Shown here: one piece after another, positions 1 to 64,000 of the stretch
How positions within the stretch are numbered: the stretch's first letter is position 1
How the letters are laid out: each line of letters opens with the position of its first letter
The notes under the pieces: model-generated
Databases searched by the model: none
Seen by the model: only the letters and a program-made list of their open reading frames with translations
Told to the model about the DNA's origin: nothing
NCBI GenBank assembly: GCA_036796695.1
Contig: DAIRCK010000012.1
Location: 8,524-72,523 of the forward strand
Source of the DNA: a bacterium
GTDB taxonomy: Bacteria > Hydrothermota > Tepidihabitantia > SM23-42 > JAOAFX01
DNA length: 64,000 nucleotides
Direction: 5' to 3'
Program-made: the position numbers and the translations under genes

Positions 1-1
1 C

Positions 2-733
2 GGACCACCAGGTGGAGAGTCACCCCTTTATGTCATAGAAACCGGTCAGGATTCTCTATCTCCATTCTGTCTCCATCGGGATGGGAAAATTACCTATACC
101 AACTACTCAGTGGATTATGCAAATAGCGAACTATCCTATGAACTTTCTTTCCTTGATCCGACCTTCCCATTCCATAAAATAAAGGGAACCGCATATTTTG
201 AAGGCACGAGCAATAGAAACTATGAACTCTGGATAAATGGTGTAAAGAAACATTCCTTTGTCGTGCGACCAAATCAGGCATATAATTTTGAGGCGCTCAT
301 TCCCAGGGAGTTATATCAAAATAATCGTCGGGTTACATTGACAATAAAGAATCCCAGCAATACTGGTGTCTGTCTTGCAGGCTTGAGTGTGTATCGGAAA
401 CCAGCAAAGACACCGGGTGGTGGTCCACAATCCCTGGCTGAAAGGAAGATTGATGACCTGATTTCAATAAATCCCAATCCCTTCAAAGGAAAGGTGGAAA
501 TCAGATACACGATGCAGGATACACGATACAGGATACGGGATAGAAGTTTGAAGATTTATGATGCAACAGGCAGATTGGTCAAACAATTTAACCATTTAAC
601 CAATTGTTCATTTAACCAGGTTGTGTGGGATGGAACTGATGATAACGGACAGCAACTACCTGATGGTGTCTATTTTATTCATCTGAAGACCGAGGAAAAG
701 GAAATCACGAAGAAGGCGGTTATGTTGCAGTAA
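2..733 (+). CDS. Secreted protein, 5'-partial (frame is open to the window edge), with a T9SS C-terminal sorting domain
   Basis: Frame 2 has no stop back to nt 2. The C-terminus ...NPNPF...IRY...LKIYDATGRLV...VWDGTDDNGQQLPDGVYFIHL...KKAVMLQ is a typical Por/T9SS CTD. Confidence 0.7.
   Translation, partial: GPPGGESPLYVIETGQDSLSPFCLHRDGKITYTNYSVDYANSELSYELSFLDPTFPFHKIKGTAYFEGTSNRNYELWINGVKKHSFVVRPNQAYNFEALIPRELYQNNRRVTLTIKNPSNTGVCLAGLSVYRKPAKTPGGGPQSLAERKIDDLISINPNPFKGKVEIRYTMQDTRYRIRDRSLKIYDATGRLVKQFNHLTNCSFNQVVWDGTDDNGQQLPDGVYFIHLKTEEKEITKKAVMLQ
504..545 (+). repeat. Six imperfect heptanucleotide repeats (atacacg/atgcagg/atacagg...) inside the T9SS CTD coding sequence
   Basis: The 7-nt periodicity is visible in the sequence. 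A 17-mer (ggatacacgatgcagga) is shared with the array at 4942-5039. Confidence 0.6.
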
Positions 734-740
734 AAAAGAT

Positions 741-770
741 GCGGGAGCGAAGTTAAGACTTCGCTCCCGC
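741..770 (+). promoter_or_regulatory. Perfect 13-bp-stem hairpin (gcgggagcgaagt/taag/acttcgctcccgc) between the upstream stop codon and the RBS of the next gene; no T-run, so likely an intercistronic stability or processing element or a partial terminator
   Basis: The inverted repeat is visible directly. It is followed immediately by AGGAGG and the ATG at 779. Confidence 0.5.
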
Positions 771-778
771 AGGAGGTT

Positions 779-2521
779 ATGAAAATGAGATCTTCATTCA
801 CTTTTTGTCTGTTGATTTGTCTCATCTCATCAGGAACCAGTATCACTTTTCGCAGGGTAGTAGATATTCCAGATGTGGGGGCGTGGCAAAGGGTCCTGGC
901 ATTTGATACTGACCATGATGGCAAACAAAACCTCATTTTTGACGAAAATCACCCTAATTATAGAGTGATTACCATTTGGGAATATGATAACTATGACCGG
1001 TATTTCTGCGAGGATACAGTTACCTATCCTTTGAATGGATTTATCCCAGTATTTGGTGTTGGTTATCTGGATACAGATTCATTGGTAGATATGGTTGGGA
1101 CTACTAACGGCCTCTGGCCGTATCCAATATATGTCTTTGAGTCGCCAACATATCATTCAAATCCAAAAAATATTGTCTGGCAGGATAGCTTATTTGGAAA
1201 CAATGGCGGTAGTTACATAACCGACCTTGACCAGGATGGGTTAAAAGAAATAATTATTGGATACGGGCAAGGCTGGACTCGGATGTATGAAAATGCTGGT
1301 GATAATCGGTATTCACTGGTCTGGCAAGATAAATCCTACGCTGTCGGGAATGTTATCAATGGTGATTTTGATTTAGACGGCAAAATTGAACTTATTCCTG
1401 GCGGTGACGGGTATGGGGAGGTGTGGGTCTGGGAATGCATCGGTAATAATCATTACCAACTGGTTTTTCAAGATACCCTCCCGTGGGTCAACAACTATGA
1501 TGTTTTTTCCGCCCATGATATGGATGGGAATGGTAAACCGGAATTTTTGTTTACTTCGGTGCATTATTCTCAGGGAAGAGCCTGGCTCTATCTGTATGAA
1601 ACGATTGGTGATAACAATTATGATTGGTGTCTTGTTGATTCAATGACTAATTTACCAATAAGTCTGGGTAGGCAAACGAGTGCGTGTGGTGATGTTGATG
1701 CTGATGGCAGGGAGGAAATTGTCTGGTCAACTTTTAACCAGTGGCATATTTATAAGGCAGTTGGTATTCATCAATATCAAAAAATTTATAGTAGCAGCTG
1801 GACAACCCATGAGTCTAAAATGATGAATGTTTGTGATTTGAATGGAAACGGTTATCCTGAAGTCATTGAGTCTTGGACAGTGTTATATAATACTGGTACA
1901 ACTATCTGGGAGATTGCGGGTGTGCATATTATCCAGCCGAATTATGGTTATATTTTGCATCCTGGAGAAGACTATCAAATTGCCTGGCAGAGATTTGACC
2001 CACCAGGTGCAGATTCATTTGCTTTATTCTTTTCTTTTGATAATGGCAATACCTATGATACAATTGCCTTGGGAATTCCAGGTAGTGATACTACCTATCA
2101 ATGGATTGTGCCCAATGTCATCTCTGACTCCTGCAAGATAATGATCTGGGCTTATGGGCCTCCAAGACCGGGTGAGCAACGACCCCGGGGCATTGTCTGG
2201 GATTTTGGTGATTTCAAGATTAGGCCGGGCTCAGATGTTGCTGAGACCCAATACCGACCAGCATATTATAACCTCAGGATTTCACCGAATCCAGTACGAA
2301 ATGAGAACCTGAGAATCCAGTATTCAGTGCCGAAATTATCAAAAGTGAAACTCGCCATTTATAACACCCTGGGTCAGTTAGAACAGGTGCTAATTGATAA
2401 AGATATGGCACCAGGAATTTATGAATTAAATCTGAGGCAAAATCTGCCAAATGGCATCCATTTTCTGCAATTGTCTGCAGATAAAAAGACAATCACTGAA
2501 AAGGTGGTGATAATAAGATGA
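779..2521 (+). CDS. FG-GAP (integrin-alpha-like beta-propeller) repeat protein with signal peptide and T9SS C-terminal domain, paralog A
   Basis: Repeated D-x-D-x-D-G motifs (DHDGKQNL, DLDQDGLKE, DFDLDGKIE, HDMDGNGKPE, GDVDADGREE, CDLNGNGYPE). The N-terminus is hydrophobic and the CTD reads ISPNPVRNENLRIQY...AIYNTLGQ. Confidence 0.8.
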   Translation: MKMRSSFTFCLLICLISSGTSITFRRVVDIPDVGAWQRVLAFDTDHDGKQNLIFDENHPNYRVITIWEYDNYDRYFCEDTVTYPLNGFIPVFGVGYLDTDSLVDMVGTTNGLWPYPIYVFESPTYHSNPKNIVWQDSLFGNNGGSYITDLDQDGLKEIIIGYGQGWTRMYENAGDNRYSLVWQDKSYAVGNVINGDFDLDGKIELIPGGDGYGEVWVWECIGNNHYQLVFQDTLPWVNNYDVFSAHDMDGNGKPEFLFTSVHYSQGRAWLYLYETIGDNNYDWCLVDSMTNLPISLGRQTSACGDVDADGREEIVWSTFNQWHIYKAVGIHQYQKIYSSSWTTHESKMMNVCDLNGNGYPEVIESWTVLYNTGTTIWEIAGVHIIQPNYGYILHPGEDYQIAWQRFDPPGADSFALFFSFDNGNTYDTIALGIPGSDTTYQWIVPNVISDSCKIMIWAYGPPRPGEQRPRGIVWDFGDFKIRPGSDVAETQYRPAYYNLRISPNPVRNENLRIQYSVPKLSKVKLAIYNTLGQLEQVLIDKDMAPGIYELNLRQNLPNGIHFLQLSADKKTITEKVVIIR

Positions 2522-5214
2522 AGATAATCATTGGATTTTTGGTATCTCTATTATTTTTAGAAATTGGGTTAAGCCTTGAAAATAATGCTTTTATCGTGGA
2601 CACAAACATTGTCTATTCTTTTGCCCGTTACCATCAGAAAAATCCCTGCATTGGGTTTGATGGTATGAATAGTCTTGTTGTCTGGGAGGATTATCGGGAT
2701 ACCACAGTAGATATCTATGGTGCGCGGATAACAGAATCAGGGATGGTTCTTGATCCTGCTGGAATACTGATTTCATATGCCCGCAATGACCAATATAAAC
2801 CTGCGGTTGCTTCTGGTCTGGGAAATTATCTGGTTGTCTGGGAAGACTCAAGAGGAGGTTCAGAGATTTATGGGGCACGGATCACATCCAGTGGTTTAGT
2901 CCTTGATACCGCTGGAATTGCTATCACATCTACACCAAATTCCCAGGTGCGACCTGCGGTTGCCTTTGATGGCACAAATTATTTTGTGGTCTGGCAGGAC
3001 AATCGGAGTGGTGTATCTTTTGATATCTATGGGGCAAGGGTCACTACAGAAGGTGTGGTCATTGATACTTCAGGGATAATGATTACTTCAGCGCCAAAGG
3101 ACCAGGAATCACCAGTGGTTGGTTTTGATGGGGTAAACTATTTTGTCATCTGGCAGGACTGGCGCAATGACCCAGGAACTTATACCAATTCTGATATTTA
3201 TGGTGCTCGGGTGACACAGTCAGGGGTTGTGCTTGATACTGGAGGAGTTCAAATTTGTGGTGCATTGGATAACCAATATTTGCCGCATTTAGATTTTGAT
3301 GGCACGAATTATCTGGTGGTATGGGAGGATTACCGAAGCGGGATATACTCAGATATCTATGGCACCCGGGTTACACCATCTGGAATGATTATTGATACCA
3401 ATGCCATTGCCATCTCTGTGGCTGAGAATTATCAGACTGCGCCCCGGGTTACCTATGCTGGGGATAACTACTTTGTCATCTGGGCAGACCAGCGCACAGG
3501 TTCATATCCGGATATTTACGGTGCACGGGTGAGCCCTTCTGGTGTAGTCCTTGACACTACCGGGATTAAGGTAACAGACCTTCCTTTTGCCCAATATATG
3601 CCTGCGATAGGCTTTAATCATAACTATTTTATTGCCCTGTGGCAGGACTTTCGGAATAGTGACCTTTCTGATATTTATGGGGCAAGGATAATGTTTACGG
3701 GAAATGTGATAGATACAGCCGGCATTCTCATCTCCACTGAGGCAAATTTGCAGGAAGAGCCCCAGGTTGCTTTTGATGGTACAAATTATCTCCTTGTGTG
3801 GCAGGATTGGCGCAATGATGCGGGTGACCGCAGGAATGCAGATATATATGGCATCAGAATTTCAGCAAGTGGTGCAATCCTTGATTCCGCTCCAATTGCC
3901 ATCTGCACTGCGATAAACAATCAGGTCCATCCGAGGATTGATTTTGATGGGATAAACTATCTTGTGGTCTGGGAGGATTGGCGTTATAGTCCTTTTGAGA
4001 ATAGTGATATTTATGGGGTTCGGGTCAGTCCTTCAGGTGTGATAATTGATTCGGTTGATATTTTAATCTCCTCTGCACCAAGAAATCAGAATACCCCATC
4101 AGTTTGTTTTGGGGGCACAAATTATCTTGTGGTCTGGAAGGATTGCCGAAATTACTATTATGGAGACATTTATGCCACGCGTGTAACAACCTCAGGAATT
4201 GTGCTTGATTCTGCAGGTATCCCCATTTCCACTGGAGGTTCTAAGGCAAATCCCGAGGTTTCTTATGATGGGACAAACTATTTTATAGTCTGGCAGCAGA
4301 AGGATTATATGGGTTGGGATGATATTTATGGCGCGCGGCTTAACCCGGGCGGGAATCTTATAGATACGCTCGCAAAACCAATATCAACTGCTCCTTATGA
4401 CCAGATAAACCCTTCCATTGCCTTTGATGGTGTGAATTATTTTATAGTATGGCTGGATGCCCGGGGATTTCCACCACCTGATACTGATATATACGGTGCA
4501 CGGGTCTCATCCACAGGGATTGTCCTTGACACCTCAGGAATACCCCTTGCTACTTCAAATTATAGCCAGCATAACCCGAGTGTGTTATGGGGTGGTGCAG
4601 ATTATCTGGTATTATACAGTGAATGGCGGTATACGCAGCCAGCCAATGGATGGGATATTTATGGTCTGAGAGTATCCCCTTCGGGCATAATCATTGATTC
4701 ATTTGCAATTACGAACAAACCTGGTGATCAGATATCGCCTGCCCTAACAAAAGGCCCTGGTGAGCAGATTTTGATTACCTATTCAGGTTATGCTGATTCG
4801 GTTAACAATCATATTGCAAGAACCCAGCGAATCTGGGTTGAATACTTTCCACCTGTGGGCACCAGCGAGAAGATTCAAAAGTTGCCAAACAAACTGATTG
4901 CAATATATCCGAATCCATTCAGAGAAAAATTGATAATCAGATACATGATACAGGATGCAGGATTTATAATACAGGATACACGATGCAGGAGTGAAGTACT
5001 CAGTAGCCAGTATCCAGTAGCCAGTATAAAGATTTATGATGTGGATGGTAGAATGGTTCGTGATTTTTCTCGGTTAACGGTAGTCGGTGAACGGTCAACG
5101 ATTCTCTGGGATGGAACTGATGATAATGGACAGCAACTACCTGATGGTGTCTATTTCTTAAAACTGAATGTCGGCAATGAAACGATCACAACGAAGGCGG
5201 TTCTGCTGAGATAG
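2518..5214 (+). CDS. Secreted protein with about 13 tandem ~50-aa PD40/TolB-like beta-propeller repeats (consensus DIYGARVT-SG-VLD--GI-I------Q--PAVAFDGTNY-VVW-D-R) and a T9SS C-terminal domain
   Basis: The repeat periodicity can be read directly from the translation. The start overlaps the upstream stop (ATGA). The CTD ends DGVYFLKL...KAVLLR. Confidence 0.75.
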   Translation: MKIIIGFLVSLLFLEIGLSLENNAFIVDTNIVYSFARYHQKNPCIGFDGMNSLVVWEDYRDTTVDIYGARITESGMVLDPAGILISYARNDQYKPAVASGLGNYLVVWEDSRGGSEIYGARITSSGLVLDTAGIAITSTPNSQVRPAVAFDGTNYFVVWQDNRSGVSFDIYGARVTTEGVVIDTSGIMITSAPKDQESPVVGFDGVNYFVIWQDWRNDPGTYTNSDIYGARVTQSGVVLDTGGVQICGALDNQYLPHLDFDGTNYLVVWEDYRSGIYSDIYGTRVTPSGMIIDTNAIAISVAENYQTAPRVTYAGDNYFVIWADQRTGSYPDIYGARVSPSGVVLDTTGIKVTDLPFAQYMPAIGFNHNYFIALWQDFRNSDLSDIYGARIMFTGNVIDTAGILISTEANLQEEPQVAFDGTNYLLVWQDWRNDAGDRRNADIYGIRISASGAILDSAPIAICTAINNQVHPRIDFDGINYLVVWEDWRYSPFENSDIYGVRVSPSGVIIDSVDILISSAPRNQNTPSVCFGGTNYLVVWKDCRNYYYGDIYATRVTTSGIVLDSAGIPISTGGSKANPEVSYDGTNYFIVWQQKDYMGWDDIYGARLNPGGNLIDTLAKPISTAPYDQINPSIAFDGVNYFIVWLDARGFPPPDTDIYGARVSSTGIVLDTSGIPLATSNYSQHNPSVLWGGADYLVLYSEWRYTQPANGWDIYGLRVSPSGIIIDSFAITNKPGDQISPALTKGPGEQILITYSGYADSVNNHIARTQRIWVEYFPPVGTSEKIQKLPNKLIAIYPNPFREKLIIRYMIQDAGFIIQDTRCRSEVLSSQYPVASIKIYDVDGRMVRDFSRLTVVGERSTILWDGTDDNGQQLPDGVYFLKLNVGNETITTKAVLLR
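4942..5039 (+). repeat. About 14 imperfect heptanucleotide repeats (atacagg/atgcagg/atacacg, then tagccag/tatccag) inside the CTD coding sequence of the PD40-like protein
   Basis: The 7-nt periodicity spans about 98 nt. It encodes the atypical insert MIQDAGFIIQDTRCRSEVLSSQYPVASIK between conserved CTD strands. Confidence 0.6.
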
Positions 5215-5227
5215 GTAGAATCTTTTT

Positions 5228-5253
5228 GGGGTGGGAGGTAAACCTCCCACCCC
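5228..5253 (+). promoter_or_regulatory. Hairpin (ggggtgggagg/taaa/cctcccacccc) between the stop of the upstream gene and the RBS of FG-GAP paralog B; positional analog of the hairpin at 741-770
   Basis: Perfect 11-bp inverted repeat, followed by GGGAGG and ATG ATG. Confidence 0.5.
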
Positions 5254-5261
5254 AGGGAGGA

Positions 5262-6995
5262 ATGATGAGACTCTTAATAATTGTGTTTGTATTATGTGGC
5301 TTTATTTCTTTTGGTGTGTGCATCAGTTTTCGCAAGACTGCTGAAATTCCAAGTGGTGCGATGGATAAAGCCTTTGGTTTTGATACTGACCACGATGGCA
5401 AACAAAATTTAGTATTAAGTTTTAATGGAATACAATTTTGGGAGCACATTGGTTTTGACCGATATATCTTAGAAGATACCGCCACACCATCGTGCTTATG
5501 TGACATAGGTTCTTCAGACTCAGATTCATTAACCGATATGGTCGGCAACATAAACGGTTTATGGCCCTATCCAATATATGTCTATGAATCGGCCACTTAT
5601 AATTCCAATCCCACGATTATCGTCTGGCAGGATAGCGGATTTATGAACATTGGTAACAGTTACATTACTGACCTTGACCAGGATGGGTTAAAAGAAATAC
5701 TCTTTGGATACTCTCCGATAGAACCTCCAAGATGGCGCACCTGTGTTTATGAAAATATTGGTGATAATCAGTATTCTCTGGTCTGGCAGGATACGACCTA
5801 TGCTATCTGGAGTGCTATCAATGGTGATTTTGACCTGGATGGTCAAACTGAATTTATCGCTGGTAGTGGCGGGTCTGGTTGGGTTTGGGTCTGGGAATGC
5901 GTAGGTAATAATCATTACCAGGTGGTTTTTCGAGATACCCTCCCGTGGCCTAACAACACTGATGTTTTTTCCGCCCATGATATGGATGGTAATGGTAAAC
6001 CGGAATTTTTGTTTACTTCAGTGGATTATTTTCATGGAAGAGCCTGGCTTTATCTGTATGAAACGATTGGTGATAACAACTATGATTTCTTTTTAGTTGA
6101 TTCAATTACAGGGATTCCTGGTAGTATGTTCTATCAAACCAGCATTTGCGGTGACATTGATGCTGATGGTAGGGAAGAAATCGTCTGGTCAACTTTTAAT
6201 CAATGGCATATTTATAAGGCAATTGGTATTCATCAATATCAAAAAATTTATAGCAGTGCCTGGACACTCCATGATTATAAAGTGATGAATGTCTGTGATT
6301 TGAATGGAAACGGGTATCCTGAGGTCATTGAGGCCTGGTCCCAGAATGGAATACCATCTATTGAAGGGACAACCATCTGGGAGATTGAGGGTGTGCATAT
6401 TATCCAGCCGAATTATGGTTATATTTTACATCCTGGAGAAGACTATCAAATTGCCTGGCAGAGATTTAACCCGCCCGGTGCAGATTCATTTGCCTTATTC
6501 TTTTCTTTTGATAATGGCAATACCTATGATACAATTGCCTTGGGAATTCCAGGTAGTGATACTACCTATCAATGGATTGTGCCCAATGTCATCTCTGACT
6601 CCTGCAAGATAATGATCTGGGCTTATGGGCCTCCAAGACCGGGTGAGCAACGACCCCGGGGCATTGTCTGGGATTTTGGTGATTTCAAGATTAGGCCGGG
6701 CTCAGATGTTGCTGAGACCCAATACCGACCAGCATATTATAACCTCAGGATTTCACCGAATCCAGTGCGAAATGAGAACCTGAGAATCCAGTATTCAGTG
6801 CCGAAATCATCAAAAGTGAGACTCGCGATTTATAATACTTTGGGTCAGTTAGAGGAGATGCTGGTGGATAAAGAGATAGCACCAGGGATTTATGAAATTG
6901 GATTAATAAATCCCTTGACAGACGGTGTCTATTTTGTAAAATTAACTACTGATGGAAAAATAATTACCAAAAAATGTGTGATATTAAAGAATTAA
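5262..6995 (+). CDS. FG-GAP repeat protein with T9SS C-terminal domain, paralog B of 779-2521
   Basis: Same architecture as paralog A. Nucleotides about 6379-6823 are almost identical to 1893-2340. The start was chosen at the ATG after the RBS; the ORF track begins at 5226. Confidence 0.8.
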   Translation: MMRLLIIVFVLCGFISFGVCISFRKTAEIPSGAMDKAFGFDTDHDGKQNLVLSFNGIQFWEHIGFDRYILEDTATPSCLCDIGSSDSDSLTDMVGNINGLWPYPIYVYESATYNSNPTIIVWQDSGFMNIGNSYITDLDQDGLKEILFGYSPIEPPRWRTCVYENIGDNQYSLVWQDTTYAIWSAINGDFDLDGQTEFIAGSGGSGWVWVWECVGNNHYQVVFRDTLPWPNNTDVFSAHDMDGNGKPEFLFTSVDYFHGRAWLYLYETIGDNNYDFFLVDSITGIPGSMFYQTSICGDIDADGREEIVWSTFNQWHIYKAIGIHQYQKIYSSAWTLHDYKVMNVCDLNGNGYPEVIEAWSQNGIPSIEGTTIWEIEGVHIIQPNYGYILHPGEDYQIAWQRFNPPGADSFALFFSFDNGNTYDTIALGIPGSDTTYQWIVPNVISDSCKIMIWAYGPPRPGEQRPRGIVWDFGDFKIRPGSDVAETQYRPAYYNLRISPNPVRNENLRIQYSVPKSSKVRLAIYNTLGQLEEMLVDKEIAPGIYEIGLINPLTDGVYFVKLTTDGKIITKKCVILKN

Positions 6996-7016
6996 AAAAA
7001 CAGAAAATTCCTCTTA

Positions 7017-7056
7017 CTCCCCCTTTTCCAAAGGGGGAGACAAGGGGATTTTTTTT
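7017..7056 (+). terminator. Rho-independent terminator (ctccccc...gggggag stem plus T8 run) after the T9SS cassette
   Basis: A GC-rich inverted repeat is followed by tttttttt. Confidence 0.6.
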
Positions 7057-7084
7057 CTTCAACCGAATGACCATTGACGCATCA

Positions 7085-7308
7085 CGATACGAGCAGCGAA
7101 ACCGTATAACGATAGACGATAAAAATAGGGACTTCAGTCCTGAGAAATTTGAGGCTAAACTCTCTACTCCATATTTTTTCTCGCTACTTGCTACTCTCTA
7201 CTCGCTACTCTCTACAGAGTTAATAATTTTGAATTTGTTTCGGATTTCGTGCTTCGGATTTCGGATTTAACTCTGATACGGGACGCGACACCGTATAACG
7301 ATTAACGA
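7085..7308. repeat. Two approximately 35-bp direct repeats (gatacgagcagcgaaaccgtataacgatagacgat and gatacgggacgcgacaccgtataacgattaacgat) flanking about 155 bp of low-complexity tandem repeats (tactcgctactctc x2, ttcggat x4) and a small hairpin
   Basis: Seen directly in the sequence. The region is noncoding in any plausible frame. Confidence 0.45.
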
Positions 7309-8330
7309 TCTTTTTCTCCATCGGTTCTGCCAATCGCCCTAATTATATGCCTCAATTCCTCTATCAATATTTTAAAACCATCAATGGTCAAGGATTGGGG
7401 ACCATCTGACAATGCCTTATCTGGATTATTATGAACCTCAACCATTATTCCATCTGCACCTGCGGCAATCGCTGCCCTGGAAAGGGGCAAGACCATATCC
7501 CTTTTTCCTGAAGCATGGCTCGGGTCTACAATTACGGGCAGATGTGATACTTTCTTTAATTCAGGAATACTACTAATGTCAAGGGTAAAACGGGTGAAAT
7601 CACTAAATGTCCTTATCCCCCTTTCGCAAAGAATGACATTATAATTACCTTCAGACATTATATATTCTGCAGCAAGGAGAAATTCTTGGATTGTTGATGC
7701 CATTCCCCTTTTTAATAAAATTGGTTTTTTGCTCAATCCTGCCTTTTTTAATAGCGAATAATTCTGCATATTCCTGGCACCAATCTGGATAACATCAACA
7801 TACTCTTCAACAAGAGGAAATGTCTCGGTATCAATCGCCTCTGAGACAACTGGCAAACCCGTTTCTTTCTTTGCTTTAGCAAGGATCTTTAGTCCTTTCT
7901 CACCAAGACCCTGGAATGTGTATGGTGAGGTCCTTGGCTTGAATGCCCCTCCCCTGAGCATATCTGCACCAAAACTCTTTACTGCCCTGGCAATCTCAAT
8001 GGTCTGTTTTTCAGACTCAACTGCGCAGGGCCCAGCAATGATTACTGGTTTTCTATCTCCAATTATTACATCACCAACCTTTATCTTTGTATCATCCGGT
8101 TTCATCTCCCTGCTGGTCAGTTTATAAGGCTTGGTAACGACAATCACATCTATCACACCATCAAGCCCCTCAAGCCTATTTTTATCAACCATATCTTTAT
8201 TTCCTGTTATACCGATTGCTACACGCTGGGCACCCTTTATAGGGTGTGGTTTCAAACCCATCTGTTTTATAACCCTGCACACATTTTTAATCTGTTCATC
8301 AGTTGCATCTTTATGCATCACAACGAGCAT
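7302..8330 (-). CDS. aroF: 3-deoxy-7-phosphoheptulonate (DAHP) synthase, type I-beta with N-terminal regulatory domain
   Basis: The core resembles the Thermotoga-type DAHPS/KDO8PS family (…IIAGPCAVES…KPRTSPY-FQG…). It sits at the 3' end of the aromatic supraoperon. Confidence 0.85.
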   Translation of the reverse strand: MLVVMHKDATDEQIKNVCRVIKQMGLKPHPIKGAQRVAIGITGNKDMVDKNRLEGLDGVIDVIVVTKPYKLTSREMKPDDTKIKVGDVIIGDRKPVIIAGPCAVESEKQTIEIARAVKSFGADMLRGGAFKPRTSPYTFQGLGEKGLKILAKAKKETGLPVVSEAIDTETFPLVEEYVDVIQIGARNMQNYSLLKKAGLSKKPILLKRGMASTIQEFLLAAEYIMSEGNYNVILCERGIRTFSDFTRFTLDISSIPELKKVSHLPVIVDPSHASGKRDMVLPLSRAAIAAGADGIMVEVHNNPDKALSDGPQSLTIDGFKILIEELRHIIRAIGRTDGEKDR

Positions 8331-8341
8331 ATTACCTCCTT

Positions 8342-9112
8342 TTATTCCCTTATTGTTGCCTCTTTAAATTTTTTTAGCAACAATTTTAAATCTTCTTTAT
8401 TTCTTATTGCCTCAATTATTCTGCTACCAATTACAACACCATCTGCAACCTGGCACAATCTCTTAACCTGCCCAGGATTTGAAATACCAAATCCTACGAC
8501 AACAGGCTTTTTTACAATCTTTTTAACCTTTCTTATAAATAAGGGCAGGGTTTCAGGAAGGTTTTTCCTGACCCCGGTCGTCCCTGTCACACTCACACAA
8601 TATACAAAACCACTACTCATCTTGCCAATCAATCCTATCCTTTCTCTATTCGATGTCGGCGCAATCAATTGTATTAAATCTATTTTATAATTATCAGCAA
8701 ATTTTTTAATCAAGCCTGACTCCTCAACCACGATGTCTGGCACGATCAATCCTGAAATACCGATTTGAGAAACCTTTTTAAAAAATTTTTTAATACCGAA
8801 TGCAAGGACTGGGTTCAAATAGGTCATAATGACGAGTGGTGTTTCAATCTCTATCTTTGCGATTTCCTCAAGTATCTCATTAAGTGATACCTTATTCTTC
8901 AATGCGATATTTGATGCGTACTGTATCGTCTTTCCATCTGCAATCGGGTCTGAAAAAGGAATTCCTATCTCAATAATGTCTGCGTATAAACTGCTCTCTT
9001 TTATATATTTGATTGATTCTTTAATCCCTGGATAACCTGCAGTAAGGTATACAATCAATGCAGATTCATTATTTTTTTTAAGATATTCAAACTTTTTATC
9101 AATCTTATTCAT
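8342..9112 (-). CDS. trpA: Tryptophan synthase alpha chain
   Basis: The N-terminal ...[10 protein letters not shown]... and [12 protein letters not shown] motifs are typical of TrpA. It overlaps trpB by 8 nt. Confidence 0.9.
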
Positions 9113-10289
9113 AAAACTCCTCTACAATCTCGAGGTCCTTATCACCCCTTCCTGAAAGGTTTACAATGATTATCTTTTCTGGGTCCATCTTCTTTGCCTC
9201 ATTGATTGCAACATAAACTGCATGGGCGCTCTCTAATGCTGGTATTATCCCTTCAGTCTCAGTGAGAATTTTAAATGCCTTGAGTGCCTGTTTATCTGTG
9301 CAAGAAGTGTACTGGACACGACCCCTAAATTTTAAAAATGAATGCTCAGGACCGACCCCTGGATAATCAAGGCCTGGAGCAATGGAATGGGTTGGACTTA
9401 TCTGCCCATCATCATTCTGGAGCACATAACTCATTGCCCCATGGAGCACACCAGGCTTGCCACAGGAGAGTGTAGCAGAATGTGCCTTAGAATGAATTCC
9501 CATGCCTCCAGCCTCAACACCGAGCATTTTTATTTCTGTATCAAGGAAGGGATGAAAAAATCCTATCGCATTACTACCACCACCAACACAGGCAATGAGG
9601 AGGTCAGGCATCCTTCCTTCTATCTTCAATATCTGTTTTTTCGTCTCTTTACCAATGATTGATTGAAAATCGCGCACCATCATTGGATATGGATGTGGAC
9701 CAACGACCGAGCCGATACAATAATGAGTCGTCCTCACATTTGTGACCCAATCCCTTATCGCCTCATTTATCGCATCCTTCAAGGTCTGTGTTCCTGAATC
9801 AACTGGTATAACTTCTGCACCGAGGAGTCTCATCCTTAATACATTCATCCTTTGCCTCTGAACATCCTTTTTTCCCATATATACCACACATTTCAAACCG
9901 AATAAGGCACAGGCAGTTGCAGTTGCTACACCATGCTGTCCAGCACCGGTCTCTGCAATTATCCTATTTTTCTTCATCATCTTTGCAAGAAGGACCTGGC
10001 CAATCGTATTATTTATCTTGTGCGCACCAGTATGGAGGAGGTCTTCCCTTTTAAAATAAATCCTTGCACCTTTTAATCGCTCTGATAGATTCCTTGCATA
10101 GTATAATGGAGTTGGTCTTCCTGCATAATTTCTTAAATAATGATTCAGTTCTCTTTTAAAATCAGGATTGTTCTTAAGACGATTATATGCATCTTCAAGT
10201 TCAATTAATGCCGGCATCAAAGTCTCAGGGACGAATCTGCCACCAAAACTGCCGAAATACCCATTTTTGTCAGGTTTTTTATAAGCCAT
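9105..10289 (-). CDS. trpB: Tryptophan synthase beta chain
   Basis: [13 protein letters not shown]... and HTGAHKINN... with the PLP lysine. The start was taken at the internal MAYKK; the ORF track extends to 10376 in overlap with aroQ. Confidence 0.9.
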
Positions 10290-10719
10290 CTCCTCCCCCA
10301 TTAATAAAGTATTCAAGTGCAAGGATATATCCATACCAGCCAAGCCCTGTAATCTGACCAATGCATACTGGTGCAATCAAACTTTTGTGTCGGAAAGGCT
10401 CGCGACTGTAAATATTGCTGATATGGACCTCTATTGCCTTTATACCAACCCCCTCAATCGCATCCCTTATTGCTACAGAGGTGTGTGTGTATGCACCAGG
10501 GTTTATTATGAGTCCAGAATACTCATCAGAATTATGTATCATCTCTATTATCCTTGATTCAGAATTTGATTGGTATATGTCAACCTGGACCCCTCTTTTC
10601 TCTGCATAATCAATAATCTTTTTATTGATCTCATCAAGTGATAACCTGCCATATACCTCTGGATTCCTCTTTCCCAAAAGATTGAGGTTCGGACCATGGA
10701 TTAAAAGAATTTTTTGCAT
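10279..10719 (-). CDS. aroQ: 3-dehydroquinate dehydratase, type II
   Basis: The 146-aa product reads [20 protein letters not shown]...HISNI-SRE-FRH, the type II DHQase signature. Confidence 0.9.
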
Positions 10720-12251
10720 AAAACCTCCTTTATCTTCACTCTACCAATCTTTTCAAAGATTGGCATCCTTATCTTTTCTCGTTTCATCTTTTTATCCTGT
10801 AAAATAAATCCCTTTATATCCTGTCTTTTAATAAATCCTGGCAGTTCTGCAGGCAAAGAATATTCTTTTAATAGTTCAATAACTTCAACAGGTATTCTAT
10901 TTTTATTAAAAATACATATCTCCTGGACCATCCCTATTGAGACTGCCTCACCATGTGAAAATCTCTTGTATTTGCCCATTTTTTCAATGATGTGCCCAAT
11001 CGTATGGCCAAAATTGAGGATTTCCCTTATCCCTTTCTCTTCAGTCTCATCATCTTTTATTATCCTACCTTTAATCATTACACATTCTTTTATAATCCTG
11101 AAAAGTGTTGCAGGATCGCGTTCCATTATCAATCCCTTTTTTTCTTTAAGGGTCCTAAATAGTTCCTCTGAGCTGATTATCCCATACTTTATAACCTCAG
11201 CAATACCATTGGAAAATTCTCTATCAGGAAGGGTCATAATCTTTTTAATATCACATACTACACATTCTGGTTGATAGAATGTTCCGAGCATATTCTTTCC
11301 ATATTTTGTATTTACTCCATTCTTACCACCTAACGCAGCATCAACCTGGCAGAGCAGGGTAGTTGGAATATATACAAGCTTGCAACCCCTTTTGAATGTG
11401 GATGCGACAAAACCAGCAATATCAGTAATCACACCACCACCAAGACCGAGTATTATATCCTGCCTTTGAAAATTTATCTTGAATAGGTATTCATAGATAC
11501 TCTCTACAGTTTTAATATTTTTGTATGCCTCACCATCGGGTATTATAAGATAATTAACTTCGTTATCCTGCCTTTTCAATGTCTTTGCCAAATCATCAAG
11601 GTAGAGTGCACCAACAAGTGGATTGGTTATTATAAAAATCCTTTTCTTTTTAAATAGAAGATGGCGATTAGAATCAAATATGATTATAACTGGATAGACC
11701 CTTGATTTTGTATGGATCATTATAGATTCACTCTGGTCAGGATAATCTATCTTCTTTAATTCCAATCTCTTTATTATTTCCCTGGCTACCAATTCCGGTG
11801 CCTTCTCTGTTGTATCAATCTTTATCTCAGCAAAATCATATATTCCTTTTCTCTGCTCCAGAAGATTAAAAAAATCTTTTTTTGATTTGACCAATGGCCT
11901 TGAACCATCCATTTTTATCCTCTTTAATAGAGTCTCTAAATTTGCATAAAGCTGGATAACCCTGCCTGTTTTTTTCAATATTTCACGATTCTTCTCATTC
12001 TTAACAATCCCTCCACCTGTCGCAATAACTACATTCTTCAATCCTTTTATTTTTTCCAGAACCCAGTGCTCTCTTTTCCGAAAATATTCTTCACCTTCCT
12101 TCTCAAAGATTTCTTTTATTGATCTCTGTTCCGCAAGTTCAATCATTCGGTCTGTGGAAAGATAACCAAAATTTAAATTTTCAGCAAGGATTCTACCGAT
12201 TGTATCCTTGCCAGTGCCCATAAATCCTATTAAGATTATGTTTTCAGACAT
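10701..12251 (-). CDS. aroKB: Bifunctional shikimate kinase (N-terminal) / 3-dehydroquinate synthase (C-terminal)
   Basis: The N-terminal P-loop GFMGTGKDTIG is AroK. The C-terminus (...GGGVITDIAGFVAS...LVYIPTTLL-QVDAALGGKNGVN...) is AroB. Confidence 0.85.
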   Translation of the reverse strand: MSENIILIGFMGTGKDTIGRILAENLNFGYLSTDRMIELAEQRSIKEIFEKEGEEYFRKREHWVLEKIKGLKNVVIATGGGIVKNEKNREILKKTGRVIQLYANLETLLKRIKMDGSRPLVKSKKDFFNLLEQRKGIYDFAEIKIDTTEKAPELVAREIIKRLELKKIDYPDQSESIMIHTKSRVYPVIIIFDSNRHLLFKKKRIFIITNPLVGALYLDDLAKTLKRQDNEVNYLIIPDGEAYKNIKTVESIYEYLFKINFQRQDIILGLGGGVITDIAGFVASTFKRGCKLVYIPTTLLCQVDAALGGKNGVNTKYGKNMLGTFYQPECVVCDIKKIMTLPDREFSNGIAEVIKYGIISSEELFRTLKEKKGLIMERDPATLFRIIKECVMIKGRIIKDDETEEKGIREILNFGHTIGHIIEKMGKYKRFSHGEAVSIGMVQEICIFNKNRIPVEVIELLKEYSLPAELPGFIKRQDIKGFILQDKKMKREKIRMPIFEKIGRVKIKEVLCKKFF

Positions 12252-13308
12252 CTTTAATCCTTTTTAAATATTGTTGATAATTCTTTTTCATATCCAGTAT
12301 ATTATCACCGCCAAATTTTTCACAAAATGCCAGGGCAAGGACATAGGCAAGCATTGATTCTGCAATTACACTGATCGCTTCAACTGCACAGACATCGGCT
12401 CTAAAGACTGGTGCAGGACAAGGTCTTTTATTCTTTATATCAAAAGATTTTAACGGATTCTGGAGTGTAGGGATCGGTTTTATATACAACCTTATAAAAA
12501 TCCTTTCTCCATTGCTCATACCACCCTCAATCCCACCTGCATTATTGGTCTTATGATAAAATCCCATTTTTTTATCATAAAATATCTTATCATGAACAGC
12601 AGAGCCATAATGCATTGATGAAAAGATCGCCTCTCCAATTTCAATCCCTTTTACTGAAGGTATTGATAGCATCGCCATACCAATCATACCATCAAGCCTC
12701 TTATCAAATTGTGTATAACTTCCAAGACCTGGACAGACACCATCAGCATAAACCTCAACAATCCCACCGAGTGTATCACCCCTTTGTTTTGCCTGGATTA
12801 TTAATCTTTTTATCTTATTTCTATCCTTTTCCTTTCCAATCTGTCTCACCTGTGAACTTATCGCTATATTAAATTCTTTAAGCAGGAGTTTAAACACCGC
12901 ACCTGCTGCAACCCTTGATACAGTCTCCCGTGCCGATGCCCTTTCAAGGACATCCTGGATATCTAAAAAACCAAATTTCAAAAGACCTGCAAAGTCTGCA
13001 TGGCCAGGTCTGGGAATGGTTATTGAATCTTTAGTTTTTTGTGATAAGAATTCATCCCTGCGATAGTCCTTATTTTTAATAAAGAGCGTTATAGGTGAAC
13101 CGATGGTTTTGCCCATCCTCACACCTGAAAGGATTTCAACAGGCTCTTCTTCCAGTTCCATCCTTTTGCTCCTGCCCATTCCCTGCTTTCGCCTCTTCAA
13201 TTCTTGTCTTATAAAATCAGGGCTGATCTTTAATCCTGCAGGGATTCCATCAATGATTACTGACATACCCTGATTATGTGATTCACCACCTGTTAACATC
13301 CTTATCAT
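12244..13308 (-). CDS. aroC: Chorismate synthase
   Basis: LTGGESHNQG....GRSKRMELEEE... and GGMSNGE motifs. Confidence 0.9.
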   Translation of the reverse strand: MIRMLTGGESHNQGMSVIIDGIPAGLKISPDFIRQELKRRKQGMGRSKRMELEEEPVEILSGVRMGKTIGSPITLFIKNKDYRRDEFLSQKTKDSITIPRPGHADFAGLLKFGFLDIQDVLERASARETVSRVAAGAVFKLLLKEFNIAISSQVRQIGKEKDRNKIKRLIIQAKQRGDTLGGIVEVYADGVCPGLGSYTQFDKRLDGMIGMAMLSIPSVKGIEIGEAIFSSMHYGSAVHDKIFYDKKMGFYHKTNNAGGIEGGMSNGERIFIRLYIKPIPTLQNPLKSFDIKNKRPCPAPVFRADVCAVEAISVIAESMLAYVLALAFCEKFGGDNILDMKKNYQQYLKRIKDV

Positions 13309-13309
13309 T

Positions 13310-14077
13310 CTACACCTCCTTTAATGCTATCTTCATTAAATTGACCGGTCTATATCCAGTCCAGAGTTTGAATGAATACGCTGCCTGGTGAATTAGCATA
13401 GAGATACCATCTATCAACTTTATTTTCTTTGATTTTGATAATTTAAAACGATAATTTATATCATAATACACACTACCGGGTTTTAAAAACGGAATGACCA
13501 TATCCTGGATATCAACAGATGTGCCATTTATAACGATATCCATATTTGACGCATATTGAGAGATTTGTGAAAAATGGATTTTCTTTGCAGGATAGATATG
13601 CAAAATAGATTCAATCTTAGATTCAGTCCTATTAGTAATAAAGACTTCTTTGGGATTTTTTTGACCGAGGAGATATAGACAGGCACGAACAACACCACCA
13701 GCACCAATTATGAGAACCTTTTTATCTTTCAGTCCAATTTTGTGTTCTTTTAAAGAATAAGCAAATCCATAGACATCGGTATTATCACCAATTATCTTCT
13801 TATCCTTTATAACTACTGTATTAACTGCCCCAATCTTTCTGGCGACTGGTGTAAGTTCATTTAAATATTCCATAATCTTAGTCTTATATGGATTTGTGAT
13901 ATTAAAACCAGTAAATCCAAGTTTTATCAATTTATGGAAAACCTCTCCAAGGTCATCAGGTGGAATAGAGAGGAGAAAATAGATACCCTTTATTTTCAAT
14001 CTTCTAAATGCAAAATTATGGATCTTTGGCGAGAGTGTATATTTTAGAGGATAACCGATCACACCAGTGAGGAACAT
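13310..14077 (-). CDS. aroE: Shikimate dehydrogenase
   Basis: GVIGYPLKYTLSP-IHN-AF...NVT-PYK...GAGG-VRA. Confidence 0.85.
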   Translation of the reverse strand: MFLTGVIGYPLKYTLSPKIHNFAFRRLKIKGIYFLLSIPPDDLGEVFHKLIKLGFTGFNITNPYKTKIMEYLNELTPVARKIGAVNTVVIKDKKIIGDNTDVYGFAYSLKEHKIGLKDKKVLIIGAGGVVRACLYLLGQKNPKEVFITNRTESKIESILHIYPAKKIHFSQISQYASNMDIVINGTSVDIQDMVIPFLKPGSVYYDINYRFKLSKSKKIKLIDGISMLIHQAAYSFKLWTGYRPVNLMKIALKEV

Positions 14078-14676
14078 CGCCGCACCTCTTTTATAAATTC
14101 CCGAATTTTTTCTGGGTCTTTTTTACCTGGTGAGCTTTCCACACCTGAACATACATCAACACCATAAGGTCTTAGCATCTTTATCATTGTGCCAACATTC
14201 TTCTCATTTAATCCACCGGCAACGATAAACCTACCTCCAATGGTTTTTATTATCTTCCAATCAAATGTCCTGCCACTCCCTTCACCAGGGTCAAATAGAT
14301 ATGCTGAAACAGAATATCCAGCCATCTCTTTGATGATACCAACTGGATTTGAACTATCATCAATTTTGATCCTCTTTATAATCCGCACACCTTTTATAAG
14401 CCTGCAATATTCGGGTGGTTCAGATCCGTGTAATTGAACGACGTCTATCCCGGTTAAACTGATTATCTTGTTTACCACATCAAGCCGCTCATTTTTAAAT
14501 ACACCAACCGTTGTAATAAATGGTGGTAATTTCTCAATGATATTCTTTGCTATTTCGGGTTCAATATTTCTTGGTGAAGGGGCGAAGATAAAACCAAGCG
14601 CATCGGCGCCAAAATTAGATACGATGAGTCCATCCTCAAGATTGGTAATGCCGCAGACCTTTATTTTAATACTCAT
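14059..14676 (-). CDS. trpF: Phosphoribosylanthranilate isomerase
   Basis: The start MSIKIKVCGIT...DALGFIF was chosen; the ORF track extends 14 codons upstream. Confidence 0.85.
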   Translation of the reverse strand: MSIKIKVCGITNLEDGLIVSNFGADALGFIFAPSPRNIEPEIAKNIIEKLPPFITTVGVFKNERLDVVNKIISLTGIDVVQLHGSEPPEYCRLIKGVRIIKRIKIDDSSNPVGIIKEMAGYSVSAYLFDPGEGSGRTFDWKIIKTIGGRFIVAGGLNEKNVGTMIKMLRPYGVDVCSGVESSPGKKDPEKIREFIKEVRRCSSLV

Positions 14677-15754
14677 CAAGCCACCTGGTTCCTTTTTGAA
14701 AAACTTTTTTAAATGCATCCCTTTTCCCTTTTTTCACAATTTTCATTAGTGCATCCATACACATTGTTAAATTTTTATATAAATCAAGGGTATAAGGATT
14801 TAGCGATTGGATTTCATAATAAAGTTCTGGATTTTCCTTTATCACACTATTGGTTGTCTCCATCTGGGCATTGAATGTTGTACTGGCAATTCTTTTCAAA
14901 TCTTTAAATTCGTAGCCACTATCCATAAGATTTTTTATAAAAAGAACATTTATAAAATGGGAAAGACCGAGAACATATGAAACGAGTCTGTCGTGCTCAT
15001 CAAATGAAAGATTAATGATTCTAACTGCGGTATTCTTGAAAATATTCATTATCATACCATTCGCCTCAGGTGAACCACAATCACAGAGACAGACAACTTT
15101 ATCACTGAGGGTCCGACAGGATGGACCAAACATTGGATGGATGGATGTAATTTTAATATTTTTCTCAATTGCTTTTTTAATTGCTGGAATTATGTGGCTC
15201 TTCACACTTGCAATATCACAGACAACCGCATTGCAATTTAGTTCTGTAAGGGTTTCAATTATATCGGGGACAATAGCAAGCGGTGTAGAAATGACCACCA
15301 GTGATTTTCCTTTTAATCCAGATTTTATATCTTTATAATAACTAAAACCACAACGCCCGGGCAGTTTTATATCATTTATTGCTACCCTGTGCCCTTGATT
15401 CTGCAGGAAATAAGCAAACCATCTGCCCATTCCACCCAGTCCACCAACAATGAGCACATCCTCCTTTTTCCCGGAATAAACTGAATAATGCAATCTCTCC
15501 TGCTGGATACGGGATTGCTCAATGATTTTAGTAATGAGTGTCCGTGTAAAATTTATATCAAGACCAATACCTTCCGCATATCTAATTCCATTTTCAATCA
15601 CGCTCTTTTCTACACTCCAATCCTGGAGTGCAATTCCCATTTTTTTCTTTTCTCTGCCGATCGCATCGCTCAATAACATTCGCTTCTGGATTAGGTTCAA
15701 TATCTTCTGGTCGGTCTTTTTTATTTTCATTCTGAGAAGTTTTAATCGATCCAT
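14666..15754 (-). CDS. tyrA: Bifunctional chorismate mutase (AroQ class, N-terminal) / prephenate dehydrogenase
   Basis: The N-terminal roughly 90-aa CM helix bundle (LRMKIKKTDQKILNLIQKRMLLSDAIG) is followed by the NAD-binding GGLGGMG PDH domain. Confidence 0.8.
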   Translation of the reverse strand: MDRLKLLRMKIKKTDQKILNLIQKRMLLSDAIGREKKKMGIALQDWSVEKSVIENGIRYAEGIGLDINFTRTLITKIIEQSRIQQERLHYSVYSGKKEDVLIVGGLGGMGRWFAYFLQNQGHRVAINDIKLPGRCGFSYYKDIKSGLKGKSLVVISTPLAIVPDIIETLTELNCNAVVCDIASVKSHIIPAIKKAIEKNIKITSIHPMFGPSCRTLSDKVVCLCDCGSPEANGMIMNIFKNTAVRIINLSFDEHDRLVSYVLGLSHFINVLFIKNLMDSGYEFKDLKRIASTTFNAQMETTNSVIKENPELYYEIQSLNPYTLDLYKNLTMCMDALMKIVKKGKRDAFKKVFQKGTRWLDEY

Positions 15755-16515
15755 TTCAATTCCTTTATTTTTTCTGCCATATCATCTGCCTTCAATATAG
15801 AAGTACCAACGAGTATCCCATCAAAACCAGCATCCTTCAATCTCCTCACATCCTCTGCCTTTTTAATTCCACTCTCACTCACGGTATAATATCGCTCGGG
15901 AACCGATTCTATCAAATTTAGAGAAATATTGATGTCGACTTCAAAATTATTTAGATTCCGATTATTAATACCGATTATCTCGGTATCTGTATTAAATGCC
16001 TTTTTTAAATCATCGATTGTATGGACTTCAACGATCGTCGCCATACCAAGTTTATGGGCAAGTCGGACAAATTCTTTCAATCTTTCAGGGCTCAATATAC
16101 AGGCAATGAGTAGTATGGCATCAGCAAAAATTCCACAGGATTCATAAATCTGATATTCATCAATGATAAAGTCTTTCCTCAACACAGGTAGTTTTGTGAA
16201 TTTTTTTACATTTTGTATATCTTCATTTCTTCCGCTGAAAAATTTTTCATTCGTTACAACCGATATGCCATCAGCACCGGATTTTTCATAGATAAAAACA
16301 ATCTTCTCTATGTCCAATCCGTTTATAATCGCTCCAGTTGATGGTGATGACCTTTTTATTTCAGCGATGAGTGCGATTTGCCCATTTTTGAAAATCTTTT
16401 TAAAATCGCGCCTTTCTTTGTTCTCGGTTTTTAACAGTTCTTTAAGTGGCTTCAAACCCTTTTTTTTATCTATCTCATTTTTTGTGTTCTCAATTATCAC
16501 TTTTAGTATGTCCAT
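15742..16515 (-). CDS. trpC: Indole-3-glycerol phosphate synthase
   Basis: IAEIKRSSPS-G...FI-DEYQIYE....GADAILLI...NNRNL. Confidence 0.9.
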   Translation of the reverse strand: MDILKVIIENTKNEIDKKKGLKPLKELLKTENKERRDFKKIFKNGQIALIAEIKRSSPSTGAIINGLDIEKIVFIYEKSGADGISVVTNEKFFSGRNEDIQNVKKFTKLPVLRKDFIIDEYQIYESCGIFADAILLIACILSPERLKEFVRLAHKLGMATIVEVHTIDDLKKAFNTDTEIIGINNRNLNNFEVDINISLNLIESVPERYYTVSESGIKKAEDVRRLKDAGFDGILVGTSILKADDMAEKIKELKWID

Positions 16516-17530
16516 TTACAAACCTCCTCAGTTCCTCAAGTTTATTTAATGCGGCACCAGAAAAAATTGATTCCCGAGCCATTTCCACCCCCTGTTTAAT
16601 AGTCTCAGCCTTTCCAGAAACATATATTGCGGCGCCTGCATTTAATAGTGCAGTATCTGTTTTGGGTCCTGGTTCACCTTTTAAAATAGAAATAAATGAA
16701 TCAATATTTTCCTTGTTATTCCTCACCCTTAATTCTTCCATACTACATCTTTTCATTCCATAATCCTCTGGAGAAATCTCGAATTCCATAATGCCCTTAT
16801 TCTTTATCTCAAGCACATAGGTTCTGGCGCTGGTTGTTATCTCATCAATTCCATCCGCACTGTATACGATTAATGCGTGCCTGACACCGAGGTTGTTCAA
16901 TGTCTTTCCAATTTTTTCGAGAAATTCCTTTCTACATACCCCGATGACCTGTTGTTCAACCAATGCAGGATTACATATTGGTCCAAGGATATTGAAAATT
17001 GTCCTGATACCAATCTCTCTTCTTGGCCCAATTACATTTTTCATTGCCGGGTGAAAGAGCGGAGCAAAGAGAAAACCAATTCCTATTTTTTCTATGCACT
17101 CCTTTATTAGTTCATAATCAATATCAAGTTTAATGCCCAGTGCGGAAAAAAGATCAGCACTTCCACAAAGGCTTGAGACCGACCTGTTTCCATGTTTTGC
17201 CACAAAACAGCCCGCACCTGCAGCAATAAATGCTGAGGTCGTTGAAATGTTGAATGTATGCATTCCATCACCACCAGTGCCACAGGTATCAACAAGATTT
17301 TGAGCCTGGCAGTTTATCTTTATCATCTTTGTGCGCATTGCCTTACAGAAACCTGTAATTTCCTCTATGGTCTCACCCTTCATCCTTAACGCAGTTAGCA
17401 AGGATGCTATCTGGGCTGGTGTTGCTTTGCCCTCCATAATTTCAATACATACCTGATATGCCTCATCTTCATTCAATGATTTATTTTCTACAATCTTTTT
17501 TATTGCATCTTGTATCCTTGACTCAGACAT
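16490..17530 (-). CDS. trpD: Anthranilate phosphoribosyltransferase
   Basis: [34 protein letters not shown]. The start was taken at MSESRIQ. Confidence 0.9.
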
Positions 17531-18518
17531 TATACCTCCTTGTATTAAAACAGGAAAAGTTTCCAGTGTGGCAGGCGACCCCATTCTGGTTCACTATTGC
17601 AAGGATTGCATCGCGGTCGCAATCTGCCCTCAATTTTATAACATCCTGAAAATTCTTTGATGTCCTTCCTTTTAGCCATAATTCCTTCCTGCTTCTTGAA
17701 AAATACCACATCTTTCCCGTCTCAAATGTTTTTCTTAATGATTCCTTATTCGAATACGCCAGCATCAATACAAGACCCGATATATCCTGTGTAATTGTTG
17801 GAATCAATTCGCTTTTCCAGTTAAGTGATTCTATAAATGCATCAACAAGTGAAATTCGTTTTGTATATAATGCCATTCCCAGCTGGACATCGATATCCAT
17901 CGCCGCGAGAATTTTTACCTCGTTCAGCGATGACACACCACCTGCCACGGTTATTTTTTTATCAGTTTTTTCACGAATTGCCTTCGCCTTTTCAATATTA
18001 ATGCCTTGCATCATTCCCTCTGTTTCAACAAATGTAAAGAGAAACTCATTCGTGTATGATTCAAATTCCTTTATTACATCAAATAATTCGATATCTGTCT
18101 TCTTTTGCCATCCACTGACAACAATTTTGTTATTGAATGTATCAAGTGCAATGATGATTCTCTCCTGTCCTATTTCCTTTTTCAGGGCAGAAAGAAATTT
18201 GTGGTTGATATTTCCTTTCTCAAATGCCCTGGAACCGATAATAATTTTATTTGCACCAGCAAGGATCAATTCCTTTGCCTTTTCAATACTTCTTATACCG
18301 CCGCCAACGCGACAATCTGCTACCTTAAGCAAATCTTTGATTAAATTCAGATTTTCGCCTTTGCCCATTGCTGCATCAAGGTCAATAACCGCAACCTCAT
18401 TATACCGATTAAACTCTTTTGCAAGTTTCACTGCATCATCATATTCTAAAACCTTTTCTCTACCCTGTCTTAACTGAACAACCTTATTATTCATCAAATC
18501 AATAGAACCTATTACCAT
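17523..18518 (-). CDS. hisA/hisI: Fusion protein: ProFAR isomerase HisA (residues ~1-235) + phosphoribosyl-AMP cyclohydrolase HisI (residues ~236-331)
   Basis: The N-terminal (beta-alpha)8 HisA carries IDL…GGGIRS…GGVSSL. The C-terminal [68 protein letters not shown] is the HisI PRA-CH signature. Confidence 0.8.
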
Positions 18519-19267
18519 CTCACCCTCACTCCTTTCTTTTTAAGAAATCTTTTTATCTGTGGGATTGTAAATTTTTTATAATGGAGAACCGATGCGAGAA
18601 GAACCGCATCAGCATTCCCATACTTTATCACATCATAGATTTGGTTTAAATTACCTGCGCCTCCTGATGCAATAATCGGAATCTTTACAGCCGATGATAC
18701 AGCATCTGTCAATTCAATATCATAACCCATCTGTGTCCCATCGCGGTCAATGGAATTCAATAGTATCTCTCCAGCACCAAGTTCTTCACACCTTTTTGCC
18801 CATTCTATCACATCAATCTTAGTATCAACCCTTCCTCCATATGTGTAGCAATGCCATTTATTATTTACCTTTGCCGCATCAATTGAAATCACAATACACT
18901 GGGAACCAAATATCCTTGCACCTTCACTTATCAATTTAGGATTTTCAATGGCACCGGTGCAAATCGCCACCTTATCCGCACCAGCATTGAGTAAAACCCT
19001 CATATCCTCTATCTTTCTTATACCACCACCAACGCATAGCGGAATAAAAACCTTCTTTGCAACCGCATTCACAACATCAATTATTGCCCTTCTCTTCTCC
19101 ACGGACGCAGTGACATCAAGGAAGATTAATTCATCAGCACCCTGGTCATTGTAGTATTGGGCAAGTTTTACTGGGTCACCTGCAACATTTAAATTCTTAA
19201 ATTTTATCCCTTTTACAACCCTGCCTTTATCAACATCAAGACAGGGTATTATTCTTATCGTCAGCAT
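18512..19267 (-). CDS. hisF: Imidazole glycerol phosphate synthase cyclase subunit
   Basis: [34 protein letters not shown]. Confidence 0.9.
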
Positions 19268-19860
19268 AGTTCTACCCATCTCTTTAATAAATCAAGTCCA
19301 GCCTTCCCACTCTTCTCAGGATGGAACTGGACTGCATATATATTTCCCTTATTAATGACTGATGGATAACTGATTCCGTATTCGGTGCGACCGAGTACAA
19401 TCTCTTCTTCTGGTGTATCAAGATAATAACTGTGTAGAAAGTAAAAATAAACTTTCTTCCTTTGGGATTTAAAAATTGGCGATGGCTTTATCACCTCTAC
19501 ACTATTCCATCCAATCTGAGGAATTTTGGACATTTGGAATTTTCTCATCCGTCCTTTGAATATACCGAATCCACTAACACCTTCTGCCTCTTCACTTGAT
19601 TCAAATAAAAGTTGGAGACCGAGGCAGATACCAAGATAGGGCTTATCTGCATTTAGCCATTCAATCAATCTTTCCAACAACCCCATCTTTTTCAGTTTTG
19701 TAATTGCCGCACCAAATGCACCAACACCAGGTAGTATTATCCGTTCTATATTTTTAAGCCCTTTCTCATCCTTTATTAGACGATTCTTCAAGCCCAAATA
19801 ATCAAGGGCATTCTTTATTGAATGCAAATTCCCTGCACCATAGTCTATAATCCCTATCAT
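19261..19860 (-). CDS. hisH: Imidazole glycerol phosphate synthase glutaminase subunit
   Basis: MIGIIDYGAGNL-S--NAL...GICLG-QLL triad region. Confidence 0.9.
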   Translation of the reverse strand: MIGIIDYGAGNLHSIKNALDYLGLKNRLIKDEKGLKNIERIILPGVGAFGAAITKLKKMGLLERLIEWLNADKPYLGICLGLQLLFESSEEAEGVSGFGIFKGRMRKFQMSKIPQIGWNSVEVIKPSPIFKSQRKKVYFYFLHSYYLDTPEEEIVLGRTEYGISYPSVINKGNIYAVQFHPEKSGKAGLDLLKRWVELC

Positions 19861-20435
19861 ATCACCCCTTTTGTGCTCGGCACATAGTCTTTGTTAATTG
19901 TGCATGCCTGTTTTAGGGCATGGGCAAATGCCTTGAATATTGCCTCAAGTTTGTGATGGTCAGACCTTCCACATATTAATTGAATGTGTAAAGTGCACTG
20001 GCATCCATTAGCAAACCCGGCAAAAAAATCCTGTATTACATCGGTCTTCAACTCACCGATTTTGTCGCTTCTAAAACTGCCCGAGAATTTCAAAAAAGTC
20101 CTGCCTGAGATATCAATCGCAACCATTGCCAGTGCTTCATCCATTGGATATATGAAGCACCCTGCCCGATTTATTCCTTTCTTATCTCCTAATGCCTTAT
20201 TCAATGCAAGACCGAGACAAAGACCTGTATCCTCAACCAGATGGTGCTGGTCAACTTCAATATCACCGTTTATCTTTGCCTTTATATCAAATCCGCTGTG
20301 CCGACTCAATGTTTCAAGCATATGATTCAAAAATCCAATCGGTGATTCAATATCCGATTCTCCTTTACCTTCTATTTTTAATCTTATATGAATATCTGTC
20401 TCCTTCGTCTTTCTTTCTATCTCCCCTTTTCGCAT
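19857..20435 (-). CDS. hisB: Imidazoleglycerol-phosphate dehydratase
   Basis: R-TKET-I-I-L...D-HH--EDTG--LG-A. Confidence 0.9.
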   Translation of the reverse strand: MRKGEIERKTKETDIHIRLKIEGKGESDIESPIGFLNHMLETLSRHSGFDIKAKINGDIEVDQHHLVEDTGLCLGLALNKALGDKKGINRAGCFIYPMDEALAMVAIDISGRTFLKFSGSFRSDKIGELKTDVIQDFFAGFANGCQCTLHIQLICGRSDHHKLEAIFKAFAHALKQACTINKDYVPSTKGVI

Positions 20436-21493
20436 CCTGCACCTCCTTTTTTTAATATCTGATTTAAATTTTTTAAAAATGTATCATTCTCTTCAGGCTT
20501 TCCAATTGTTACCCTGAGCATATCTTTTAAAAGAGGATTACTGAACCTCCGCAAAAGTATACCTTTTTTATAGAGCCGCTCAAATAATGACCCTGCTGAA
20601 TGATTTTTTATTTTAAAGAGAATAAAATTCGCCCTTGATGGAACTGGACTTATTTGGGGAATGACCTCTAATTCCCTGAATACCCTCTCCCTTTCCTTAA
20701 CAATCTTATCAACAACCATTTTAACAAACCTTCTTTTCTTTAACAAATAATCACCTGCGACCTGCTGGAATATTCCTACAGAGAATGGAAGTTTTGTTTT
20801 TACAATCTGTCTTGCTATCTCAGGTTGGGCAAGGAGATAACCGAGCCTTATCCCGGCAAGTCCAAAAGCCTTTGAGAATGTCCTCAGTATTAAGAGGTTA
20901 TCATACTTATTAAGGAGTCGCTGCGCAGTCAAACCATAAAATTCAAAATATGCCTCGTCAATTACTACAATGGACTTTTTCATTTTAACAATCTCTTCTA
21001 TCCCATCTATACTTATTGAAGTTCCAGTTGGATTGTTTGGTGATGCGATGAATGTTATCCTTGAATTATATACATTCCTGCATAATCCCTCTACATCAAA
21101 AGAGAAGTCTTCTTTGAGTCGCACCTCATTTATTCTCAGGTTCATTATCTTTGATAGATATGGATAGATTGCAAAACCCGGTGTAATAAGTGTAACATTA
21201 TCGCCTTTATCACAATAGGTAAGGATTATTGCGAGTATCAATTCGTTTGAACCATTACCGATTATTGTCCCTTCAACTGGAAAATCTGTATAACGGGAAA
21301 GGGACTTCTTTAAACTTAGTAATTCGTTTGATGGATACCTGTTCCAGGATAATCTAATCAGCCTATTTGCTATCTCTTTTTTGTATTCTAATGGTATATC
21401 AAATGGCGATTCATTCTGATTCAATTTTATCCTTGCCTCCTGGGGAACCTCATAAGCGGGCAACTGGATTACTGAATCTTTGATTCTTATCAT
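20417..21493 (-). CDS. hisC: Histidinol-phosphate aminotransferase
   Basis: Class II aminotransferase; ...KLNQNESP... and the SKAFGLAG-R-GY PLP-lysine region. Confidence 0.85.
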   Translation of the reverse strand: MIRIKDSVIQLPAYEVPQEARIKLNQNESPFDIPLEYKKEIANRLIRLSWNRYPSNELLSLKKSLSRYTDFPVEGTIIGNGSNELILAIILTYCDKGDNVTLITPGFAIYPYLSKIMNLRINEVRLKEDFSFDVEGLCRNVYNSRITFIASPNNPTGTSISIDGIEEIVKMKKSIVVIDEAYFEFYGLTAQRLLNKYDNLLILRTFSKAFGLAGIRLGYLLAQPEIARQIVKTKLPFSVGIFQQVAGDYLLKKRRFVKMVVDKIVKERERVFRELEVIPQISPVPSRANFILFKIKNHSAGSLFERLYKKGILLRRFSNPLLKDMLRVTIGKPEENDTFLKNLNQILKKGGAGCEKGR

Positions 21494-22344
21494 ACTACAA
21501 CCTTTCTGAATTCATATTCAAGGATGTCAGTCGCACCAAGTCTCTTTAACTGGGGAATAAGTTTTATTACCTCACTCTTCTTCACCGCCACCTTCACTGC
21601 AAATCCTCTTGCGCCATATAAAGGAGCCACAGTTGGCGAACGCATACAGGGCAAGATTTTGACAATTCTATCGAATTTCTCCTTAGGCACATTCATCTCA
21701 AGCATCACCCTTTCCCGCGCATCAAGCACTGATTGAAATAACATCCTTAATTCCTCAATTTTGTTTCTTTTCCAGGGGTCTTTAAGTATTTGCCTGCCTG
21801 CGATGAATCTCGTGGTTGATTCCATAATCACCTTAAATACTTTCAATTTATGCTCCCTCAAAGTATTCCCGGTTGCTGTGTTATCAATTATCATATCTGC
21901 GTCTTCAGGCGGAAAAACTTCAGTCGCTCCATAGGTGCGTAAGTATTTAAATCTGAACCCTTCTTTATTTAGAAAATCTCTGGTCAATCGTTCATACTCT
22001 GAGGCAACGATTATTTTTTTCTTACGCAGGGTTGAAATTTCTGTGGTTTCAGGGATTGCAGATACAATCTTTACTGGGTCTAATTTCAAATCCATAATCT
22101 CAATCACATCGGCATTTGATTCTATAACCCAATCCTTCCCTGTGAAACCCGCATCATGTGAACCAATCTCAATCAAATCCGGTATATTCTGGGGTCTGAG
22201 TATCTTAACTTGAAGTTCAGGGTCATTAACAAAAGGCCTGTAAACCCTTTCATTAATGTTAATATATATCCCTGCATCATTAAAAAGTCTGATCACGCCC
22301 TCAAAGATACTTCCTTTGGGTATGACAATTTTCAATCTTTTCAA
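21490..22344 (-). CDS. hisG: ATP phosphoribosyltransferase, long form with C-terminal regulatory domain; TTG start
   Basis: LKIVIPKG---E-----F-DAG...D-GF-G-DWV... The RBS GGAGG lies 5 nt upstream of the TTG. Confidence 0.9.
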   Translation of the reverse strand: MKRLKIVIPKGSIFEGVIRLFNDAGIYININERVYRPFVNDPELQVKILRPQNIPDLIEIGSHDAGFTGKDWVIESNADVIEIMDLKLDPVKIVSAIPETTEISTLRKKKIIVASEYERLTRDFLNKEGFRFKYLRTYGATEVFPPEDADMIIDNTATGNTLREHKLKVFKVIMESTTRFIAGRQILKDPWKRNKIEELRMLFQSVLDARERVMLEMNVPKEKFDRIVKILPCMRSPTVAPLYGARGFAVKVAVKKSEVIKLIPQLKRLGATDILEYEFRKVVV

Positions 22345-22434
22345 TCAAACCTCCTTTCATTGATATAAATTCAAAGAATGGTTTTTTATATTTTTTTTAA
22401 TTTTATGGATTATGTATGTGGTAAAAAAGTCGTT

Positions 22435-22486
22435 GCACTTCCGGGACCAAAAAGGATATATTGACCCTTATTGGGCCCGGAAGTGC
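22435..22486 (-). terminator. Leader attenuator, an intrinsic terminator inside the his-trp-aro 5' leader: the 11-bp stem gcacttccggg/cccggaagtgc, followed on the minus strand by AACGACTTTTTTA
   Basis: An inverted repeat plus a T-run on the transcribed (minus) strand sits about 90 nt upstream of the hisG start. Confidence 0.55.
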
Positions 22487-22610
22487 CAATACCAGTAATG
22501 ATTAAAGTGGAATCTTGTGTGGTTGTGGTTAAGTGCAAATAAATCCGATGTTGTCCTTACAGAGCAATCGGTCTTTAAATATTTATTCAAATAAATCTTA
22601 ACCACGATGC

Positions 22611-22639
22611 AAGTATATTCAAAAAAAGAATTTTGTCAA
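22611..22639 (-). promoter_or_regulatory. Sigma70-type promoter of the his-trp-aro supraoperon (TTGACA-N17-TATACT on the minus strand)
   Basis: The reverse complement of 22634-22639 is TTGACA and of 22611-22616 is TATACT; the spacer is 17 nt. It lies downstream of the terminator of the preceding minus-strand gene. Confidence 0.55.
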
Positions 22640-22675
22640 GAAGAAAATGTAAATGAATATGACTATTAAAAGCAA

Positions 22676-22697
22676 GGGGGTGGCGAAAGCCACCCCC
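22676..22697 (-). terminator. Rho-independent terminator (gggggtggc-gaaa-gccaccccc, then a T-rich tract on the minus strand) for the upstream minus-strand T9SS gene
   Basis: A perfect 9-bp GC stem with a GAAA tetraloop; on the minus strand it is followed by TTGCTTTTAAT. Confidence 0.65.
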
Positions 22698-22715
22698 TGG
22701 ATTATGTATCAAAGT

Positions 22716-23850
22716 TTAATCCGCAATCACTATCTTAACGCAGCCTTTTAATGTTGATGTGTTTAACCGTATGAAATAAACCCCGGATTTTACATTCTCT
22801 CCATTACTATCTTTTCCATTCCAGACAAAATTGAATCCATCCTGTATCCAAATTCCTTTATAAAGTGTATTCACAAGTTTACCTGCAACATCATAGATAC
22901 TGCACTCAACAGATGTTCCCTTTTTGATTGGAGATAAAATGTGAACTATGTCTCTTGCTGGATTAGGATATACTGTCAAATAGAAATGATTATTTACATC
23001 TGTATTTTTTTCACTTTCTTGAGCTCCTACACCGTAGAAGCCGGCGACCTTTAAGACCGCCCCTGGACAGGAAGTTCAGGTACCGTACTGGTAAAGTGTT
23101 AACCAGTATGTCCCGTCTCTTGGATCACGAACAACACCCCGGATATTACAGGAATCTGCAGGGTATAATCTGAAGAAATTTATTTTCTGACAGTTCACAG
23201 GATTTAAAGCAAAGACACCTGCACTATCAAGGGTCGAACTGGTGTTGAAAAATGTGTATGCATTGAGTAAATGGGCCGGGTTAGCACCCTGGGCAGGGAC
23301 ATAATCAAGACATCTTGATCCATACCAGGCACCCTGATAAGGATGGTTCATCTGCCTGATTACCGTGCCCATTGTATCCACACAATAGATATATTGAGTC
23401 TGACCACCGCTCGACCTTCTATCTGAGATATAGATCTGACGATTTGTATTATCCCAGGCAAGTCCACAAGGATAATCAATATAAGAGACACTGAAAGAAC
23501 GTAGGACTGCCCCGGATGTATTTATTTTATAAACAGTCTTGTGGCGTTTATTCAGAACCCAGAATGTATTGTCATAGGCGCAGTATTTTAAATCCACACA
23601 ACCACTGTCATTATTTGGAGCGGGAATCGTGCCATAACTTGTAACGAAACTGTCTGAAGAAGCGATGTAGATGACCTGTGTTGTGTAATTAACATAATAG
23701 ATACGATTCGTATTCGGGTTATAAGTAATTCCATAGGTTCCCTGAGGATAAACACCCCTTAACCAGTATCTTTCACCAATCAATCGCGTAGGAGATTGAG
23801 GCCGTAATTACAATTAGAACGAGGCTTGAAAAGATTATTTTTTTAACCAT
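22716..23850 (-). pseudogene. Disrupted T9SS cargo gene: signal-peptide ORF (MVKKIIFSSLVLIVITASISYAIDW*, 23771-23850), frameshift into the 235-aa beta-propeller-like body (23076-23783), then a single in-frame TGA (23076-23078) before the intact T9SS CTD (22716-22979)
   Basis: The reading frame runs continuously across the TGA (…YQYGT*TSCPGAVLKVAGFYGVGAQESEKNTDVNNHFYLTVYPNPARD…). The signal peptide is in a different frame from the body, and the repeated gattgattgg sits at the junction. Confidence 0.55.
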
Positions 23851-23875
23851 AATGCCTCCTTTTACCTATAATGTT

Positions 23876-23903
23876 ATTTTATTCAGATTTTCTCCTTTGT
23901 CAA
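23876..23903 (-). promoter_or_regulatory. Promoter of the disrupted T9SS gene (TTGACA-N16-TAAAAT, minus strand), followed by an AGGAGG RBS
   Basis: The hexamers can be read on the reverse complement; a 5' UTR of about 25 nt carries the RBS. Confidence 0.45.
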
Positions 23904-23921
23904 TGGCTTATGGATAAAATC

Positions 23922-26063
23922 TTATAGTGATGAGAATTCCCCAGGATGGACTTTGAATAATCCAAAGCCCACAACAAAATTCCAGAGTATGAATATCAAA
24001 GATGTGTTTGGTATTCCAAGTATTGGAATGAAGAGTATTGTTGTAATCAATGCCCCAAAACTCGCACCAAAAAGGTCAGTGCCATAAAGGATAGCAGCTT
24101 TCGGTTCACCAGCAATCTTTATTGCCAGTGGAAAATACATACCCACAAGAAATCCACCGATGAATACTAAAAGGGCAATGATGTAATTTGCATAGGATCC
24201 ATTTGTAAGTGCGAAGAGTAAGATTATTAAAAAATAAATACCGATGGCGCATTGAGTTGCTGATAACATACAAAGGTTCTTCCGGGATAGAGCAGAAGAT
24301 TGAAAGGATTTTATAATCCTGATTGAAAACAGAGTTCCTGATGCGAGTCCAAACATAAATAAACCTATGATAATTCCTATCCAGTTATAGACATATCCAT
24401 ATAGCACCTGGAATAATATCAAGAGTATTATCTCAGATGATATCCCTGCGGCACCGGTGGTGAATACTGATAGATAAATGACCGTCTTGCGATGCAAGAA
24501 GAAAAAAACAGGAAGTAAAAGTAAGAAGAAAAATCCTGATGGGATATTAAAGATTTTTATGAATAATTTTTTAAGCCCTTCAGATGAAATTCCACCCCAT
24601 AATAAGGCGTTGAAATAATAACAAACAGGCTTTAAATCGGTATTGATATAAGGTGTTGTTTTTTCAATTGATTGATTGATATATTTAATCCTTTCTTCTG
24701 TTAAACTATAGTCAAAAAAATATTGATTTACATAAAGAAGAGCAAGATTCCTATCCTGGATATTTTTCTTTAAAACCTCTTTGATTTCCATTCCAATTTC
24801 ATAATCCATTGCAATATATGTTGCTTTAGAAACAGGGAGTATGTGGACACCTTTAAAGACCTGTTTTAGTGTATTCTTAATCGTGCCCAGAAACTGGCTA
24901 TAAACAGGGCTGAGGATATCGGGTGTATAATTGACTCTTATGCAGAATATACCGTCCTTATTGAGTCTACTTTTTGATTCCTGAAAAAATTTTAGGGTGT
25001 AGTATCTATTCAATTGGGCATTTATCGGGTCAGAAAGATTGATAATAATACAATCAAATTGTTCCTTTGTATTCTTTATGTAATATCGACCATCACCTAT
25101 AAGCACATTTACCCTGTTATCAGAAATCTTAGAACCAATATATTTTTTAGAGATTTCAATTATCTTCGGATCGAGTTCCAGATAATTCAATTTCTTAATT
25201 GAAGGATGTTTTAGGATCTCATTTATACCCCCACCCATCCCACCGCCGATAAACAAAACATCTTCAGGTTTTTTATGAACCAATAATGGATAATGGACAG
25301 CCTCCTCTGAAGAATAAATATCTGGATATGCAAAATCAAAGATTCCGTTTAAATAACAATTTATCTGGTCACCAGTTCTTGTTAAAATAATATTCCCGTA
25401 TTTTGATTCAAAGACATCAATAAGACTTTGATGGGGCATCTGGAGTTTTCTCAATTGAAATTCTATGTGATTTACACCAATAAGCAAAAATAACGAAAAT
25501 ATAGAAATTAGCAAAAAAATTCTTTTTTTGATACATAGGTATCCGGCAAATAACAATAATGATATGAGTATAATAAAAATCCCAGAAGGAGGGATAATGG
25601 ATATTAAAATAAAAGATAATATGATACCACCAAAAAAAGAACCGATACATTCAATAAAATATACCTTTTGTGGTTTTAAAATAAAAGAGGCAGCAGGAAA
25701 CAGGGCACCGAAAATGATACAGGACGGAGATAGTGTAATGAATGAAATCATTATTATCCTGTAGAAATCAATGAATTCACCGAATGGTATTGAAAGAATA
25801 CCTCGTGCACTCCTTATGAATATAAAAGAAAATGTCAAACAGAAACACAATAAAAATAGAAGATACGCATAATTTTTTTCCGACTTATTTCTGAAATTTA
25901 TTTTTGAATATACAAGACTTCCCAGCCCGGTCAATAAGAGCCACAGGCATAAAACAATACCTGAAATCAATTCATTGCTCGAGAAAAACCCAAGCATTTC
26001 GCGGATGATTATTGTTTGGGCAATAACCGCCGCAATACCAGAGATAAATACTGCAACCTGCAT
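23922..26063 (-). CDS. Polytopic membrane protein with a central spermidine-synthase-like (polyamine aminopropyltransferase) domain
   Basis: More than 10 hydrophobic helices flank VLFIGGGMGG...LELDP-II...VLIGDGR-Y....FD-II-NL-DP, the SpeE-type Rossmann fold. Confidence 0.7.
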   Translation of the reverse strand: MQVAVFISGIAAVIAQTIIIREMLGFFSSNELISGIVLCLWLLLTGLGSLVYSKINFRNKSEKNYAYLLFLLCFCLTFSFIFIRSARGILSIPFGEFIDFYRIIMISFITLSPSCIIFGALFPAASFILKPQKVYFIECIGSFFGGIILSFILISIIPPSGIFIILISLLLFAGYLCIKKRIFLLISIFSLFLLIGVNHIEFQLRKLQMPHQSLIDVFESKYGNIILTRTGDQINCYLNGIFDFAYPDIYSSEEAVHYPLLVHKKPEDVLFIGGGMGGGINEILKHPSIKKLNYLELDPKIIEISKKYIGSKISDNRVNVLIGDGRYYIKNTKEQFDCIIINLSDPINAQLNRYYTLKFFQESKSRLNKDGIFCIRVNYTPDILSPVYSQFLGTIKNTLKQVFKGVHILPVSKATYIAMDYEIGMEIKEVLKKNIQDRNLALLYVNQYFFDYSLTEERIKYINQSIEKTTPYINTDLKPVCYYFNALLWGGISSEGLKKLFIKIFNIPSGFFFLLLLPVFFFLHRKTVIYLSVFTTGAAGISSEIILLILFQVLYGYVYNWIGIIIGLFMFGLASGTLFSIRIIKSFQSSALSRKNLCMLSATQCAIGIYFLIILLFALTNGSYANYIIALLVFIGGFLVGMYFPLAIKIAGEPKAAILYGTDLFGASFGALITTILFIPILGIPNTSLIFILWNFVVGFGLFKVHPGEFSSL

Positions 26064-26068
26064 AGAAG

Positions 26069-26096
26069 AGTATAATTAAATTTTTTTGGTTATCAA
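26069..26096 (-). promoter_or_regulatory. Promoter TTGATA-N16-TATACT (minus strand) only 5 nt upstream of the ATG; leaderless
   Basis: Read on the reverse complement of 26061-26100. Confidence 0.5.
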
Positions 26097-26106
26097 TATT
26101 TTTTTC

Positions 26107-26134
26107 TTGACTCTCCATCTTTTCTGCATAAAAT
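26107..26134 (+). promoter_or_regulatory. Promoter TTGACT-N16-TAAAAT for the thioredoxin-fold gene; the AAGGAGG RBS follows
   Basis: The hexamers and spacing are seen directly. Confidence 0.5.
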
Positions 26135-26155
26135 AACAGGGTCAAAGGAGGTTTG

Positions 26156-26422
26156 ATGAAAAAGATCTATATTTTTGGCAAACAGACCTGTCCGGTTTGT
26201 AAGGATGCCTATGAGAAATTTTGCTATTTTAAAGAAAAAAAGGGTTTTGATGCACCGATTGAATATATTGATATGGATACTGTTGACGGTATGGCAGAAG
26301 GTGCATTTTACGAAGTTTCAGATATCCCAACAATCATCATATTTGAAGATGGAAATGAGGTCATACGCTGGGCAAAAAAACCACCGGTGAGTGAGGAATT
26401 CTTACCCTATCTGGTAAAGTAA
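26156..26422 (+). CDS. Small thioredoxin/glutaredoxin-fold protein (C-P-V-C motif)
   Basis: YIFGKQTCPVCKDA... is a typical Trx-fold CxxC motif. The start ATG lies after the RBS. Confidence 0.6.
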   Translation: MKKIYIFGKQTCPVCKDAYEKFCYFKEKKGFDAPIEYIDMDTVDGMAEGAFYEVSDIPTIIIFEDGNEVIRWAKKPPVSEEFLPYLVK

Positions 26423-26482
26423 TTTTATTACTTTGATCTCGTGAGGTAAATCATAAATCCAGGTATAAAAAAAATTAAAAAA

Positions 26483-27244
26483 TTGAGAAATATCCTCAAA
26501 AGATTCCCGGGTGTTGTAGTTGCTTTCTCAGGTGGAGTTGACTCAACATTCCTTTTAAAAATAGCGTCAGATATCCTTAAAGATAATGTTATTGCCGTAA
26601 CTGCCACATCACCCCTTTATCCTGAAACCGAATTGAAACAGGCAAAAAGGATTGCCAGACTATTAGATGTTGAACACATAATTATAAATTCAAATGAACT
26701 TGAAAATAAATATTTTAAAAATAATCCGCTCGATCGTTGTTTCTATTGCAAGGTTGAGTTGTTTAGAAAAATAAAAAAGATTGCCCAAAAAAAAGGTTAT
26801 ACTGTTATTGAAGCAAGCAATTATTCTGATTTGAATGATTTTAGACCTGGATTAAAGGCAGCAAAAAAACTCGGCATTGTATCACCATTGATAGAAGCAA
26901 AATTAAAAAAAGATGAAATCCGATATTTTGCCCGACAATATAAATTGCCGAACTGGAACAAACCTTCAATGGCATGCCTTGCCTCCAGAATTCCCTATGG
27001 GACTGAGATAAATAGAAAAATCTTAAAGCGGGTTGAAAAAGGAGAGGATTTCTTAAAAAAATTAAAATTTTCACAGTGCCGGCTCCGGGACCATTTTCCT
27101 GTTGCCCGGATTGAAATAATGGAAGATGAATTTGAAAGATTGATTAAAAAGAGAAAAAAAATTATTAGATATTTCAAAAAAATTGGGTACAAATATACCA
27201 CCCTTGATTTAGAAGGTTATAGAACCGGAAGTATGAATTTATGA
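26483..27244 (+). CDS. larE: LarE-family PP-loop ATP pyrophosphatase (sulfur insertase of nickel-pincer nucleotide cofactor biosynthesis), three-cysteine variant
   Basis: The PP-loop VAFSGGVDST plus RPGLKA, LPNWNK, SMACLASRIPYGT and TLDLEGYRTGSMN all match LarE. Cysteines in CFYC and MACLASR suggest the Fe-S-dependent, non-sacrificial type. Confidence 0.8.
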   Translation: MRNILKRFPGVVVAFSGGVDSTFLLKIASDILKDNVIAVTATSPLYPETELKQAKRIARLLDVEHIIINSNELENKYFKNNPLDRCFYCKVELFRKIKKIAQKKGYTVIEASNYSDLNDFRPGLKAAKKLGIVSPLIEAKLKKDEIRYFARQYKLPNWNKPSMACLASRIPYGTEINRKILKRVEKGEDFLKKLKFSQCRLRDHFPVARIEIMEDEFERLIKKRKKIIRYFKKIGYKYTTLDLEGYRTGSMNL

Positions 27245-28329
27245 CCCCCTTAAAGACTATCGCAAAGACATTTTTCAAGATTGGACTCATCGGTTTTGGT
27301 GGTGGTCCCGGGATGCTGGCAATAATAAGGTCTGAATGTGTCAAAAAGAAAAAACTCGTATGTGATGATGAACTGACTACTGCGGTCGCAATAGGACAGA
27401 TGTTGCCCGGACCATTTGTGCCAAATTACTGTGAATATATTGGATATTGTCTTGCTGGTTTAAAAGGAGCAGTTGTAGCGGGAATTTTTTTACTACTACC
27501 CTCGTTCATTATTATGCTCATACTTTCTTATTTATATTTTTCTTTTCATACACTGCCTGCAATCAACCAGGTCTTTAAAGGTATTGGTGCGGCTATGACT
27601 GCAATAATCATCTGGGCAGGGATTGATATGGGAAGGTTGATAATCAACAAGTTCAACCGGGTTATTGTTTTTGTCTTTGCCTTTATTCTATTTCTGGTTA
27701 AATTTGATCCGGTCCTTACTGTTCTCTCCGCCGGAGGTTTGAGTATAATACTTGAACAAATAAAATCGCCCAAAATTTTTCTTGCTGTGCCGATTTTTTT
27801 ATTTGATCTTAGAAAGGCGATTGAATTATTCGGTATATTTTTAAAGATTGGAGCAGTAATATTTGGTGGTGGCTATGCTGCAATTCCATTTATTCAAAAT
27901 GAAGTCTGTTTCTACCGGGACTGGCTTACCACAAGGGAGTTTCTTGATGGCTTTGCCCTCGGTCAGATAACGCCTGGTCCGGTTGCAATCACTGCTACAT
28001 TTGTTGGTTTCAAAGTGATGGGTATCATAGGGGCATTGATTTCTACAATCGGGATCTTTCTTCCGTCATTTCTAATGCTCATCATTTTAATAAAGGTATA
28101 CAAAAAAATTGAACAAAATTGCTATGTTCAATCGTTTTTAAATGGGGTAAAATCAGCAGTCGTTGCAATTCTTTTATCAACGGGAATTTTTTTCATTCCT
28201 GTGAATTGGTTTAATATCGTCTATGGAATATTTGGACTTCTGTGTCTTTTTATATTGCTCGTCGTAAAAAAAATTGATCCATTTATAATTGTAGTTGTCG
28301 GCGTTATCCTTGGATTGATAATCGGATAG
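27241..28329 (+). CDS. chrA: Chromate transporter family protein (two CHR domains)
   Basis: FFKIGLIGFGGGPGMLAIIR... recurs in the second half as FLKIGAVIFGGGYAAIPFIQ. Confidence 0.8.
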   Translation: MTPLKTIAKTFFKIGLIGFGGGPGMLAIIRSECVKKKKLVCDDELTTAVAIGQMLPGPFVPNYCEYIGYCLAGLKGAVVAGIFLLLPSFIIMLILSYLYFSFHTLPAINQVFKGIGAAMTAIIIWAGIDMGRLIINKFNRVIVFVFAFILFLVKFDPVLTVLSAGGLSIILEQIKSPKIFLAVPIFLFDLRKAIELFGIFLKIGAVIFGGGYAAIPFIQNEVCFYRDWLTTREFLDGFALGQITPGPVAITATFVGFKVMGIIGALISTIGIFLPSFLMLIILIKVYKKIEQNCYVQSFLNGVKSAVVAILLSTGIFFIPVNWFNIVYGIFGLLCLFILLVVKKIDPFIIVVVGVILGLIIG

Positions 28330-28347
28330 GTTCAAATAGTTCTGGAC

Positions 28348-28375
28348 TTGACTTTTAGTGCATTTTAACTAAAAT
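28348..28375 (+). promoter_or_regulatory. Promoter TTGACT-N16-TAAAAT upstream of bioY, then an AGGAGG RBS
   Basis: Seen directly. Confidence 0.5.
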
Positions 28376-28390
28376 ATTCCAGGAGGTAAA

Positions 28391-28972
28391 ATGAACATCA
28401 CTAAAACGATTGATTATCTTAATAATGGCAGAGTTATTTATTTTAGATGGTTAAAAGAATTGAGCTGGATTAAAAAACTTGGGCTTTCTTTATTATTTGC
28501 CTTGATTACTGGAGTCTCTGCCCAGATTCGGATTCCTCTTGGTTTTACACCGGTTCCGCTAACCGGCCAGGTCTTTGTAGTATTATTGAGTGGTGTCCTT
28601 TTAGGTGGATTTTGTGCTGGGATGAGTATGATTTTTTATTTAATCCTTGGTGCAGTCGGAGTTCCCTGGTTTGCAGGATTTCGCGCCGGAATAAATCCCG
28701 GACCGACCCTTGGTTATTTACTGGGATTCATCCCAGCAGCAATCTTTGTAGGACTCTTCGCCCACAGGCATAAAAAACTTTTCTACCAGATTTTGATTAT
28801 GCTCATTGGTTTATTATTGATATACCTTTTTGGTGCATTGAATTTTGCGTTTCTGCTTAAAACAGATTTTTTAACAACGATAAAACTTGCCGTCTTACCA
28901 TTCATACCATTTGATATCATAAAGGCAATACTTGCGGGATTTTTATCACGGGCGATAATACCTGATGATTGA
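28391..28972 (+). CDS. bioY: Biotin transporter BioY (ECF S-component family)
   Basis: IRIPLGFTPVPLTGQVFVVLLSGVLLG matches the BioY signature. Confidence 0.8.
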   Translation: MNITKTIDYLNNGRVIYFRWLKELSWIKKLGLSLLFALITGVSAQIRIPLGFTPVPLTGQVFVVLLSGVLLGGFCAGMSMIFYLILGAVGVPWFAGFRAGINPGPTLGYLLGFIPAAIFVGLFAHRHKKLFYQILIMLIGLLLIYLFGALNFAFLLKTDFLTTIKLAVLPFIPFDIIKAILAGFLSRAIIPDD

Positions 28973-29032
28973 AGTTTTAATGAATATATGTATAGAATTA
29001 TTTTTAAAATTTTTTTAACAGGAGTTTTAATT

Positions 29033-30442
29033 ATGGCACAAAACTGCAATGCAGGAGAATACCGCGAATCGCCCCATGCTGGTTCCTGGTATCCGGGTAG
29101 GGAAAAAGACCTTCAGGAAGTGATAAAGACCTATCTTAAAAATGCCAAGGCAAAGGTTGTCGGTGAAATATATGGACTCGTTTCACCCCATGCAGGTTAT
29201 ATGTATTCAGGACCATTTGCAGCATTCTCTTATAAACTGCTGGAAAATAAAGAATTTGATGCTGTAATTGTAATAGGACCAAGCCACCGCTATGGGTTTT
29301 ATGGTGTTTCTGTTGATAAAATGGCAGGTAGAAAAACACCTTTAGGCAAAGTAGAATTTGATACAAAACTTGCGGACAAAATAATAAAACAGAATTCAAA
29401 GGTAATAAAATATGAACCAAAAGCACATATTGATGAGCATTCGGTTGAAATACAGATACCATTTCTCCAGATGGTCTTAAAAAGATTGAAACTTATTGAA
29501 ATCGTTATGGGCTCTCAGGATTATAACACCTGCAATGCACTTGCTGATGCGATTGTAAATGCTACAAAAGGAAAAAAAATTTTAGTAATTGCGAGTTCTG
29601 ACCTATCCCATTACCATAACCAGGAGACTACAGAAAAACTTGATAATCTTGTGATAGATGCAATTGAAAAATTTGACCCTGAACTTCTCTATAAAAGACT
29701 CGCTTCTGACAGTTGTGAAGCCTGTGGCGGTGCACCGATAATTACAACGATGCTTGTGGCAAAGAGAATGGGTGCAGATAAAGCAAGGGTTTTGATTTAT
29801 GGAACGAGTGGTGATATAACCGGTGATTATGCACAGGTCGTTGGCTATCTCTCTGCGGCATTTTTTAAAGGGAATGAGCAAGGACATAAAAAAGTTGGCA
29901 TTGACCTTGGTTTTACTGAAGAAGAAAAGAAGATATTAAAGGATATCGCAAGGAAGACGATTGAGGCAGTAGTTAAGGGTAAAAAACCACCTGAATTCAA
30001 GGATGTGCCGGAAAAGTTGAAAGAGCCTTATGGTATATTTGTGACGCTCACCAAACATGGAAATTTAAGGGGTTGTATCGGTCATATCATTGCTGACGAA
30101 CCTCTTTATAAAATCTGCCAGGAAATGGCAAAGGCTGCAGCACTCAATGACCCGCGGTTCAACCCCGTGAATGAAAAAGAACTTCCTGATATTGAAGTTG
30201 AGATTTCGGTTCTCACACCAATGGAAAAAGTTAAAGATTTTAAAGATATTGTCATTGGCAGGGATGGTCTGTTTATCCGTCGGGGATACTATAGCGGTCT
30301 ACTTCTACCACAGGTGGCGACTGATTATGGATGGAATGTTGAAGAATTCCTCGAACAAACCTGTGTGAAGGCAGGACTTCCTGAAGACGCTTATAAATTG
30401 AAAGATACAGAAATCTATAAATTTTCTGCCCAGATTTTTTAG
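29033..30442 (+). CDS. Fusion of AmmeMemoRadiSam system protein B (MEMO1-like, N-terminal) with an AMMECR1 domain (protein A, C-terminal)
   Basis: The N-terminus (SPHAGSWYPG...GLVSPHAGYMYSGPFAAFSY...VIVIGPSHR) is the Memo fold. The C-terminus (...LRGCIGHII...NDPRFNPV...) is AMMECR1. Confidence 0.75.
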   Translation: MAQNCNAGEYRESPHAGSWYPGREKDLQEVIKTYLKNAKAKVVGEIYGLVSPHAGYMYSGPFAAFSYKLLENKEFDAVIVIGPSHRYGFYGVSVDKMAGRKTPLGKVEFDTKLADKIIKQNSKVIKYEPKAHIDEHSVEIQIPFLQMVLKRLKLIEIVMGSQDYNTCNALADAIVNATKGKKILVIASSDLSHYHNQETTEKLDNLVIDAIEKFDPELLYKRLASDSCEACGGAPIITTMLVAKRMGADKARVLIYGTSGDITGDYAQVVGYLSAAFFKGNEQGHKKVGIDLGFTEEEKKILKDIARKTIEAVVKGKKPPEFKDVPEKLKEPYGIFVTLTKHGNLRGCIGHIIADEPLYKICQEMAKAAALNDPRFNPVNEKELPDIEVEISVLTPMEKVKDFKDIVIGRDGLFIRRGYYSGLLLPQVATDYGWNVEEFLEQTCVKAGLPEDAYKLKDTEIYKFSAQIF

Positions 30443-30510
30443 TCAGGAGCGTTAACATAAAAAAAAGATTTATAAAAACGATAAGTGACATCGGGTTCGC
30501 AAAATTAGAT

Positions 30511-31128
30511 TTGCACAGAGAAATCAGGAAGGGATTTCCTGAGGTCGTGCTCTGTCAGGGTAAATCTGAAGAACAAATTGTGAAATGTGCAGGGCAGATA
30601 CTAAAAGTCAATAAAAAAGTTCTTTTGACCAGGGTAAACCCATTCGTTGCCAAATTATTAGATAGTAAGTTTAGATCAGGAAGATATTATCCTGAGGCGA
30701 GATTGTATTATATTGGCAAACAGAAGAAAAAATCAGGGTTCGTGGTCGTTTTATCTGCTGGCACCGGTGATATTCCTGTGGCTGAAGAATGTGCAGTTAC
30801 TGCTGAGATTATGGGAAGCAATGTGAAGAGAATATATGATGTTGGTGTTGCTGGATTACACAGACTTTTAAATTTCAAAAAACAGATAAAAAAGGCACGG
30901 GTGCTCGTCGTGGTTGCGGGTATGGACGGTGTCCTACCCTCAGTCGTGGCTGGATTATTCTCGGCACCGGTGATTGCTGTTCCCACAAGTATTGGCTACG
31001 GCGCAAATTTCAATGGTGTTGCACCTTTACTTACTATGCTCAATTGCTGTGCACCTGGTGTGGCAGTGGTGAATATTGATAATGGTTTTGGTGCGGGTTA
31101 TCTTGCCGCAATTATAAATAGTCTATGA
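30511..31128 (+). CDS. larB: LarB-like (PurE-related) nickel-pincer cofactor biosynthesis carboxylase/hydrolase; TTG start
   Basis: VVLSAGTGDIPVAEECAV...VVVAGMDG-LPSVVAGL...VIAVPTS-GYGA matches the LarB/AIR-carboxylase-like fold with GTGD in place of the PurE SxSD. Confidence 0.7.
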   Translation: MHREIRKGFPEVVLCQGKSEEQIVKCAGQILKVNKKVLLTRVNPFVAKLLDSKFRSGRYYPEARLYYIGKQKKKSGFVVVLSAGTGDIPVAEECAVTAEIMGSNVKRIYDVGVAGLHRLLNFKKQIKKARVLVVVAGMDGVLPSVVAGLFSAPVIAVPTSIGYGANFNGVAPLLTMLNCCAPGVAVVNIDNGFGAGYLAAIINSL

Positions 31129-31784
31129 TTGTCTTTGATAAAGTAACCAAGATTTTCCAGAAAGACTGGGTTGCACTTGATACCATCTCTTTTGAAATCC
31201 AAAAAGGCGAATTTGTCTTTATCACCGGACCTACCGGTGCAGGAAAGAGCACAATTCTTAAACTCATATACAAGGACGAAGAACCGACAAAAGGAACGAT
31301 AAAGGTTCTTGATTATAATCTCCACTTTCTCAAACACAATAAATTACCTGAATTCCGCCGCAAGATCGGTGTAATCTTTCAGGACTTCAAACTTCTTCAG
31401 GACCGAACTGTTGAAGAAAATGTTGCATTTGCCCTTGAAGTAACCGATATTCCACCCCGTGATTTAAAGAAAAAGGTCTTTGATATCTTAACCTATGTAA
31501 AACTGAGTCACAAGAAATTTAACTATCCATACCAGTTATCTGGTGGCGAGCAACAAAAGATTGCGATTGCCCGGGCACTGGTCCGTGACCCATATATCCT
31601 GCTTGCTGATGAACCAACAGGAAATCTCGATTTGAAGAGTTCCCAGGAGGTCCTTGAAATCCTGCTCGACATTAATTATAAAGGAACAACGGTTCTGATG
31701 GCAACACACAATCAATTGCTCGTGCGCAAGGCAAAGAAACGAATCATCCATCTGGAAAATGGTAAGATCATTTCGGATCGATGA
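31125..31784 (+). CDS. ftsE: Cell division ATP-binding protein FtsE
   Basis: Walker A GPTGAGKST, the LSGGEQQ signature and Walker B LLADEPTGNLD. Confidence 0.9.
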   Translation: MIVFDKVTKIFQKDWVALDTISFEIQKGEFVFITGPTGAGKSTILKLIYKDEEPTKGTIKVLDYNLHFLKHNKLPEFRRKIGVIFQDFKLLQDRTVEENVAFALEVTDIPPRDLKKKVFDILTYVKLSHKKFNYPYQLSGGEQQKIAIARALVRDPYILLADEPTGNLDLKSSQEVLEILLDINYKGTTVLMATHNQLLVRKAKKRIIHLENGKIISDR

Positions 31785-31796
31785 AAAAGGATTGAT

Positions 31797-32645
31797 ATGG
31801 CATTACGCATTGGGGTAAGAGAAGGATTCAGAACAATAATCCGGAGTCGTTCTTTATTCATTCTTTCTTTACTCGTTGCGGCAATATCATTTTATTTGTT
31901 GTCAATCTTTGGACTGGTAACGATCAATCTATATAAAATGGCAAATCTCCTCGATGAAAAGATCGAAATCATTGCATTCCTTGAAGAACGGACAGATATC
32001 CAGTGGTTGAAAAATAGTATAAAAAAGATAACCGGTGTCCAGGAAGTCGTTTATGTCTCAGCAGAAACTGCTTTAAAACAACTCCAGGAAGAGGTCTCGG
32101 AAACAAAAGAGATTGTTCGTGTATTTGAGGATAATCCATTACCCGCATCTATAAGAATAAAACTTGAGCCACATTATCGTAATACAAAAGGGCTTGAAGA
32201 AATCAGCAAGAAAGTTTTATTACTCAAGGGTGTAAAAGATACGATATATGGTGGAGAACTCGTTGAGCAACTCAAAAAAATAACGAATATTATGTTATTC
32301 TTTGATATTGGCTTATTAATAATCATTACCCTCTCGGTCATATTTGTCATATTCCAGACCATCAAATTAACAATCTTTGCTCATGCTACAGAGATTGAGA
32401 TAATGAAACTCGTTGGCGCAACCGATACATTTATCACAATCCCATTTGTGTTCCAGGGATTGATTCAGGGTATACTGGGCGGCATCATTGCCTTTATACT
32501 TCTTGTAATAACCGTGCGTATTGCATCATCATTTTTCAATATACCATTCTTTCCTAAATTTTTATTCTTTCTGGGAAGTATAATGTTCGGTATGGTATTC
32601 GGTATAATAGGCTCAAGTATTGCATTGAGAAGGTTTTTAAAATGA
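31797..32645 (+). CDS. ftsX: Cell division permease FtsX
   Basis: Four-TM FtsX architecture with a large periplasmic loop, immediately after ftsE. Confidence 0.85.
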   Translation: MALRIGVREGFRTIIRSRSLFILSLLVAAISFYLLSIFGLVTINLYKMANLLDEKIEIIAFLEERTDIQWLKNSIKKITGVQEVVYVSAETALKQLQEEVSETKEIVRVFEDNPLPASIRIKLEPHYRNTKGLEEISKKVLLLKGVKDTIYGGELVEQLKKITNIMLFFDIGLLIIITLSVIFVIFQTIKLTIFAHATEIEIMKLVGATDTFITIPFVFQGLIQGILGGIIAFILLVITVRIASSFFNIPFFPKFLFFLGSIMFGMVFGIIGSSIALRRFLK

Positions 32646-33754
32646 AATTAATTTTAATATTTCTGTGCTTATTTTTACAGATAAATCAAAAACAGAAAGA
32701 ACTCGATGACCTGAAGAAAAAATTGAGTGAAGTAAGGCAAGAAATCAAACAACTTGAAAAAGAAAAATCTGGTGCCCTGGCAAGGATTGAAAAGATTGAT
32801 GAGGCGATAAATCTTTCCACAGAATATATTGAAAAACTAACGGCGCAGGAATATGAAGAGAAAATGCGGGTTGCTGAATTAAACCGTGAGATCGCACGTC
32901 TTGAATCAAAAATGAAATTTCAAAAAGAGGAGTTAAAAGAGAGATTGATCCGCCTTTATAAATGGACTCCATTCTACAAACTGGAAATTTTATTTTCATC
33001 AAAATCAATACCTGAGATACTTTCAACTTCTTATTATTTGCAGATCCTCGCCAAGAATGACAGGAAATTATTTTTTGAATTTAAAGATGACTGGGCAAAA
33101 TACCTTGCCGATAAAAAAATGCGTGAGCAACTGATTTCAGTATTAGAAACCAGGCGCCAGGAAAAAGAACTGGAACTTGACCAGTTGAATAAGGAGAGAC
33201 AGGAAAAGAGAAAAATCCTTGATGAGATAGCGAAACAGGAAAATGAGAAAAAAAAGGTGGAGAAGGAACTGAAGAGTGCCCAGCGCAAACTTGAAGATTT
33301 GATCGTTTCACTCAGGAAGAAAAAGGAAAAGGAAGAGGCAAGTGCGAAGAGTTATTTTGAGATGAACAAAGGTAAACTACCCTGGCCCTGCAAGGGTTCG
33401 GTGGGCACAAAATTTGGTAAGGTTGTCCATCCAAAGTATAATACGACGACAAAAAATAATGGAATTGATATATTGAGCAACTATGGAGAAAATGTATATG
33501 CGGTTGCCCAGGGCAAGGTTGTATATGCAGGAAAATTTATCGGCTATGGTGATTTGGTTGTGATTGACCATCAGGATGGATTTTATTCGCTTTATGGACA
33601 CCTTTCAGAGATCCTCGTCAAGGTTGGTGATGAAGTGCCTTCAGGAAGGATTATTGGCAGGGTTGGAGAAAGCGGGTCATTATCAGGCCCAATGCTACAT
33701 TTTGAATTGAGAAAAGATGGAAAACCAGTAGATCCATTAGTCTACTTGGAATAA
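32642..33754 (+). CDS. EnvC-like murein hydrolase activator / M23 peptidase with N-terminal coiled coil
   Basis: A long coiled coil is followed by the M23 LytM domain (…GIDI…G--VYA---G-V-YAG…GYG--V-IDH--G--S-YGHL). It sits in the ftsEX-envC arrangement. Confidence 0.8.
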   Translation: MKLILIFLCLFLQINQKQKELDDLKKKLSEVRQEIKQLEKEKSGALARIEKIDEAINLSTEYIEKLTAQEYEEKMRVAELNREIARLESKMKFQKEELKERLIRLYKWTPFYKLEILFSSKSIPEILSTSYYLQILAKNDRKLFFEFKDDWAKYLADKKMREQLISVLETRRQEKELELDQLNKERQEKRKILDEIAKQENEKKKVEKELKSAQRKLEDLIVSLRKKKEKEEASAKSYFEMNKGKLPWPCKGSVGTKFGKVVHPKYNTTTKNNGIDILSNYGENVYAVAQGKVVYAGKFIGYGDLVVIDHQDGFYSLYGHLSEILVKVGDEVPSGRIIGRVGESGSLSGPMLHFELRKDGKPVDPLVYLE

Positions 33755-33796
33755 AGAATATAGAGAATTTGTTTATCCGGTTGTATTCTTATCGCA

Positions 33797-34579
33797 TTAA
33801 AGTTTTGTCTTGGTCGCACTTACAAGATAGGCAGTATGTGTAATTCCCCGTTCTCTTGGACGGACACCCCTTTCCCTGACCAGGATATCCCTCTGAACGA
33901 CCTCACAAACCTTTATTCTAATAAAATTTGTTGATTGCAGAACTTCCACCGTTTTCTTTACCTGTTCAACATTCGGGCTCCAGGCAACTAAATGGTGCCC
34001 ACCCTTTAGTGCATCAAATGCCTTTGGCACAATATCCCAGGGTTCAGGCACATCTATGAATACCGCATCAATATTTTTTTGAATAAAACCCTCTATAGCC
34101 ACATCCCTGAGAAAATATTCAATCCTGCTTTTATATTTGTTCTTCTCTAAATTCTTTTTTGCATTTTCAAGAAATTCTTCATTCCTTTCATACGAATAGA
34201 CCACCCCATCAGGGGCAACAATCCTGGATAAAAATAATGTCAATGCACCGCTACCTGTGCCGACCTCTATCACCCTTGAACCCGGACCAATAGCAGTCTC
34301 AAATAGAAGGTAACCAAGGTCTTTTGGATATACTATCGTTGTCTTTCTTTTTATCTTCAACATTAAATCACTGATTGTGGGCTTAAGGCAATAAAAATTC
34401 CTGCCCAGATGGGTTTTTCCAACAAAACCAAATTCTTTGCTGATGATTTCATCGATCTTGATATCACCGAGATCTGTTGATAACTTCAGTTTAGGAACTA
34501 CCTGGATTAAAAATTGCCTTTTATCATCAAGATATATCAATACCAGATCACCCTGATTAATAGAATTCTCTTCCATCAA
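33797..34579 (-). CDS. trmI: tRNA (adenine58-N1)-methyltransferase TrmI-like
   Basis: Gcd14/TrmI family: VIEVGTGSGALT--L...D-VF-D-P-PW. Confidence 0.8.
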   Translation of the reverse strand: MMEENSINQGDLVLIYLDDKRQFLIQVVPKLKLSTDLGDIKIDEIISKEFGFVGKTHLGRNFYCLKPTISDLMLKIKRKTTIVYPKDLGYLLFETAIGPGSRVIEVGTGSGALTLFLSRIVAPDGVVYSYERNEEFLENAKKNLEKNKYKSRIEYFLRDVAIEGFIQKNIDAVFIDVPEPWDIVPKAFDALKGGHHLVAWSPNVEQVKKTVEVLQSTNFIRIKVCEVVQRDILVRERGVRPRERGITHTAYLVSATKTKL

Positions 34580-34630
34580 TTGAGTATATTGAAAAATATC
34601 TTATGGTCAATAGATTAAAATTTTCAAAAC

Positions 34631-34658
34631 TTGACTTTGTTATCTTCTCCATTATACT
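34631..34658 (+). promoter_or_regulatory. Promoter TTGACT-N16-TATACT, 6 nt upstream of the ATG; leaderless
   Basis: Seen directly. Confidence 0.5.
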
Positions 34659-34664
34659 CAATTA

Positions 34665-37100
34665 ATGAATATATATCTGATTTTCTTTTTCTTTTCAGGC
34701 ATTTCGGGCTTAATCTATGAAGTGGTCTGGGCAAGATTACTGTTACTTGCCTTTGGCTCAACAACTGTAGCAAATACCCTTGTGATAACTGCATTTATGT
34801 TGGGACTCGGTTTTGGTGGATTATATTTTGGCAATTATGTTGATCGAGAAAAGTCTCCCTATAAAATATTCTCATATCTTCAACTGGGTATTGGTTTATC
34901 TTCTTTTTTATTGCTATTCTTTCTTCCTCAATTACCACGATTGTCTAAAGCCATTCTAAATAATACACACTTAAGCCAGGCTGGTTATTTATCTTTTATA
35001 TTTATCATTACTTTTATCATATTATTCATTCCCACATTCTTAATGGGTGGAACATTTCCAGTAATGACGAAACTCTATGTGCGGGATGAAGATAAAATCA
35101 AAAATGGAATTGGATTGTTATACGGACTCAATACGTTTGGCGGGGTCATTGGTGCATTATCTGCAGGATTTTTTCTTATTAGAAATTTAGGACTTTCACT
35201 AACCCAGTCGATTGCAATTTTTATAAATTTTGCAATTGGCATTTTTATGTTTCATTCTCATCCAAAAATATCAACAGAAAATAGAGATTCTAAATCTGTT
35301 CTACAGGATTTCAAGCAGGCAGGTATCGAAAAATTAAAAAGATACCTGCCCATCATTGCTGGACTCACGGGATTTGCCAGCCTTGCCTGCGAAATCTTCT
35401 GGATCCGTGCATTATCGATATTTCTAACCAATTCCACCTACACCTTTACAATAATTTTGATTGTTTATTTAAGCGGAATTTTTATTGGAAGTATTATATT
35501 TGCAAAATTGTCAAAAAAATCAAACCTGATTAATATCTTTGCAACAGTCCAGATCCTTACAGGTTTATATATAGTAATCGGCTGCCTATTTTTAAACAGA
35601 CTGCCTGGATTATTATTTGGAATCCAGAATATCCTTGAAATTCCTTTTTTTAGAATGTTTTTGCCTGCACTAATTCTTTCTATTTTTGTCGTTCTCATTC
35701 CTACAATATTTATGGGTATAAGTTTCCCACTTATCTGTTCTCTATATAGTCAGGAGATTAAACACCTTGGCAACAAACTGGGCAATGTTTATTTTACAAA
35801 TACACTGGGCAGTGCACTCGGTTCTTTATTGGCAGGTATCTTTTTTATAAACTATCTTGGCGTCATAAGGGGATTAATTGCTGTTGGTTTGATCAATTTA
35901 CTGATCGGCTTTTTTTTCACACTGTATCTGAAAAACAGATCATTGAATATTATAATTTTTGTTTGTGCGATAATTATTTCTTTTTATTCAATACAAAATA
36001 AATTCATCCTTCCACCATCTATTTATCATTCACCCACCAGACAGGACCGTGTTCTATATTACAAAGAAACAAGGGATGGAACCATAATTGTGAGTGAAGA
36101 TCGCCTTACAGGCATAAGATCCTGCTATGTAAATAACAGCGCTGTAATTGGAACAACCTATGATGCCATAAAGGTTGTAAAAATGCTTGGGAATCTTCCT
36201 TTTATTTTCAATCCTGGTGCAAAAGATATATTGGTCATAGGTTTTGGGGTCGGTATCACGACCTCAAGCATTGCCCGTTATAATATAAAGAAAATAGACT
36301 GTGTTGAAATTTGCCCGGGTTTGCGCGAGGCGGCAAAATATTTCACAAATTTCAATAATTACATCTTCAAAAATCCATTAATACATTTTATTGCTAATGA
36401 TGGAAGAAATTTTTTGCTCCTGAGTAATAAGAAATATGATGCCATTTCCTGTGACCCCACACATCCAATTTTAGGCAGTGGTAATCTTTATACTAAGGAA
36501 TATTTTATGCTATGCAAAGAACATTTATCTCAAAATGGTGTAGTATGTCAGTATCTACCCTTCCATAAATTGAGTCCTGAGGAATTTAAATCTCTAATAA
36601 AAACCTTTGCTATAGTCTTTCCATATACCTCAATCTGGCTTGGTTATTCTCACGGTGTGCTTATAGGAACAAATGCTCCACAGACGATAAAATTTGAGTC
36701 CTTAAAAAATCTAAGAGATGAAATGCTCAATGACCCATATCTTCTTGCAGTCTCTTATCTTCTTGATACAGAGGCGATTAATAATTTCAGCACTGAGGCA
36801 AAAATTAATACTGATAACCATCCTGTCATAGAATTCTTCACACCATTAAGTCTGAGGAATGAAAACTGGGAGCAGAACATAAATGCATTATTAAAAAACA
36901 GAGTTGATGTCAGAAAAACCATTGAAGGTATCGACGATTTAGAAAAACTAAACCGGTACCTGCAGGGTCAAAATTATTTTATTGAAGGGTTAATTTATCA
37001 AAACAGAAGAGATAGGAAGTCATTGATCCAGGCGTTTAGAAAGGCGCTGGAGATAAATCCGGAAAATAATGAAATAAAGTTATTTCTGCAATCCCAGTGA
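34665..37100 (+). CDS. Membrane-anchored spermidine-synthase-like protein with C-terminal TPR-like region; paralog of 23922-26063
   Basis: An N-terminal multi-TM region and the SpeE-like core (ILVIGFGVGITT...VEICPGL...HFIANDGRNFL...YDAISCDPTHP). Confidence 0.7.
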   Translation: MNIYLIFFFFSGISGLIYEVVWARLLLLAFGSTTVANTLVITAFMLGLGFGGLYFGNYVDREKSPYKIFSYLQLGIGLSSFLLLFFLPQLPRLSKAILNNTHLSQAGYLSFIFIITFIILFIPTFLMGGTFPVMTKLYVRDEDKIKNGIGLLYGLNTFGGVIGALSAGFFLIRNLGLSLTQSIAIFINFAIGIFMFHSHPKISTENRDSKSVLQDFKQAGIEKLKRYLPIIAGLTGFASLACEIFWIRALSIFLTNSTYTFTIILIVYLSGIFIGSIIFAKLSKKSNLINIFATVQILTGLYIVIGCLFLNRLPGLLFGIQNILEIPFFRMFLPALILSIFVVLIPTIFMGISFPLICSLYSQEIKHLGNKLGNVYFTNTLGSALGSLLAGIFFINYLGVIRGLIAVGLINLLIGFFFTLYLKNRSLNIIIFVCAIIISFYSIQNKFILPPSIYHSPTRQDRVLYYKETRDGTIIVSEDRLTGIRSCYVNNSAVIGTTYDAIKVVKMLGNLPFIFNPGAKDILVIGFGVGITTSSIARYNIKKIDCVEICPGLREAAKYFTNFNNYIFKNPLIHFIANDGRNFLLLSNKKYDAISCDPTHPILGSGNLYTKEYFMLCKEHLSQNGVVCQYLPFHKLSPEEFKSLIKTFAIVFPYTSIWLGYSHGVLIGTNAPQTIKFESLKNLRDEMLNDPYLLAVSYLLDTEAINNFSTEAKINTDNHPVIEFFTPLSLRNENWEQNINALLKNRVDVRKTIEGIDDLEKLNRYLQGQNYFIEGLIYQNRRDRKSLIQAFRKALEINPENNEIKLFLQSQ

Positions 37101-37107
37101 TTCAGTA

Positions 37108-37135
37108 TTGATTTTTACAATATTTTGCATATAAT
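37108..37135 (+). promoter_or_regulatory. Promoter TTGATT-N16-TATAAT, 6 nt upstream of the ATG; leaderless
   Basis: Seen directly. Confidence 0.5.
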
Positions 37136-37141
37136 AAAATT

Positions 37142-37534
37142 ATGTCTGGCATTATTTTTTTTAAAACCAGAGAGCTAAATAAAATTAAAGATTTTTATGC
37201 AAAAAGGATTGGAATGGAAATCTGGTTGGAACAGACAGATTGCGTGATTATGAAACATGATAATCTATTACTCGGTTTCTGTCAGCGCGAAGAAATGGAA
37301 AACCAGGGCGTTATCACATTCTTTTATGAAAATACTGACCAGGTCTATGAAATGTATAAAAAATTCCGCCTTGAGGCATTAGCCGAGCCAGCAGTAAATG
37401 AAAAATACAATATTTACCATTTTTTTATCAAAGACCCTGAAGGCAGATTGGTTGAATTTCAAACTTTCTTGCCTCAACAAAAGGGGACAGGCACTTTTTT
37501 TATTTCCATTTTGCTGGCCTACCTCGCGCTCTAA
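37142..37534 (+). CDS. Glyoxalase/VOC-family small protein
   Basis: The pattern resembles a VOC beta-alpha-beta-beta-beta module; the match is weak. Its 3' end overlaps the convergent transposase gene. Confidence 0.5.
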   Translation: MSGIIFFKTRELNKIKDFYAKRIGMEIWLEQTDCVIMKHDNLLLGFCQREEMENQGVITFFYENTDQVYEMYKKFRLEALAEPAVNEKYNIYHFFIKDPEGRLVEFQTFLPQQKGTGTFFISILLAYLAL

Positions 37535-38162
37535 TCGTAGATTCCAATCCTAAATTTTTACAAATTTTAATTTGCCATTCTTCTTCTCCATAGGGAGCCT
37601 GACGATTTATGCTATTTCTTAATTTTTCTAAATCATTAAAAGATAATGGTTCATCAACAAATTTAGTCCAGTGAGAAGGAATATCTATCGGGGGATTACT
37701 TAAAATTTTATTGGGTATCAAGTTGATTCTTTCTCGATGTGATGACCATTCCCATTCAACTGCTGAATTTACTAATTTTGCCCTTACTGGATTGCCTTCA
37801 ACGTATCTCAAAACTGTTAATAAATAATTGTTTTCCTGAACAATAAAACTTTTGTATCTTCCCTGCCAGATGTGTCCACTTGTACCATAATGTTTATGAT
37901 AACGGCGCACATGGGTCGTCATAATTAAATGCATAAAATTACTTAAATTTTCACCTTTCAATGGCATAGCCACTATATGAAAATGATTTGGCATTATACA
38001 ATAAGCGAATATTCTAATATCAAATTCAATCCTTGCTGAAGAAATTAATTCTATGAATACTCGGTAGTCTTGTTCTTTACGAAAAACTATTTGCCCTCCG
38101 TTACCACGGTTTAATATATGATAAATCAATCCATCAACTATGCTACGCGCAATCCTTGGCAT
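37500..38162 (-). CDS. IS200/IS605-like Y1 (HUH) transposase of the REP-associated (RAYT) type; orphan, with no IS ends recognised
   Basis: The HUH motif CIMPNHFHIV and the catalytic Tyr region LRYVEGNPVRA. At 220 aa it matches RAYT-like rather than minimal IS200 TnpA. Confidence 0.75.
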   Translation of the reverse strand: MPRIARSIVDGLIYHILNRGNGGQIVFRKEQDYRVFIELISSARIEFDIRIFAYCIMPNHFHIVAMPLKGENLSNFMHLIMTTHVRRYHKHYGTSGHIWQGRYKSFIVQENNYLLTVLRYVEGNPVRAKLVNSAVEWEWSSHRERINLIPNKILSNPPIDIPSHWTKFVDEPLSFNDLEKLRNSINRQAPYGEEEWQIKICKNLGLESTIRARGRPAKWK

Positions 38163-38166
38163 AGAT

Positions 38167-39270
38167 TTATAATAAAGGTGCCTGTCCCCTTTTTAAGATT
38201 GTTTGAGCAATGTTTAAGGCAGAATTTCTTTTACCCAGTTTTAAAAGATTCTTTTTCATTTCAGCTATTTTTTCGCGATGTGAAAGGAGTTCATATATAA
38301 CCTTCTTTGCATTCTCCTTTGTTATTTTCAATCCTGCATTATGTTTGATAAAAAATTCTTCGTTTTTATCCTCAAGCCCTGGTATTGAATTAGCAAATAA
38401 AAGACAGGGACCAGCCTTTGTTGCCTCAGTCGTTGTTATACCACCTGCTTTTGTGATTAAAATATCGCAGACCGCTATCAATTCCTGAATTTTATCAACC
38501 ATTCCATAGACTTTCAGATTTGCCCTGCCTTTAAGTTTCTTTATCCTCTCCATCACCTCTTTATTTTCACCGCACAAAACGAGCAGGTCATAATCGAAGT
38601 CAACGATTTCCTGCACAATCTCAAACCATTCTCCACCAAATACCTTACTCCCCATAACCACAACCGAAATCCTTTCTAAAGACAATCCAAATCGTTTTCG
38701 TGCCGCATCTCTGTCAATCTCACCTTCTAGGGCAATATTTACAGGTATACCAAATGGATGGATCTGCGCTGCCTTAGCCCCGTATTTTAATATCTGTTCA
38801 CTCAAATCTTCGTTCGGGATAAAATAGTCATCGATCTCTTTATTAACCCAGTGGGGATGTATATAATAATCAGTTATAACCACGCCAATTCTAAATCCAA
38901 AATTTTTTTTGTATATTGCAGAATAATATGCTGGAGAAAAATGGGTACATAATATATAATCGGGTTTGTATTCCTGGATTAAATCAGAAAATCTACAGGC
39001 GGTCATTTTATGAAATGCATAGAGTGTTTTATCCCCTCCGGTTTTAACTCCCACACCCTGATAAAAGATCTTTAGAATCCAGGTGGCATTTTTCTGACAG
39101 TATTCATAAATATTTTTATACATAAATCCATAGACCGGTAAGACCCATTTGAAGCAATCTTCAAATCTGACCTGTGATTCTGGTGACAATCTTTCTATCC
39201 CCTGTTTTATTGCATTTGCTGCCTTAATATGCCCGGCACCAATCGGCACTGCAAGAAGAAGAACTTTCAT
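38167..39270 (-). CDS. GT28-family diacylglycerol glycosyltransferase (MGDG synthase / UgtP-like)
   Basis: MGDG_synth-type N-terminus (LLAVPIGAGHIKAANAI) and a C-terminal GT-B domain (GGITTTEA). Confidence 0.75.
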   Translation of the reverse strand: MKVLLLAVPIGAGHIKAANAIKQGIERLSPESQVRFEDCFKWVLPVYGFMYKNIYEYCQKNATWILKIFYQGVGVKTGGDKTLYAFHKMTACRFSDLIQEYKPDYILCTHFSPAYYSAIYKKNFGFRIGVVITDYYIHPHWVNKEIDDYFIPNEDLSEQILKYGAKAAQIHPFGIPVNIALEGEIDRDAARKRFGLSLERISVVVMGSKVFGGEWFEIVQEIVDFDYDLLVLCGENKEVMERIKKLKGRANLKVYGMVDKIQELIAVCDILITKAGGITTTEATKAGPCLLFANSIPGLEDKNEEFFIKHNAGLKITKENAKKVIYELLSHREKIAEMKKNLLKLGKRNSALNIAQTILKRGQAPLL

Positions 39271-39275
39271 AGAAA

Positions 39276-39303
39276 ATTATATAGATTTAACCTAAATTTT
39301 CAA
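39276..39303 (-). promoter_or_regulatory. Promoter TTGAAA-N16-TATAAT (minus strand), 5 nt upstream of the ATG of the GT28 gene; leaderless
   Basis: Read on the reverse complement of 39271-39310. Confidence 0.5.
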
Positions 39304-39316
39304 GGGCGTTTTTTGA

Positions 39317-40546
39317 TTAACCAAACAATAATAGCGTCACAATACCAATGGCAAGGGTGACGATTGTAAGAGGTAAGCCAAGTTTTAAATATTCAAAAAA
39401 ACCTACCTTTACCCCTTCTTTTTCGGCTGATTCAAAGACAATGATATTGGCAACCGAGCCAATTATGGTAAGATTACCTGCCAGGGTTGAAGACATAGCA
39501 AGCGTAAGCCAGGCAAGTTTAGAATTTGCTAAACCAGCGAAAAAATGAGAAAATAATATAACTGCGGGAACATTACTTACAATATTAGATAAAACCGTTG
39601 AACCAATTGCCAAATTGAGGATTTGTGAAAGTTTACCATCAGAAAGATAATTTTTTACATATGCGAAGATCGATAAGGTTATTCCTGATTTTTCCATCCC
39701 GTGCATCACAATAAATAAACCAGCAAAGAATAAAAGCAATTGCCAGTCTACTTCTTCTAATGCCTTTCTTGGCTTATCTGCACCGGCAAGAATCAGAAAA
39801 CAGGCAAGGGTGATTGCAACATTCTGCGGGCTATAACCAAGACAGAGAAAGATAAGAAGCAGAATCAATGTAATAAATGATGCTATGAAGAGCCTTTTCT
39901 GAATAACAATTTTGTTTTCATCAAAATTAAGATTAATCTTTTTACCTGAAAAATCCCTTTGGTAAATTAAACGGATGAGTAAAAAATTAATTAATAATCC
40001 TATGATTGAAACCGGTGACAGAATTCTTAAAAATTCCAGGAAATGAATTTTTGAATAGAGACCGATAAGCATATTTTGTGGATTGCCGATAATGGTCATT
40101 GTGCTACCGATATTTGAAGATGTTGCTAGGGCAATCAGATAAGGAATCGGTTTGAGCTGTGCTTTTTTAACAATCCTCAAAACAATCGGTGTAAATAGAA
40201 GGCATATTGTATCATTCATAAAAAAACTCGATGCAATCCCGGATGATATTATTAAAAAAAACAGTAGTCCTGAAGCACTTTTTGCCCTTTTTAATATCCA
40301 TCTTTCAACCATCTCAAAAAAACCAGATAATTCCATATATGCGATAATAATCATCATACCCAGGATGAATAATATTATATCAAGGTCAATTGCTGCATAT
40401 GCTTCTCTTACCGAAATGACACCGAAAAATACCATTGCCACTGCCCCTAAAAGTGCACCCGCAGTTCGATTGATATGAATACCCGGGATATTCTGGATTC
40501 CAATCAGAATATATGTTATGATAAATATTATAATCGCAGGGTTCAT
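39317..40546 (-). CDS. ArsB/NhaD-superfamily anion permease
   Basis: About 12 TM helices with ArsB/CitT-like internal repeats. Confidence 0.65.
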   Translation of the reverse strand: MNPAIIIFIITYILIGIQNIPGIHINRTAGALLGAVAMVFFGVISVREAYAAIDLDIILFILGMMIIIAYMELSGFFEMVERWILKRAKSASGLLFFLIISSGIASSFFMNDTICLLFTPIVLRIVKKAQLKPIPYLIALATSSNIGSTMTIIGNPQNMLIGLYSKIHFLEFLRILSPVSIIGLLINFLLIRLIYQRDFSGKKINLNFDENKIVIQKRLFIASFITLILLLIFLCLGYSPQNVAITLACFLILAGADKPRKALEEVDWQLLLFFAGLFIVMHGMEKSGITLSIFAYVKNYLSDGKLSQILNLAIGSTVLSNIVSNVPAVILFSHFFAGLANSKLAWLTLAMSSTLAGNLTIIGSVANIIVFESAEKEGVKVGFFEYLKLGLPLTIVTLAIGIVTLLLFG

Positions 40547-40646
40547 ACAGAAATTCTATCCTTGCCGATGAATGTAGTAATAATTCTCCATTTCCATCAC
40601 AGAGATTATATATATTTTTTCGAAAAAGTCAATCAGATGTATCCTA

Positions 40647-40674
40647 TTGACTATTCAATTTTTTTGCCTATAAT
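40647..40674 (+). promoter_or_regulatory. Promoter TTGACT-N16-TATAAT, 9 nt upstream of the glnA ATG; leaderless or near-leaderless
   Basis: A perfect -10 and a near-perfect -35. Confidence 0.55.
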
Positions 40675-40683
40675 TATTTTACA

Positions 40684-42030
40684 ATGACAAAAAAAAATAT
40701 AATTGACCAAAAAAGACAATTAATCAAAGAAGGTATAAAATTTATTGACCTGAAGTATTGCACCCTCATTGGAACACTAAATCACATCACGATCCCGGTT
40801 GAACGTTTTGATGAGATAATTGCTGAAGGTGTCGGGGTTGATGGCTCAAGTCTACCCGGATACAAAGGTGTGCAGAAAGGTGATATGCTCTTATTTCCAG
40901 ATTTAGAGACTGGATTTATTGACCCTTTCTTTGAAGATAAAACGATTTCTTTCTTATGCAGTGTTTATCTGCCGGATAAATTGATTCCTTATGAACGGGA
41001 TTCAAGAAATATTGCTAAAAAGGCAACGAATTATTTAAAAAAAGTCCTTGATACCCAGGCATTTTTTCAACCTGAACTTGAATTTTATGTGTTTGAAAAA
41101 TGCGCATATGGTGAAGGTCCTGGTTATGGTTATTATCGGATTGAATCAGGCGATGAAACAGGGAACACAACAATTTATCCTATACGGTATAAAGGTGGAT
41201 ATCATATTGGTCCACCCGAAGACCGTTATGCAAATTTCCGCAATGAATTGGTAAAATTGCTCAACCAGTGTGGAATAAGGGCAAAATATCATCACCATGA
41301 AGTAGGCTCAAAAGGACAGATGGAGATAGAATTGTTGCTGGAACCACTGGTTAAATCTGCAGATAATCTATTTCTGGCAAGATATCTTTTGAAATCCTTT
41401 GCGAAAAATCGGAATATTTTTCTAACATTTATGCCCAAACCATTCATAGGCGAACCCGGGAATGGCCTCCATCTCCATCAATATCTTGGAAAAAAGAATA
41501 AATCATTATTTTATGACCCCAAATCCGAAGGAAACTTGAGCGAATTATGTCTGAAATATATTGGTGGCATTCTCCACCATTCACGGGCCCTCTGTGCTTT
41601 TACTAATCCGAGCACGAACTCGTATAAAAGGCTGATTCCCGGTTTTGAGGCACCAACCTATACAGATTTTGCTTTAGGCAGCAGGACCTCTGCAATTCGT
41701 GTTCCTGCATATATAAGAAACAAAAAAGAACTTGATATAGAATATCGTATCCCGGACGCAACAAGCAATCCATATCTGGCAATGAGCGCTGTGCTTCTCG
41801 CCGGGCTTGATGGAATAGAAAAAAATCTGAAACCGGATAAAAAAGAAAAACTGCCAACAAATTCTTATGAAGCGATAAATGCATTAAAGGAAGACCATAA
41901 ATTCCTGCTAAAAGGTGATGTATTTAATACCGACCTTATTGAACGATGGATTGAAGTAAAAACAAAGGAATTTGAAGAAGTTCATTTAAGACCACATCCT
42001 TATGAGTTTAATCTATATTTAGGTGTATGA
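40684..42030 (+). CDS. glnA: Glutamine synthetase type I
   Basis: GS beta-grasp and catalytic motifs (…KPF-GE-GNG-H-H…, …SNPYLA-SA-L-AG…). Confidence 0.9.
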   Translation: MTKKNIIDQKRQLIKEGIKFIDLKYCTLIGTLNHITIPVERFDEIIAEGVGVDGSSLPGYKGVQKGDMLLFPDLETGFIDPFFEDKTISFLCSVYLPDKLIPYERDSRNIAKKATNYLKKVLDTQAFFQPELEFYVFEKCAYGEGPGYGYYRIESGDETGNTTIYPIRYKGGYHIGPPEDRYANFRNELVKLLNQCGIRAKYHHHEVGSKGQMEIELLLEPLVKSADNLFLARYLLKSFAKNRNIFLTFMPKPFIGEPGNGLHLHQYLGKKNKSLFYDPKSEGNLSELCLKYIGGILHHSRALCAFTNPSTNSYKRLIPGFEAPTYTDFALGSRTSAIRVPAYIRNKKELDIEYRIPDATSNPYLAMSAVLLAGLDGIEKNLKPDKKEKLPTNSYEAINALKEDHKFLLKGDVFNTDLIERWIEVKTKEFEEVHLRPHPYEFNLYLGV

Positions 42031-43034
42031 AAAAGACAATTAAAATTGGTATTGTTGGCTGCGGTGCCCATGCCCAGATCGCCCATATCCCTATCTTTAA
42101 AAAGAATAATGATTGCAATTTGATTGCATTGTGTGATACAGATATTCAAAAGGTTGAACAACTCGCAAATAAATATAGTATTCCAAAGAGATATAGCGAT
42201 TTTCAAGAAATGATAGAAGACAAAGAGATAGATGCGATAGTCGTCTCTACGCCCAATTATCTCCACGCACCGATGACGATCGCAGCCCTGAAATTTGGTA
42301 AAGATGTTCTTTGTGAAAATCCGATGGCGATAAATATAAATGAAGCCCAGGACATAGTAAAGGTCTCAAAGGAAACCAAAAGGCAGGTAGCGGTTGCCCT
42401 CACTGGAAGATTCAGACCCGATGTCCAAACATTAAAGAAATTTATTAAAGAAGGCGAACTCGGCGATATTTATTATTTAAAGGCAGGCTGGCTTTTGGGA
42501 ATGAAAGAATGGGTCCTATCTGACTGGCGGATGGACCTTTTAAAAAGTGGGGGTGGTGCATTCTTGACACTTGGCACTCAGATTCTTGCAGTTGCGAGCC
42601 ACTTTCTTGAAGACAAAGAATTTGATACAATTTTTGGCTCTATACACAAAAAAGAATCTGATGCTGAAGTTGAAGATACCGCACTCTGTATAATTAACTA
42701 TAAAGATGGTACCTTACTCACGATTGAGGTAGGGTGGTCGCTTTTATTTGATAAGGACTTTTTATATTGTAATATATTTGGGAAAAAAGGCGGGGCATTA
42801 CTCAATCCATTAAAAATTCATAAAGAATTGCACAATGAATTAGTGAATGTAACTCCATCAATCCCTGCCAAAAATCTTTATAAGATTGCCTGTGAACTCC
42901 AGGCACAATTTTTTATTGATGCAACCAGAAAAGGCACAAAACCTCCCTTTACTGCTGAGGATGGCTTATTGATTGCTCGTGTTACTGACGCCTTCTATGA
43001 ATCGGCAAATAAAAATAAAATGGTAAAGATTTAA
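42027..43034 (+). CDS. Gfo/Idh/MocA-family NAD(P)-dependent oxidoreductase
   Basis: IGIVGCGAHAQIAHIPIF...EKPMA. Confidence 0.8.
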   Translation: MKKTIKIGIVGCGAHAQIAHIPIFKKNNDCNLIALCDTDIQKVEQLANKYSIPKRYSDFQEMIEDKEIDAIVVSTPNYLHAPMTIAALKFGKDVLCENPMAININEAQDIVKVSKETKRQVAVALTGRFRPDVQTLKKFIKEGELGDIYYLKAGWLLGMKEWVLSDWRMDLLKSGGGAFLTLGTQILAVASHFLEDKEFDTIFGSIHKKESDAEVEDTALCIINYKDGTLLTIEVGWSLLFDKDFLYCNIFGKKGGALLNPLKIHKELHNELVNVTPSIPAKNLYKIACELQAQFFIDATRKGTKPPFTAEDGLLIARVTDAFYESANKNKMVKI

Positions 43035-43043
43035 AAATGTCCG

Positions 43044-44516
43044 ATGAAAAATTTTTTGTTGATTCTACTTTCGGCAATACTTTTATCACTCTCTTTTCAT
43101 CCACTCGGACTTAATTTCCTCGCCTGGTTTGGACTCGTTCCACTCCTTTTCACAATTTATAATTCCAGTCTTTCAAAAACATTTTTTTATGGCTTGATCT
43201 TCGGTTTTTTATTCTCCCTATTCTCCCTTTTCTGGATTGTATTCCTCCAGATAGAGACAAATATAAAGTTGTTAATGGTCTTCGGAATGTTCGTTATGTT
43301 CCTTTATATCGGTCTTTATATGGCTGTGGGTTTACTACTTTCAAAATTAATCGGTCTCTGGTCATTGCCTTTTATATGGGCTGGGCTTGAATATTTAAAA
43401 GGACTCGGTGAGCTCGGCTTTCCCTGGCTTTCAATAGGTTATTCCCAAGCCCGTTATACTTTGATAATCCAGCAGGCTTCTATTTATGGTGTTTATGGGA
43501 TATCGTTCTGGTTGGTCCTTCTCAATTTAGCAATTTTTTATTATTTATTAGACAGAAAGATAAAAAATTTATTGGTTTTAATCATAATCTTCATAATCCC
43601 TGTTTTATTCGGTTATATAAGATTACAGAGTAAACCCTTGCAATCCAAAGAGGTCTCAGTCGGCATTGTCCAGCCAAACATTGACCCGAATTTAAAATTT
43701 AGTGCCGCAATGCGTGATCAAACATTTGATCACCTTATAAGACTTTCTGAAATGTGTCAGGAAAAAAATCCGAACCGAAGACTCAATCTTATTGTCTGGC
43801 CCGAAACTGCAACACCGATTTTTATTGTGAACCCAGGAGTTTATCAGGATAAAGTAATTGATTTAGTAGATAGACTTGATATTCCCGTATTAACGGGCAC
43901 ACCTTTGTATGACAGAAAAAAACAGGAAATTTATAATGGAGCGGTATTGATCGAACCCAAAAAAGGCATAACCCAGGAATATAAAAAACTCCATCTTGTG
44001 CCATTTGGCGAGCACATTCCATTCGATAAATATATTCCGGTATTTAGAAAGATCGACTTTGGTGAAGGCGATTACGCACCGGGTAATGAATACACAGTTT
44101 TTTCTACAGACAGGGTTAAATTCTCCTGTTTGATCTGTTTTGAATCAATATTCCCTGAGCTCTCAAGGGAATTCGTACGCCGGGGTGCAGAACTCCTTGT
44201 CAATATTACAAATGATGGCTGGTTTGGTAAAATCTCTGGCCCCCAGCAGCACAATGATATGGCAATCCTGCGCACTGTGGAATGTGGAGTTCCGCTGGTG
44301 CGCAGTGCCAATACCGGCATCTCAATGGTCGTTGATCAGTATGGTAGGGTTTTAACTGAAAAAGAACTTTTTAAAGAGGATATCATATCCAGCACCTTTT
44401 TTATCTATAATATAAAAACTATTTATCTCATTATCGGCGATTTGTTCTGGATATTATCACTTCTCTTTATCCCTTTAATTTCTATCTATAAAATTTTTAT
44501 CAGAAGATTTGTATAA
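43044..44516 (+). CDS. lnt: Apolipoprotein N-acyltransferase
   Basis: An N-terminal multi-TM region plus the CN-hydrolase domain with the E...K...C triad region (…VWPETA…, …CFESIFPE…). Confidence 0.85.
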   Translation: MKNFLLILLSAILLSLSFHPLGLNFLAWFGLVPLLFTIYNSSLSKTFFYGLIFGFLFSLFSLFWIVFLQIETNIKLLMVFGMFVMFLYIGLYMAVGLLLSKLIGLWSLPFIWAGLEYLKGLGELGFPWLSIGYSQARYTLIIQQASIYGVYGISFWLVLLNLAIFYYLLDRKIKNLLVLIIIFIIPVLFGYIRLQSKPLQSKEVSVGIVQPNIDPNLKFSAAMRDQTFDHLIRLSEMCQEKNPNRRLNLIVWPETATPIFIVNPGVYQDKVIDLVDRLDIPVLTGTPLYDRKKQEIYNGAVLIEPKKGITQEYKKLHLVPFGEHIPFDKYIPVFRKIDFGEGDYAPGNEYTVFSTDRVKFSCLICFESIFPELSREFVRRGAELLVNITNDGWFGKISGPQQHNDMAILRTVECGVPLVRSANTGISMVVDQYGRVLTEKELFKEDIISSTFFIYNIKTIYLIIGDLFWILSLLFIPLISIYKIFIRRFV

Positions 44517-44520
44517 AAAA

Positions 44521-44546
44521 GTGCTCCCCCTATTCTGAGGGAGCAC
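44521..44546 (-). terminator. Hairpin gtgctccc/cctattctga/gggagcac, followed on the minus strand by TTTTTTA; terminator for the 1084-aa minus-strand gene, shared with the 3' end of lnt
   Basis: An 8-bp GC-rich stem with a T-run on the minus strand. Confidence 0.6.
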
Positions 44547-44571
44547 TCAATCTAATAATATCAATCGGTAT

Positions 44572-47500
44572 TTATTTCATCATCAGGATTTTGTGCGTAA
44601 TCCTTTTCTCACCTGCTGTCATTCGGACAAAATAGACACCCGAAGGTAATCTCCTGTTGTTTTCATCAATGCCATTCCATCTGATAGAATAAATTCCTTT
44701 ATCTAAGTTCTTTTTTACAAGCGTCTTTACATTCTGTCCTATTGCATTGTAGATTGCGATTTCTAAATCCCCTGATTGTTGAATTCCATATTGAATAACA
44801 ATTTCTTTAGTAAATGGGTTTGGACTTGCATTTAAGAAATATTCAATCTTTTTATCTTTATTCACCTCAGATATACCGACATTGAAGTCAAGGACAAAGT
44901 CGTCAATCATCCAGTAAAATTCATCATTTGCAACATAATGGAATGCAAAGCGCACATTATTATAACCGGCAACGATTGGAGTAATATCTACATATTTATA
45001 GCCAGAATCATCAAGATTGGAATAGATATGGATGGTCTGCCAGTTCGTTCCACCATCAGTGCTCACCAAAACCCGGCCTGAATCCAAACGGTCAGTAGTA
45101 TAGTCATTATAATAATGCCAGTAACTAAGGTTGTATATTCCGTTTACACTACAATCAAACCTCGGGGATACCAGCCAGTCATTATGTAACTCAACCGGTG
45201 ACCAGTAAACCCGGGCAACGGTCCTTGGTGGACTTGCTGAAACCAACCTGTGCCAGTCATTATTATCAATCACTTGTGGGGTTTGAGAACCACCATCAAT
45301 TATATACCATCCGCAATAAGGTGGTTCAGTGGAGTTGAGCCAGGGTTCATCAAAATTTGCAGTATAAGGAGGATTATGGTATTCTGGGCAGATCGTAAAC
45401 CTGATGGATGTGGTGTCATTTGCAGGATTTTCGTCTGTAGCCAATCTCACACCTGCCCAGAGGGTATCTTCGCCTGAAACCATAGGTATGAATCCCTGGG
45501 TAAATGTATATGTTGCGACCTCGCCTATGGATAGATTACCGGTCCAGGTTTCCCAGGTTGTATCCACAACACCGGTTGTATAGAAAACAGGCAATGATGT
45601 CAGTGTGTTTAAACCAAAGTTTTTAATCTGGATTCTCACTTCTGCAGGATTATTTACCACTACCGGTTTCTTTATGGTCATTCCTATCACCCCGGCATCG
45701 TTATTAAGCGAAGTAGGTGTTGTTGCGAATACACGCACAGAGTCAATGAACATATTATTGCCATATCCACTACGGGCACGGAATCCGACATAGACTTTCT
45801 TATTAGCGGAAAAATCACCTATCTCCACATCATGAACATACCAGTTAGCAACTGGATTATACCTGTGGAATGCCGCAACTGGATAATAAGCAGTATCATT
45901 ATATGAATACTCAACAATAATGGAATCAGCGTTTGTGGAATAACCAGGGTCTTTAAACATATAGAATCTAAGTTTCAATTTTCTGTGTTGAGGTCCGATG
46001 TCAATGATGTGTGTCCGCAATCTTGAGGCAGAACCAGAGGATGCAGAAAACGATGGATAACCAGCCATTGCATAACCTTCAAGTGGTGAGCAAGTTGGAT
46101 TTGAACCTGTTGTATATCGTGTCCAGTTGTATGTTCCGGCAAGGACTGTCCGCCACCAGGTATAAGGGGTGTTAATCGCTGGTGATGTTGAAGCATTTGC
46201 TGGTGGAAATAGTATTGTATTAAATCCAGAAGCAACCTTTGTGCTCTCATCATATACCTCAATATGGAGTTTTGTTGTATCATTAACAGGATTGACATCT
46301 CCTGCGAGGTTTGTGAAGACAATTAAAGTATCCAATCCCAGAAAGTTCATAACAACTGGGATCTTTACCGAGTCGATTGCACCACAGGGAAGTGTTCCAG
46401 AATAGGTGACTGAACCATTTATGGGATTATTTTTGAATCTGAATTGAACCTGAAAACCGGATTGGGGATTGGAACCTGAATTAAAGATGGTGGCAATGAT
46501 TGTATCTGGTGAATTAATGATTGATGTAGGATTCACCATTCTGATATAATATGTTCCGATGTCATTTATACGATCAACCTGCTGGGCCTCAACCAGAGAA
46601 CCACCACCAGATAGAATAATCTCCTGATTCAAAGTTCGGAATCGGTTGATGTCTCCGATTACAACACCATAATCACTCTGACTTGCCACCGGTTTCTGGA
46701 GAGTCATTATCCAGGCTGACCCATTTGGTGCATACCAGAAGATATAAGGAATTGCAGTTGTGCTTGCTCCACCAACAAGGACGAGTTCATTACCAGGGTT
46801 ATCGGTCAGGACATCACCGATGGCAATTGTATTATCTGTGGTTCCCCAGGTAGTAGTGAAAACCCAGGCAATTCCTGACCAGAATGCACCGGTCCAGTTC
46901 CAGATTGAGACCTGATAACTCGTTCCACCATGAACGACTCCCAGTTCATTACCTGCAAGTAAAGGATTGATATCACCAATGACCAGATCATTGGCATTGC
47001 TGACTCCACTGCTAATTGTTAAAGTATCATAGTTGATTCCATTCCAGTAAACCTGCCAGATTCTTGTTCCACCAACTACATATATTTCATTATCAGGAAG
47101 GTCGGCTCTTATGTCACCCACTGCCACCCCGCGGGCTGAAACTGCACCACTGAGCAAGATTTTTGTGGTATCCCAGGATGTCCCATTCCAGAGCACCTTC
47201 ATAATCGCTGCACTCGGTGTTGATTGTGCGATGTTTATATAAAAATCACGGGTTGCTGGATTATTATCACCATCACCGAATGTGATGTCATTTATTGAGG
47301 CATTCACAGCAAATGAATCACGGGCAACCCAGTTATTGGTGAATGTGCCATCCCACTCAAACCAGATAAGTCTGTAAGGCGAAGCTGAATGTGCGGCAAG
47401 GATATCAGTATATTCATCACCATCAACATCACCAACCCCAACAGCATATGCAGTGCTACCACTGGTAAATGAGTATGGTGTCTCAATACGAAATCCATTC

Positions 47501-47826
47501 TTTACAAAACCTGTGGTCATCGTATCCGTGGCAATGACCAGATACCTGGTCCCACCAGACTGAACAGTGATAATGCGCAGGGTATCGTCGGTGCTTCCTT
47601 TAAAATATTTACCGATTGCAACCCTCCGTGTCAGATTAGCGGTAGCACCTGTCCATACCCGGTTTGTGTCATATGCTGGAGCTGGTGTTCTTATTACTGT
47701 CTCCGCATTTTTTGCAAGAAAGATAGGAATTTCTTTAATCGGCTGGTATTCCTTGGCATAGAGAAACGAAATAGTATATAAGGCCACCAGCACAAGAACC
47801 AGTGAGACTTTTTTTATAGGATTCAT
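44572..47826 (-). CDS. Large secreted FG-GAP repeat protein (1084 aa) with T9SS C-terminal domain
   Basis: A signal peptide; repeated GDVDGD/GDI-AD/GDIN motifs each followed by a G/GG; and the CTD SPNPFTKEIVIQY...AIYNAIGQ...GVYFVRM. Confidence 0.8.
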   Translation of the reverse strand: MNPIKKVSLVLVLVALYTISFLYAKEYQPIKEIPIFLAKNAETVIRTPAPAYDTNRVWTGATANLTRRVAIGKYFKGSTDDTLRIITVQSGGTRYLVIATDTMTTGFVKNGFRIETPYSFTSGSTAYAVGVGDVDGDEYTDILAAHSASPYRLIWFEWDGTFTNNWVARDSFAVNASINDITFGDGDNNPATRDFYINIAQSTPSAAIMKVLWNGTSWDTTKILLSGAVSARGVAVGDIRADLPDNEIYVVGGTRIWQVYWNGINYDTLTISSGVSNANDLVIGDINPLLAGNELGVVHGGTSYQVSIWNWTGAFWSGIAWVFTTTWGTTDNTIAIGDVLTDNPGNELVLVGGASTTAIPYIFWYAPNGSAWIMTLQKPVASQSDYGVVIGDINRFRTLNQEIILSGGGSLVEAQQVDRINDIGTYYIRMVNPTSIINSPDTIIATIFNSGSNPQSGFQVQFRFKNNPINGSVTYSGTLPCGAIDSVKIPVVMNFLGLDTLIVFTNLAGDVNPVNDTTKLHIEVYDESTKVASGFNTILFPPANASTSPAINTPYTWWRTVLAGTYNWTRYTTGSNPTCSPLEGYAMAGYPSFSASSGSASRLRTHIIDIGPQHRKLKLRFYMFKDPGYSTNADSIIVEYSYNDTAYYPVAAFHRYNPVANWYVHDVEIGDFSANKKVYVGFRARSGYGNNMFIDSVRVFATTPTSLNNDAGVIGMTIKKPVVVNNPAEVRIQIKNFGLNTLTSLPVFYTTGVVDTTWETWTGNLSIGEVATYTFTQGFIPMVSGEDTLWAGVRLATDENPANDTTSIRFTICPEYHNPPYTANFDEPWLNSTEPPYCGWYIIDGGSQTPQVIDNNDWHRLVSASPPRTVARVYWSPVELHNDWLVSPRFDCSVNGIYNLSYWHYYNDYTTDRLDSGRVLVSTDGGTNWQTIHIYSNLDDSGYKYVDITPIVAGYNNVRFAFHYVANDEFYWMIDDFVLDFNVGISEVNKDKKIEYFLNASPNPFTKEIVIQYGIQQSGDLEIAIYNAIGQNVKTLVKKNLDKGIYSIRWNGIDENNRRLPSGVYFVRMTAGEKRITHKILMMK

Positions 47827-47891
47827 AATAAACCTCCTGTGCTTAAAATTATATGCATAATTAAGGTCTTTGTCAAGAGAATTGCACGCAC

Positions 47892-47919
47892 TTGACTTTT
47901 CATAAAAAATGTTTAATAT
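47892..47919 (+). promoter_or_regulatory. Promoter TTGACT-N16-TAATAT, 6 nt upstream of the ATG; leaderless
   Basis: Seen directly. Confidence 0.5.
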
Positions 47920-47925
47920 TAGTTT

Positions 47926-48879
47926 ATGAAATTACCCAAGGGCAGACCGATACTTGAGAACACACGACTGGAATTTATTAATCTCGATAATGTATTAACT
48001 GCTTCAAAGCGGGAAAGGGCACATCGTATTTCTGGATACATTTCTATTATCTATCCGGAAATGGAAGAATTGATATTCCTAAAACAGGGAGAACCCTTCA
48101 ATGCTGCAAGGCTTAGTATGAAAGAAAGAACTATAATCCCCATAACCGAGGTCATTGAAAAAGCAAAAAAGGCGACATCAGGGATTTTATCAGAATATGC
48201 AACAGATGAAGTATTGCTCAATATGATTATAACTTCAATCACAAACCAGCCGATAAAAGCAGGTATTGACCTCAATAGACTCCAGCCCAAGATTCTCATA
48301 GATAAATTAAAAACAACAAAATTTGATGGCTTTATCTGGATAAAAGCAGGTATTGAAGAATCTTATATCGCCTTTAAACAAGGAGAACTTCTGGGATTAT
48401 ATGCTGCCGGAACAAATGAAAAAATTCAGGATGAAAACATCGTTTCCAAGTATCTGACCAAACCGAATATCACAATAGCAATATTTGACCGGATTGAAGT
48501 TGGTATGCCGGTTCAGGCAACTCCAGCCCAGGTTGAGATGTTTTGTAAGATTATTGCAGCAATGATGAAGAATTATGCTAAACCACTCGGAAATACAATG
48601 GTATTAAAGACCGTGATAATGGCAAAATCAACTGCCCAGAAAGATTATCCATTTATAAACGAATTTCAAATTGATGCTGATTTTAATATCACTGCCAAAC
48701 TTGTCATAGAGCCTAAAGTCCTTACCCGGGGCATTGCGCGCTGGATGGATTTAATCTTTGAATCCTTTTCTACAATCTTAGGGAAAGAAAGTGAGAACAT
48801 TGCAAAGAAGGTTCTCAATGATTATCGTTTTGCCCTGATGTCTTTGAACTTTTTTGATTACACAAAATTAAAGATTTAA
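47926..48879 (+). CDS. Hypothetical protein (317 aa), no recognisable domain
   Basis: A long ORF with a good promoter and operon context (the stop overlaps the rsmI start). Confidence 0.5.
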
Positions 48880-49562
48880 TGCCGCTTTATATAGTTGCCA
48901 CGCCTATAGGCAATCTCGAAGATATAACCATTAGAGCAATAAAGATTCTAAACGAAGTAGATTTTATCGCGTGTGAAGATACGCGCCGTTCAAAGATCCT
49001 TCTAAATAAATATAATATAAAAAAGAAACTAATTTCCTATTATGACCGGATAGAAAAAAAGAAAACACCGGAATTGCTAAAATTATTAAAAGAAGGGAAA
49101 AAAATCGCACTCATTTGCAATGCAGGAACACCACTTATATCTGACCCTGGTTATGTTTTGGTAAAAGAAGCTGTTTCAAATAATCTTCCGGTAATTTCAA
49201 TACCAGGTCCTTCAATACCCATAGCAGCACTTGTAGTCTCTGGATTGGCTATTAACCGATTTATCTTCGAAGGTTTTCTACCTAAAAAGAAAGGACCGAG
49301 ACAAAAGATCCTTGAATCTTTGAAAACCGAATCAAGACCAGCAGTAATATTGGAATCCCCACACAGAGTCATTAAGACATTAAACGAAATAAAAGAGATT
49401 CTTCCTAACAGGGAGATTGTCCTTGTTCGTGAATTGACAAAATATTATGAAGAAGTCGTGAGGGGGACTGTTGAAGAAATCTTGCAATCTCTGAAAACCG
49501 ACCGTGGAGAATTTACAATAATAGTTGCGGGCAGAAATGAAAAAGATAAAGGCATTATATAA
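48879..49562 (+). CDS. rsmI: 16S rRNA (cytidine1402-2'-O)-methyltransferase
   Basis: [27 protein letters not shown] of the tetrapyrrole-methylase fold. Confidence 0.85.
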
Positions 49563-50121
49563 AAAAATCTTCCTTTTACCACTCGTAAAATTACTCATAA
49601 AATTGAATATCACTCCCAATCTTATTACAATATTGAGTTTCATTATTGCTGTGTTTGCTTTTATTGCTTATAAAAATGGCGTATTCTGGGTTGGTGGTAT
49701 CATTTTGTTTTTCAGCAGTATCCTTGATACATTTGATGGTGAAATTGCACGCCAGACCAATCGGGTAACAAAATTTGGTGGATTTTTAGATTCTACGATT
49801 GACCGTGTGAACGAATTTCTTGTATACCTTGGATTGTTTGTTTATTATTTTCATCGTATGGATTATGTTCTTTACTGGATTTTATTTGCCCTATTCGGTT
49901 CATTAATGGTTAGTTATACAAGGGCAAGGGGTGAAGGAGTCGGCATATCACCACAGGTTGGTTTATTTGAAAGATTTGTCAGATTGTTATTTTTAATAAT
50001 CGGGTCTTTTTTAGGTCCTAAAATTATGGTATATATTCTAATTATTATTGCTATAGGGACATTCATAACTTCACTCCAGCGCATTTTTTATCTTTTGAAT
50101 AATTCAAAACCTGTGGATTAA
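49525..50121 (+). CDS. CDP-alcohol phosphatidyltransferase family protein
   Basis: The D-G-x2-A-R-x7-8-G-x3-D-x3-D motif ([27 protein letters not shown]). Confidence 0.75.
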
Positions 50122-50138
50122 TTTCTAATCTAAAATAT

Positions 50139-51215
50139 ATGGAAAAAAAGGAACGGGCATTTCTCATTGGAGTGAGTGATGGAAAGATAAAAAGGTGGGA
50201 ATTGATACAATCCCTTGAAGAACTTGCCAATCTTACACGAACCGCGGGTGGTGAAGTAGTTGAAAGTTTTATACAGATTAGGGATAAATTTAATCCTGCC
50301 TTGTTGATCGGAAAAGGTAAGGCAAAGGAATTGGAAAAACTTGCAGCGGATTATAAAATTGACCTTTTGATCTTTGATACCGAACTTTCCGGTGTCCAGA
50401 TAAGAAATATAGAAACCGAAACCAAAGTAAGGGTGATCGACCGCACAACCCTCATACTCGATATATTTGCCAGGCACGCCCGCACCAGAGAAGCCAAATT
50501 ACAGGTTGAGATGGCACAACTTGAATATCGCCTGCCTAGACTTACAGGAAAGGGTCTGGAACTTTCAAGGCTAGGTGGGGGCATCGGAACAAGGGGCCCG
50601 GGTGAGAAAAAATTAGAAGTTGACCGCAGGCGGATCAAAGAGAGGATTACAGTTTTGAAAAAAGAACTTAAAAAGATCGAACTATCAAAACAGGTTCAGA
50701 GAAAACAACGCCGTGATTTCTATAAAATATGCACAGTTGGATACACGAATGCTGGTAAATCATCATTAGTAAATGCCCTGACCAAAAGTGATTTGCTCAC
50801 TGCAGATTATCTTTTCTCCACGATTGATTCTAACACTTCTATTCTATTTCTACCACCGAATCATAAGGTATTGTTAAGCGACACAGTCGGTTTCTTAAAA
50901 AAACTGCCGCACAGTCTCATTGCATCATTCAGGGCAACACTCGCTGAAGTCCTTGAGGCTGATCTATTGCTTCATATCGTTGATGCGACAGAAGAAGATA
51001 TTGAGTCAAAAATCAGTACGGTGGAAGGAGTTTTAAAAGAAATTGGCGCTGAAACGAAACCAAAGGTTATGGTCTTTAATAAACTTGATCGGATCTTCAA
51101 TGAAGAGATTGTTAGATTGAGTGAAAGATATCCTGATGTATTATTCGTTTCTGCAAAAGAAGGAACCGGAATCAAAGAATTAAAAGAATATTTAAGGAAA
51201 TATTTCTTCGGGTAA
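50139..51215 (+). CDS. hflX: GTPase HflX
   Basis: An HflX N-terminal domain plus G1 GYTNAGKSS, and G3 and G4 motifs. Confidence 0.85.
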   Translation: MEKKERAFLIGVSDGKIKRWELIQSLEELANLTRTAGGEVVESFIQIRDKFNPALLIGKGKAKELEKLAADYKIDLLIFDTELSGVQIRNIETETKVRVIDRTTLILDIFARHARTREAKLQVEMAQLEYRLPRLTGKGLELSRLGGGIGTRGPGEKKLEVDRRRIKERITVLKKELKKIELSKQVQRKQRRDFYKICTVGYTNAGKSSLVNALTKSDLLTADYLFSTIDSNTSILFLPPNHKVLLSDTVGFLKKLPHSLIASFRATLAEVLEADLLLHIVDATEEDIESKISTVEGVLKEIGAETKPKVMVFNKLDRIFNEEIVRLSERYPDVLFVSAKEGTGIKELKEYLRKYFFG

Positions 51216-51223
51216 AATTTTTG

Positions 51224-51251
51224 TTGACATTCAAAAAATTTTATGTAAAAT
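51224..51251 (+). promoter_or_regulatory. Promoter TTGACA-N16-TAAAAT, 6 nt upstream of the nadB ATG; leaderless
   Basis: Seen directly. Confidence 0.5.
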
Positions 51252-51257
51252 GTTTTG

Positions 51258-52784
51258 ATGCCCAAGAAGGTAGATTTTCTGGTTGTGGGCTCCGGTGTTG
51301 CAGGGCTAACCTTCGCAACCAAGAGTGCAAAATACGGTAGTGTTTTAATTCTTACAAAAAAACACAAGGCAGAATCAAATACTAATTATGCCCAGGGCGG
51401 GATCGCTGGTGTCTTCGGTAAAGATGATTCAATTGAGAGCCACATAGAAGATACTTTAAAAGCAGGAGATGGATTATGCCATCGAGAGGCAGTTGAAATA
51501 ATGGTAAAAGAAGGTCCTGGTCTGATAAAAGAATTATATCGGATGGGGTGTCGTTTCTCTATTGATAGTGAGGGTAATTTTGAACTCGGACAGGAAGGTG
51601 GCCATTCCCATCGCAGAATTGTCCATGCAAGAGACTATACAGGTCAGGAGATTGAACGGGTCCTGATTGAAGAGGCAAAAAAATATGATTTTACAATAAG
51701 CGAGAATGAAGTGGTTCTTGATTTGATTGTGCAGGATGGTGAATGTCTTGGTATCTATTACTTTGATGTTGATACCCAGCGCATAGAAACGATATTTGCA
51801 AGCGCAACGGTTTTGGCAACTGGTGGTATTGGTCAGGTATATGAACATACGACAAATCCACCAATCGCTACAGGTGATGGTATTGCAATGGCTTTCCGCG
51901 CGGGTGCAGAAATAGCAAATATGGAGTTTGTCCAATTCCATCCCACAGCGGTATATAATATAAAGATAGAAGGCAGATCATTTTTAATCTCTGAGGCAGT
52001 AAGAGGTGAAGGGGGGATACTGAAAACGAAAGCAGGCAAACCTTTTATGAAGAAATATCATCCACTCGAAAATCTTGCACCCAGAGATGTAGTCGCCCGT
52101 GCTTGTGTTACAGAAATGCTCGAGAACAAAGACCCTTATGTCCTCCTTGATGTCACGCATCTCAAACCTGATTATATAAAAAATCGATTCCCTACAATCT
52201 ATGAAACATGCCTGTGCTGGGGTATTGATATAACCAGAGAACCGATACCTGTCGTTCCCGCAGCCCATTATCTATGTGGTGGGATAAAAGTAAATACCTG
52301 GGGCGAAACATCGATAAAAAGATTATTCGCCCTGGGCGAGTGCGCCTGTACTGGAGTCCACGGCGCAAACCGACTCGCCTCAAATTCTTTGCTTGAGGCG
52401 CTTGTTTTTGCTACGAGGGCGGCAAAACGTGTTTCTCACATCAATTCACTCCGGTTAAAAAAGCAACCGAGATTAAAACCTTCTGTGAGCACCGGGCCTG
52501 ACTTTAAGATTCAGATAAAACAGTTGATGTCACAATATGTGAATGTTATTAGAACCGAAGAAGGACTGAAAAAAGCAAGTGAAATCTTGAATGAATACAA
52601 TAAAAATTTTGAACCAGGTATTCATCTGAAAAATGCTGAATCACGTAATATGCTTGATGTTGCAGGATTGATTGTTGAATCCTGCCTTATACGAAAGGAA
52701 TCCAGAGGACTCCATTACATTCTGGATTATCCTGAAAAAGATGATGAATTTTTAAGAGATACGGTCATTCGTCGGACACCATAA
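51258..52784 (+). CDS. nadB: L-aspartate oxidase
   Basis: FAD-binding DFLVVGSGVAGL, the succinate-DH/fumarate-reductase flavoprotein fold and HGANRLASNSL. Confidence 0.85.
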   Translation: MPKKVDFLVVGSGVAGLTFATKSAKYGSVLILTKKHKAESNTNYAQGGIAGVFGKDDSIESHIEDTLKAGDGLCHREAVEIMVKEGPGLIKELYRMGCRFSIDSEGNFELGQEGGHSHRRIVHARDYTGQEIERVLIEEAKKYDFTISENEVVLDLIVQDGECLGIYYFDVDTQRIETIFASATVLATGGIGQVYEHTTNPPIATGDGIAMAFRAGAEIANMEFVQFHPTAVYNIKIEGRSFLISEAVRGEGGILKTKAGKPFMKKYHPLENLAPRDVVARACVTEMLENKDPYVLLDVTHLKPDYIKNRFPTIYETCLCWGIDITREPIPVVPAAHYLCGGIKVNTWGETSIKRLFALGECACTGVHGANRLASNSLLEALVFATRAAKRVSHINSLRLKKQPRLKPSVSTGPDFKIQIKQLMSQYVNVIRTEEGLKKASEILNEYNKNFEPGIHLKNAESRNMLDVAGLIVESCLIRKESRGLHYILDYPEKDDEFLRDTVIRRTP

Positions 52785-52835
52785 TGATTAAAAATGATAA
52801 AAACAATAAAGATTTATATTTAAAAGGAAAGGAGC

Positions 52836-53117
52836 ATGCAATCAGGAGAGATTGAAGTTTTAATGGAGATTGGACAATCATACCTCCTGAACAAGGAGTA
52901 TGATAAAGCAATAGCAAAATTTACTGAAGCATTAAAAATCAATCCCCATGACCCGGAATTATATTATTATCTGGGTCTGGCTTATGAACAATCAGGGAGA
53001 TTAGAACAGGCGAAGATGATGTATCTAAGAGCATTAGATCTTGATAGGGGATTCAGCAATGCTGAGATAAGGTTGTCTGAAGTTAATAATAAAATATCTC
53101 AGGAGAAAAAGATGTAG
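52836..53117 (+). CDS. Small TPR-repeat protein
   Basis: Two to three TPR-like helical hairpins (AIAKFTEALKINPHDPELYYYLGLAY). Confidence 0.5.
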   Translation: MQSGEIEVLMEIGQSYLLNKEYDKAIAKFTEALKINPHDPELYYYLGLAYEQSGRLEQAKMMYLRALDLDRGFSNAEIRLSEVNNKISQEKKM

Positions 53118-53128
53118 GATTAAATGTT

Positions 53129-54310
53129 TTAACCGCGCTTATCTGTACTAACAAAAATAATCAACAGAATCGCCGAGATAAAAGATAAACCAGCACCTAT
53201 TAAAAGGGCAATATTAAAACCATACCTCTGCCAGAGATAACCCATTATAAGATTGGCAGGCAAAAGGGTAATACCCACGACTGTATGATAGATACCAAAA
53301 ATTGTTCCCCTGTGTTCAGGAAGTGTGAGATCAGCTACAAGCGCCCTCACATTCCCTTCAGTAAAGCCATAATAAAGACCGTAGATTACAAAGATAGGCC
53401 AGAGAAAAAGAGTTTTATTATTAAATGCAAGGGCCGAATAGGTGATTGTATAGATTAGAAAACCAAAGACTATCGTCTTCTTTCTACCGATATGATCCGA
53501 AATAACACCTGCAGGATAAGACCACAAAAAATAGGATATGTTAAAAACAAGCCAGAGAATTGGAATTAAAGGAAGGGAAATACCTAATTCCTTTGCCCTC
53601 AAAATTAAAAACGCATCAGAAGAGTTGCCTAATGTAAATAAAATTATGATGAGAAAAAAAATTCTCAATTGTGGATTGACTTCTTTAAAAGAAAATTTGA
53701 ATACCTTTTTTGCTTCCGGGATGATATCCTTTACACCGAAGATAATGAACAGAACCGCTATAAAACCCGGTATGAATGCAAGTGCAAAAAGTAATCTATA
53801 GTTTTGTTGGGAAAGAGAAAGTATCAAAAAGGCAAAAAGAGGACCGAGTATTGCACCCATTGTATCCATTGCCCTGTGGAAGCCATAAGTCCTTCCATAA
53901 AATGCCTCTTTTGTAGATTCAGCAATCAATGCATCCCTTGGTGCGGTCCTTATCCCTTTGCCAAAGCGATCTGCGAAACGAACAATGAGGATATGCCATC
54001 CCTGGGTAGCAAGGGCAAGCAAGGGCTTTACAATCGCAGAAAGTGTGTATCCGATAAAAATAAATAGCTTCCTTTTTCTCAGACGGTCTGAGATATATCC
54101 GGAAAAGGTTTTTAAAATACTTGCCGTTGATTCAGCAATTGCTTCAACCAATCCAATAAATATTGGTTGTGCCTTCAAAACCTCTTTTAAAAATATCGGT
54201 ATTATTGCATAAGACATCTCTGTAGAAAGGTCAGTAAATAGACTGACCAGACCAAGGATGATTACATTACGCGTAAGGAATGAACTTAATCTGTTTTTTT
54301 TATCCAGCAT
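53129..54310 (-). CDS. MFS transporter
   Basis: Twelve predicted TM helices and MFS signature loops (…DR-GRKK…). Confidence 0.7.
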   Translation of the reverse strand: MLDKKNRLSSFLTRNVIILGLVSLFTDLSTEMSYAIIPIFLKEVLKAQPIFIGLVEAIAESTASILKTFSGYISDRLRKRKLFIFIGYTLSAIVKPLLALATQGWHILIVRFADRFGKGIRTAPRDALIAESTKEAFYGRTYGFHRAMDTMGAILGPLFAFLILSLSQQNYRLLFALAFIPGFIAVLFIIFGVKDIIPEAKKVFKFSFKEVNPQLRIFFLIIILFTLGNSSDAFLILRAKELGISLPLIPILWLVFNISYFLWSYPAGVISDHIGRKKTIVFGFLIYTITYSALAFNNKTLFLWPIFVIYGLYYGFTEGNVRALVADLTLPEHRGTIFGIYHTVVGITLLPANLIMGYLWQRYGFNIALLIGAGLSFISAILLIIFVSTDKRG

Positions 54311-54697
54311 TTATTTTTTGAGATTTAGTTCAACTGTGTCTACACCACCCGAGAGTGTTAAATACCAGTATTGTCTTGGCCAGCCTGGATTATCTACGCT
54401 GTCAAGGAGCACAGCAACTATCTGCCCTCCTTGAAGACTCGATGTTCCATAACAGACACTATCCATTTCAAAAAATCCCGGCAACGAATCATTTGAATAA
54501 CCGGTTGTAACTGGTCGGTATCTAAAATAATCAATGTCATCAGGATTGATATCCCTTATTAGTAATTTAAGTCCATTGATGCCTCCAAGCGTATCATATT
54601 TTGCCCAGCCATACAGATGGGTAAAATAAAAGTCTTCTTTTTTAGTGCAATCAAATATGACAAAACAAATAATTATTAAAAAGATAATCTTTTTCAA
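54311..54697 (-). CDS. Small secreted protein or lipoprotein, hypothetical
   Basis: A signal peptide with a lipobox-like …VIFDCTKK. Confidence 0.4.
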   Translation of the reverse strand: MKKIIFLIIICFVIFDCTKKEDFYFTHLYGWAKYDTLGGINGLKLLIRDINPDDIDYFRYRPVTTGYSNDSLPGFFEMDSVCYGTSSLQGGQIVAVLLDSVDNPGWPRQYWYLTLSGGVDTVELNLKK

Positions 54698-54768
54698 TTC
54701 AACCTCCTATTGGCTTTAATTATATCAAAGAAATTTAAAAAGTCAAGTTCTCTGATATGTATGTGATA

Positions 54769-54796
54769 TTGACCACATAATATTTTTGAATATAAT
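54769..54796 (+). promoter_or_regulatory. Promoter TTGACC-N16-TATAAT, 5 nt upstream of the iorA ATG; leaderless
   Basis: Seen directly. Confidence 0.5.
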
Positions 54797-54801
54797 ACCC
54801 T

Positions 54802-56556
54802 ATGAATAACAACAAAAAAATACTTTCAGGAAATGAAGCAGTGGCAAGAGGTGCCTGGGAAGGCGGGTGCCATTTTGCCGCTGCATATCCAGGGACACCA
54901 TCGACTGAAATCTTGGAAAATATAATTAAATATCCAGATATTTATGCGGAATGGTCAGTTAATGAAAAAGCAGCACTTGAAATTTGTGCTGGTGCCTCAT
55001 TCGTTGGTGCACGGGCAATAACTGCAATGAAACATGTCGGTTTGAATGTTGCTGCTGACCCTATGTTCACACTTGGTTATACAGGTGTAACCGGTGGACT
55101 TGTCATTGTCACCTGCGACGACCCTGGATTGTGGTCGTCACAGAATGAACAGGACAATCGTCATTATGCAAGGCACGCAAAGATTCCGATGCTTGAACCA
55201 TCAGACTCAAATGAGGCAAAGATATTCACAAAAATCGCATTTGATATATCTGAAGAATTTGACACAGTCTTTCTTTTGAGACTCACAACCCGTATTTCTC
55301 ACTCATCAGGGATTGTAGAAATCGGAGCACGTAAAGAAATTCCAATAAAAGGCTATGAAAAAAATATCAAAAAAAGGCTCGTCCTTCCTGCCCATGCACG
55401 GATATTACACAGGGTCGTAGAAGAAAGGTTAAAAAAAATCGGTGATTATTCAGAAAATTTTCCTTATAATAAAATTGAATGGGGTGATAAAAATCTTGGA
55501 ATAATAAGTTCAGGCATAGCCTATATGTATGCAAGAGAAGTATTTCCTGAGGCAAGTTTTTTGAAACTTTCTTTCACCTATCCATTACCAAAGAATTTAA
55601 TCAAAAAATTTGCCCGTGGTGTGAAGAAAGTGCTCGTTATTGAAGAAGGAGACCCGGTACTTGAACAGGAGATAAAGGCAATGGGGATTGATGTTACAGG
55701 AAAGGAGAAAATCCCTTTATGTGGCGAGCTCGATCCGACCGTGATAAAAAAGAGTTTTAACAAAAAGGTCTACAAACCAATAGAATTGAAAGAAATTCCG
55801 GACCGACCACCGGTTCTGTGCCCGGGCTGTCCTGAGCGAGGTATATTCTATGTGATAAACAAATTGAAACTCGTTGCCACCGGTGATATCGGTTGTTACA
55901 CACTTGGCGCACTGCCTCCATTAAATGCAATGGATACCTGTATCTGTATGGGTGCTTCAGTAACGAATGCACATGGAATGGATAAGGCAGGTGGAAAAGA
56001 GTTAAGCAAAAAACTTGTTGCCGTGATTGGTGATTCTACATTCTTCCATATGGGTATAACAGGACTTGTCAATGCGGTGTATAATAAAGGAAATCTTAAT
56101 CTTATAATCCTTGATAATTTAACCACGGCAATGACCGGCCATCAACCCCATCCTGGAACAGGAAAACTCGCCCGCGGCGAAGAAGGCAAAAGGATTTTAC
56201 CCGAGGATGTTGCCCGTGGCTGCGGTGTTGAATTTGTCCGCGTTATTGACCCAATGAATTTAAAGGAAACCGAACAGGCAATAAAGGATGCCTTAAATTA
56301 TGAAGGGGTGACCGTCCTCGTATTCAGAAGTCCTTGCGTGTTTATGAAAAAACCAGCCCCATATCTTGTTGTTGATGTTGAAAAATGTAATGGCTGCAAA
56401 CTCTGTATGAGACTTGGCTGTCCAGCAATAATCTTAAAAAAGATAGAATCAAAAGAAAAACCTGTGGCATATATTGAGCCAACACTCTGCAATGGTTGTA
56501 ATCTATGTATACAATTATGCCAGCATAATGCAATCCATTCTTCAAAAAAGGAATAA
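54802..56556 (+). CDS. iorA: Indolepyruvate:ferredoxin oxidoreductase alpha subunit
   Basis: An N-terminal 2-oxoacid:ferredoxin oxidoreductase TPP domain plus a C-terminal 2x[4Fe-4S] (CNGCKLC...CP, CNGCNLC...C). Confidence 0.85.
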   Translation: MNNNKKILSGNEAVARGAWEGGCHFAAAYPGTPSTEILENIIKYPDIYAEWSVNEKAALEICAGASFVGARAITAMKHVGLNVAADPMFTLGYTGVTGGLVIVTCDDPGLWSSQNEQDNRHYARHAKIPMLEPSDSNEAKIFTKIAFDISEEFDTVFLLRLTTRISHSSGIVEIGARKEIPIKGYEKNIKKRLVLPAHARILHRVVEERLKKIGDYSENFPYNKIEWGDKNLGIISSGIAYMYAREVFPEASFLKLSFTYPLPKNLIKKFARGVKKVLVIEEGDPVLEQEIKAMGIDVTGKEKIPLCGELDPTVIKKSFNKKVYKPIELKEIPDRPPVLCPGCPERGIFYVINKLKLVATGDIGCYTLGALPPLNAMDTCICMGASVTNAHGMDKAGGKELSKKLVAVIGDSTFFHMGITGLVNAVYNKGNLNLIILDNLTTAMTGHQPHPGTGKLARGEEGKRILPEDVARGCGVEFVRVIDPMNLKETEQAIKDALNYEGVTVLVFRSPCVFMKKPAPYLVVDVEKCNGCKLCMRLGCPAIILKKIESKEKPVAYIEPTLCNGCNLCIQLCQHNAIHSSKKE

Positions 56557-56558
56557 AA

Positions 56559-57167
56559 ATGAAAAAGATTAAAAAAGATATCGGTTTAAAAAATAATAAA
56601 ATTACAAGTATTATAATCTGTGGTGTTGGTGGCCAGGGAATATTGCTTTCTTCAGATATCCTTTGCACTGCTGCGTTCCTTTCAGGATATGATGTGAAAA
56701 AAAGTGAGATCCACGGAATGGCACAGCGGGGTGGTAGTGTAATCACCCATGCAAGATTTGGCAAAAAGGTCTATTCTCCACTAATAGAAGAAGGAACAGC
56801 TGATTTTATCCTCGCATTTGAAAAACTTGAGGCATTGAGGTATGGTTATTTTCTAAAAGAAAAAGGCAGGGTCATTGTCAATGACCTTGAATTACCACCG
56901 ATGAGTGTTCTTGCAGGAGAAAAGACATATCCCATGGATGTAATTGATACATTAAAAAAGATTGCGAGTGTGGATATAATCCCTGCCCAGGAAATCGCCT
57001 TAAACCTGGGAAATGTGCGTGTGGCAAATGTTGTGCTTTTAGGTAGCCTTGCAAGGTATCTTCAACTTCCAAAAGAGGTATGGATTGAGGCAATAAAAGA
57101 GAATGTAAAACCCCAGTATCATAATTTGAATATAACTGCATTTGAGCGCGGGGTGGAAGGCAATTAA
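56559..57167 (+). CDS. iorB: Indolepyruvate:ferredoxin oxidoreductase beta subunit
   Basis: Gamma-domain-like GVGGQGILLSS..., immediately after iorA. Confidence 0.85.
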   Translation: MKKIKKDIGLKNNKITSIIICGVGGQGILLSSDILCTAAFLSGYDVKKSEIHGMAQRGGSVITHARFGKKVYSPLIEEGTADFILAFEKLEALRYGYFLKEKGRVIVNDLELPPMSVLAGEKTYPMDVIDTLKKIASVDIIPAQEIALNLGNVRVANVVLLGSLARYLQLPKEVWIEAIKENVKPQYHNLNITAFERGVEGN

Positions 57168-57245
57168 TCCGGGAATCTTCTGCATCTAAAATCAAATTTC
57201 AAATCGCAAATTCCTAAATCAAGTAATAATTAAATTCCATAATTC

Positions 57246-57273
57246 TTGACTTTAATCTCTTTATGTGTAAAAT
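57246..57273 (+). promoter_or_regulatory. Promoter TTGACT-N16-TAAAAT for the lolA-like gene
   Basis: Seen directly; the RBS AAGGAAGGAAA precedes the second ATG. Confidence 0.5.
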
Positions 57274-57294
57274 TATTCTATGAAAGGAAGGAAA

Positions 57295-57915
57295 ATGAAT
57301 AAACTAATTATCTTTTTATCGCTTACATTATCTGTCACAACATTGGGGCAATCCCAGAATTTAGACAGTATCATCAACAGAACGATTACCCGATATCAAA
57401 ATCTCAATAGTTTCTATATTGAATTCTCTCAGCAATTCTGTGAAAAAACCTCTGGTATGTGTCAGAGTTTCAGTGGAACAGTTCAGTTCCTCAAACCAAA
57501 TTATTTCAGAATGGAAATTGAAAATCCAAAGCAGATCTATGTTGGTGATAGTGTATCATTGTGGATATATCTGCCTGATAAAAAACGGGCGATAAGACAG
57601 CATCTTGGTGCCCAGATTCCATTCGCTGTGAATCCGGATATTTTTCTTAAAGATTATAAAGAGAGATTCAATGCTGAATTAAAAACTGGCAAAAATTACG
57701 AAATTATCCTGACCCCAAAACAGGAGACCGAAATATACAAAAAGATAGTTGTATTTATCGACCCGCAAAAATATGAGATAAACGGCATCACCATTTATGA
57801 CGAAACCGAGTCCGAAAATAAATTCATCTTCAAAAATATTCAGTTGAATAAAAAAATATCAAAAAAATTATTTGAATTCAAACCACCAAAAGGGACCGAG
57901 ATCGTTGAACAATAG
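57295..57915 (+). CDS. LolA-like outer-membrane lipoprotein carrier / sorting protein
   Basis: A signal peptide plus a LolA-fold pattern (…FSQ…KPNYFRMEI…). The start was chosen at the RBS-preceded ATG. Confidence 0.65.
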   Translation: MNKLIIFLSLTLSVTTLGQSQNLDSIINRTITRYQNLNSFYIEFSQQFCEKTSGMCQSFSGTVQFLKPNYFRMEIENPKQIYVGDSVSLWIYLPDKKRAIRQHLGAQIPFAVNPDIFLKDYKERFNAELKTGKNYEIILTPKQETEIYKKIVVFIDPQKYEINGITIYDETESENKFIFKNIQLNKKISKKLFEFKPPKGTEIVEQ

Positions 57916-57922
57916 ATTCTTA

Positions 57923-58303
57923 ATGGATAATAGATGCTTTGCCTGCGGTTCGGAAAATCCTGCAGGCCTGCACCTCGATATCCGCGAAAGTGCAGATGGT
58001 GTCCATGCAAAGATAAAAATGGGTCCGCTCTTTCAGGGTTATCAAAATATCATTCACGGCGGGATTGTTTCAACGATACTCGATGAAATGGCAGTATGGG
58101 CTTCTTTCAAAAAAGGGCACAAGGCAGCGACTGCAGAATTGAATGTGCGCATAAAAAAACCAATGCGCACTGATACAGAATATATTGCCACAGGCAGGGT
58201 GATCAATATTAAACATAAACTCGTGATGGCACAGGCTGAAATAAAAGATTCAAATGCAGAAATCATTGCCTGCGCTGATGTAAAATTGATAAAAATTGAA
58301 TAG
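57923..58303 (+). CDS. PaaI/YbgC-type hotdog-fold thioesterase
   Basis: HGGIVSTILDE.... Confidence 0.7.
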   Translation: MDNRCFACGSENPAGLHLDIRESADGVHAKIKMGPLFQGYQNIIHGGIVSTILDEMAVWASFKKGHKAATAELNVRIKKPMRTDTEYIATGRVINIKHKLVMAQAEIKDSNAEIIACADVKLIKIE

Positions 58304-59528
58304 GGTATATTTTATCTCCCTGGGCTGTCCAAAAAATCTTGTTGATTCAGAAGGGATAATGGGAATTTTAGAAAAAAATGGGATAGTAATAAGCACAAAT
58401 TTAGATGATAGTAAAATTGTCATCATCAATACCTGTGGATTTATAAAACCTGCCCGGAAAGAGACCGAGAGTGAAATAAGAAAAATCCTGAGATTGAATA
58501 ATAAAAAAGTTTATGTATATGGTTGTGCAGTGAATCTTGCCCGGGACCTGTTAATCAAAAAATTCCCCGGGGTCAAAGGATGGTATTGTATAAGTGAGAA
58601 GAAAAAATTGATCAAGGATATTCTCAAAAAAGATATAAAGAAAAAGGCAAGACTGTTGACCACCGCGGGTTATGCCTATCTGAAGATTGCTGATGGCTGT
58701 TCAAATCATTGTTCATACTGTATAATCCCATTGATAAAAGGGGGATTTAAAAGTTCAAATTTTGATGATTTAATAAATGAAGCAGAGGCAATGGCAGAAA
58801 TCGGTATAAAAGAATTGGTCCTCATTGCCCAGGATACTGCCCAATATGGACTGGAATTGTATAATAAGAAAATGATAGTTCCGTTGATAAAAAGGCTCTC
58901 CAGAGTAAAGGGTATTGAATGGATAAGATTATTATATACCCACCCAAGATCAATAGACGATGAATTAATATCAGAGATAAAAAACAATCCAAAAGTCTGC
59001 AAATACCTTGATATGCCCCTACAGCACATAAACAATCGCATCCTTGAATTAATGAATCGCCGTATTACAAAAGAAGAGATTCTACGATTAATAAAAAAAC
59101 TCAAAGGAATAACCCTGCGCACAACAATAATTGCTGGGTTTCCAACTGAAACCGATGATGAATTTGATGAACTCTATGATTTTTTAAAACAGGGTTATTT
59201 TGATTGGTTTGGTGTATTTAAATATTATCGTGAAGAAAATACACCGGCCGGGCTTTTAAAACAACTCCCACCCAACGTGGTTAATAACCGATTTGATAGA
59301 CTGATAAAACTCCAGCAAAAATTGATAAAAAACAAAAATCAAAAAAGAGTGAATAAATTTTTCAAGATTCTTGTTCATCAAAAAAATAAATATTTTATTG
59401 GCCACACCGAGTTTTCGGCACCGGATATTGATGGACAGATAATAATTGAACGTAATGATGTAAAATTAGGAGAATTCCATTTTCTTAAAATAACTAAAAC
59501 AAAGGGAGTCGACCTTTATGCCTGTTAA
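58296..59528 (+). CDS. rimO: Ribosomal protein S12 methylthiotransferase
   Basis: An MTTase N-domain (ISLGCPKN-VDSE), the radical-SAM CSNHCSYC and a TRAM domain. Confidence 0.85.
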   Translation: MNRVYFISLGCPKNLVDSEGIMGILEKNGIVISTNLDDSKIVIINTCGFIKPARKETESEIRKILRLNNKKVYVYGCAVNLARDLLIKKFPGVKGWYCISEKKKLIKDILKKDIKKKARLLTTAGYAYLKIADGCSNHCSYCIIPLIKGGFKSSNFDDLINEAEAMAEIGIKELVLIAQDTAQYGLELYNKKMIVPLIKRLSRVKGIEWIRLLYTHPRSIDDELISEIKNNPKVCKYLDMPLQHINNRILELMNRRITKEEILRLIKKLKGITLRTTIIAGFPTETDDEFDELYDFLKQGYFDWFGVFKYYREENTPAGLLKQLPPNVVNNRFDRLIKLQQKLIKNKNQKRVNKFFKILVHQKNKYFIGHTEFSAPDIDGQIIIERNDVKLGEFHFLKITKTKGVDLYAC

Positions 59529-60285
59529 TATCCTATCTATATTGCTTTCCAGCCTTGTATGTAGTATTGAATTGCCCCTTGAATTCAACGGTAGGGTCTT
59601 TCTCGGGAAATACCTTAATAGTGACACGACAAGGTTCAATATGGATGCATCAGCACAGATGAGATGCACAATGGTAAAATACAAAGAACTCTCTTTCTAT
59701 ATGGAATATCGAGATGACCTTGATATGGCAGAACAGAAAGGTGGTGTTTCACTCGACCCGAGATATTCCCATTATTATGTCACAGCCGGGTTTGAGTATC
59801 ATTTTTCAAAAATCTTCTGCCATCTCTCTTTCATCCATGACTGTGTCCATGATATTGATTATGAGGTGGAGGGGACACCGGTCTTTAACCGGATTTCAAT
59901 ACTCTTTGCCCATAATGGATACCATCCTAAAAATGTAGTGTTGACCGATGAAAAATTTCTCTGGGCATTTGATACAAAACTATATCCCCACTGGAAATAT
60001 AATGGCTGGGATATAAATGCCGGTGCAGATTATCAATTTGACTTTAATATCGACCTTATATACAAATTTTTTGATAAAAAATCCTTAGGTGCATTTACCA
60101 ACTTAAACCTTTTGGTATGCAAGGGTGGCTCGACACTTTACCATCAGGATTTTATTCGGGCGAATTTATTCTATAAAAATTCCAGCCGTAGAATCGGGTT
60201 TGAATTAAAATATAATTTTTATAATAATGACCCAATTAAAAATCCAGGAGGCTTATGGCTATTTTCAGCATTTGTGGAATTTTAA
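59518..60285 (+). CDS. Hypothetical protein, possibly an outer-membrane beta-barrel (C-terminal aromatic residue)
   Basis: Alternating amphipathic strands; it ends in ...VEF. Confidence 0.4.
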   Translation: MPVNILSILLSSLVCSIELPLEFNGRVFLGKYLNSDTTRFNMDASAQMRCTMVKYKELSFYMEYRDDLDMAEQKGGVSLDPRYSHYYVTAGFEYHFSKIFCHLSFIHDCVHDIDYEVEGTPVFNRISILFAHNGYHPKNVVLTDEKFLWAFDTKLYPHWKYNGWDINAGADYQFDFNIDLIYKFFDKKSLGAFTNLNLLVCKGGSTLYHQDFIRANLFYKNSSRRIGFELKYNFYNNDPIKNPGGLWLFSAFVEF

Positions 60286-61886
60286 TAATAAATCTTTTAA
60301 CATTCAATCCAGCAAACAGTTCTTATGAACTATTCAGTATCGGTTGTCAACTTGAACTTGAAGGCAAAATTTCAGAAGCAATAAATTACTATCTCAAGGC
60401 ATTACAATATGACCCAACCGCAAAAGAGGTCTATCTTTCTCTCACCACTGCCTTTTATAGGATCAGGGAATTCGACAAAGGGATTGAATATGCCACCAAA
60501 GGACTTTCTTTTGTCAGCGATAGTTCTGAATTTTACGGATTGATTGCTGCAGGATATATTGGCAAAGGCGATCTGAAAAGTGCGGTCAGTATCTATGAAA
60601 AGATAAAAATATTGAAACCTTCAGATCCGGAAATTATTCAGACAATTGCCTTACTTTATGAAGGGCTAGGTGATTTAAACTCTGCGATAAAAATGCTTCT
60701 TGAATTCCCGGACAGTCTAAAAAATGTTGACATCTACAACCGATTAGGAACCCTTGCGGGTAAATCCCGCAACCATCTTGACGCCATAAAATATTACAGG
60801 CAGGCATATAATTATGATACTACAAATGTTCTAACACTTATTGGTATTGGCACTGGATTTGATATCTTAAATGTAAAGGATTCTGCAATATACTACTATG
60901 AACTCGCATTGAAATATTCTGATTCCAATGACCTGCGTAAAAGACTTCTTGATCTCTATGGTGATACAGAACAGTTCGAAAAAATAATAAAGACGGCAAG
61001 AGAGATCCTCAGGATTGACTATTATGATGCCTATGTCCGCAGGAGTCTGGGTTTTGCATTATACAAATCAGGTCTATTTGAAGAAGCGTTAAGCGAATTT
61101 TTGATAAGTGCAGGGCTGAATCCCCGGGATGATTATTCCCGTTTTTATATTGCCCGCATAAACCTTGAGCAGAGAAGATATGATGAAGCAGAAAAAGCAA
61201 TTGAAGATGCAATTAAAATTAATCCTGATTTTACTGAACTCTGGGTTTATGCTGGATTCATTGCTCTGGATAAAAAAGACTATAAAACCGCAAGATATTA
61301 TTTCACCGAAGCAGCGCATCACAATGCTGATATGTCACAGATTTATTATTTGCTTGGTGCTACCAGTGAACTTGATGGTGCATATACCGATGCCTATTTT
61401 TATTACAAAAAATCTTTGAGCCTGAACCAAAAATCACTCGCTGGATTATCTGCCCTTGCCAATATCTGCGACCGCATAGGCAAAAAAGATGAAGCCCTGC
61501 GCACATTTGAAAAAATAATTTTGATTGATTCTACTGATGCCACAGCCTTGAATTATGTTGGTTATACATATGCAGAAAGGGGTGAGAAATTAGATTACGC
61601 GCTGGAGTTGATTGAAAAGGCTCTGAGCATTGAACCGAATAATGGTTATATAATTGATTCAAGGGGATGGGTCTATTATCAAAAAGGTGATTACAACTCA
61701 GCCCTCATCGATTTAAAAAGGGCGAGTGAACTTATTGAAGATGCCGTGATATTTGAACATTTAGGTGATGTATATTTAAAATTGAACGAATTTGAAAAGG
61801 CAATCGAAATGTATAATAAGGTTCTTAATCTTGACCCGAAAAATAAAAGTGTAAAAAATAAATTATCAAATCTGAAAGGAGAATGA
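60255..61886 (+). CDS. TPR-repeat protein (about 12 repeats) with N-terminal signal/anchor
   Basis: Repeated A-x2-Y-x-x-A-L-x-x-x-P TPR consensus throughout. Confidence 0.7.
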   Translation: MAIFSICGILIINLLTFNPANSSYELFSIGCQLELEGKISEAINYYLKALQYDPTAKEVYLSLTTAFYRIREFDKGIEYATKGLSFVSDSSEFYGLIAAGYIGKGDLKSAVSIYEKIKILKPSDPEIIQTIALLYEGLGDLNSAIKMLLEFPDSLKNVDIYNRLGTLAGKSRNHLDAIKYYRQAYNYDTTNVLTLIGIGTGFDILNVKDSAIYYYELALKYSDSNDLRKRLLDLYGDTEQFEKIIKTAREILRIDYYDAYVRRSLGFALYKSGLFEEALSEFLISAGLNPRDDYSRFYIARINLEQRRYDEAEKAIEDAIKINPDFTELWVYAGFIALDKKDYKTARYYFTEAAHHNADMSQIYYLLGATSELDGAYTDAYFYYKKSLSLNQKSLAGLSALANICDRIGKKDEALRTFEKIILIDSTDATALNYVGYTYAERGEKLDYALELIEKALSIEPNNGYIIDSRGWVYYQKGDYNSALIDLKRASELIEDAVIFEHLGDVYLKLNEFEKAIEMYNKVLNLDPKNKSVKNKLSNLKGE

Positions 61887-63139
61887 TGGAACCTTATCGC
61901 ATAAAGGTTATTGAGCCATTGAGAAAGACGACAAGAAATCAACGTTGGGGGATCCTAAAAAAAGCAGGATATAATCTATTTCTCATTCCTGCCCGTTTTG
62001 TATATCTTGATTTCATCTCAGATTCAGGAACCGGTGCGATGAGTGCTGAAGCATGGGCAAGGATTATCGAAGCAGAAGAAGATTTCTCTGGGCAGAAGGC
62101 AGGTGAAGATTTTATTAATATCGCCCGCGGGATTACTGGTTTCCCTTTTATCCAGGCAGTTCATCAAGGCAGAACCGCAGAAAATATCCTTTTCAATATT
62201 CTTTTCAAAAAAGGGGACAAGATTATATCTAATACCCATTTTGAGACAACCCGTGCCAACCTTGAGAAAATCGGTTGTAGTGCCATAGATATTCCTGATC
62301 TTAAACCGCCTTTCTGCGGCAATATAGATATCAATAGACTGGAATCAGCAGTGAAAAAAGATAAAAAAATAAGGGCGGTTGTGTTGACACTCACAAACAA
62401 TATAAAAGGCGGGCAACCAGTTTCACTTGAAAATATAAAAGAGACACATAAAATAATTAAAAAAAATGGCGGTCTTTTAATATTCGATGCAAGCCGGTTT
62501 GCAGATAATGCCTTTTTCATAAAAAAATACTCAAATTCAAAAAAATCAATATCTAGTATATGCTATGAGATGTTCCGTTATTGCGATATTCTCTATCTTA
62601 GCAGTAAAAAAGATGGCCTTGTAAATATCGGCGGGTTCATTGGTATCCGAGATAAAAGAATCTATGAACGGTTGCGAGAAAAAATTATTGAACAGGAATC
62701 ATATCCAAGTTCCGGTGGTCTCGCAGCAAGGGATCTCGCCGCAATGGCTGTTGGTCTAAAAGAATCAATCGATGAAGAATTTCTTAGGTCACATATCGAA
62801 AAAGTCCATTCCCTTGGCAAATTTTTAAAAATGAACGGTGTAAAAATCTTTGAGCCACTCGGTGGCCATGGAGTTGTAATCATTTTAGAATCGGATATTC
62901 CTTATCCTGCCTATACCCTTGGTGCCCGCATCTATCTTGAAACAGGCATAAGGGGTGGTGTATTTGGAGATGAATTAAGGCTTGCAATTCCAAGAAGGGT
63001 GTATACGATTGAACACCTCAAATTTACCGGTGAGTCAATCGGTCTTGTTTACAAAAAAGAACCGATATTCAAATTAAAATTAGCAAATCGACCAAAGACC
63101 TTTTTTAATTTCTTCGCCCGTTTCACGGTTGAAAGATAA
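61883..63139 (+). CDS. tnaA: Tryptophanase / tyrosine phenol-lyase family beta-eliminating lyase
   Basis: EPYRIKVIEPLRKTTR...DSGTGAMS and the PLP-lysine motif SSKKDGLVNIGG match TnaA/TPL. It is shorter than E. coli TnaA. Confidence 0.75.
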   Translation: MMEPYRIKVIEPLRKTTRNQRWGILKKAGYNLFLIPARFVYLDFISDSGTGAMSAEAWARIIEAEEDFSGQKAGEDFINIARGITGFPFIQAVHQGRTAENILFNILFKKGDKIISNTHFETTRANLEKIGCSAIDIPDLKPPFCGNIDINRLESAVKKDKKIRAVVLTLTNNIKGGQPVSLENIKETHKIIKKNGGLLIFDASRFADNAFFIKKYSNSKKSISSICYEMFRYCDILYLSSKKDGLVNIGGFIGIRDKRIYERLREKIIEQESYPSSGGLAARDLAAMAVGLKESIDEEFLRSHIEKVHSLGKFLKMNGVKIFEPLGGHGVVIILESDIPYPAYTLGARIYLETGIRGGVFGDELRLAIPRRVYTIEHLKFTGESIGLVYKKEPIFKLKLANRPKTFFNFFARFTVER

Positions 63140-63167
63140 ACTTTTCATAAGCTGATTTGTCTAACTC

Positions 63168-63195
63168 TTGACAAGCTATGGTTTTTATATAAAAT
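63168..63195 (+). promoter_or_regulatory. Promoter TTGACA-N16-TAAAAT upstream of clpC
   Basis: Seen directly; a leader of about 25 nt carries the AAGGGGGT RBS. Confidence 0.5.
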
Positions 63196-63224
63196 CAATA
63201 TAGGTTGTTCTAAGGGGGTATACT

Positions 63225-64000
63225 TTGCAGGAACGATTTACTGAAAGAGTCAGGAAGATTTTGCATATTGCCCGTGAAGAGGCAATAAAGTTCAGGCACA
63301 ATTTCATAGGAACCGAGCATCTTCTTCTGGCAATGATCAAAGAAGGTGAAGGTGTCGGTGCAATGGTATTGATAAACTTAGGTGTAGAATTAGGAGAATT
63401 GCTCAAGGCAATCGAAAATTCAATAACCATTGGACCGGGCGGTAAGATTGATGTTACCCTGGGCAATGAAGCAAGGGTATGCCTTAACTATGCAATGGAA
63501 GAGGCAAAGAATCTCGGCCATACCTATGTTGGAACTGAACATCTATTATTGGGTATTATAAAGACCGAAGGAAGCATCGGTGCACAGATTCTTGCATCTA
63601 TGGGGATTGATTATGAGATAGCAAAAAACGAAATAATACAGTTATTAAAGCCTGAAGGGGTCGCAGCTGGAAAAACAAAAGGCAAAACCAGGGGTTCTGC
63701 ACTCGATTTGTTTTCAAGAGATCTTACCCAGCTTGCCCGAGAAGGTAAACTTGACCCTATAATTGGAAGGGAAAAAGAAATTGAACGGGTCATACAAATT
63801 CTTTCCAGAAGGAAAAAGAATAATCCTGTATTAATTGGTGAAGCAGGTGTTGGTAAGACAGCAATCGTTGAAGGACTTGCCCAGGACATAGTTGCCGGTA
63901 ATATACCTGATTCCTTAAAGAACAAAAGGGTTCTTGCCCTTGATATGGCATCGATCGTAGCCGGAACAAAATACCGCGGTCAGTTTGAAGAAAGACTCAA
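63225..64000 (+). CDS. clpC: ATP-dependent Clp protease ATP-binding subunit ClpC (5' part; it continues beyond the window); TTG start
   Basis: Double Clp-N repeats ([16 protein letters not shown]..., [16 protein letters not shown]), then Walker [16 protein letters not shown]. Confidence 0.8.

Follow-up and report, generated by a model that had tools for sequence, protein, structure and literature searches.

The first 7060 positions of the analysed window (the whole 64,000-nucleotide stretch of DNA) are an operon-like cluster of four co-directional genes from a candidate-division WOR-3 bacterium. In order, these are G1 (a sialidase-like BNR propeller), FGA, G3 (a double beta-propeller) and FGB. 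The two FG-GAP genes, FGA and FGB, are old paralogs, and they have probably undergone repeated, mostly non-reciprocal gene conversion within this cluster of propeller proteins carrying T9SS C-terminal sorting domains (CTDs). Table 1 lists the coordinates of all features.

Table 1. Features of the four-gene cluster and its 3' flank, in window coordinates.
Feature	Position	Strand	Evidence or remark
G1, 3' end	1..733	+	BNR_2 and T9SS type A CTD matches; full gene seen in L001
Heptanucleotide array, GATACAG x5.6	504..542	+	in frame within G1 CTD; TRF, motif enrichment
GC-rich 14-bp hairpin	740..771	+	between G1 stop and FGA ribosome-binding site; -27.3 kcal/mol, z = -7.6
FGA	779..2521	+	FG-GAP and T9SS CTD profile matches, AF2 model, Foldseek
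Older block, putatively exchanged, copy A	1409..1618	+	counterpart 5871-6080; dS 0.25
Youngest putative conversion tract, copy A	1895..2359	+	perfect core 2024-2295; identity, dS, bootstraps, triplet sites
Distal CTD of FGA	2360..2521	+	orthologous to L023/L024 FG genes
G3	2518..5214	+	898 aa; ~14 x 53-aa repeats, two beta-propellers, T9SS type A CTD
Heptanucleotide arrays, GATACAG x7.3 and CAGTAGC x3.7	4940..5026	+	in frame, G3 CTD loop; TRF
GC-rich hairpin, core 5228-5253	5222..5259	+	G3 stop to FGB ribosome-binding site; -32.7 kcal/mol, z = -5.4
FGB	5262..6995	+	paralog of FGA, same domain architecture
FGB propeller segment	5757..6350	+	87-98% identical to L024 single FG gene (5' of G3)
Youngest putative conversion tract, copy B	6366..6830	+	perfect core 6495-6766
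Non-coding spacer 3' of FGB	6996..7301	.	heptanucleotide arrays and 35-nt direct repeat inside
Heptanucleotide arrays	7180-7215, 7238-7268		in spacer after FGB; TRF

A sequence-only reading of this DNA had proposed four consecutive co-directional genes with T9SS sorting domains, and all four proteins indeed score above the curated cut-offs of both PF18962 (31.5-38.7 bits, cut-off 27) and TIGR04183 (31.9-40.9 bits, cut-off 23). Hydrophobic N-terminal helices are predicted in the structure models of FGA (aa 4-18) and G3 (aa 2-14), and the signal peptides of FGB and G1 were assigned by eye from their N-termini. The four proteins thereby combine a type A CTD with an N-terminal Sec signal peptide, as is required of T9SS type A cargo. 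Based on the sorting domain, we infer that they are secreted by a T9SS, and they may serve as surface-displayed binding modules. None of the machinery components SprA/Sov, PorV, PorU and PorK-N was found among the annotated genes of the 64-kb window, and a literature search returned no paper linking WOR-3 with T9SS or T9SS with gene conversion.

G1 was recovered at full length (989 aa, L001:5247-8216) on a JGI contig that is identical to the window across 15,214 nt. It consists of a signal peptide, a BNR_2 sialidase-like propeller (41.4 bits, cut-off 31.4) and a T9SS type A CTD. An extension of the array 5' of nt 1, suggested earlier as a point to check, was rejected, since G1 is not truncated and follows a 65-aa ORF and divergently transcribed UbiB and TonB-receptor genes. 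The two FG-GAP genes were located at 779-2521 and 5262-6995, as originally read, with the JGI annotation starting FGA 6 nt downstream, at 785 and not 779; because of this shifted start, searching for the exact FGA sequence gave no match. The FGA stop and the G3 start share 4 nt (ATGA). The 35-nt direct repeat downstream of FGB lies at 7086-7120 and 7275-7309, and a brief stretch of the spacer downstream of FGB matches the one that follows G3 in the related contig L023. An Rfam scan of positions 1-8000 gave zero matches, and no recombinase or invertase was found among the annotated neighbours of the cluster.

The architecture of FGA comprises a signal peptide, a seven-bladed FG-GAP (integrin-alpha-like) propeller, an Ig-like beta-sandwich and a T9SS type A CTD. 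FG-GAP_3 scores of the two FG-GAP proteins reach 65.2 and 60.2 bits (Pfam cut-off 26.9), and the AF2 model of FGA (pLDDT 89.3) places the propeller at aa 24-380; by Pfam score and seven-bladed fold, FGA is a member of the FG-GAP/integrin-alpha-like propellers. A Foldseek search with this model ranked integrin alpha ectodomains top (E ~5e-12). The head of the integrin alpha chain likewise has an FG-GAP seven-bladed propeller followed by an Ig-like “thigh”, in the same order as in the FGA model; however, sequence identity is 9-13%, and FGA is bacterial and carries a T9SS sorting domain. A PDB sequence search with G1, FGA and G3 gave nothing significant.

For G3, previously called “PD40-like”, no PD40 match was obtained at E <= 0.01. 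Its ~14 repeats of 53 aa belong to a distinct, uncharacterised and very large family (>6,000 matches in several phyla) and fold as two propellers in the AF2 model (pLDDT 89.8). The best fold match of this model was PorZ (PDB 5m11, E 3.4e-13), and the next double-propeller match was a GH74 enzyme (6p2k, ranks 4 and 6). PorZ and GH74 enzymes have two seven-bladed propellers in tandem, and both PorZ and G3 end in a T9SS CTD. Despite this fold match, an assignment of G3 as PorZ was rejected, since the NCBIfam NF052228 score of 15.3 bits lies far below the cut-off (260) and covers the CTD portion only; G3 represents a separate 53-aa-repeat family, and its resemblance to PorZ is architectural only.

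The mosaic identity between FGA and FGB proved to be real. Nucleotide identity is 37-83% in the 5' region, rises to 93-100% at 1895-2340 and falls to ~57% in the last 150 nt. Uniform divergence along the paralog alignment, the pattern that had been named as refuting, was not seen: dS varies 40-fold, with values of 1.27, 0.25, 0.70, 0.08 and 1.47 for consecutive segments from 5' to 3', and synonymous differences track the same mosaic as total identity. In register, 1895-2359 aligns with 6366-6830 (offset 4471); 12 of the 465 positions differ, and the longest stretch free of mismatches measures 272 nt (2024-2295 = 6495-6766). The tract encodes aa 373-527, covering the last propeller strand, the entire Ig-like domain, the linker and the first CTD strands; its core (aa 411-510) shows a dS of 0.03 and a dN of 0. 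For the 3' block, originally delimited as 1893-2340 versus 6379-6823, the near-identity was thus borne out, whereas the copy-B coordinates were ~13 nt off. It does not amount to converted “3' halves”, since the tract is internal, with ~160 nt between its end and the stop codon, and this terminal stretch ranks with the most divergent parts (dS 1.47 over the last 53 codons). The internal block also exists (~1424-1600 versus 5886-6062, offset 4462), but its 87-92% identity falls short of “nearly identical”; there is also a third block (1694-1840) with 83-95% identity.

Whether this pattern exceeds chance was assessed by permutation of third-codon positions. The observed run of 90 identical third-codon positions was reached in 0 of 20,000 shuffles (maximum 45), and when only same-amino-acid codons were considered, the run was again 90, with a shuffle maximum of 65. 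In neighbour-joining trees of single segments (500 bootstrap replicates), FGA and FGB formed an exclusive pair in 500/500 replicates for aa 373-527, compared to 43/500 for aa 1-210 and 28/500 for aa 528-580; for the older block (1409-1618) they paired in 392/500. Excess synonymous identity (dS 0.03-0.08 versus 1.27-1.47) and phylogenetic incongruence between tract and flanks, both criteria for gene conversion, are therefore found in this pair. By dS, the tracts can be sorted into several age groups (0.03, 0.25, 0.7 and >1.2), which fits repeated exchange events. As to the earlier idea that the array may be a variable adhesin locus, the gene-wide dN/dS of ~0.23 in the divergent parts indicates purifying rather than diversifying selection. 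A diversity-generating retroelement was rejected as a source of the differences, since the 12 within the tract involve all four bases and are not adenine-specific; no reverse transcriptase was found among the annotated neighbours.

Comparison with related contigs assigned different parts of the genes to different relatives. In a triplet test, the patterns of informative sites between FGA (A), FGB (B) and the FG gene of a relative (Y) were counted by segment. With L024, the dominant pattern changes along the gene from B=Y (B=Y 89, A=B 24, A=Y 11 at 1301-1894) via A=B (131:4:7) to A=Y (47:6:5; chi-square p = 6e-69), and triplets with L023 and L020 gave p = 5e-33 and 3e-17, respectively. The distal CTD of FGA is 87-97% identical at the nucleotide level to the FG genes of L023 and L024 but only ~57-67% to FGB. 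Together with the dS heterogeneity and the segment trees, these three-way site patterns support the earlier proposal of gene conversion between tandem paralogs. The accompanying proposal of a recent duplication was not supported, as both gene ends are synonymously saturated and, over its N-terminal region, FGB shares 64-68% identity with proteins from other genomes but 57% with FGA.

The polarity of the latest exchange can be approached through the backbone that is orthologous with L023, which extends from ~2105 to ~4950 (FGA 3' end 90-97% and G3 ~92% identical). Accordingly, the tract is younger than the split from L023, and the FGA locus is the native site of its 3' half. This half is contiguous with the orthologous end of FGA, which suggests that the last event ran from FGA to FGB, at least for 2101-2359, a direction read from two related contigs. 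At 1895-2100, FGA and FGB share a sequence matched by neither L023 nor L024, which calls for an earlier event or for one or more additional donors. Mosaicism is general in this FG-GAP family, as the segments of high identity (up to 96-97%) differ from pair to pair among four tandem paralogs in L022. The FG genes of L023, L024 and the window are themselves patchworks, although G3 is ~90% identical among them, and FGB is missing 3' of G3 in L002, L023 and L024.

The idea that a two-gene unit had been duplicated was partly sustained. Homology is continuous from unit to unit (626-2425 versus 5107-6896), covering the upstream distal CTD, the spacer and the FG-GAP gene, but the bodies of the upstream genes belong to different families (BNR_2 in G1, the 53-aa repeat family in G3). 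G1 and G3 were accordingly rejected as near-duplicates; only their CTDs align, with 43% amino acid identity. The pairing of a CTD protein, a hairpin and an FG-GAP gene recurs in many WOR-3 loci, and equivalent hairpins of differing sequence were found in 18 of 19 spacers folded. In L024, just a CTD-end remnant and a hairpin lie 5' of the FG gene.

Many CTD genes contain a period-7 array 39-87 codons upstream of their stop. None of the 22 arrays within long ORFs (out of 30 distinct arrays) disrupts the reading frame, and the repeats are imperfect, with 70-89% matches (TRF). The array in G3 is carried by a predicted disordered loop (aa 815-829, pLDDT <50), and its position (4940-5026) coincides with the loss of orthology to the G3 of L023. 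A test for seven-residue periodicity across 263 homologs gave one match and was too strict for such short arrays, for which TRF at the nucleotide level is the informative scan. Heptanucleotide tandem repeats are known as STRR in cyanobacteria, where short period-7 arrays are scattered through the genome as in this bacterium; here, however, many arrays lie in frame within sorting-domain loops, the phylum is another one and the heptamers vary.

Based on these data, we favour the explanation that FGA and FGB exchanged sequence repeatedly by homologous, mostly non-reciprocal recombination (gene conversion). The youngest event would have homogenised the 465 nt encoding the Ig-like domain and the first sorting-domain strands, and older events would have left the blocks of intermediate divergence, while the N-terminal propeller blades and the distal sorting domain retained separate histories. 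Block-wise exchange would also take place between loci and between related genomes within the same FG-GAP family, with G1-FGA-G3-FGB representing one state of recombining modules of CTD end, hairpin and FG-GAP gene. The driver is presumably no more than homology within the gene's most conserved part. Alternatively, the tract may stem from a crossover combined with rearrangement.

A recent tandem duplication of the whole gene, after which the propeller and distal CTD diverged rapidly under strong purifying selection on the gene's middle part only, is extremely unlikely. Although the best database match of the whole FGA propeller is FGB (66% identity) and a fast-evolving copy is conceivable, with FGA about equidistant from every homolog at aa 1-210, protein selection cannot erase synonymous differences, and dS ranges from 0.03 to 1.47 within one pair. 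Moreover, the FGB propeller and the FGA CTD end are each nearer to other genomes (87-98% nucleotide identity) than to the sister paralog. Between-genome exchange, evident from the patchy FG genes of L023, L024 and the window beside a ~90% identical G3, could also have delivered the tract to both copies independently by transformation or horizontal transfer from other strains. We regard this as highly improbable: the same 465 nt would have been needed twice with identical end points, the nearest outside sequence is only 92-98% identical to the tract, and exchange within the genome is the simpler explanation for 99.6% identity between neighbours 4.5 kb apart. It is also quite unlikely that the locus performs programmed surface variation, in which cassettes of heptamer array, CTD end, hairpin and FG-GAP gene are shuffled and array slippage switches the frame of the sorting signal. 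The recurrent placement of the arrays before the stop, the orthology break at the G3 array, the solitary CTD-end remnant and hairpin in L024 and the conservation of the hairpin across modules would agree with such a system; however, imperfect arrays should slip poorly, those within ORFs are frame-preserving and sit in predicted disordered, insertion-tolerant loops, no recombinase or invertase is nearby, and dN/dS is low.

An assembly artefact, either by false tandem joining of strain variants or by collapse of similar copies within the tract, was weighed as well and is considered unlikely. The assembly derives from a short-read metagenome, the 272-nt perfect run exceeds the k-mer length, and bubble-merging could have raised an identity of 98-99% to 100%. 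In addition, a single FG gene adjoins G3 in the close relatives L023, L024 and L002, and a 31-nt piece of the tract matched no independent copy in metagenome contigs, so that the tandem pair was not found independently assembled. A 23-nt family-wide piece matched only two distant relatives. On the other hand, G3 and FGB occur with the same neighbours on two contigs (71,213 and 78,183 nt), the window runs 1,310 nt past the JGI contig, and the unique flanks of both copies were found separately in independent samples. The tract edges are graded, with scattered single differences instead of abrupt perfect identity, and, as in other modules, a separate hairpin and ribosome-binding site are present at the G3-FGB junction.

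Gene conversion and block exchange among surface-protein paralogs is a textbook, ordinary mechanism. RecA-dependent gene conversion underlies concerted evolution of tufA/tufB in Salmonella and the silent-cassette systems pilE/pilS and vlsE. As in FGA and FGB, these systems show near-identical tracts including synonymous sites and incongruent phylogenies of tract and flanks; in contrast to pilE/pilS and vlsE, no dedicated silent-cassette archive accompanies FGA and FGB, and both copies look like intact expressed genes. Porphyromonas gingivalis offers a parallel among T9SS cargo genes. Its surface-protein genes kgp, rgpA and hagA contain near-identical internal or C-terminal adhesin-coding blocks, and homologous recombination between paralogs and between strains has led to domain mosaics discordant with the genome phylogeny (PMC5266723, PMC9328147). 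Like these genes, FGA and FGB are putative recombining T9SS cargo genes with near-identical blocks, but WOR-3 does not belong to the Bacteroidota, the domains are an FG-GAP propeller and an Ig-like domain instead of gingipain adhesin domains, and FGA and FGB stand in tandem, 4.5 kb apart.

For annotation, our results mean that FGA and FGB are not to be handled as recent duplicates, and identical blocks like the tract mark spots where metagenome assemblies need read-level validation. An improbable extension is that WOR-3 FG-GAP genes form part of a cassette-exchange system, in which a portable unit of heptanucleotide array, distal T9SS sorting domain, stop codon, GC-rich hairpin and FG-GAP propeller gene recombines into the sorting-domain end of whichever cargo gene lies upstream. 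If true, the conserved Ig/CTD tract would allow propeller cassettes to be swapped between units, so that the surface propellers displayed via T9SS would vary combinatorially, and the sorting signal might also be toggled when the 7-nt arrays slip. Overall, this case documents gene conversion between paralogs in the almost unstudied phylum WOR-3, in which T9SS-type sorting domains and the two-gene module of CTD protein, hairpin and FG-GAP propeller are abundant. The intercistronic hairpin and the in-frame CTD arrays at an orthology breakpoint could, if upheld, indicate a specific mechanism of module exchange.

ORF listing and domain scans revealed four co-directional genes in window 1-7060 (G1, FGA, G3 and FGB, in this order), of which FGA and FGB are FG-GAP propeller paralogs (Pfam cut-off for FG-GAP_3: 26.9 bits). 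Each of the four proteins carries at its C-terminus a T9SS type A sorting domain (CTD) that passes the curated cut-offs for PF18962 (Pfam) and TIGR04183 (NCBIfam). An exact-protein look-up of G3 recovered L001, a 71-kb JGI metagenome contig, which matches the window at 100% across 15,214 shared bases and reaches 7.5 kb further upstream. There, G1 is complete (989 aa; BNR_2 sialidase-like propeller, 41.4 bits against a cut-off of 31.4); upstream of it are a 65-aa ORF and, in divergent orientation, UbiB and TonB-receptor genes. G1 is therefore the first gene of the cluster, which has four in all, whereas a sequence-only reading had considered an array extending further upstream.

The 3' neighbour is a convergent aromatic amino-acid biosynthesis operon, long and co-directional (DAHP synthase, trpA, trpB, aroQ, an aroK-aroB fusion of 516 aa, aroC, aroE, trpF, chorismate mutase/prephenate dehydrogenase). 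Elsewhere in the window are two further sorting-domain genes, one of which encodes 1,084 aa and has weak FG-GAP repeats, an IS200/IS605-type transposase gene and two large spermine/spermidine-synthase-domain genes in opposite orientation, ~10 kb apart. A GTDB-wide scan identified MAGs of candidate division WOR-3/Stahlbacteria (current NCBI phylum name Caldifarciminota) as the nearest genomes, with protein identities of 55-59% to FGA and 61-64% to FGB. T9SS machinery genes were absent from the 64-kb window, and a literature search on T9SS in WOR-3 returned nothing.

Features of the locus, of the FGA/FGB comparison and of the FGA model (nt, window positions; aa, residues; A, FGA; B, FGB; Y, FG gene of contig L024)
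Feature	Position	Observation
G1	1-733	last 243 codons only in the window
FGA	779-2521	FG-GAP_3, 65 bits
G3	2518-5214	start overlaps FGA stop by 4 nt (ATGA)
FGB	5262-6995	FG-GAP_3, 60 bits
Hairpin, G1/FGA spacer	740-771	perfect, GC-rich; z = -7.6
Hairpin, G3/FGB spacer	5222-5259	perfect, GC-rich; z = -5.4
Heptanucleotide array	504-542	in G1 CTD
Heptanucleotide array	4940-5026	in G3 CTD
Heptanucleotide arrays	7180-7215, 7238-7268	spacer after FGB
35-nt direct repeat	7086-7120 / 7275-7309	83% identical; spacing 189 nt
Aromatic amino-acid operon	7302-22344 (-)	
Further T9SS type A sorting-domain genes	44572-47826 (-), about 22725-23015 (-)	
Y1 transposase gene	37500-38162 (-)	PF01797
Spermine/spermidine-synthase-domain genes	23922-26063 (-), 34665-37100 (+)	713 and 811 aa
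FGA/FGB identity	first 500 nt	37-77%
FGA/FGB identity	1424-1600	87-92%
FGA/FGB identity	1694-1840	83-95%
FGA/FGB identity	1895-2340	93-100%
FGA/FGB identity	last 150 nt	about 57%
dS; FGA+FGB exclusive pair	aa 1-210	1.27; 43/500
dS; FGA+FGB exclusive pair	aa 211-280	0.25; 392/500
dS; FGA+FGB exclusive pair	aa 281-372	0.70; 100/500
dS; FGA+FGB exclusive pair	aa 373-527 (tract)	0.08; 500/500
dS	aa 411-510 (tract core)	0.03; dN 0
dS; FGA+FGB exclusive pair	aa 528-580	1.47; 28/500
Informative sites A=B / A=Y / B=Y	1301-1894	24 / 11 / 89
Informative sites A=B / A=Y / B=Y	1895-2359	131 / 4 / 7
Informative sites A=B / A=Y / B=Y	2360-2521	6 / 47 / 5
FGA model, signal helix	aa 4-18	
FGA model, beta-propeller	aa 24 to about 380	
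FGA model, beta-sandwich	aa 382-481	
FGA model, linker	aa 485-491	low confidence
FGA model, sorting-domain sandwich	aa 498-579	

Global alignment of FGA and FGB gave 77% overall identity, strongly uneven along the length. In true register, a near-identical tract spans 1895-2359 and 6366-6830; over its 465 nt the copies differ at 12 positions, and the longest perfect run is 272 nt (2024-2295 = 6495-6766). The sequence-only reading had described this block, with coordinates in FGB off by 13-17 nt, as belonging to gene-converted 3' halves; it exists as an internal tract, followed by a divergent end, and a second "internal block" held to be nearly identical reaches only about 90%.

Selection and recombination can be told apart here because synonymous sites differ by segment (Nei-Gojobori), with a dS of 0.08 in the tract versus 1.27 and 1.47 at the ends. 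One run contains 90 identical third-codon positions, the maximum in 20,000 shuffles being 45, and segment trees (neighbour-joining, 500 bootstrap replicates, 39 homologs taken from a protein search) are incongruent. This pattern is the signature of gene conversion between the paralogs, as proposed previously. The accompanying idea of a recent duplication did not hold: the N-terminal region of FGB is 57% identical to FGA versus 64-68% to proteins of other genomes, and therefore the paralogs are old and their near-identity is secondary. In the divergent segments, dN/dS is about 0.23, with no hint of diversifying selection. A diversity-generating retroelement was ruled out, since the tract mismatches span all four bases.

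Two related contigs carry a single FG gene each, located 5' of G3. L023 (5.9 kb) encodes a G3 ortholog with about 92% nucleotide identity, uniform to about window 4950 and falling to 53% over the final 60 codons, and lacks an FG gene downstream of it. Between about 2105 and the stop codon, its FG gene shares 90-97% identity with FGA; upstream of this, identity is 43-70% and third positions are saturated. L024, which covers the initial 12.6 kb of a 117-kb contig of a different sample, contains a frameshifted FG gene, the ATGA overlap, an 89% identical G3 ortholog and no second FG gene. This ortholog (L024:2625-4130 vs window 2518-5214) lost about 1.1 kb (window 3000-4100) by an in-frame, repeat-mediated deletion between internal 53-aa repeats, leaving a 501-aa protein. 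The L024 FG gene matches FGB at 87-98% over 5757-6350 and FGA at 87-97% over 2368-2521, and three-way site patterns differ across the five segments tested (chi-square p = 6e-69).

Compared with the relatives' single gene, the orthologous propeller lies in FGB and the orthologous distal end in FGA, and the tract common to both separates these parts. Such split orthology is compatible with duplication and later patch-wise overwriting; it is equally compatible with excision and re-integration via homology in the tract and the CTD/spacer. The last event postdates the split from L023 and probably copied FGA into FGB, because the tract's 3' half (2101-2359), in which only 13 A=B sites differ from L023, adjoins the orthologous end of FGA.

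An assembly artefact producing the tandem arrangement or the tract identity is improbable, even though the source is a short-read metagenome assembly with a perfect repeat exceeding the k-mer length, the nearest relatives carry one FG gene instead of two, and no independent copy turned up in scans of a metagenome-contig collection. G3 and FGB have identical neighbours on two contigs of different length, the window runs past the end of the JGI contig, the tract edges are graded instead of abrupt, and the unique flanks of both copies are present in independent samples.

Among other relatives, the more distant MAG L002 shows G1-FG-G3 followed by a different CTD gene of 1,494 aa, and L022 contains four tandem FG-GAP paralogs alternating with short CTD proteins. 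The high-identity blocks of the latter vary by pair, reaching 96-97%, and mosaicism is thus a general trait of this family.

At the nucleotide level, the two units are homologous without interruption from the upstream gene's distal CTD across the spacer into the FG-GAP gene (626-2425 vs 5107-6896), including a 67-nt block at 88% identity (621-687 vs 5102-5168). Beyond this spacer-linked homology, G1 and G3 have only the CTD in common (43% aa identity). In WOR-3 loci, the FG-GAP gene regularly follows a co-directional gene for a CTD protein, whether G1-like, G3-like or short, so the previously suggested two-gene unit is a real recurrent module; it did not arise by simple duplication of G1 and FGA, as G1 is a BNR protein and G3 consists of about fourteen 53-residue repeats (FDGTNYLVVW.D.R...DIYGARV...G.VLD). 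The Pfam domain scan rules out the earlier PD40-like label for G3. Its model (pLDDT 89.8) shows about 14 four-stranded blades, which we read as two propellers on the basis of matches to double-propeller folds (PorZ 5m11 best; next among double propellers GH74 6p2k, ranks 4 and 6). A label as PorZ ortholog was rejected (15 bits vs cut-off 260). The database contains over 6,000 members of the G3 family, all unnamed, in WOR-3, Edwardsbacteria, Eisenbacteria, Verrucomicrobia and Myxococcota.

The AlphaFold2 model of FGA (75 aligned sequences, mean pLDDT 89.3) had integrin alpha ectodomains as top PDB matches, which it resembles in joining an FG-GAP propeller to an Ig-like (thigh) domain; the sandwich gave a sub-threshold Kre9/KNH Ig-like match (E = 0.003). 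In this model, the tract covers the last propeller strand, the entire Ig-like domain, the linker and the first sorting-domain strands. Conservation within the family is highest here (identity between genomes about 75%, against 55-65% for the N-terminal region), which makes this part the likeliest to support homologous pairing. Each of the four proteins is a predicted exported beta-propeller with a T9SS-type sorting domain, one sialidase-like (G1), two integrin-like (FGA, FGB) and one double (G3), and judging from the folds, cell-surface binding or a glycan-related activity is their most likely role.

Both spacer hairpins come after the upstream CTD gene's stop codon and before the FG-GAP ribosome-binding site. 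Perfect GC-rich hairpins of 9-17 bp were found in 18/19 folded spacers (besides the window, in L002, L003, L005, L008, L010-L013, L015, L018 and L020-L023), unrelated in sequence, constant in position, mostly lacking a U-tract, and none with an Rfam match; they could be attenuators, mRNA-stabilising or processing elements. Period-7 tandem arrays (TRF score at least 41) are confined to this locus within the window, and across 452 kb of WOR-3 loci period 7 outnumbers every other tandem-repeat period (arrays in L005, L011-L013, L015-L019 and L022-L024). Most lie 39-87 codons ahead of the CTD-gene stop and read in frame within sorting-domain loops, predicted to be disordered, or pre-CTD linkers, three heptads giving 7 aa (e.g. 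QDTRYRI); nearby spacers also contain them. Between FGB and the DAHP synthase gene lies a 35-nt direct repeat, whose second copy is matched at 93% over 30 nt by the L023 spacer 3' of G3.

The G3 array coincides with the point where L023 orthology breaks. In L024, the region 5' of the FG gene (L024:705-821) holds no intact ORF and keeps only a sorting-domain-end remnant (VVWDGTDDNGQQLPNGIYF...LLK*) and the usual hairpin, which suggests that the distal CTD and the hairpin can travel together with the FG gene as a single block. Hairpins, arrays, G3 break and remnant allow, rather than establish, that portable array, CTD-end, hairpin and FG-GAP cassettes may exist.

The closest documented T9SS cargo case to FGA and FGB is the kgp/rgpA/hagA group of Porphyromonas gingivalis, in which common adhesin-coding blocks recombine into domain mosaics independent of strain phylogeny (PMC5266723, PMC9328147). 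The mechanism is most likely ordinary concerted evolution through gene conversion, here in an unstudied phylum.

Follow-up and report, generated by a model that had tools for sequence, protein, structure and literature searches.

Related propeller proteins

Among the described systems that come closest to the protein analysed here are the 'bangle' lectins PLL, PHL, CV39L and BP39L (PDB 5c9o, 6gxs, 6gxr), which are single beta-propellers of ~360–370 aa with several tryptophans per blade. In PLL and PHL, the sugar sites are located between blades and involve Trp stacking (PMC5584973, PMC6943638). The Fuc site of PHL comprises Val172, Thr194 and the Trp pair Trp199 and Trp214, and its Gal site Arg186, Glu188, Gln251, Trp202 and Trp259. 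Two tandem seven-bladed propellers followed by a type IX secretion system (T9SS) C-terminal sorting domain (CTD) are found in PorZ (PDB 5m11), which belongs to the T9SS attachment complex and serves to present anionic LPS to the sortase. The C-terminal propeller of CylK (PDB 7ron/7roo) is part of an alkylating enzyme whose catalysis needs an N-terminal Ca-binding domain that supplies Arg105 (PMC8916777). At the level of sequence models, TIGR04275 ("beta-propeller repeat protein", beta_prop_Msarc) describes a generic 40-position repeat, for which neither a function nor an architecture is stated. The 898-aa protein reported here shares features with several of these systems, and its architecture is a new variant on a known propeller type.

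Gene, predicted export signals and repeat layout

The whole gene lies at 2518..5214 (+), stop codon included, of the 64-kb stretch of DNA that was analysed (the window), where the open reading frame list gives it as encoding an 898-aa precursor; a gene call for the same 898-aa protein is carried by JGI contig Ga0326321_1000045. It overlaps the FG-GAP gene upstream by 4 nt, with start and stop codon interlocked as ATGA (2518–2521), and it is part of a four-gene run of T9SS cargo, with several further CTD-bearing proteins encoded within the window. Other CTD-bearing propeller proteins are neighbours in 30 of the 79 related loci. FG-GAP and BNR neighbours were rejected as conserved operon partners, since they recur in the two closest relatives only (L002, L083).

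The initial annotation had taken the protein to be T9SS cargo, and the CTD that this requires is confirmed. This domain, at 4903..5211 (+) (residues 796–898, with a low-confidence insertion at 815–830), scores 32.2 bits against PF18962 (cutoff 27) and 31.9 bits against TIGR04183 (cutoff 23), i.e., above the curated cutoffs that mark a type A cargo. It also matches the T9SS CTD chains 8glk_D (E 1.6e-4) and 8glj_D in the PDB, and a PF13860 FlgD_ig match of 28.5 bits falls in the same region. At the N-terminus, residues 1 to ~21 (MKIIIGFLVSLLFLEIGLSLE; 2518..2580, +) read as a probable Sec signal peptide, in which Lys at position 2 is followed by a hydrophobic run without a lipobox Cys; AF2 gives this hydrophobic stretch (MKIIIGFLVSLLFL...) as a low-confidence helix at 2–16.

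Residues 42–741 consist of 13 units of ~53 aa with a mean pairwise identity of 45% (range 25–60%) and the consensus P.V.FDG.NYLVVW.D.R....DIYGARV..SG.VLDT.GI.I..A...Q. The tandem array that had been read from the sequence is confirmed by 13 [DE]IY[GA] anchors, located by regular expression at a spacing of 51–57 residues, although the gap between the Arg and DIY, originally given as 5–9 residues, is actually 3–9. In tblastn searches, the consensus peptide matches each unit with E 3e-9 to 2.5e-22, whereas outside the units no match in the 64-kb window is better than E 0.65, so that the repeat is far beyond chance.

The earlier estimate of ~13 (13 to 14) blades over residues ~45–760 agrees with the 13 units, to which a degenerate 14th unit directly after unit 13 is to be added (residues 742–778, PALTKGPGEQILITYSGYADSVNNHIARTQRIWVEYF; 4741..4851, +). 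This unit, with AF2 strands at 738–745, 751–762 and 765–776, completes blade 14; its family consensus is PALA.G.G.Q.LI.YSGW...N..RIWGK.YP, with Y755, R771, W773 and G774 at least 93% conserved. Unit 1 is preceded by a half unit (residues 24–41, AFIVDTNIVYSFARYHQK; 2587..2640, +), which resembles the repeat tail ...G.VLD..GI.IS.A...Q and provides one extra strand (AF2, 33–35). Its family consensus is GEFLIDT.I.Y.PA...Q; across 58 homologs, F25 and D28 never vary, while T29 and Q40 are at least 95% conserved. The 14th unit is joined to the CTD by a flexible linker at 4852..4902 (+) (residues 779–795), with pLDDT <50 at 780–788.

Predicted fold

The tandem double propeller suggested by the blade count is supported by structure prediction, which gives 7+7 blades. 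Units 1–7 (2641..3756, +) are inferred to form the first seven-bladed propeller, and residues 22–413 modelled alone fold with pLDDT 94.1 and pTM 0.93. Units 8–13 (3757..4740, +), delimited by tblastn and the unit boundaries, supply the canonical blades of the putative second propeller, each with four strands in the AF2 model. The strand tally, 1 + 13 × 4 + 3 = 56, corresponds to 14 blades of four strands. For the mature body (~residues 22–778), the prediction is a rigid pair of seven-bladed beta-propellers in tandem, and in such a model the strand2–strand3 and strand4–strand1 loops, which hold the variable positions, must lie on one face of the ring. Support for this structure is good; the function discussed below is inferred.

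Relationship to known repeat families

The motif had been likened to the TolB PD40 repeat, but this assignment finds no support: PF07676 gives no match at E ≤ 1 for the whole protein or at E ≤ 10 for each of the 13 units. The proposed Pfam comparison with PD40, SBBP, Kelch and BNR likewise yields nothing above threshold, either for the protein or for single units. Matches to LRR_TTSS, InlK_D2 and glycoside hydrolase family 43 (PF04616; 27.9 bits vs. a cutoff of 32.2, residues 259–336 only) were rejected as artefacts, being weak sums in which no single stretch is significant, as were DUF3659, Peptidase_M23_N and PurS in homologs. Two models with precomputed matches on many homologs, PF27743 and PF27161, were considered as new repeat models and dismissed, as they correspond to CTXL_C and HI_0983, both 'faint'.

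TIGR04275 covers the core of this repeat, its positions 20–34 aligning to LVVW.D.R...DIY, and it is matched by all 49 of the 49 homologs scanned (best 3e-37). Residues 22–413 give E 2.4e-11 and 43.2 bits, and the full-length protein 21.6 bits, both under the model's cutoff of 85 bits; TIGR04275 would therefore not name this protein. The cutoff is passed by 6 of the 16 relatives tested individually, and a homolog that is 46% identical over 97% coverage (P0002) reaches 103 bits, so that the protein shows both significant similarity to the model and homology to proteins passing its cutoff. Judged by sequence, its family, which TIGR04275 touches, is very large and functionally unstudied. Overall, the initial annotation's interpretation is supported in part. 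The core of the repeat is already covered by this model, and nothing relevant was found in the literature searched for the repeat motifs, TIGR04275 and the Pfam accessions.

A second relationship points to the PLL/CV39L lectins. The NF052350 model (CV39L family lectin) matches residues 22–413 with 27 bits and E 2.2e-6, the alignment spanning residues 83–357 and model positions 61–324 of 334, and it is matched by 9 of the 49 homologs (best E 2.5e-19; E 4.4e-13 for homolog P0100). The equivalog cutoff of 350 bits is reached neither by the window fragment nor by the best relative. In the reverse direction, searching CV39L with the unit profile gives six DGN.YLV.WQD matches at periodic spacing. 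In the PDB, the full-length, single-unit and seven-unit profiles matched only CTDs and, marginally, CV39L (E 0.55, 0.0074 and 0.017), and a phmmer search of P0100 against the PDB returned FlgD-like CTD matches only, with no lectin alignment. By these profile matches, the repeat is distantly homologous to the PLL/CV39L sugar-binding lectins. Both are built on seven-bladed propellers of ~50-residue blades with a W motif, whereas the propeller protein has 14 blades in a chain of 898 aa rather than a single propeller of ~360–370 aa, one invariant Trp per unit rather than several, an identity of ~12% to the lectins, and an additional probable signal peptide and CTD; the lectin papers mention no T9SS domain.

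Family size, symmetry and evolution

The family comprises 22,120 clusters at 50% identity, with many paralogs per genome and a unit count fixed at 13. Members also occur without a CTD, and the family extends to Myxococcota and Actinomycetes, lineages in which no T9SS is known. Longer homologs are fused only with Kelch, Big_9/cadherin, PKD, CARDB, Big_13 and Cys-rich TNFR/ephrin-like repeats, and no catalytic domain was fused to the propeller module in any homolog examined.

Within the chain, the symmetry is nearly complete. Units 1–12 are interchangeable across homologs (diagonal fraction 0.13 vs. 0.077 by chance), and unit 13 alone has a recognisable positional identity, in 33 of 56 homologs. 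Over 753 blades, ~30 of the 53 unit positions are at least 80% conserved, with the Trp of VVW.D at 98%; the conserved framework includes W15, D17, R19, D29, Y31, R34, D43 and Q56 of the unit. At the variable positions, S, Y, N, D, G and W are common. A search over homologs for a blade-specific conserved site returned 2 unit-specific residues only, both of which look like alignment register effects. Concerted evolution inside the protein was ruled out, given a unit similarity of 114 within and 119–124 between proteins. Compared with an 85%-identical relative, dN/dS is 0.14–0.34, and 0.19–0.34 in the variable loops, which rules out diversifying selection on these loops; the low values indicate conservation of the loops within a lineage.

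Alternative functions

A secreted propeller could act as an enzyme with an active site on the propeller face, e.g., a polysaccharide lyase or hydrolase, or a CylK/Vgb-like lyase or alkylase, exported to degrade polymers. Propeller enzymes have asymmetric active sites, however, and no blade-specific residue is conserved here beyond the repeat consensus, blades 1–12 are interchangeable, and no homolog examined carries a catalytic domain. CylK itself is 14% identical to the propeller protein, the profile searches of the PDB returned no match to it at E ≤ 10, and a CylK-type Ca-binding beta-roll domain is absent, with only ~20 residues between the signal peptide and the repeats; we thus regard an enzyme as improbable. 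To about the same degree improbable is a structural surface protein (a coat, S-layer-like layer or spacer), whose repeats would be kept for folding and self-assembly only and which would have no specific ligand. The extreme conservation of the framework, the lack of a unique site, the many paralogs per genome, the tandem paralogs at 11 of the 79 related loci and T9SS export would all suit such a role, but the purifying selection on the variable loops between close relatives (dN/dS 0.19–0.34) argues against it, as do their Ser/Tyr/Asn/Asp/Trp-rich composition, which is as expected of binding surfaces, the homology to true lectins and the fusion of the module to adhesion-type domains.

Structure comparison raises two further readings. 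For the full-length model, PorZ (5m11) tops the Foldseek list (E 6e-13) and has the same order of two seven-bladed propellers and a CTD, which, together with a CTD-bearing C25 peptidase as neighbour in 9 of the 79 related loci, could indicate a PorZ analogue presenting anionic LPS to the sortase. The NF052228 (PorZ) model, however, scores 15.3 bits vs. a cutoff of 260 and aligns to residues 835–893, i.e., the CTD only, outside which there is no sequence relationship; the C25 neighbours reach at most 56 bits vs. 420 for PorU, so that they were rejected as PorU; and several paralogs per genome, members without a CTD and the occurrence in Myxococcota and Actinomycetes make this reading extremely unlikely. 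When the first propeller is isolated, TolB (4r40_C, 1.1e-8) and PD40-type S9 peptidase propellers lead by Foldseek E-value, TIGR02800 is matched by 1 of the 49 homologs (E 3.4e-5), and the motif logic is superficially akin to PD40 (W..DG ... R ... DIY), all of which would fit a TolB-type propeller binding peptides or proteins in the periplasm or at the surface. Against this, the Foldseek matches cover half of the module with low TM-scores, the unit length differs, TolB is six-bladed, and the PD40 HMM finds no match; this reading is very unlikely, if somewhat less so than the PorZ analogue.

Proposed function and significance

The reading that we favour, with a little more confidence than doubt, is a non-catalytic multivalent binding platform built on the two seven-bladed propellers and either displayed on the surface or released, most likely for glycans. 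The protein would be exported via Sec and then the type IX system; we infer that the signal peptide is cleaved and that the CTD is removed after export, leaving the body anchored on the cell surface or released. By analogy with the PLL/CV39L 'bangle' lectins, glycans may bind in equivalent pockets between adjacent blades. The ~30 framework positions per unit, including the Trp of VVW.D and the conserved D, R, Y and Q, would make the blade junctions alike, and the variable Ser/Tyr/Asn/Asp-rich loop positions would set the specificity of each paralog.

A broader and rather doubtful extension is that such 'tandem bangle lectins' constitute a major class of surface lectins or adhesins in prokaryotes that has so far gone unrecognised. 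The 7+7 scaffold would be fixed and offer up to 14 (or 28) equivalent sites between blades, and Ser/Tyr-rich loops on one face would reprogram the specificity from paralog to paralog. They would be deployed via the T9SS in WOR-3 and other FCB-group candidate phyla and via Cys-rich stalks in Myxococcota, and their targets would be glycans carried by particles, prey or kin.

Should the lectin-like reading be wrong, the protein is just another secreted beta-propeller repeat protein. Its near-perfect internal symmetry is unusual among natural propellers and resembles that of designed symmetric propellers, so that the family could serve studies of repeat-protein evolution and provide engineering scaffolds. 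If the lectin-like reading is true, a testable function, i.e., multivalent glycan or surface recognition, could be assigned to tens of thousands of proteins from Myxococcota and uncultured FCB-group phyla that are now annotated as 'hypothetical' or 'T9SS sorting domain-containing', which would also open a way to study the attachment of these organisms to particles or to other cells.

Repeat architecture and predicted fold

The propeller gene (2518..5214, plus strand, from the ORF list) encodes 898 residues with 13 [DE]IY[GA] anchors spaced 51–57 residues apart. Mutual alignment places 13 canonical units at residues 42–741, with a mean pairwise identity of 45% and the consensus P.V.FDG.NYLVVW.D.R....DIYGARV..SG.VLDT.GI.I..A...Q; their nucleotide sequences share 60–78% identity. 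The consensus peptide matches each of the 13 units (E 3e-9 to 2.5e-22) and nothing in the rest of the window better than E 0.65. The array is preceded by an N-terminal half unit (residues 24–41), which corresponds to the ...G.VLD..GI.IS.A...Q tail of the repeat, and followed by a degenerate unit (residues 742–778), which lacks this tail. The protein starts with a probable Sec signal peptide, and its C-terminus carries a T9SS type A C-terminal sorting domain (CTD) that passes both curated cutoffs, i.e., 32.2 bits for PF18962 (cutoff 27) and 31.9 bits for TIGR04183 (cutoff 23), and is similar to solved T9SS CTD structures. The aligned units and the CTD thus bear out two claims of the initial annotation, namely a tandem repeat and a T9SS cargo.

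AlphaFold2, run with a 58-sequence alignment, gave an all-beta full-length model (pLDDT 89.9, pTM 0.78) with strands of about 8, 8, 8, and 4 residues in each unit. The strand tally is 1 (half unit) + 52 + 3 (degenerate unit) = 56, i.e., 14 four-stranded blades. The top Foldseek matches of this model are the tandem double propellers PorZ, Elp2, tricorn, GH74, and Utp proteins. Residues 22–413 (half unit plus units 1–7), modelled alone, reached pLDDT 94.1 and pTM 0.93, suggesting one compact domain. Based on these three observations, the predicted body is read as 7 + 7 blades, in agreement with the double propeller and blade count proposed earlier; where exactly one ring ends and how the N-terminal strand docks are tentative.

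Relation to known families

No Pfam model covers the repeat in scans of the protein, its units, and homologs. Two unfamiliar precomputed accessions, PF27743 and PF27161, were dismissed as faint chance matches. With the NCBIfam model TIGR04275 (beta_prop_Msarc, "beta-propeller repeat protein"), the full-length protein reaches 21.6 bits, under the cutoff of 85 bits, and its first half 43.2 bits (E 2.4e-11). Scored one by one, 16 relatives gave 26–128 bits, 6 of them above the cutoff, and 49 of 49 relatives match in a bulk scan. These scores show that the repeat is already captured by a curated model, but only generically. The CV39L family lectin model NF052350 matches the first propeller at E 2.2e-6 (residues 83–357 on model positions 61–324 of 334) and 9 of the 49 relatives (best E 2.5e-19), it also matches the homolog P0100 at E 4.4e-13, and a search of CV39L with the unit profile gave six periodic DGN.YLV.WQD matches. 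At the sequence level, we therefore regard the similarity to the characterised CV39L/PLL lectins as real.

Conservation and selection

Across 58 proteins, which together supply 753 units, conservation reaches 80% or more at about 30 of the 53 unit positions (W15 98%, G39 99%), and the variable columns (1, 16, 18, 20–28, 36–38, 40, 45, 53–55, 57) are rich in S, Y, N, D, G, and W. Column conservation across homologs equals the conservation pooled across units, and only two unit-specific conserved residues were found, both of which look like alignment register effects. A unit of the window protein is best matched by its positional counterpart in a homolog in 13% of cases vs. 7.7% by chance, with the exception of unit 13 (33/56). 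Equal conservation and interchangeable units thus reveal no asymmetric site of the kind seen in propeller enzymes.

In an up-down meander such as this blade, the strand2–strand3 and strand4–strand1 loops would lie on one face, and these loops hold most of the aromatic-rich variable positions, with a variable-length insertion among them. Comparison with an 85%-identical relative gave dN/dS values of 0.14 (framework), 0.19 (these two loops), 0.34 (strand3–strand4 loop), and 0.44 (outside the units). The loops thus vary among distant paralogs yet are kept within a lineage.

Size and spread of the family

A single-unit profile retrieved 22,120 representatives of 50%-identity clusters at E ≤ 1e-3, of which 4,572 also passed E ≤ 1e-30. 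Exactly 13 matched units occur in 131 of the best 150 representatives (lengths 622 to 2303 aa), and 25 units, i.e., two modules, in 2 of these 150. By hmmsearch, 73 of 88 repeat-bearing ORFs in 79 genome loci have 13 units; by tblastn, the count is 13 in 58 of 91 modules and 12 in 19 of 91. The unit number is strikingly constant across the family. The homologs P0127 (2303 aa) and P0188 (1892 aa), with 25 matched units each, contain two complete 13-unit modules and possibly four propellers per chain. One protein of the representative library has 18 units. Longer homologs add Kelch, Big_9/cadherin, PKD, FIMAH, CARDB, Big_13, TNFR/ephrin-like, and myxobacterial Cys-rich repeats; no added catalytic domain was found in those examined.

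The hosts are mainly WOR-3, and the nearest genome match is a syntenic WOR-3 MAG (55% identity). Other hosts are Edwardsbacteria, Zixibacteria, Stahlbacteria, TA06, Cloacimonadota, Eisenbacteria, Gemmatimonadota, and Bacteroidales, cultured Myxococcota (Vitiosangium, Hyalangium, Stigmatella), and some Actinomycetes MAGs. Several genomes hold at least three copies, and 11/79 loci (L004, L039, L046, L074, and others) hold adjacent genes with a 12–13-unit module each, a sign that the family has expanded locally. A full 13-unit homolog with a CTD-region match lies on a 4-kb contig of a Thermoplasmata archaeon MAG (JBHIBK010000185.1, locus L014), an assignment that may reflect binning contamination. 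Archaeal members may be genuine, as "Msarc" in the TIGR04275 name presumably hints at Methanosarcina proteins as the source of the first model of the repeat.

Genomic context

The window derives from a 71-kb JGI metagenome contig, on which the propeller gene stands in a row of four co-directional T9SS cargo genes: a BNR-type gene (989-aa protein; tail at 110..733, plus strand), an FG-GAP gene (779..2521, plus strand), the propeller gene, and a second FG-GAP paralog. The propeller ATG overlaps the stop codon of the FG-GAP gene upstream of it (ATGA, 2518–2521), an arrangement suggesting that the cargo genes are co-transcribed and translationally coupled. The spacer that separates the BNR-type gene (end 733) from the FG-GAP gene contains a GC-rich stem-loop at 740–771 with a perfect 14-bp stem. 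Nine of its pairs are G-C and a run of T follows on the minus strand, so that it may serve as a terminator or attenuator inside the row. A segment comprising a CTD end, the intergenic spacer, and the whole FG-GAP+CTD gene is duplicated about 4.46–4.48 kb apart (621–2521 and 5102–6995) with 76–88% nucleotide identity overall; a patch of 97% (1895–2194 vs. 6366–6665) suggests that the two FG-GAP paralogs on either side of the propeller gene have recently undergone gene conversion. These cargo-gene neighbours are conserved only in the two closest relatives. Other CTD-bearing propellers (Kelch, LVIVD, YncE-like) are neighbours in 30/79 loci, and C25 peptidases with a CTD in 9/79; the latter were rejected as PorU (at most 56 bits vs. 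a cutoff of 420).

Converging on the cargo genes is a compact aromatic amino-acid biosynthesis operon (7302 to about 15754, minus strand) encoding DAHP synthase, TrpA, TrpB, type II dehydroquinase, a shikimate kinase–DHQ synthase fusion, chorismate synthase, shikimate dehydrogenase, PRAI, and chorismate mutase/prephenate dehydrogenase. Elsewhere in the window are a 1084-aa T9SS CTD protein (44572–47826, minus strand), with no Pfam match at E ≤ 1e-5 across its roughly 1000-residue body, a 484-aa Memo-like + AMMECR1 domain fusion (28988–30442, plus strand), and two unusually long proteins (713 aa, 23922–26063, minus strand; 811 aa, 34665–37100, plus strand), in each of which large unannotated regions accompany a single spermidine/spermine synthase domain.

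Novelty and proposed function

The initial annotation had likened the repeat to PD40/TolB blades. TolB and PD40-type S9 peptidases do lead the Foldseek matches of residues 22–413 by E-value, but with TM-scores of only 0.45–0.57, and the PD40 HMM gives no match whatever to the repeat, so that the analogy is one of general propeller likeness rather than membership. This negative result is strengthened by a 599-aa CTD protein (11123–12922, minus strand, in L081/L082) that adjoins the homolog P0039 and has a genuine PD40 match and faint BNR, Sortilin-Vps10, and Reg_prop matches, showing that true PD40 cargo coexists with this family and is recognised by the HMM. A PD40/TolB-type propeller is thus improbable, and we consider it highly improbable that the protein is an analogue of PorZ, one of the double propellers matched by Foldseek. 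An enzyme, for which propellers offer precedents with an asymmetric site that these units lack, is unlikely; a surface structural protein without a ligand seems equally unlikely.

With a beta-propeller repeat and a T9SS tail, a generic curated model, and distant kinship to known lectins, the protein is not categorically new. The earlier suggestion of an undescribed family holds only in part: the literature searched contained no description of the fixed 13+1-unit, 7+7 architecture, of blade interchangeability, or of the family's sheer size in uncultured FCB-group phyla and Myxococcota. While we hold the structural and family statement with high confidence, a binding function is putative, with about an even chance of being correct. 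In PLL/PHL lectins, sugars are held in inter-blade pockets by Trp stacking (PMC5584973, PMC6943638), the kind of site proposed here. Two rigid seven-bladed rings would present equivalent inter-blade sites formed by the conserved framework, with paralog-specific loops on one face. The best-supported overall reading, which we favour slightly, is that the protein may be an exported, non-catalytic, multivalent lectin-type binding protein.

Follow-up and report, generated by a model that had tools for sequence, protein, structure and literature searches.

A 17-gene his-trp-aro-tyr unit as the predicted first piece of a WOR-3 super-operon with a putative leader-peptide attenuator

Introduction

We wanted to understand whether 17 closely packed genes of histidine, tryptophan, tyrosine and chorismate biosynthesis, found in a 64-kb stretch of bacterial DNA (the window), form one regulated transcription unit, and what it means that trpE/trpG, hisD, hisE, aroA and pheA are absent from it. 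The initial annotation had described a mixed his/trp/aro/tyr supraoperon and had called the absences conspicuous; if genome-wide, they would imply auxotrophy. Sequence comparison leads us to regard the unit as the first piece of a super-operon of WOR-3 (Caldifarciminota), an uncultured phylum.

Results

The unit ran from 22344 to 7302 on the minus strand and spanned 15,043 bp. All 17 ORFs were found at the positions given below, each with a clear Pfam/NCBIfam assignment. The gene order was hisG-C-B-H-F-(hisA::hisI)-trpD-C-tyrA-trpF-aroE-C-(aroK::aroB)-aroQ-trpB-A-aroF.

21490..22344, minus: hisG, long-form ATP phosphoribosyltransferase with C-terminal regulatory domain (TIGR00070 + HisG_C)
20417..21493, minus: hisC, histidinol-phosphate aminotransferase (TIGR01141, 311 bits against a cut-off of 277)
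19857..20435, minus: hisB, imidazoleglycerol-phosphate dehydratase only, without phosphatase domain
19261..19860, minus: hisH, glutamine amidotransferase subunit (TIGR01855)
18512..19267, minus: hisF, cyclase subunit, 251 aa in the stored gene call (TIGR00735, 369 bits)
17523..18518, minus: hisA::hisI, fusion of His_biosynth and PRA-CH (HisI)
16490..17530, minus: trpD, anthranilate phosphoribosyltransferase
15742..16515, minus: trpC, indole-3-glycerol-phosphate synthase
14666..15754, minus: tyrA, chorismate mutase (CM_2) fused to prephenate dehydrogenase
14059..14676, minus: trpF, phosphoribosylanthranilate isomerase
13310..14077, minus: aroE, shikimate dehydrogenase
12244..13308, minus: aroC, chorismate synthase
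10701..12251, minus: aroK::aroB, fusion of shikimate kinase and 3-dehydroquinate synthase
10279..10719, minus: aroQ, type II 3-dehydroquinate dehydratase
9105..10289, minus: trpB, tryptophan synthase beta, 394 aa in the stored gene call
8342..9112, minus: trpA, tryptophan synthase alpha
7302..8330, minus: aroF1, DAHP synthase with N-terminal ferredoxin-like (FXD) domain, last gene of the unit

The start codon of hisG was TTG, with AAAGGAGG before it, and hisF stood before hisA. Two fusions had been annotated, aroK::aroB and chorismate mutase::prephenate dehydrogenase. Both were confirmed, but hisA::hisI (17523-18518) is a third. It had no PRA-PH (HisE) domain, which is present in more distant homologues. 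The his genes were under purifying selection (dN/dS 0.04-0.29).

Junction lengths were taken from the stored gene calls of the identical JGI contig. Overlaps were observed at 14 of the 16 junctions (4, 19, 4, 7, 7, 8, 26, 13, 11, 19, 8, 19, 11 and 8 nt), and the remaining two were gaps, of 1 nt between aroE and aroC and of 11 nt between trpA and aroF. The description of minus-strand genes joined by overlaps or by gaps of at most 12 nt is thus correct. The suggested comparison with related MAGs gave the identical 17-gene order in 20 species-representative genomes, with protein identity of 45-90%. Chance is far from accounting for such an arrangement.

The absences were also borne out. Pfam scans of all ORFs of at least 110 aa and tblastn detected none of trpE, trpG, hisD, PRA-PH (hisE), aroA and pheA in the 64-kb window, and the 8.5 kb that precede its first position contained none either. 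A search elsewhere located five of these genes, trpE, trpG, hisD, aroA and pheA, in a six-gene second operon of the window's own metagenome, aroF2-pheA-aroA-trpE-trpG-hisD (contig Ga0326321_1000038; Pfam assignments DAHPS, PDT+ACT, EPSPS, TrpE, TrpG and HisD). This operon was also found in a second dataset containing the window sequence, and its GC content was within the range of the window's. Co-occurrence and synteny in relatives suggest that its contig comes from the same genome as the window. The search did not recover hisE; neither hisE nor hisN was found in approximately 540 kb (redundant) of related sequence.

In three related MAGs (GCA_039802325.1, GCA_049700315.1 and GCA_964418185.1) the two operons formed one contiguous 23-gene array, in which aroF2 and the second operon started 12-13 nt after aroF1: hisG-C-B-H-F-(A::I)-trpD-C-tyrA-trpF-aroE-C-(K::B)-Q-trpB-A-aroF1, then aroF2-pheA-aroA-trpE-trpG-hisD. 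By its gene content, the array encodes all steps to Trp, Tyr and Phe, and all to His except HisE and HisN. The CM_2 domain of tyrA was the sole chorismate mutase domain across both operons. As hisC encodes the sole aminotransferase in either operon, its product is probably also the Tyr/Phe transaminase (compare hisHb, PMC1173090).

Relatives outside the group had the order hisG-hisC-(HAD)-hisB-H-F-A::I::E-hisD, with hisD exactly at the place of trpD here. This order implies that the insertion of the trp/aro block took place directly ahead of hisD. We propose that a his operon took in the block immediately before its last gene, and that the array later broke, in the lineage of the window, at the boundary of the DAHP-synthase paralogues aroF1 and aroF2, the distal six genes relocating together with a leader copy. 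In a deeper clade the gene 3' of trpA was of the aroF2 type. The loss of hisE would be the loss of a domain from an ancestral HisA::I::E fusion. The split point is marked by one further feature:

7017..7309, minus: repeat-rich 3' flank

A 35-nt direct repeat was present here at 7086-7120 and 7275-7309, the second copy overlapping the aroF1 stop. A simple scan flagged no canonical terminator in 7017..7309; a GC-rich hairpin at 7017-7039 may be the transcription end of both convergent units.

We then considered the region upstream of hisG. The initial annotation had not mentioned a leader peptide or hairpin there.

22675..22698, minus: intrinsic-terminator-like hairpin at the end of the upstream T9SS-tail gene (22716-22979), 10-bp stem with 8 GC pairs, then TGCTTTTAAT
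22612..22639, minus: sigma-70-like promoter, TTGACA, 16-nt spacer, TATACT (11/12 matches)
22468..22605, minus: leader ORF of 45 codons plus stop, (GTG)MVKIYLNKYLKTDCSVRTTSDLFALNHNHTRFHFNHYWYWHFRAQ
22525..22605, minus: helix P1, 5'-terminal GUGGUUAAG (22597-22605, including the start codon) paired with CUUAACCAC (22525-22533, codons 25-27)
22435..22487, minus: terminator-like hairpin P4, -33 to -36 kcal/mol, z = -6.7

The first hairpin is a predicted terminator that shields the operon from upstream transcription. Promoter, ORF and leader hairpins were conserved. The TTGACA / TATA(C/A)T geometry was kept in 21 related leaders, one of which has TTAACA. The GTG start lay 6 nt 3' of the -10 box, as in 20 of the 21 listed leaders (7 nt in L104), while L011, L038 and clade B had ATG 6-7 nt after a -10-like hexamer. 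The start codon had no Shine-Dalgarno sequence. Since GTG is only 6 nt past the -10 box, the predicted transcription start suggests a leaderless mRNA whose 5' end is approximately the start codon.

The leader peptide ends in FHFNHYWYWHFRAQ, and 10 of codons 31-42 encode His, Trp, Tyr or Phe. This tail was conserved in 28 distinct leaders. The frame was open for 44-46 codons wherever a GTG start was seen, and the stop codon had the same place in 27 of the 28 leaders. Indels 5' of the stop were multiples of three, and those 3' of it were of 1 nt. The leader of clade B is unrelated in sequence, yet encodes a Tyr/Phe/Trp/His-rich peptide. In L038 the ORF reads through the whole hairpin. The same leader precedes both operons. 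In His-only relatives, small ORFs upstream of the operon had runs of His codons only; what the leader encodes thus follows what the operon encodes. No Rfam match was obtained for the leader, including riboswitch, T-box, His_leader and Trp_leader families.

In the leader RNA, P1 (8 pairs, with changes of the G-U type only) encloses hairpin P2 (approximately 22545-22571; 5 pairs), which showed compensatory double changes between the leaders of the two operons. P4 has 14 pairs, 3 with compensatory changes. Its 5' arm, GGCACUUCCGGGCCC, consists of codons Trp40-His-Phe-Arg-Ala, with the leader stop codon just inside the loop. The hairpin is followed by AACGAC and U6 (22423-22428). This U-run is short and adjoins the P4 helix only with a weak UGGU/ACCA extension. 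About half of the 28 leaders had the extension and a U-run (U4-7 within 0-3 nt of the extended helix); the U-run was absent in L010, L124 and L129. The lower stem of P4 and the block upstream of it were nearly invariant in nucleotides, beyond what pairing alone needs. The approximately 75 nt 3' of P4 contained almost no G and carried a CACATA..TCCATAAA motif, conserved even in the distant L011, L124 and L135. The predicted fold did not sequester the hisG ribosome-binding site, approximately 75 nt past the U-run.

When a ribosome footprint at Trp40 was masked, P4 was lost from the predicted fold. The early His codons 25 and 27 sit in P1, and a ribosome stalled there would therefore not block P4. 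Fold analysis of the leader found no mutually exclusive antiterminator.

Discussion

The description as a mixed his/trp/aro/tyr supraoperon is supported; internal promoters have no room, and one promoter-plus-leader stands in front. A single transcript across the 17 genes is what this arrangement predicts, and among the sequence features the putative leader and hairpin upstream of hisG speak most strongly for transcription and regulation as one unit. Alternatively, the his, trp and aro genes could each be driven by their own promoters within coding sequence, in the manner of the B. subtilis supraoperon, described as a complex functional unit (PMC1173090). Sigma-70-like hexamer pairs do occur within genes, for example at 22146-22119 and 15915-15886 on the minus strand, but the 52 promoter-like sites are no more than in shuffled sequence (57 +/- 8). 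Zero intergenic space and a gene order frozen in 20 species also speak against such sub-operons, and the gain of a full leader copy by the distal part at the split implies that internal promoters were insufficient; we consider them unlikely. That the organism truly lacks anthranilate synthase, HisD, EPSP synthase and prephenate dehydratase, the operon serving salvage (such as Trp from anthranilate) or an incomplete or repurposed pathway, is very improbable. The genes are indeed missing from the window and the adjoining 8.5 kb. However, all five occur together in an operon headed by the leader, both in the window's own metagenome and in the second dataset, and three related MAGs have them physically joined to the 17-gene unit. 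Purifying selection acts on the his genes, and the leader has codons for all four end products. The auxotrophy or salvage reading is thus largely refuted.

The leader most likely acts by attenuation through ribosome stalling, with His, Trp, Tyr and Phe as the amino acids sensed. Each piece would be transcribed from its sigma-70-like promoter, the mRNA beginning at the leader start codon. If one or more of the four charged tRNAs ran short, the ribosome would stall on the corresponding leader codons and hold the 5' arm of P4 in its channel, so that the hairpin could not form and RNA polymerase would enter the operon. With all four in ample supply, the ribosome would reach the stop and depart, the hairpin would form, and most transcripts would terminate before hisG (or aroF2). 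We infer termination at P4, leaderless translation and the starvation response from these sequence features. As no antiterminator was found, the design would be unlike classical trp/his attenuators and would depend on ribosome release relative to polymerase timing. The read-through ORF of L038 does not fit this simple model.

It is also conceivable, although quite unlikely, that the leader is a structured RNA (for protein or ligand binding, stability or processing) with an untranslated ORF, its His/Trp/Tyr/Phe frame being a by-product of the hairpin. This would agree with the invariance around P4, with P1 and the covarying P2 inside the supposed coding region, with the non-canonical U-run, and with first His codons forced by pairing with the 5' GUGGUU. 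The open frame of constant length, the indel pattern around a stop fixed in 27 of 28 leaders, the unrelated but similarly rich peptide of clade B, the His-only runs of relatives and the lack of an Rfam riboswitch or T-box match argue for translation. There is likewise a small probability that the peptide regulates without an intrinsic terminator, through Rho-dependent termination within the approximately 75 nt after the hairpin or through mRNA decay or translation control. Several leaders have a weak or offset U-run, or none, and the stretch after the hairpin is G-poor, contains C and has the conserved motif; against this stand the stability of P4 with U4-7 in about half of the leaders and the unsequestered hisG ribosome-binding site.

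Ribosome-stalling attenuation has partial precedents. Like enterobacterial trpL, hisL and pheL, the leader has a short ORF rich in end-product codons and a stable hairpin before the first gene, and several amino acids are proposed to be sensed together, as in the multivalent thrL and ilvL. Unlike in classical attenuators, four amino acids of two unrelated pathways are combined, the regulatory codons and the stop are located within or beside the 5' arm of the sole hairpin, the start is apparently at the mRNA 5' end, and no Rfam family is matched. Deinococcus deserti has leaderless leader peptides (PMC4007540), with a start codon at or near the predicted transcription start as here, and in actinobacterial ilvB/leuA leaders the regulatory codons overlap the terminator (PMC1262725), as the codon runs here overlap the terminator-like hairpin. 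Our leader differs from both in phylum, sequence and amino acid set, and is duplicated before split halves. The similar-looking Streptomyces ilvB precedent is itself uncertain, as mutation of candidate regulatory codons left regulation unaffected and did not back classical attenuation (PMC1262725).

The annotated resemblance to the Bacillus supraoperon, with his genes first and a more complete set, is fair: the unit is larger and ordered differently than aro-trp-hisC-tyrA-aroE (PMC1173090). As in the Jensen-type supraoperons of B. subtilis (aroF-aroB-aroH-trpEDCFBA-hisC-tyrA-aroE), Desulfovibrio vulgaris (aro/trp) and Nostoc (trp/aro), one operon sits within another, which yields a unit of mixed pathways, and the trp and aro genes are accompanied by tyrA and a HisC-type aminotransferase (PMC1173090). 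The host here is an entire his operon (hisG, C, B, H, F and A::I, plus hisD in the full array) and not hisC alone. The full array has 23 genes against 12, its trp genes are interleaved with aro genes in place of an intact trpEDCFBA block, its control appears to be leader-peptide based, and it also occurs naturally split. Closer are the his operons hisG-hisC-(HAD hisN)-hisB-hisH-hisF-hisA::hisI::hisE-hisD of KSB1, Calditrichia, Aminicenantes, Treponema and other WOR-3 lineages (L012-L082), which share the his order, the unusual HisA-HisI fusion, long-form HisG and hisD in last place; several have His-run ORFs upstream. The window lineage differs in having 16 trp/aro genes between hisA::I and hisD; its cluster has lost the HAD phosphatase, and its fusion has lost the PRA-PH domain.

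In summary, we find it likely that a 23-gene super-operon arose by insertion of the trp/aro block, was later split, and is controlled by leader attenuation sensing His, Trp, Tyr and Phe. The leader would probably serve as a shared starvation sensor of both operon halves.

Gene content of the 17-gene unit

The ORF listing of the window gave 17 ORFs in an unbroken run on the minus strand (22344 to 7302). Pfam and NCBIfam placed them in the histidine, tryptophan, tyrosine and common aromatic pathways, which bears out the contiguous run proposed in the initial annotation. With gene starts taken from an identical public contig, 14 junctions were overlaps of 4-26 nt, and the remaining two were gaps, one of 1 nt and one of 11 nt.

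Genes of the unit, all on the minus strand (Pfam and NCBIfam).
hisG: first gene; long form with C-terminal domain
hisC: TIGR01141 match above cut-off
hisB: dehydratase only
hisH, hisF
hisA::hisI (17523-18518): HisA and PRA-CH fusion, 331 aa
trpD, trpC
tyrA: fusion of CM_2 and prephenate dehydrogenase
trpF, aroE, aroC
aroK::aroB: fusion
aroQ: type II
trpB, trpA
aroF1: last gene; DAHP synthase with N-terminal FXD domain

The aroK::aroB and chorismate mutase::prephenate dehydrogenase fusions were recognized initially; the count of two fusions was too low, as hisA::hisI is a third. The unit agrees with a supraoperon in the sense of Xie and Jensen: at least two pathways lie contiguously on one strand without room for separate control regions, and the linkage is conserved across genomes (20 GTDB species representatives). 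A site scan found no excess of promoter-like or terminator-like sites inside the unit. Along with the single promoter and leader in front, and the leader copy that the split-off part acquired, this would fit, indirectly, co-transcription as one mRNA.

As had been noted, the window lacks trpE, trpG, hisD, hisE, aroA and pheA; Pfam analysis of the other ORFs of at least 110 aa and tblastn agreed on this. None of the missing genes was found when the sequence was extended by 8.5 kb upstream and to the end of the JGI contig. No tRNA genes were found in the window.

Some other genes of the window were recorded. A two-gene POR-family 2-oxoacid:ferredoxin oxidoreductase pair (54802-57167) is of the indolepyruvate type as we read its domain architecture, and a tryptophanase/tyrosine phenol-lyase family enzyme is encoded at 61883-63139 (PRK13238, 402 bits). 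Lying 32-40 kb from the operon, they are candidate genes of aromatic amino-acid catabolism. Exact-protein matching with the ORFs at 61883-63139 and 779-2521 gave no result, probably owing to different start codons in the recorded entries. The window also holds an IS200-like Y1 transposase gene (37500-38162) and a 484-aa protein in which Memo-like and AMMECR1 domains are fused (28988-30442).

Conservation of the gene order

The window sequence is present in contig Ga0326321_1000045 (JGI metagenome 3300032111) and in the Logan assembly SRR1986369. The closest homologues are labelled candidate division WOR-3, a phylum now named Caldifarciminota in the NCBI taxonomy. Type IX secretion sorting tails are present on many neighbouring proteins.

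We scanned species-representative genomes with a HisA::I alignment and obtained 80 loci, which were mapped using the window proteins. The identical 17-gene order was present in 20 of the 80 loci, down to approximately 45% protein identity, which answers the initial suggestion that gene order be compared in related genomes. These loci were grouped as clade A (L003-L010, HisA::I identity 72-84%), clade B (L017-L019, L022, L025, L028, L033, L040, L043, L054), and L038 and L011, which stand outside both. From the order shared by 20 loci we infer that the arrangement is old and under selection.

Identity along the operon was mosaic. Compared with L010, trpB and trpA were 88-90% identical and most other genes 50-82% (window 8342-10289 for trpB/trpA); compared with L003, the stretch from trpD to trpF (window 14059-17530) was about 80% identical, and hisC, aroE and trpA 55-62%. 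This mosaic suggests recombination between lineages inside the operon.

A second operon completes a 23-gene array

A second operon was reached by scanning metagenome contigs for the conserved motif of the leader that precedes hisG. The scan gave 52 hits, 20 of them with an associated hairpin; 11 of these 20 lay upstream of hisG and 6 upstream of another operon. By Pfam, this operon encodes a DAHP synthase (aroF2), a PDT+ACT protein (pheA), EPSP synthase (aroA), TrpE, TrpG and histidinol dehydrogenase. Its aroF2 product is 53% identical to that of aroF1 in the window.

Further occurrences were collected by a homologue search with HisD of the second operon, followed by look-ups. The operon lies on the 83-kb contig Ga0326321_1000038 from the same JGI sample as the window and is also present in SRR1986369, the other dataset with the window sequence. 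In three MAGs with the 17-gene unit (GCA_039802325.1, GCA_049700315.1 and GCA_964418185.1) it begins 12-13 nt after aroF1 on the same strand, so the joined form is a contiguous array of 23 genes and approximately 21.5 kb. The gene that follows trpA in clade B belongs to the aroF2 type. The first set of loci ended inside aroF (10-kb flank), and motif scans for aroA, pheA and trpE in it were uninformative.

Jointly, the 23 genes cover all seven common aromatic steps, all tryptophan steps, chorismate mutase, both branch enzymes, one aminotransferase and all histidine steps except HisE and HisN. The search beyond the window, which the initial annotation had recommended, changes the list of absences: trpE, trpG, hisD, aroA and pheA are located in the second operon, which probably belongs to the same genome, and hisE and hisN remain unlocated. 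Apart from these two, the sister operon fills the gaps, and the puzzle of the missing genes is largely solved.

In every case, a cluster of four 2-oxoacid:ferredoxin oxidoreductase genes (Fer4, POR_N, TPP_enzyme_C, POR) stood divergently upstream of the second operon, as in L137:210-2947 and also in L094, L100, L117 and L129.

The leader upstream of hisG

Upstream of hisG, the strong terminator of the preceding gene is followed by TTGACA-16 nt-TATACT. A GTG 6 nt past the -10 box opens a 45-codon ORF (22468-22605, minus strand) that ends in LNHNHTRFHFNHYWYWHFRAQ and a stop codon, and no Shine-Dalgarno sequence stands before this start. Among the 21 promoter contexts listed, 20 place the start 6 nt from the -10 box and one, L104, places it at 7 nt; the conserved -10 box reads TATA(C/A)T. 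In L011, L038 and clade B an ATG is found 6-7 nt after a -10-like hexamer. The hisG start is 124 nt past the leader stop, behind a AAAGGAGG site.

The tail of the leader ORF, NHNHTRFHFNHYWYWHFRAQ, has His, Trp, Tyr or Phe at 12 of 20 residues and is conserved in 28 leaders. As in attenuators, a short ORF enriched in codons for the end products is placed between the promoter and the first gene. In a six-frame translation of the window only two other places reached 12/20, both at the positions of large Spermine_synth-family ORFs. We rejected composition alone as evidence for a leader peptide, since these two stretches are equally rich in the four residues, and base the case instead on where the ORF lies, on its conservation and on its duplication. 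Two large paralogues at 23922-26063 and 34665-37100 (713 and 811 aa), each with a spermine/spermidine-synthase domain, contain one stretch apiece that is very rich in Phe, Tyr, Trp and His.

The leader ORF has no internal stops and measured 44-46 codons wherever the GTG was seen. Indels before its stop were multiples of 3, and those after it were of 1 nt. From this frame constraint, the ORF appears to be translated. Nucleotide conservation of the leader block across clade A is nearly complete and exceeds that of the enzymes.

A long terminator-like hairpin (22435-22487, minus strand) has the last codons (UGG CAC UUC CGG GCC) as its 5' arm and the stop codon just inside its loop. Its folding energy is -36.4 kcal/mol (range -33 to -36; z = -6.7), and a short spacer and a U6 run follow. 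Compensatory changes were observed in L011, L038, L112 and L124; in an alignment of 18 leaders, 3 of the 14 hairpin pairs had double changes and essentially none was broken. A weak extension of the helix is needed to bring a U4-7 run within 0-3 nt of it, as is the case in about half of the 28 leaders, and no U-run follows the hairpin in L010, L124 and L129. In an alignment of 16 sequences from both operons' leaders, GUGGUUAAG, which includes the start codon, pairs with codons 25-27 (helix P1), and an internal hairpin (P2) has five covarying pairs.

Approximately 75 nt after the hairpin (22423-22345) are nearly free of G and contain the motif CACATA..A..TCCATAAA, kept even in the distant leaders of L011, L124 and L135. 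The stretch may serve for Rho loading or as another regulatory element.

No Rfam match was obtained in the whole window at gathering thresholds, and a permissive search of 22300-22720 returned unrelated families only, all far below threshold. By covariance model, the leader matches none of the described families (His_leader, Trp_leader, Thr/Leu leaders, T-box, riboswitches).

Leader copies and counterparts

The leader before the second operon in the window's sample shares the promoter and the hairpin, and its ORF, again of 45 codons, ends in NNYHFNHYWYWHFRAQ and a stop codon.

Five clade B loci (L017, L018, L019, L022, L025) have an unrelated leader ORF of 53-56 codons, again rich in Tyr, Phe, Trp and His; in L025 its ATG is 6 nt past the -10-like hexamer. 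The clade B tail ends in RYYFYPHIFYYSWWHKNENTSEFQA, and a different hairpin (UCCGAGUU/AACUCGGA) with no obvious adjacent U-run comes after it. In L038 (4304-4519) the leader ORF lacks the usual stop, reads through the whole hairpin and stops just past the 3' arm; it is an exception to the mechanism proposed below.

His-only runs (HHHH to HHHHH) occur in small ORFs before his-only operons of Calditrichia, Treponema (including T. primitia ZAS-10) and other relatives. Loci with such ORFs upstream of hisG are L031, L059, L068, L070, L073, L075, L078, L041 and L071. These ORFs likely encode His leader peptides outside Proteobacteria. As his-only operons carry His-only runs, leader codon content follows operon content.

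Proposed mechanism

Truncated and constrained folding revealed no competing helix that could serve as an antiterminator in the leader of either operon, and the 5' arm was largely unpaired when the 3' arm was left out. Masking a ribosome footprint at Trp40 removed the hairpin in folding, while a footprint at codon 27 did not. For these two reasons we propose direct occlusion. A ribosome stalled at codons roughly 36-42 would keep the 5' arm single-stranded, and the polymerase would read through; a ribosome that reached the stop and left would allow the hairpin to form, and transcription would end. Closure of the 5'-terminal start codon by P1, once about 80 nt had been made, would leave initiation to a ribosome that binds early and then moves along with the polymerase. 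The U-run, which adjoins the helix only through the weak extension and is missing in three leaders, and the read-through ORF of L038 are weak points of this model.

There is precedent for leaderless leader peptides (PMC4007540) and for regulatory codons that overlap terminator hairpins (PMC1262725); the latter paper also reports that mutating the codons in Streptomyces gave no support for classical attenuation.

Our overall reading is tentative, and we consider it slightly likelier to fail in some part than to hold as a whole. A predicted leaderless 45-codon mini-gene would read the charging of four tRNAs (His, Trp, Tyr and Phe) and gate the 23-gene array through a terminator without antiterminator, purely by a stalled ribosome on the 5' arm. 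Duplication of this sensor would have let the array split without losing co-regulation, and HisE and HisN would have been replaced non-orthologously.

Origin of the array and the HisE and HisN steps

Relatives without trp/aro genes (KSB1, Calditrichia, Aminicenantes, Treponema and other WOR-3) have the order hisG-hisC-hisB-hisH-hisF-hisA::hisI::hisE, and the gene directly after the triple fusion carries the histidinol dehydrogenase signature. In supraoperon genomes trpD occupies the position that hisD holds in these his-only relatives. The window does not match this operon family, in which HisA-PRA-CH-PRA-PH is joined by hisD: its protein ends after PRA-CH (331 aa versus about 414 aa), and where the family has hisD directly downstream the window has trpD, with hisD ending the distal operon.

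The PRA-PH (HisE) domain is kept in clade B and L011 and deleted in clade A and L038. Triple fusions of the HisA::HisI::HisE kind, about 414 aa long, appear to be widely distributed (6,781 homologues scored; proteins P0026-P0120), with hosts among KSB1, Calditrichia, Planctomycetota, Aminicenantes, spirochaetes and others. In the window's WOR-3 clade, the absence of the C-terminal PRA-PH domain is a secondary loss.

Many his-only relatives have a HAD phosphatase, a candidate histidinol-phosphatase, between hisC and hisB. The phosphatase stands alone in L013 (4280-5047), is fused to the HisC C-terminus in L012 (877-2607) and L016 (3072-4787), and is fused to the HisB N-terminus in L021 (7385-8662). 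A HisE domain and two HAD sequences (candidate hisN) gave no tblastn match in approximately 540 kb (redundant) of clade A loci. With a dN/dS of 0.04-0.29 against L115, the his genes show purifying selection, and therefore the pathway is in use.

In the simplest history, the trp/aro block would have entered a his operon just upstream of the terminal hisD. The second DAHP synthase, aroF1, would have been gained later, and the array would then have been cut between the aroF paralogues in the lineage of the window.

The region after aroF1 is rich in repeats, with a 35-nt direct repeat (7086-7120 and 7275-7309, the latter across the aroF1 stop codon), a GC-rich inverted repeat (7017-7039) and short tandem repeats nearby. 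The break of the 23-gene array in the window's lineage falls at precisely this spot.

Comparison with known supraoperons and significance

Supraoperons joining aro, trp, hisC and tyrA are described in Bacillus, Desulfovibrio, Nostoc and pseudomonads (PMC1173090). The operon of the window does not match the Bacillus subtilis type, in which an intact trpEDCFBA is nested in an aro operon with hisC-tyrA-aroE distal. It is his-first, its trpD-C, trpF and trpB-A are separated by tyrA and aro genes, and its trpE/G is distal. Control of the B. subtilis type involves TRAP (mtrB) binding to (G/U)AG repeats in the leader; the leader of the window is dominated by a peptide-coding frame and hairpins. In the literature searched we found no supraoperon built around a whole his operon or as large as 23 genes, nor any account of the leader. 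The new element is the four-amino-acid leader common to both halves.

In summary, the apparent pathway gaps are resolved, and auxotrophy for tryptophan, tyrosine or phenylalanine is not shown for the organism. Non-orthologous enzymes may carry out the HisE and HisN steps, whose genes were not located. With 23 genes for four amino acids, the operon seems unusually large for one of amino-acid biosynthesis, in a phylum which to our knowledge has no well-studied cultured member. Its fused and split states, with a paralogous leader on each half, offer a natural experiment on operon fusion, splitting and co-regulation. Three features come together in the leader, an undescribed cis-regulatory element: multivalent sensing that spans two pathways, translation that is probably leaderless, and a layout that dispenses with an antiterminator. 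Should the proposed mechanism hold, ribosome-mediated attenuation would be known from a further phylum and in a simpler form.
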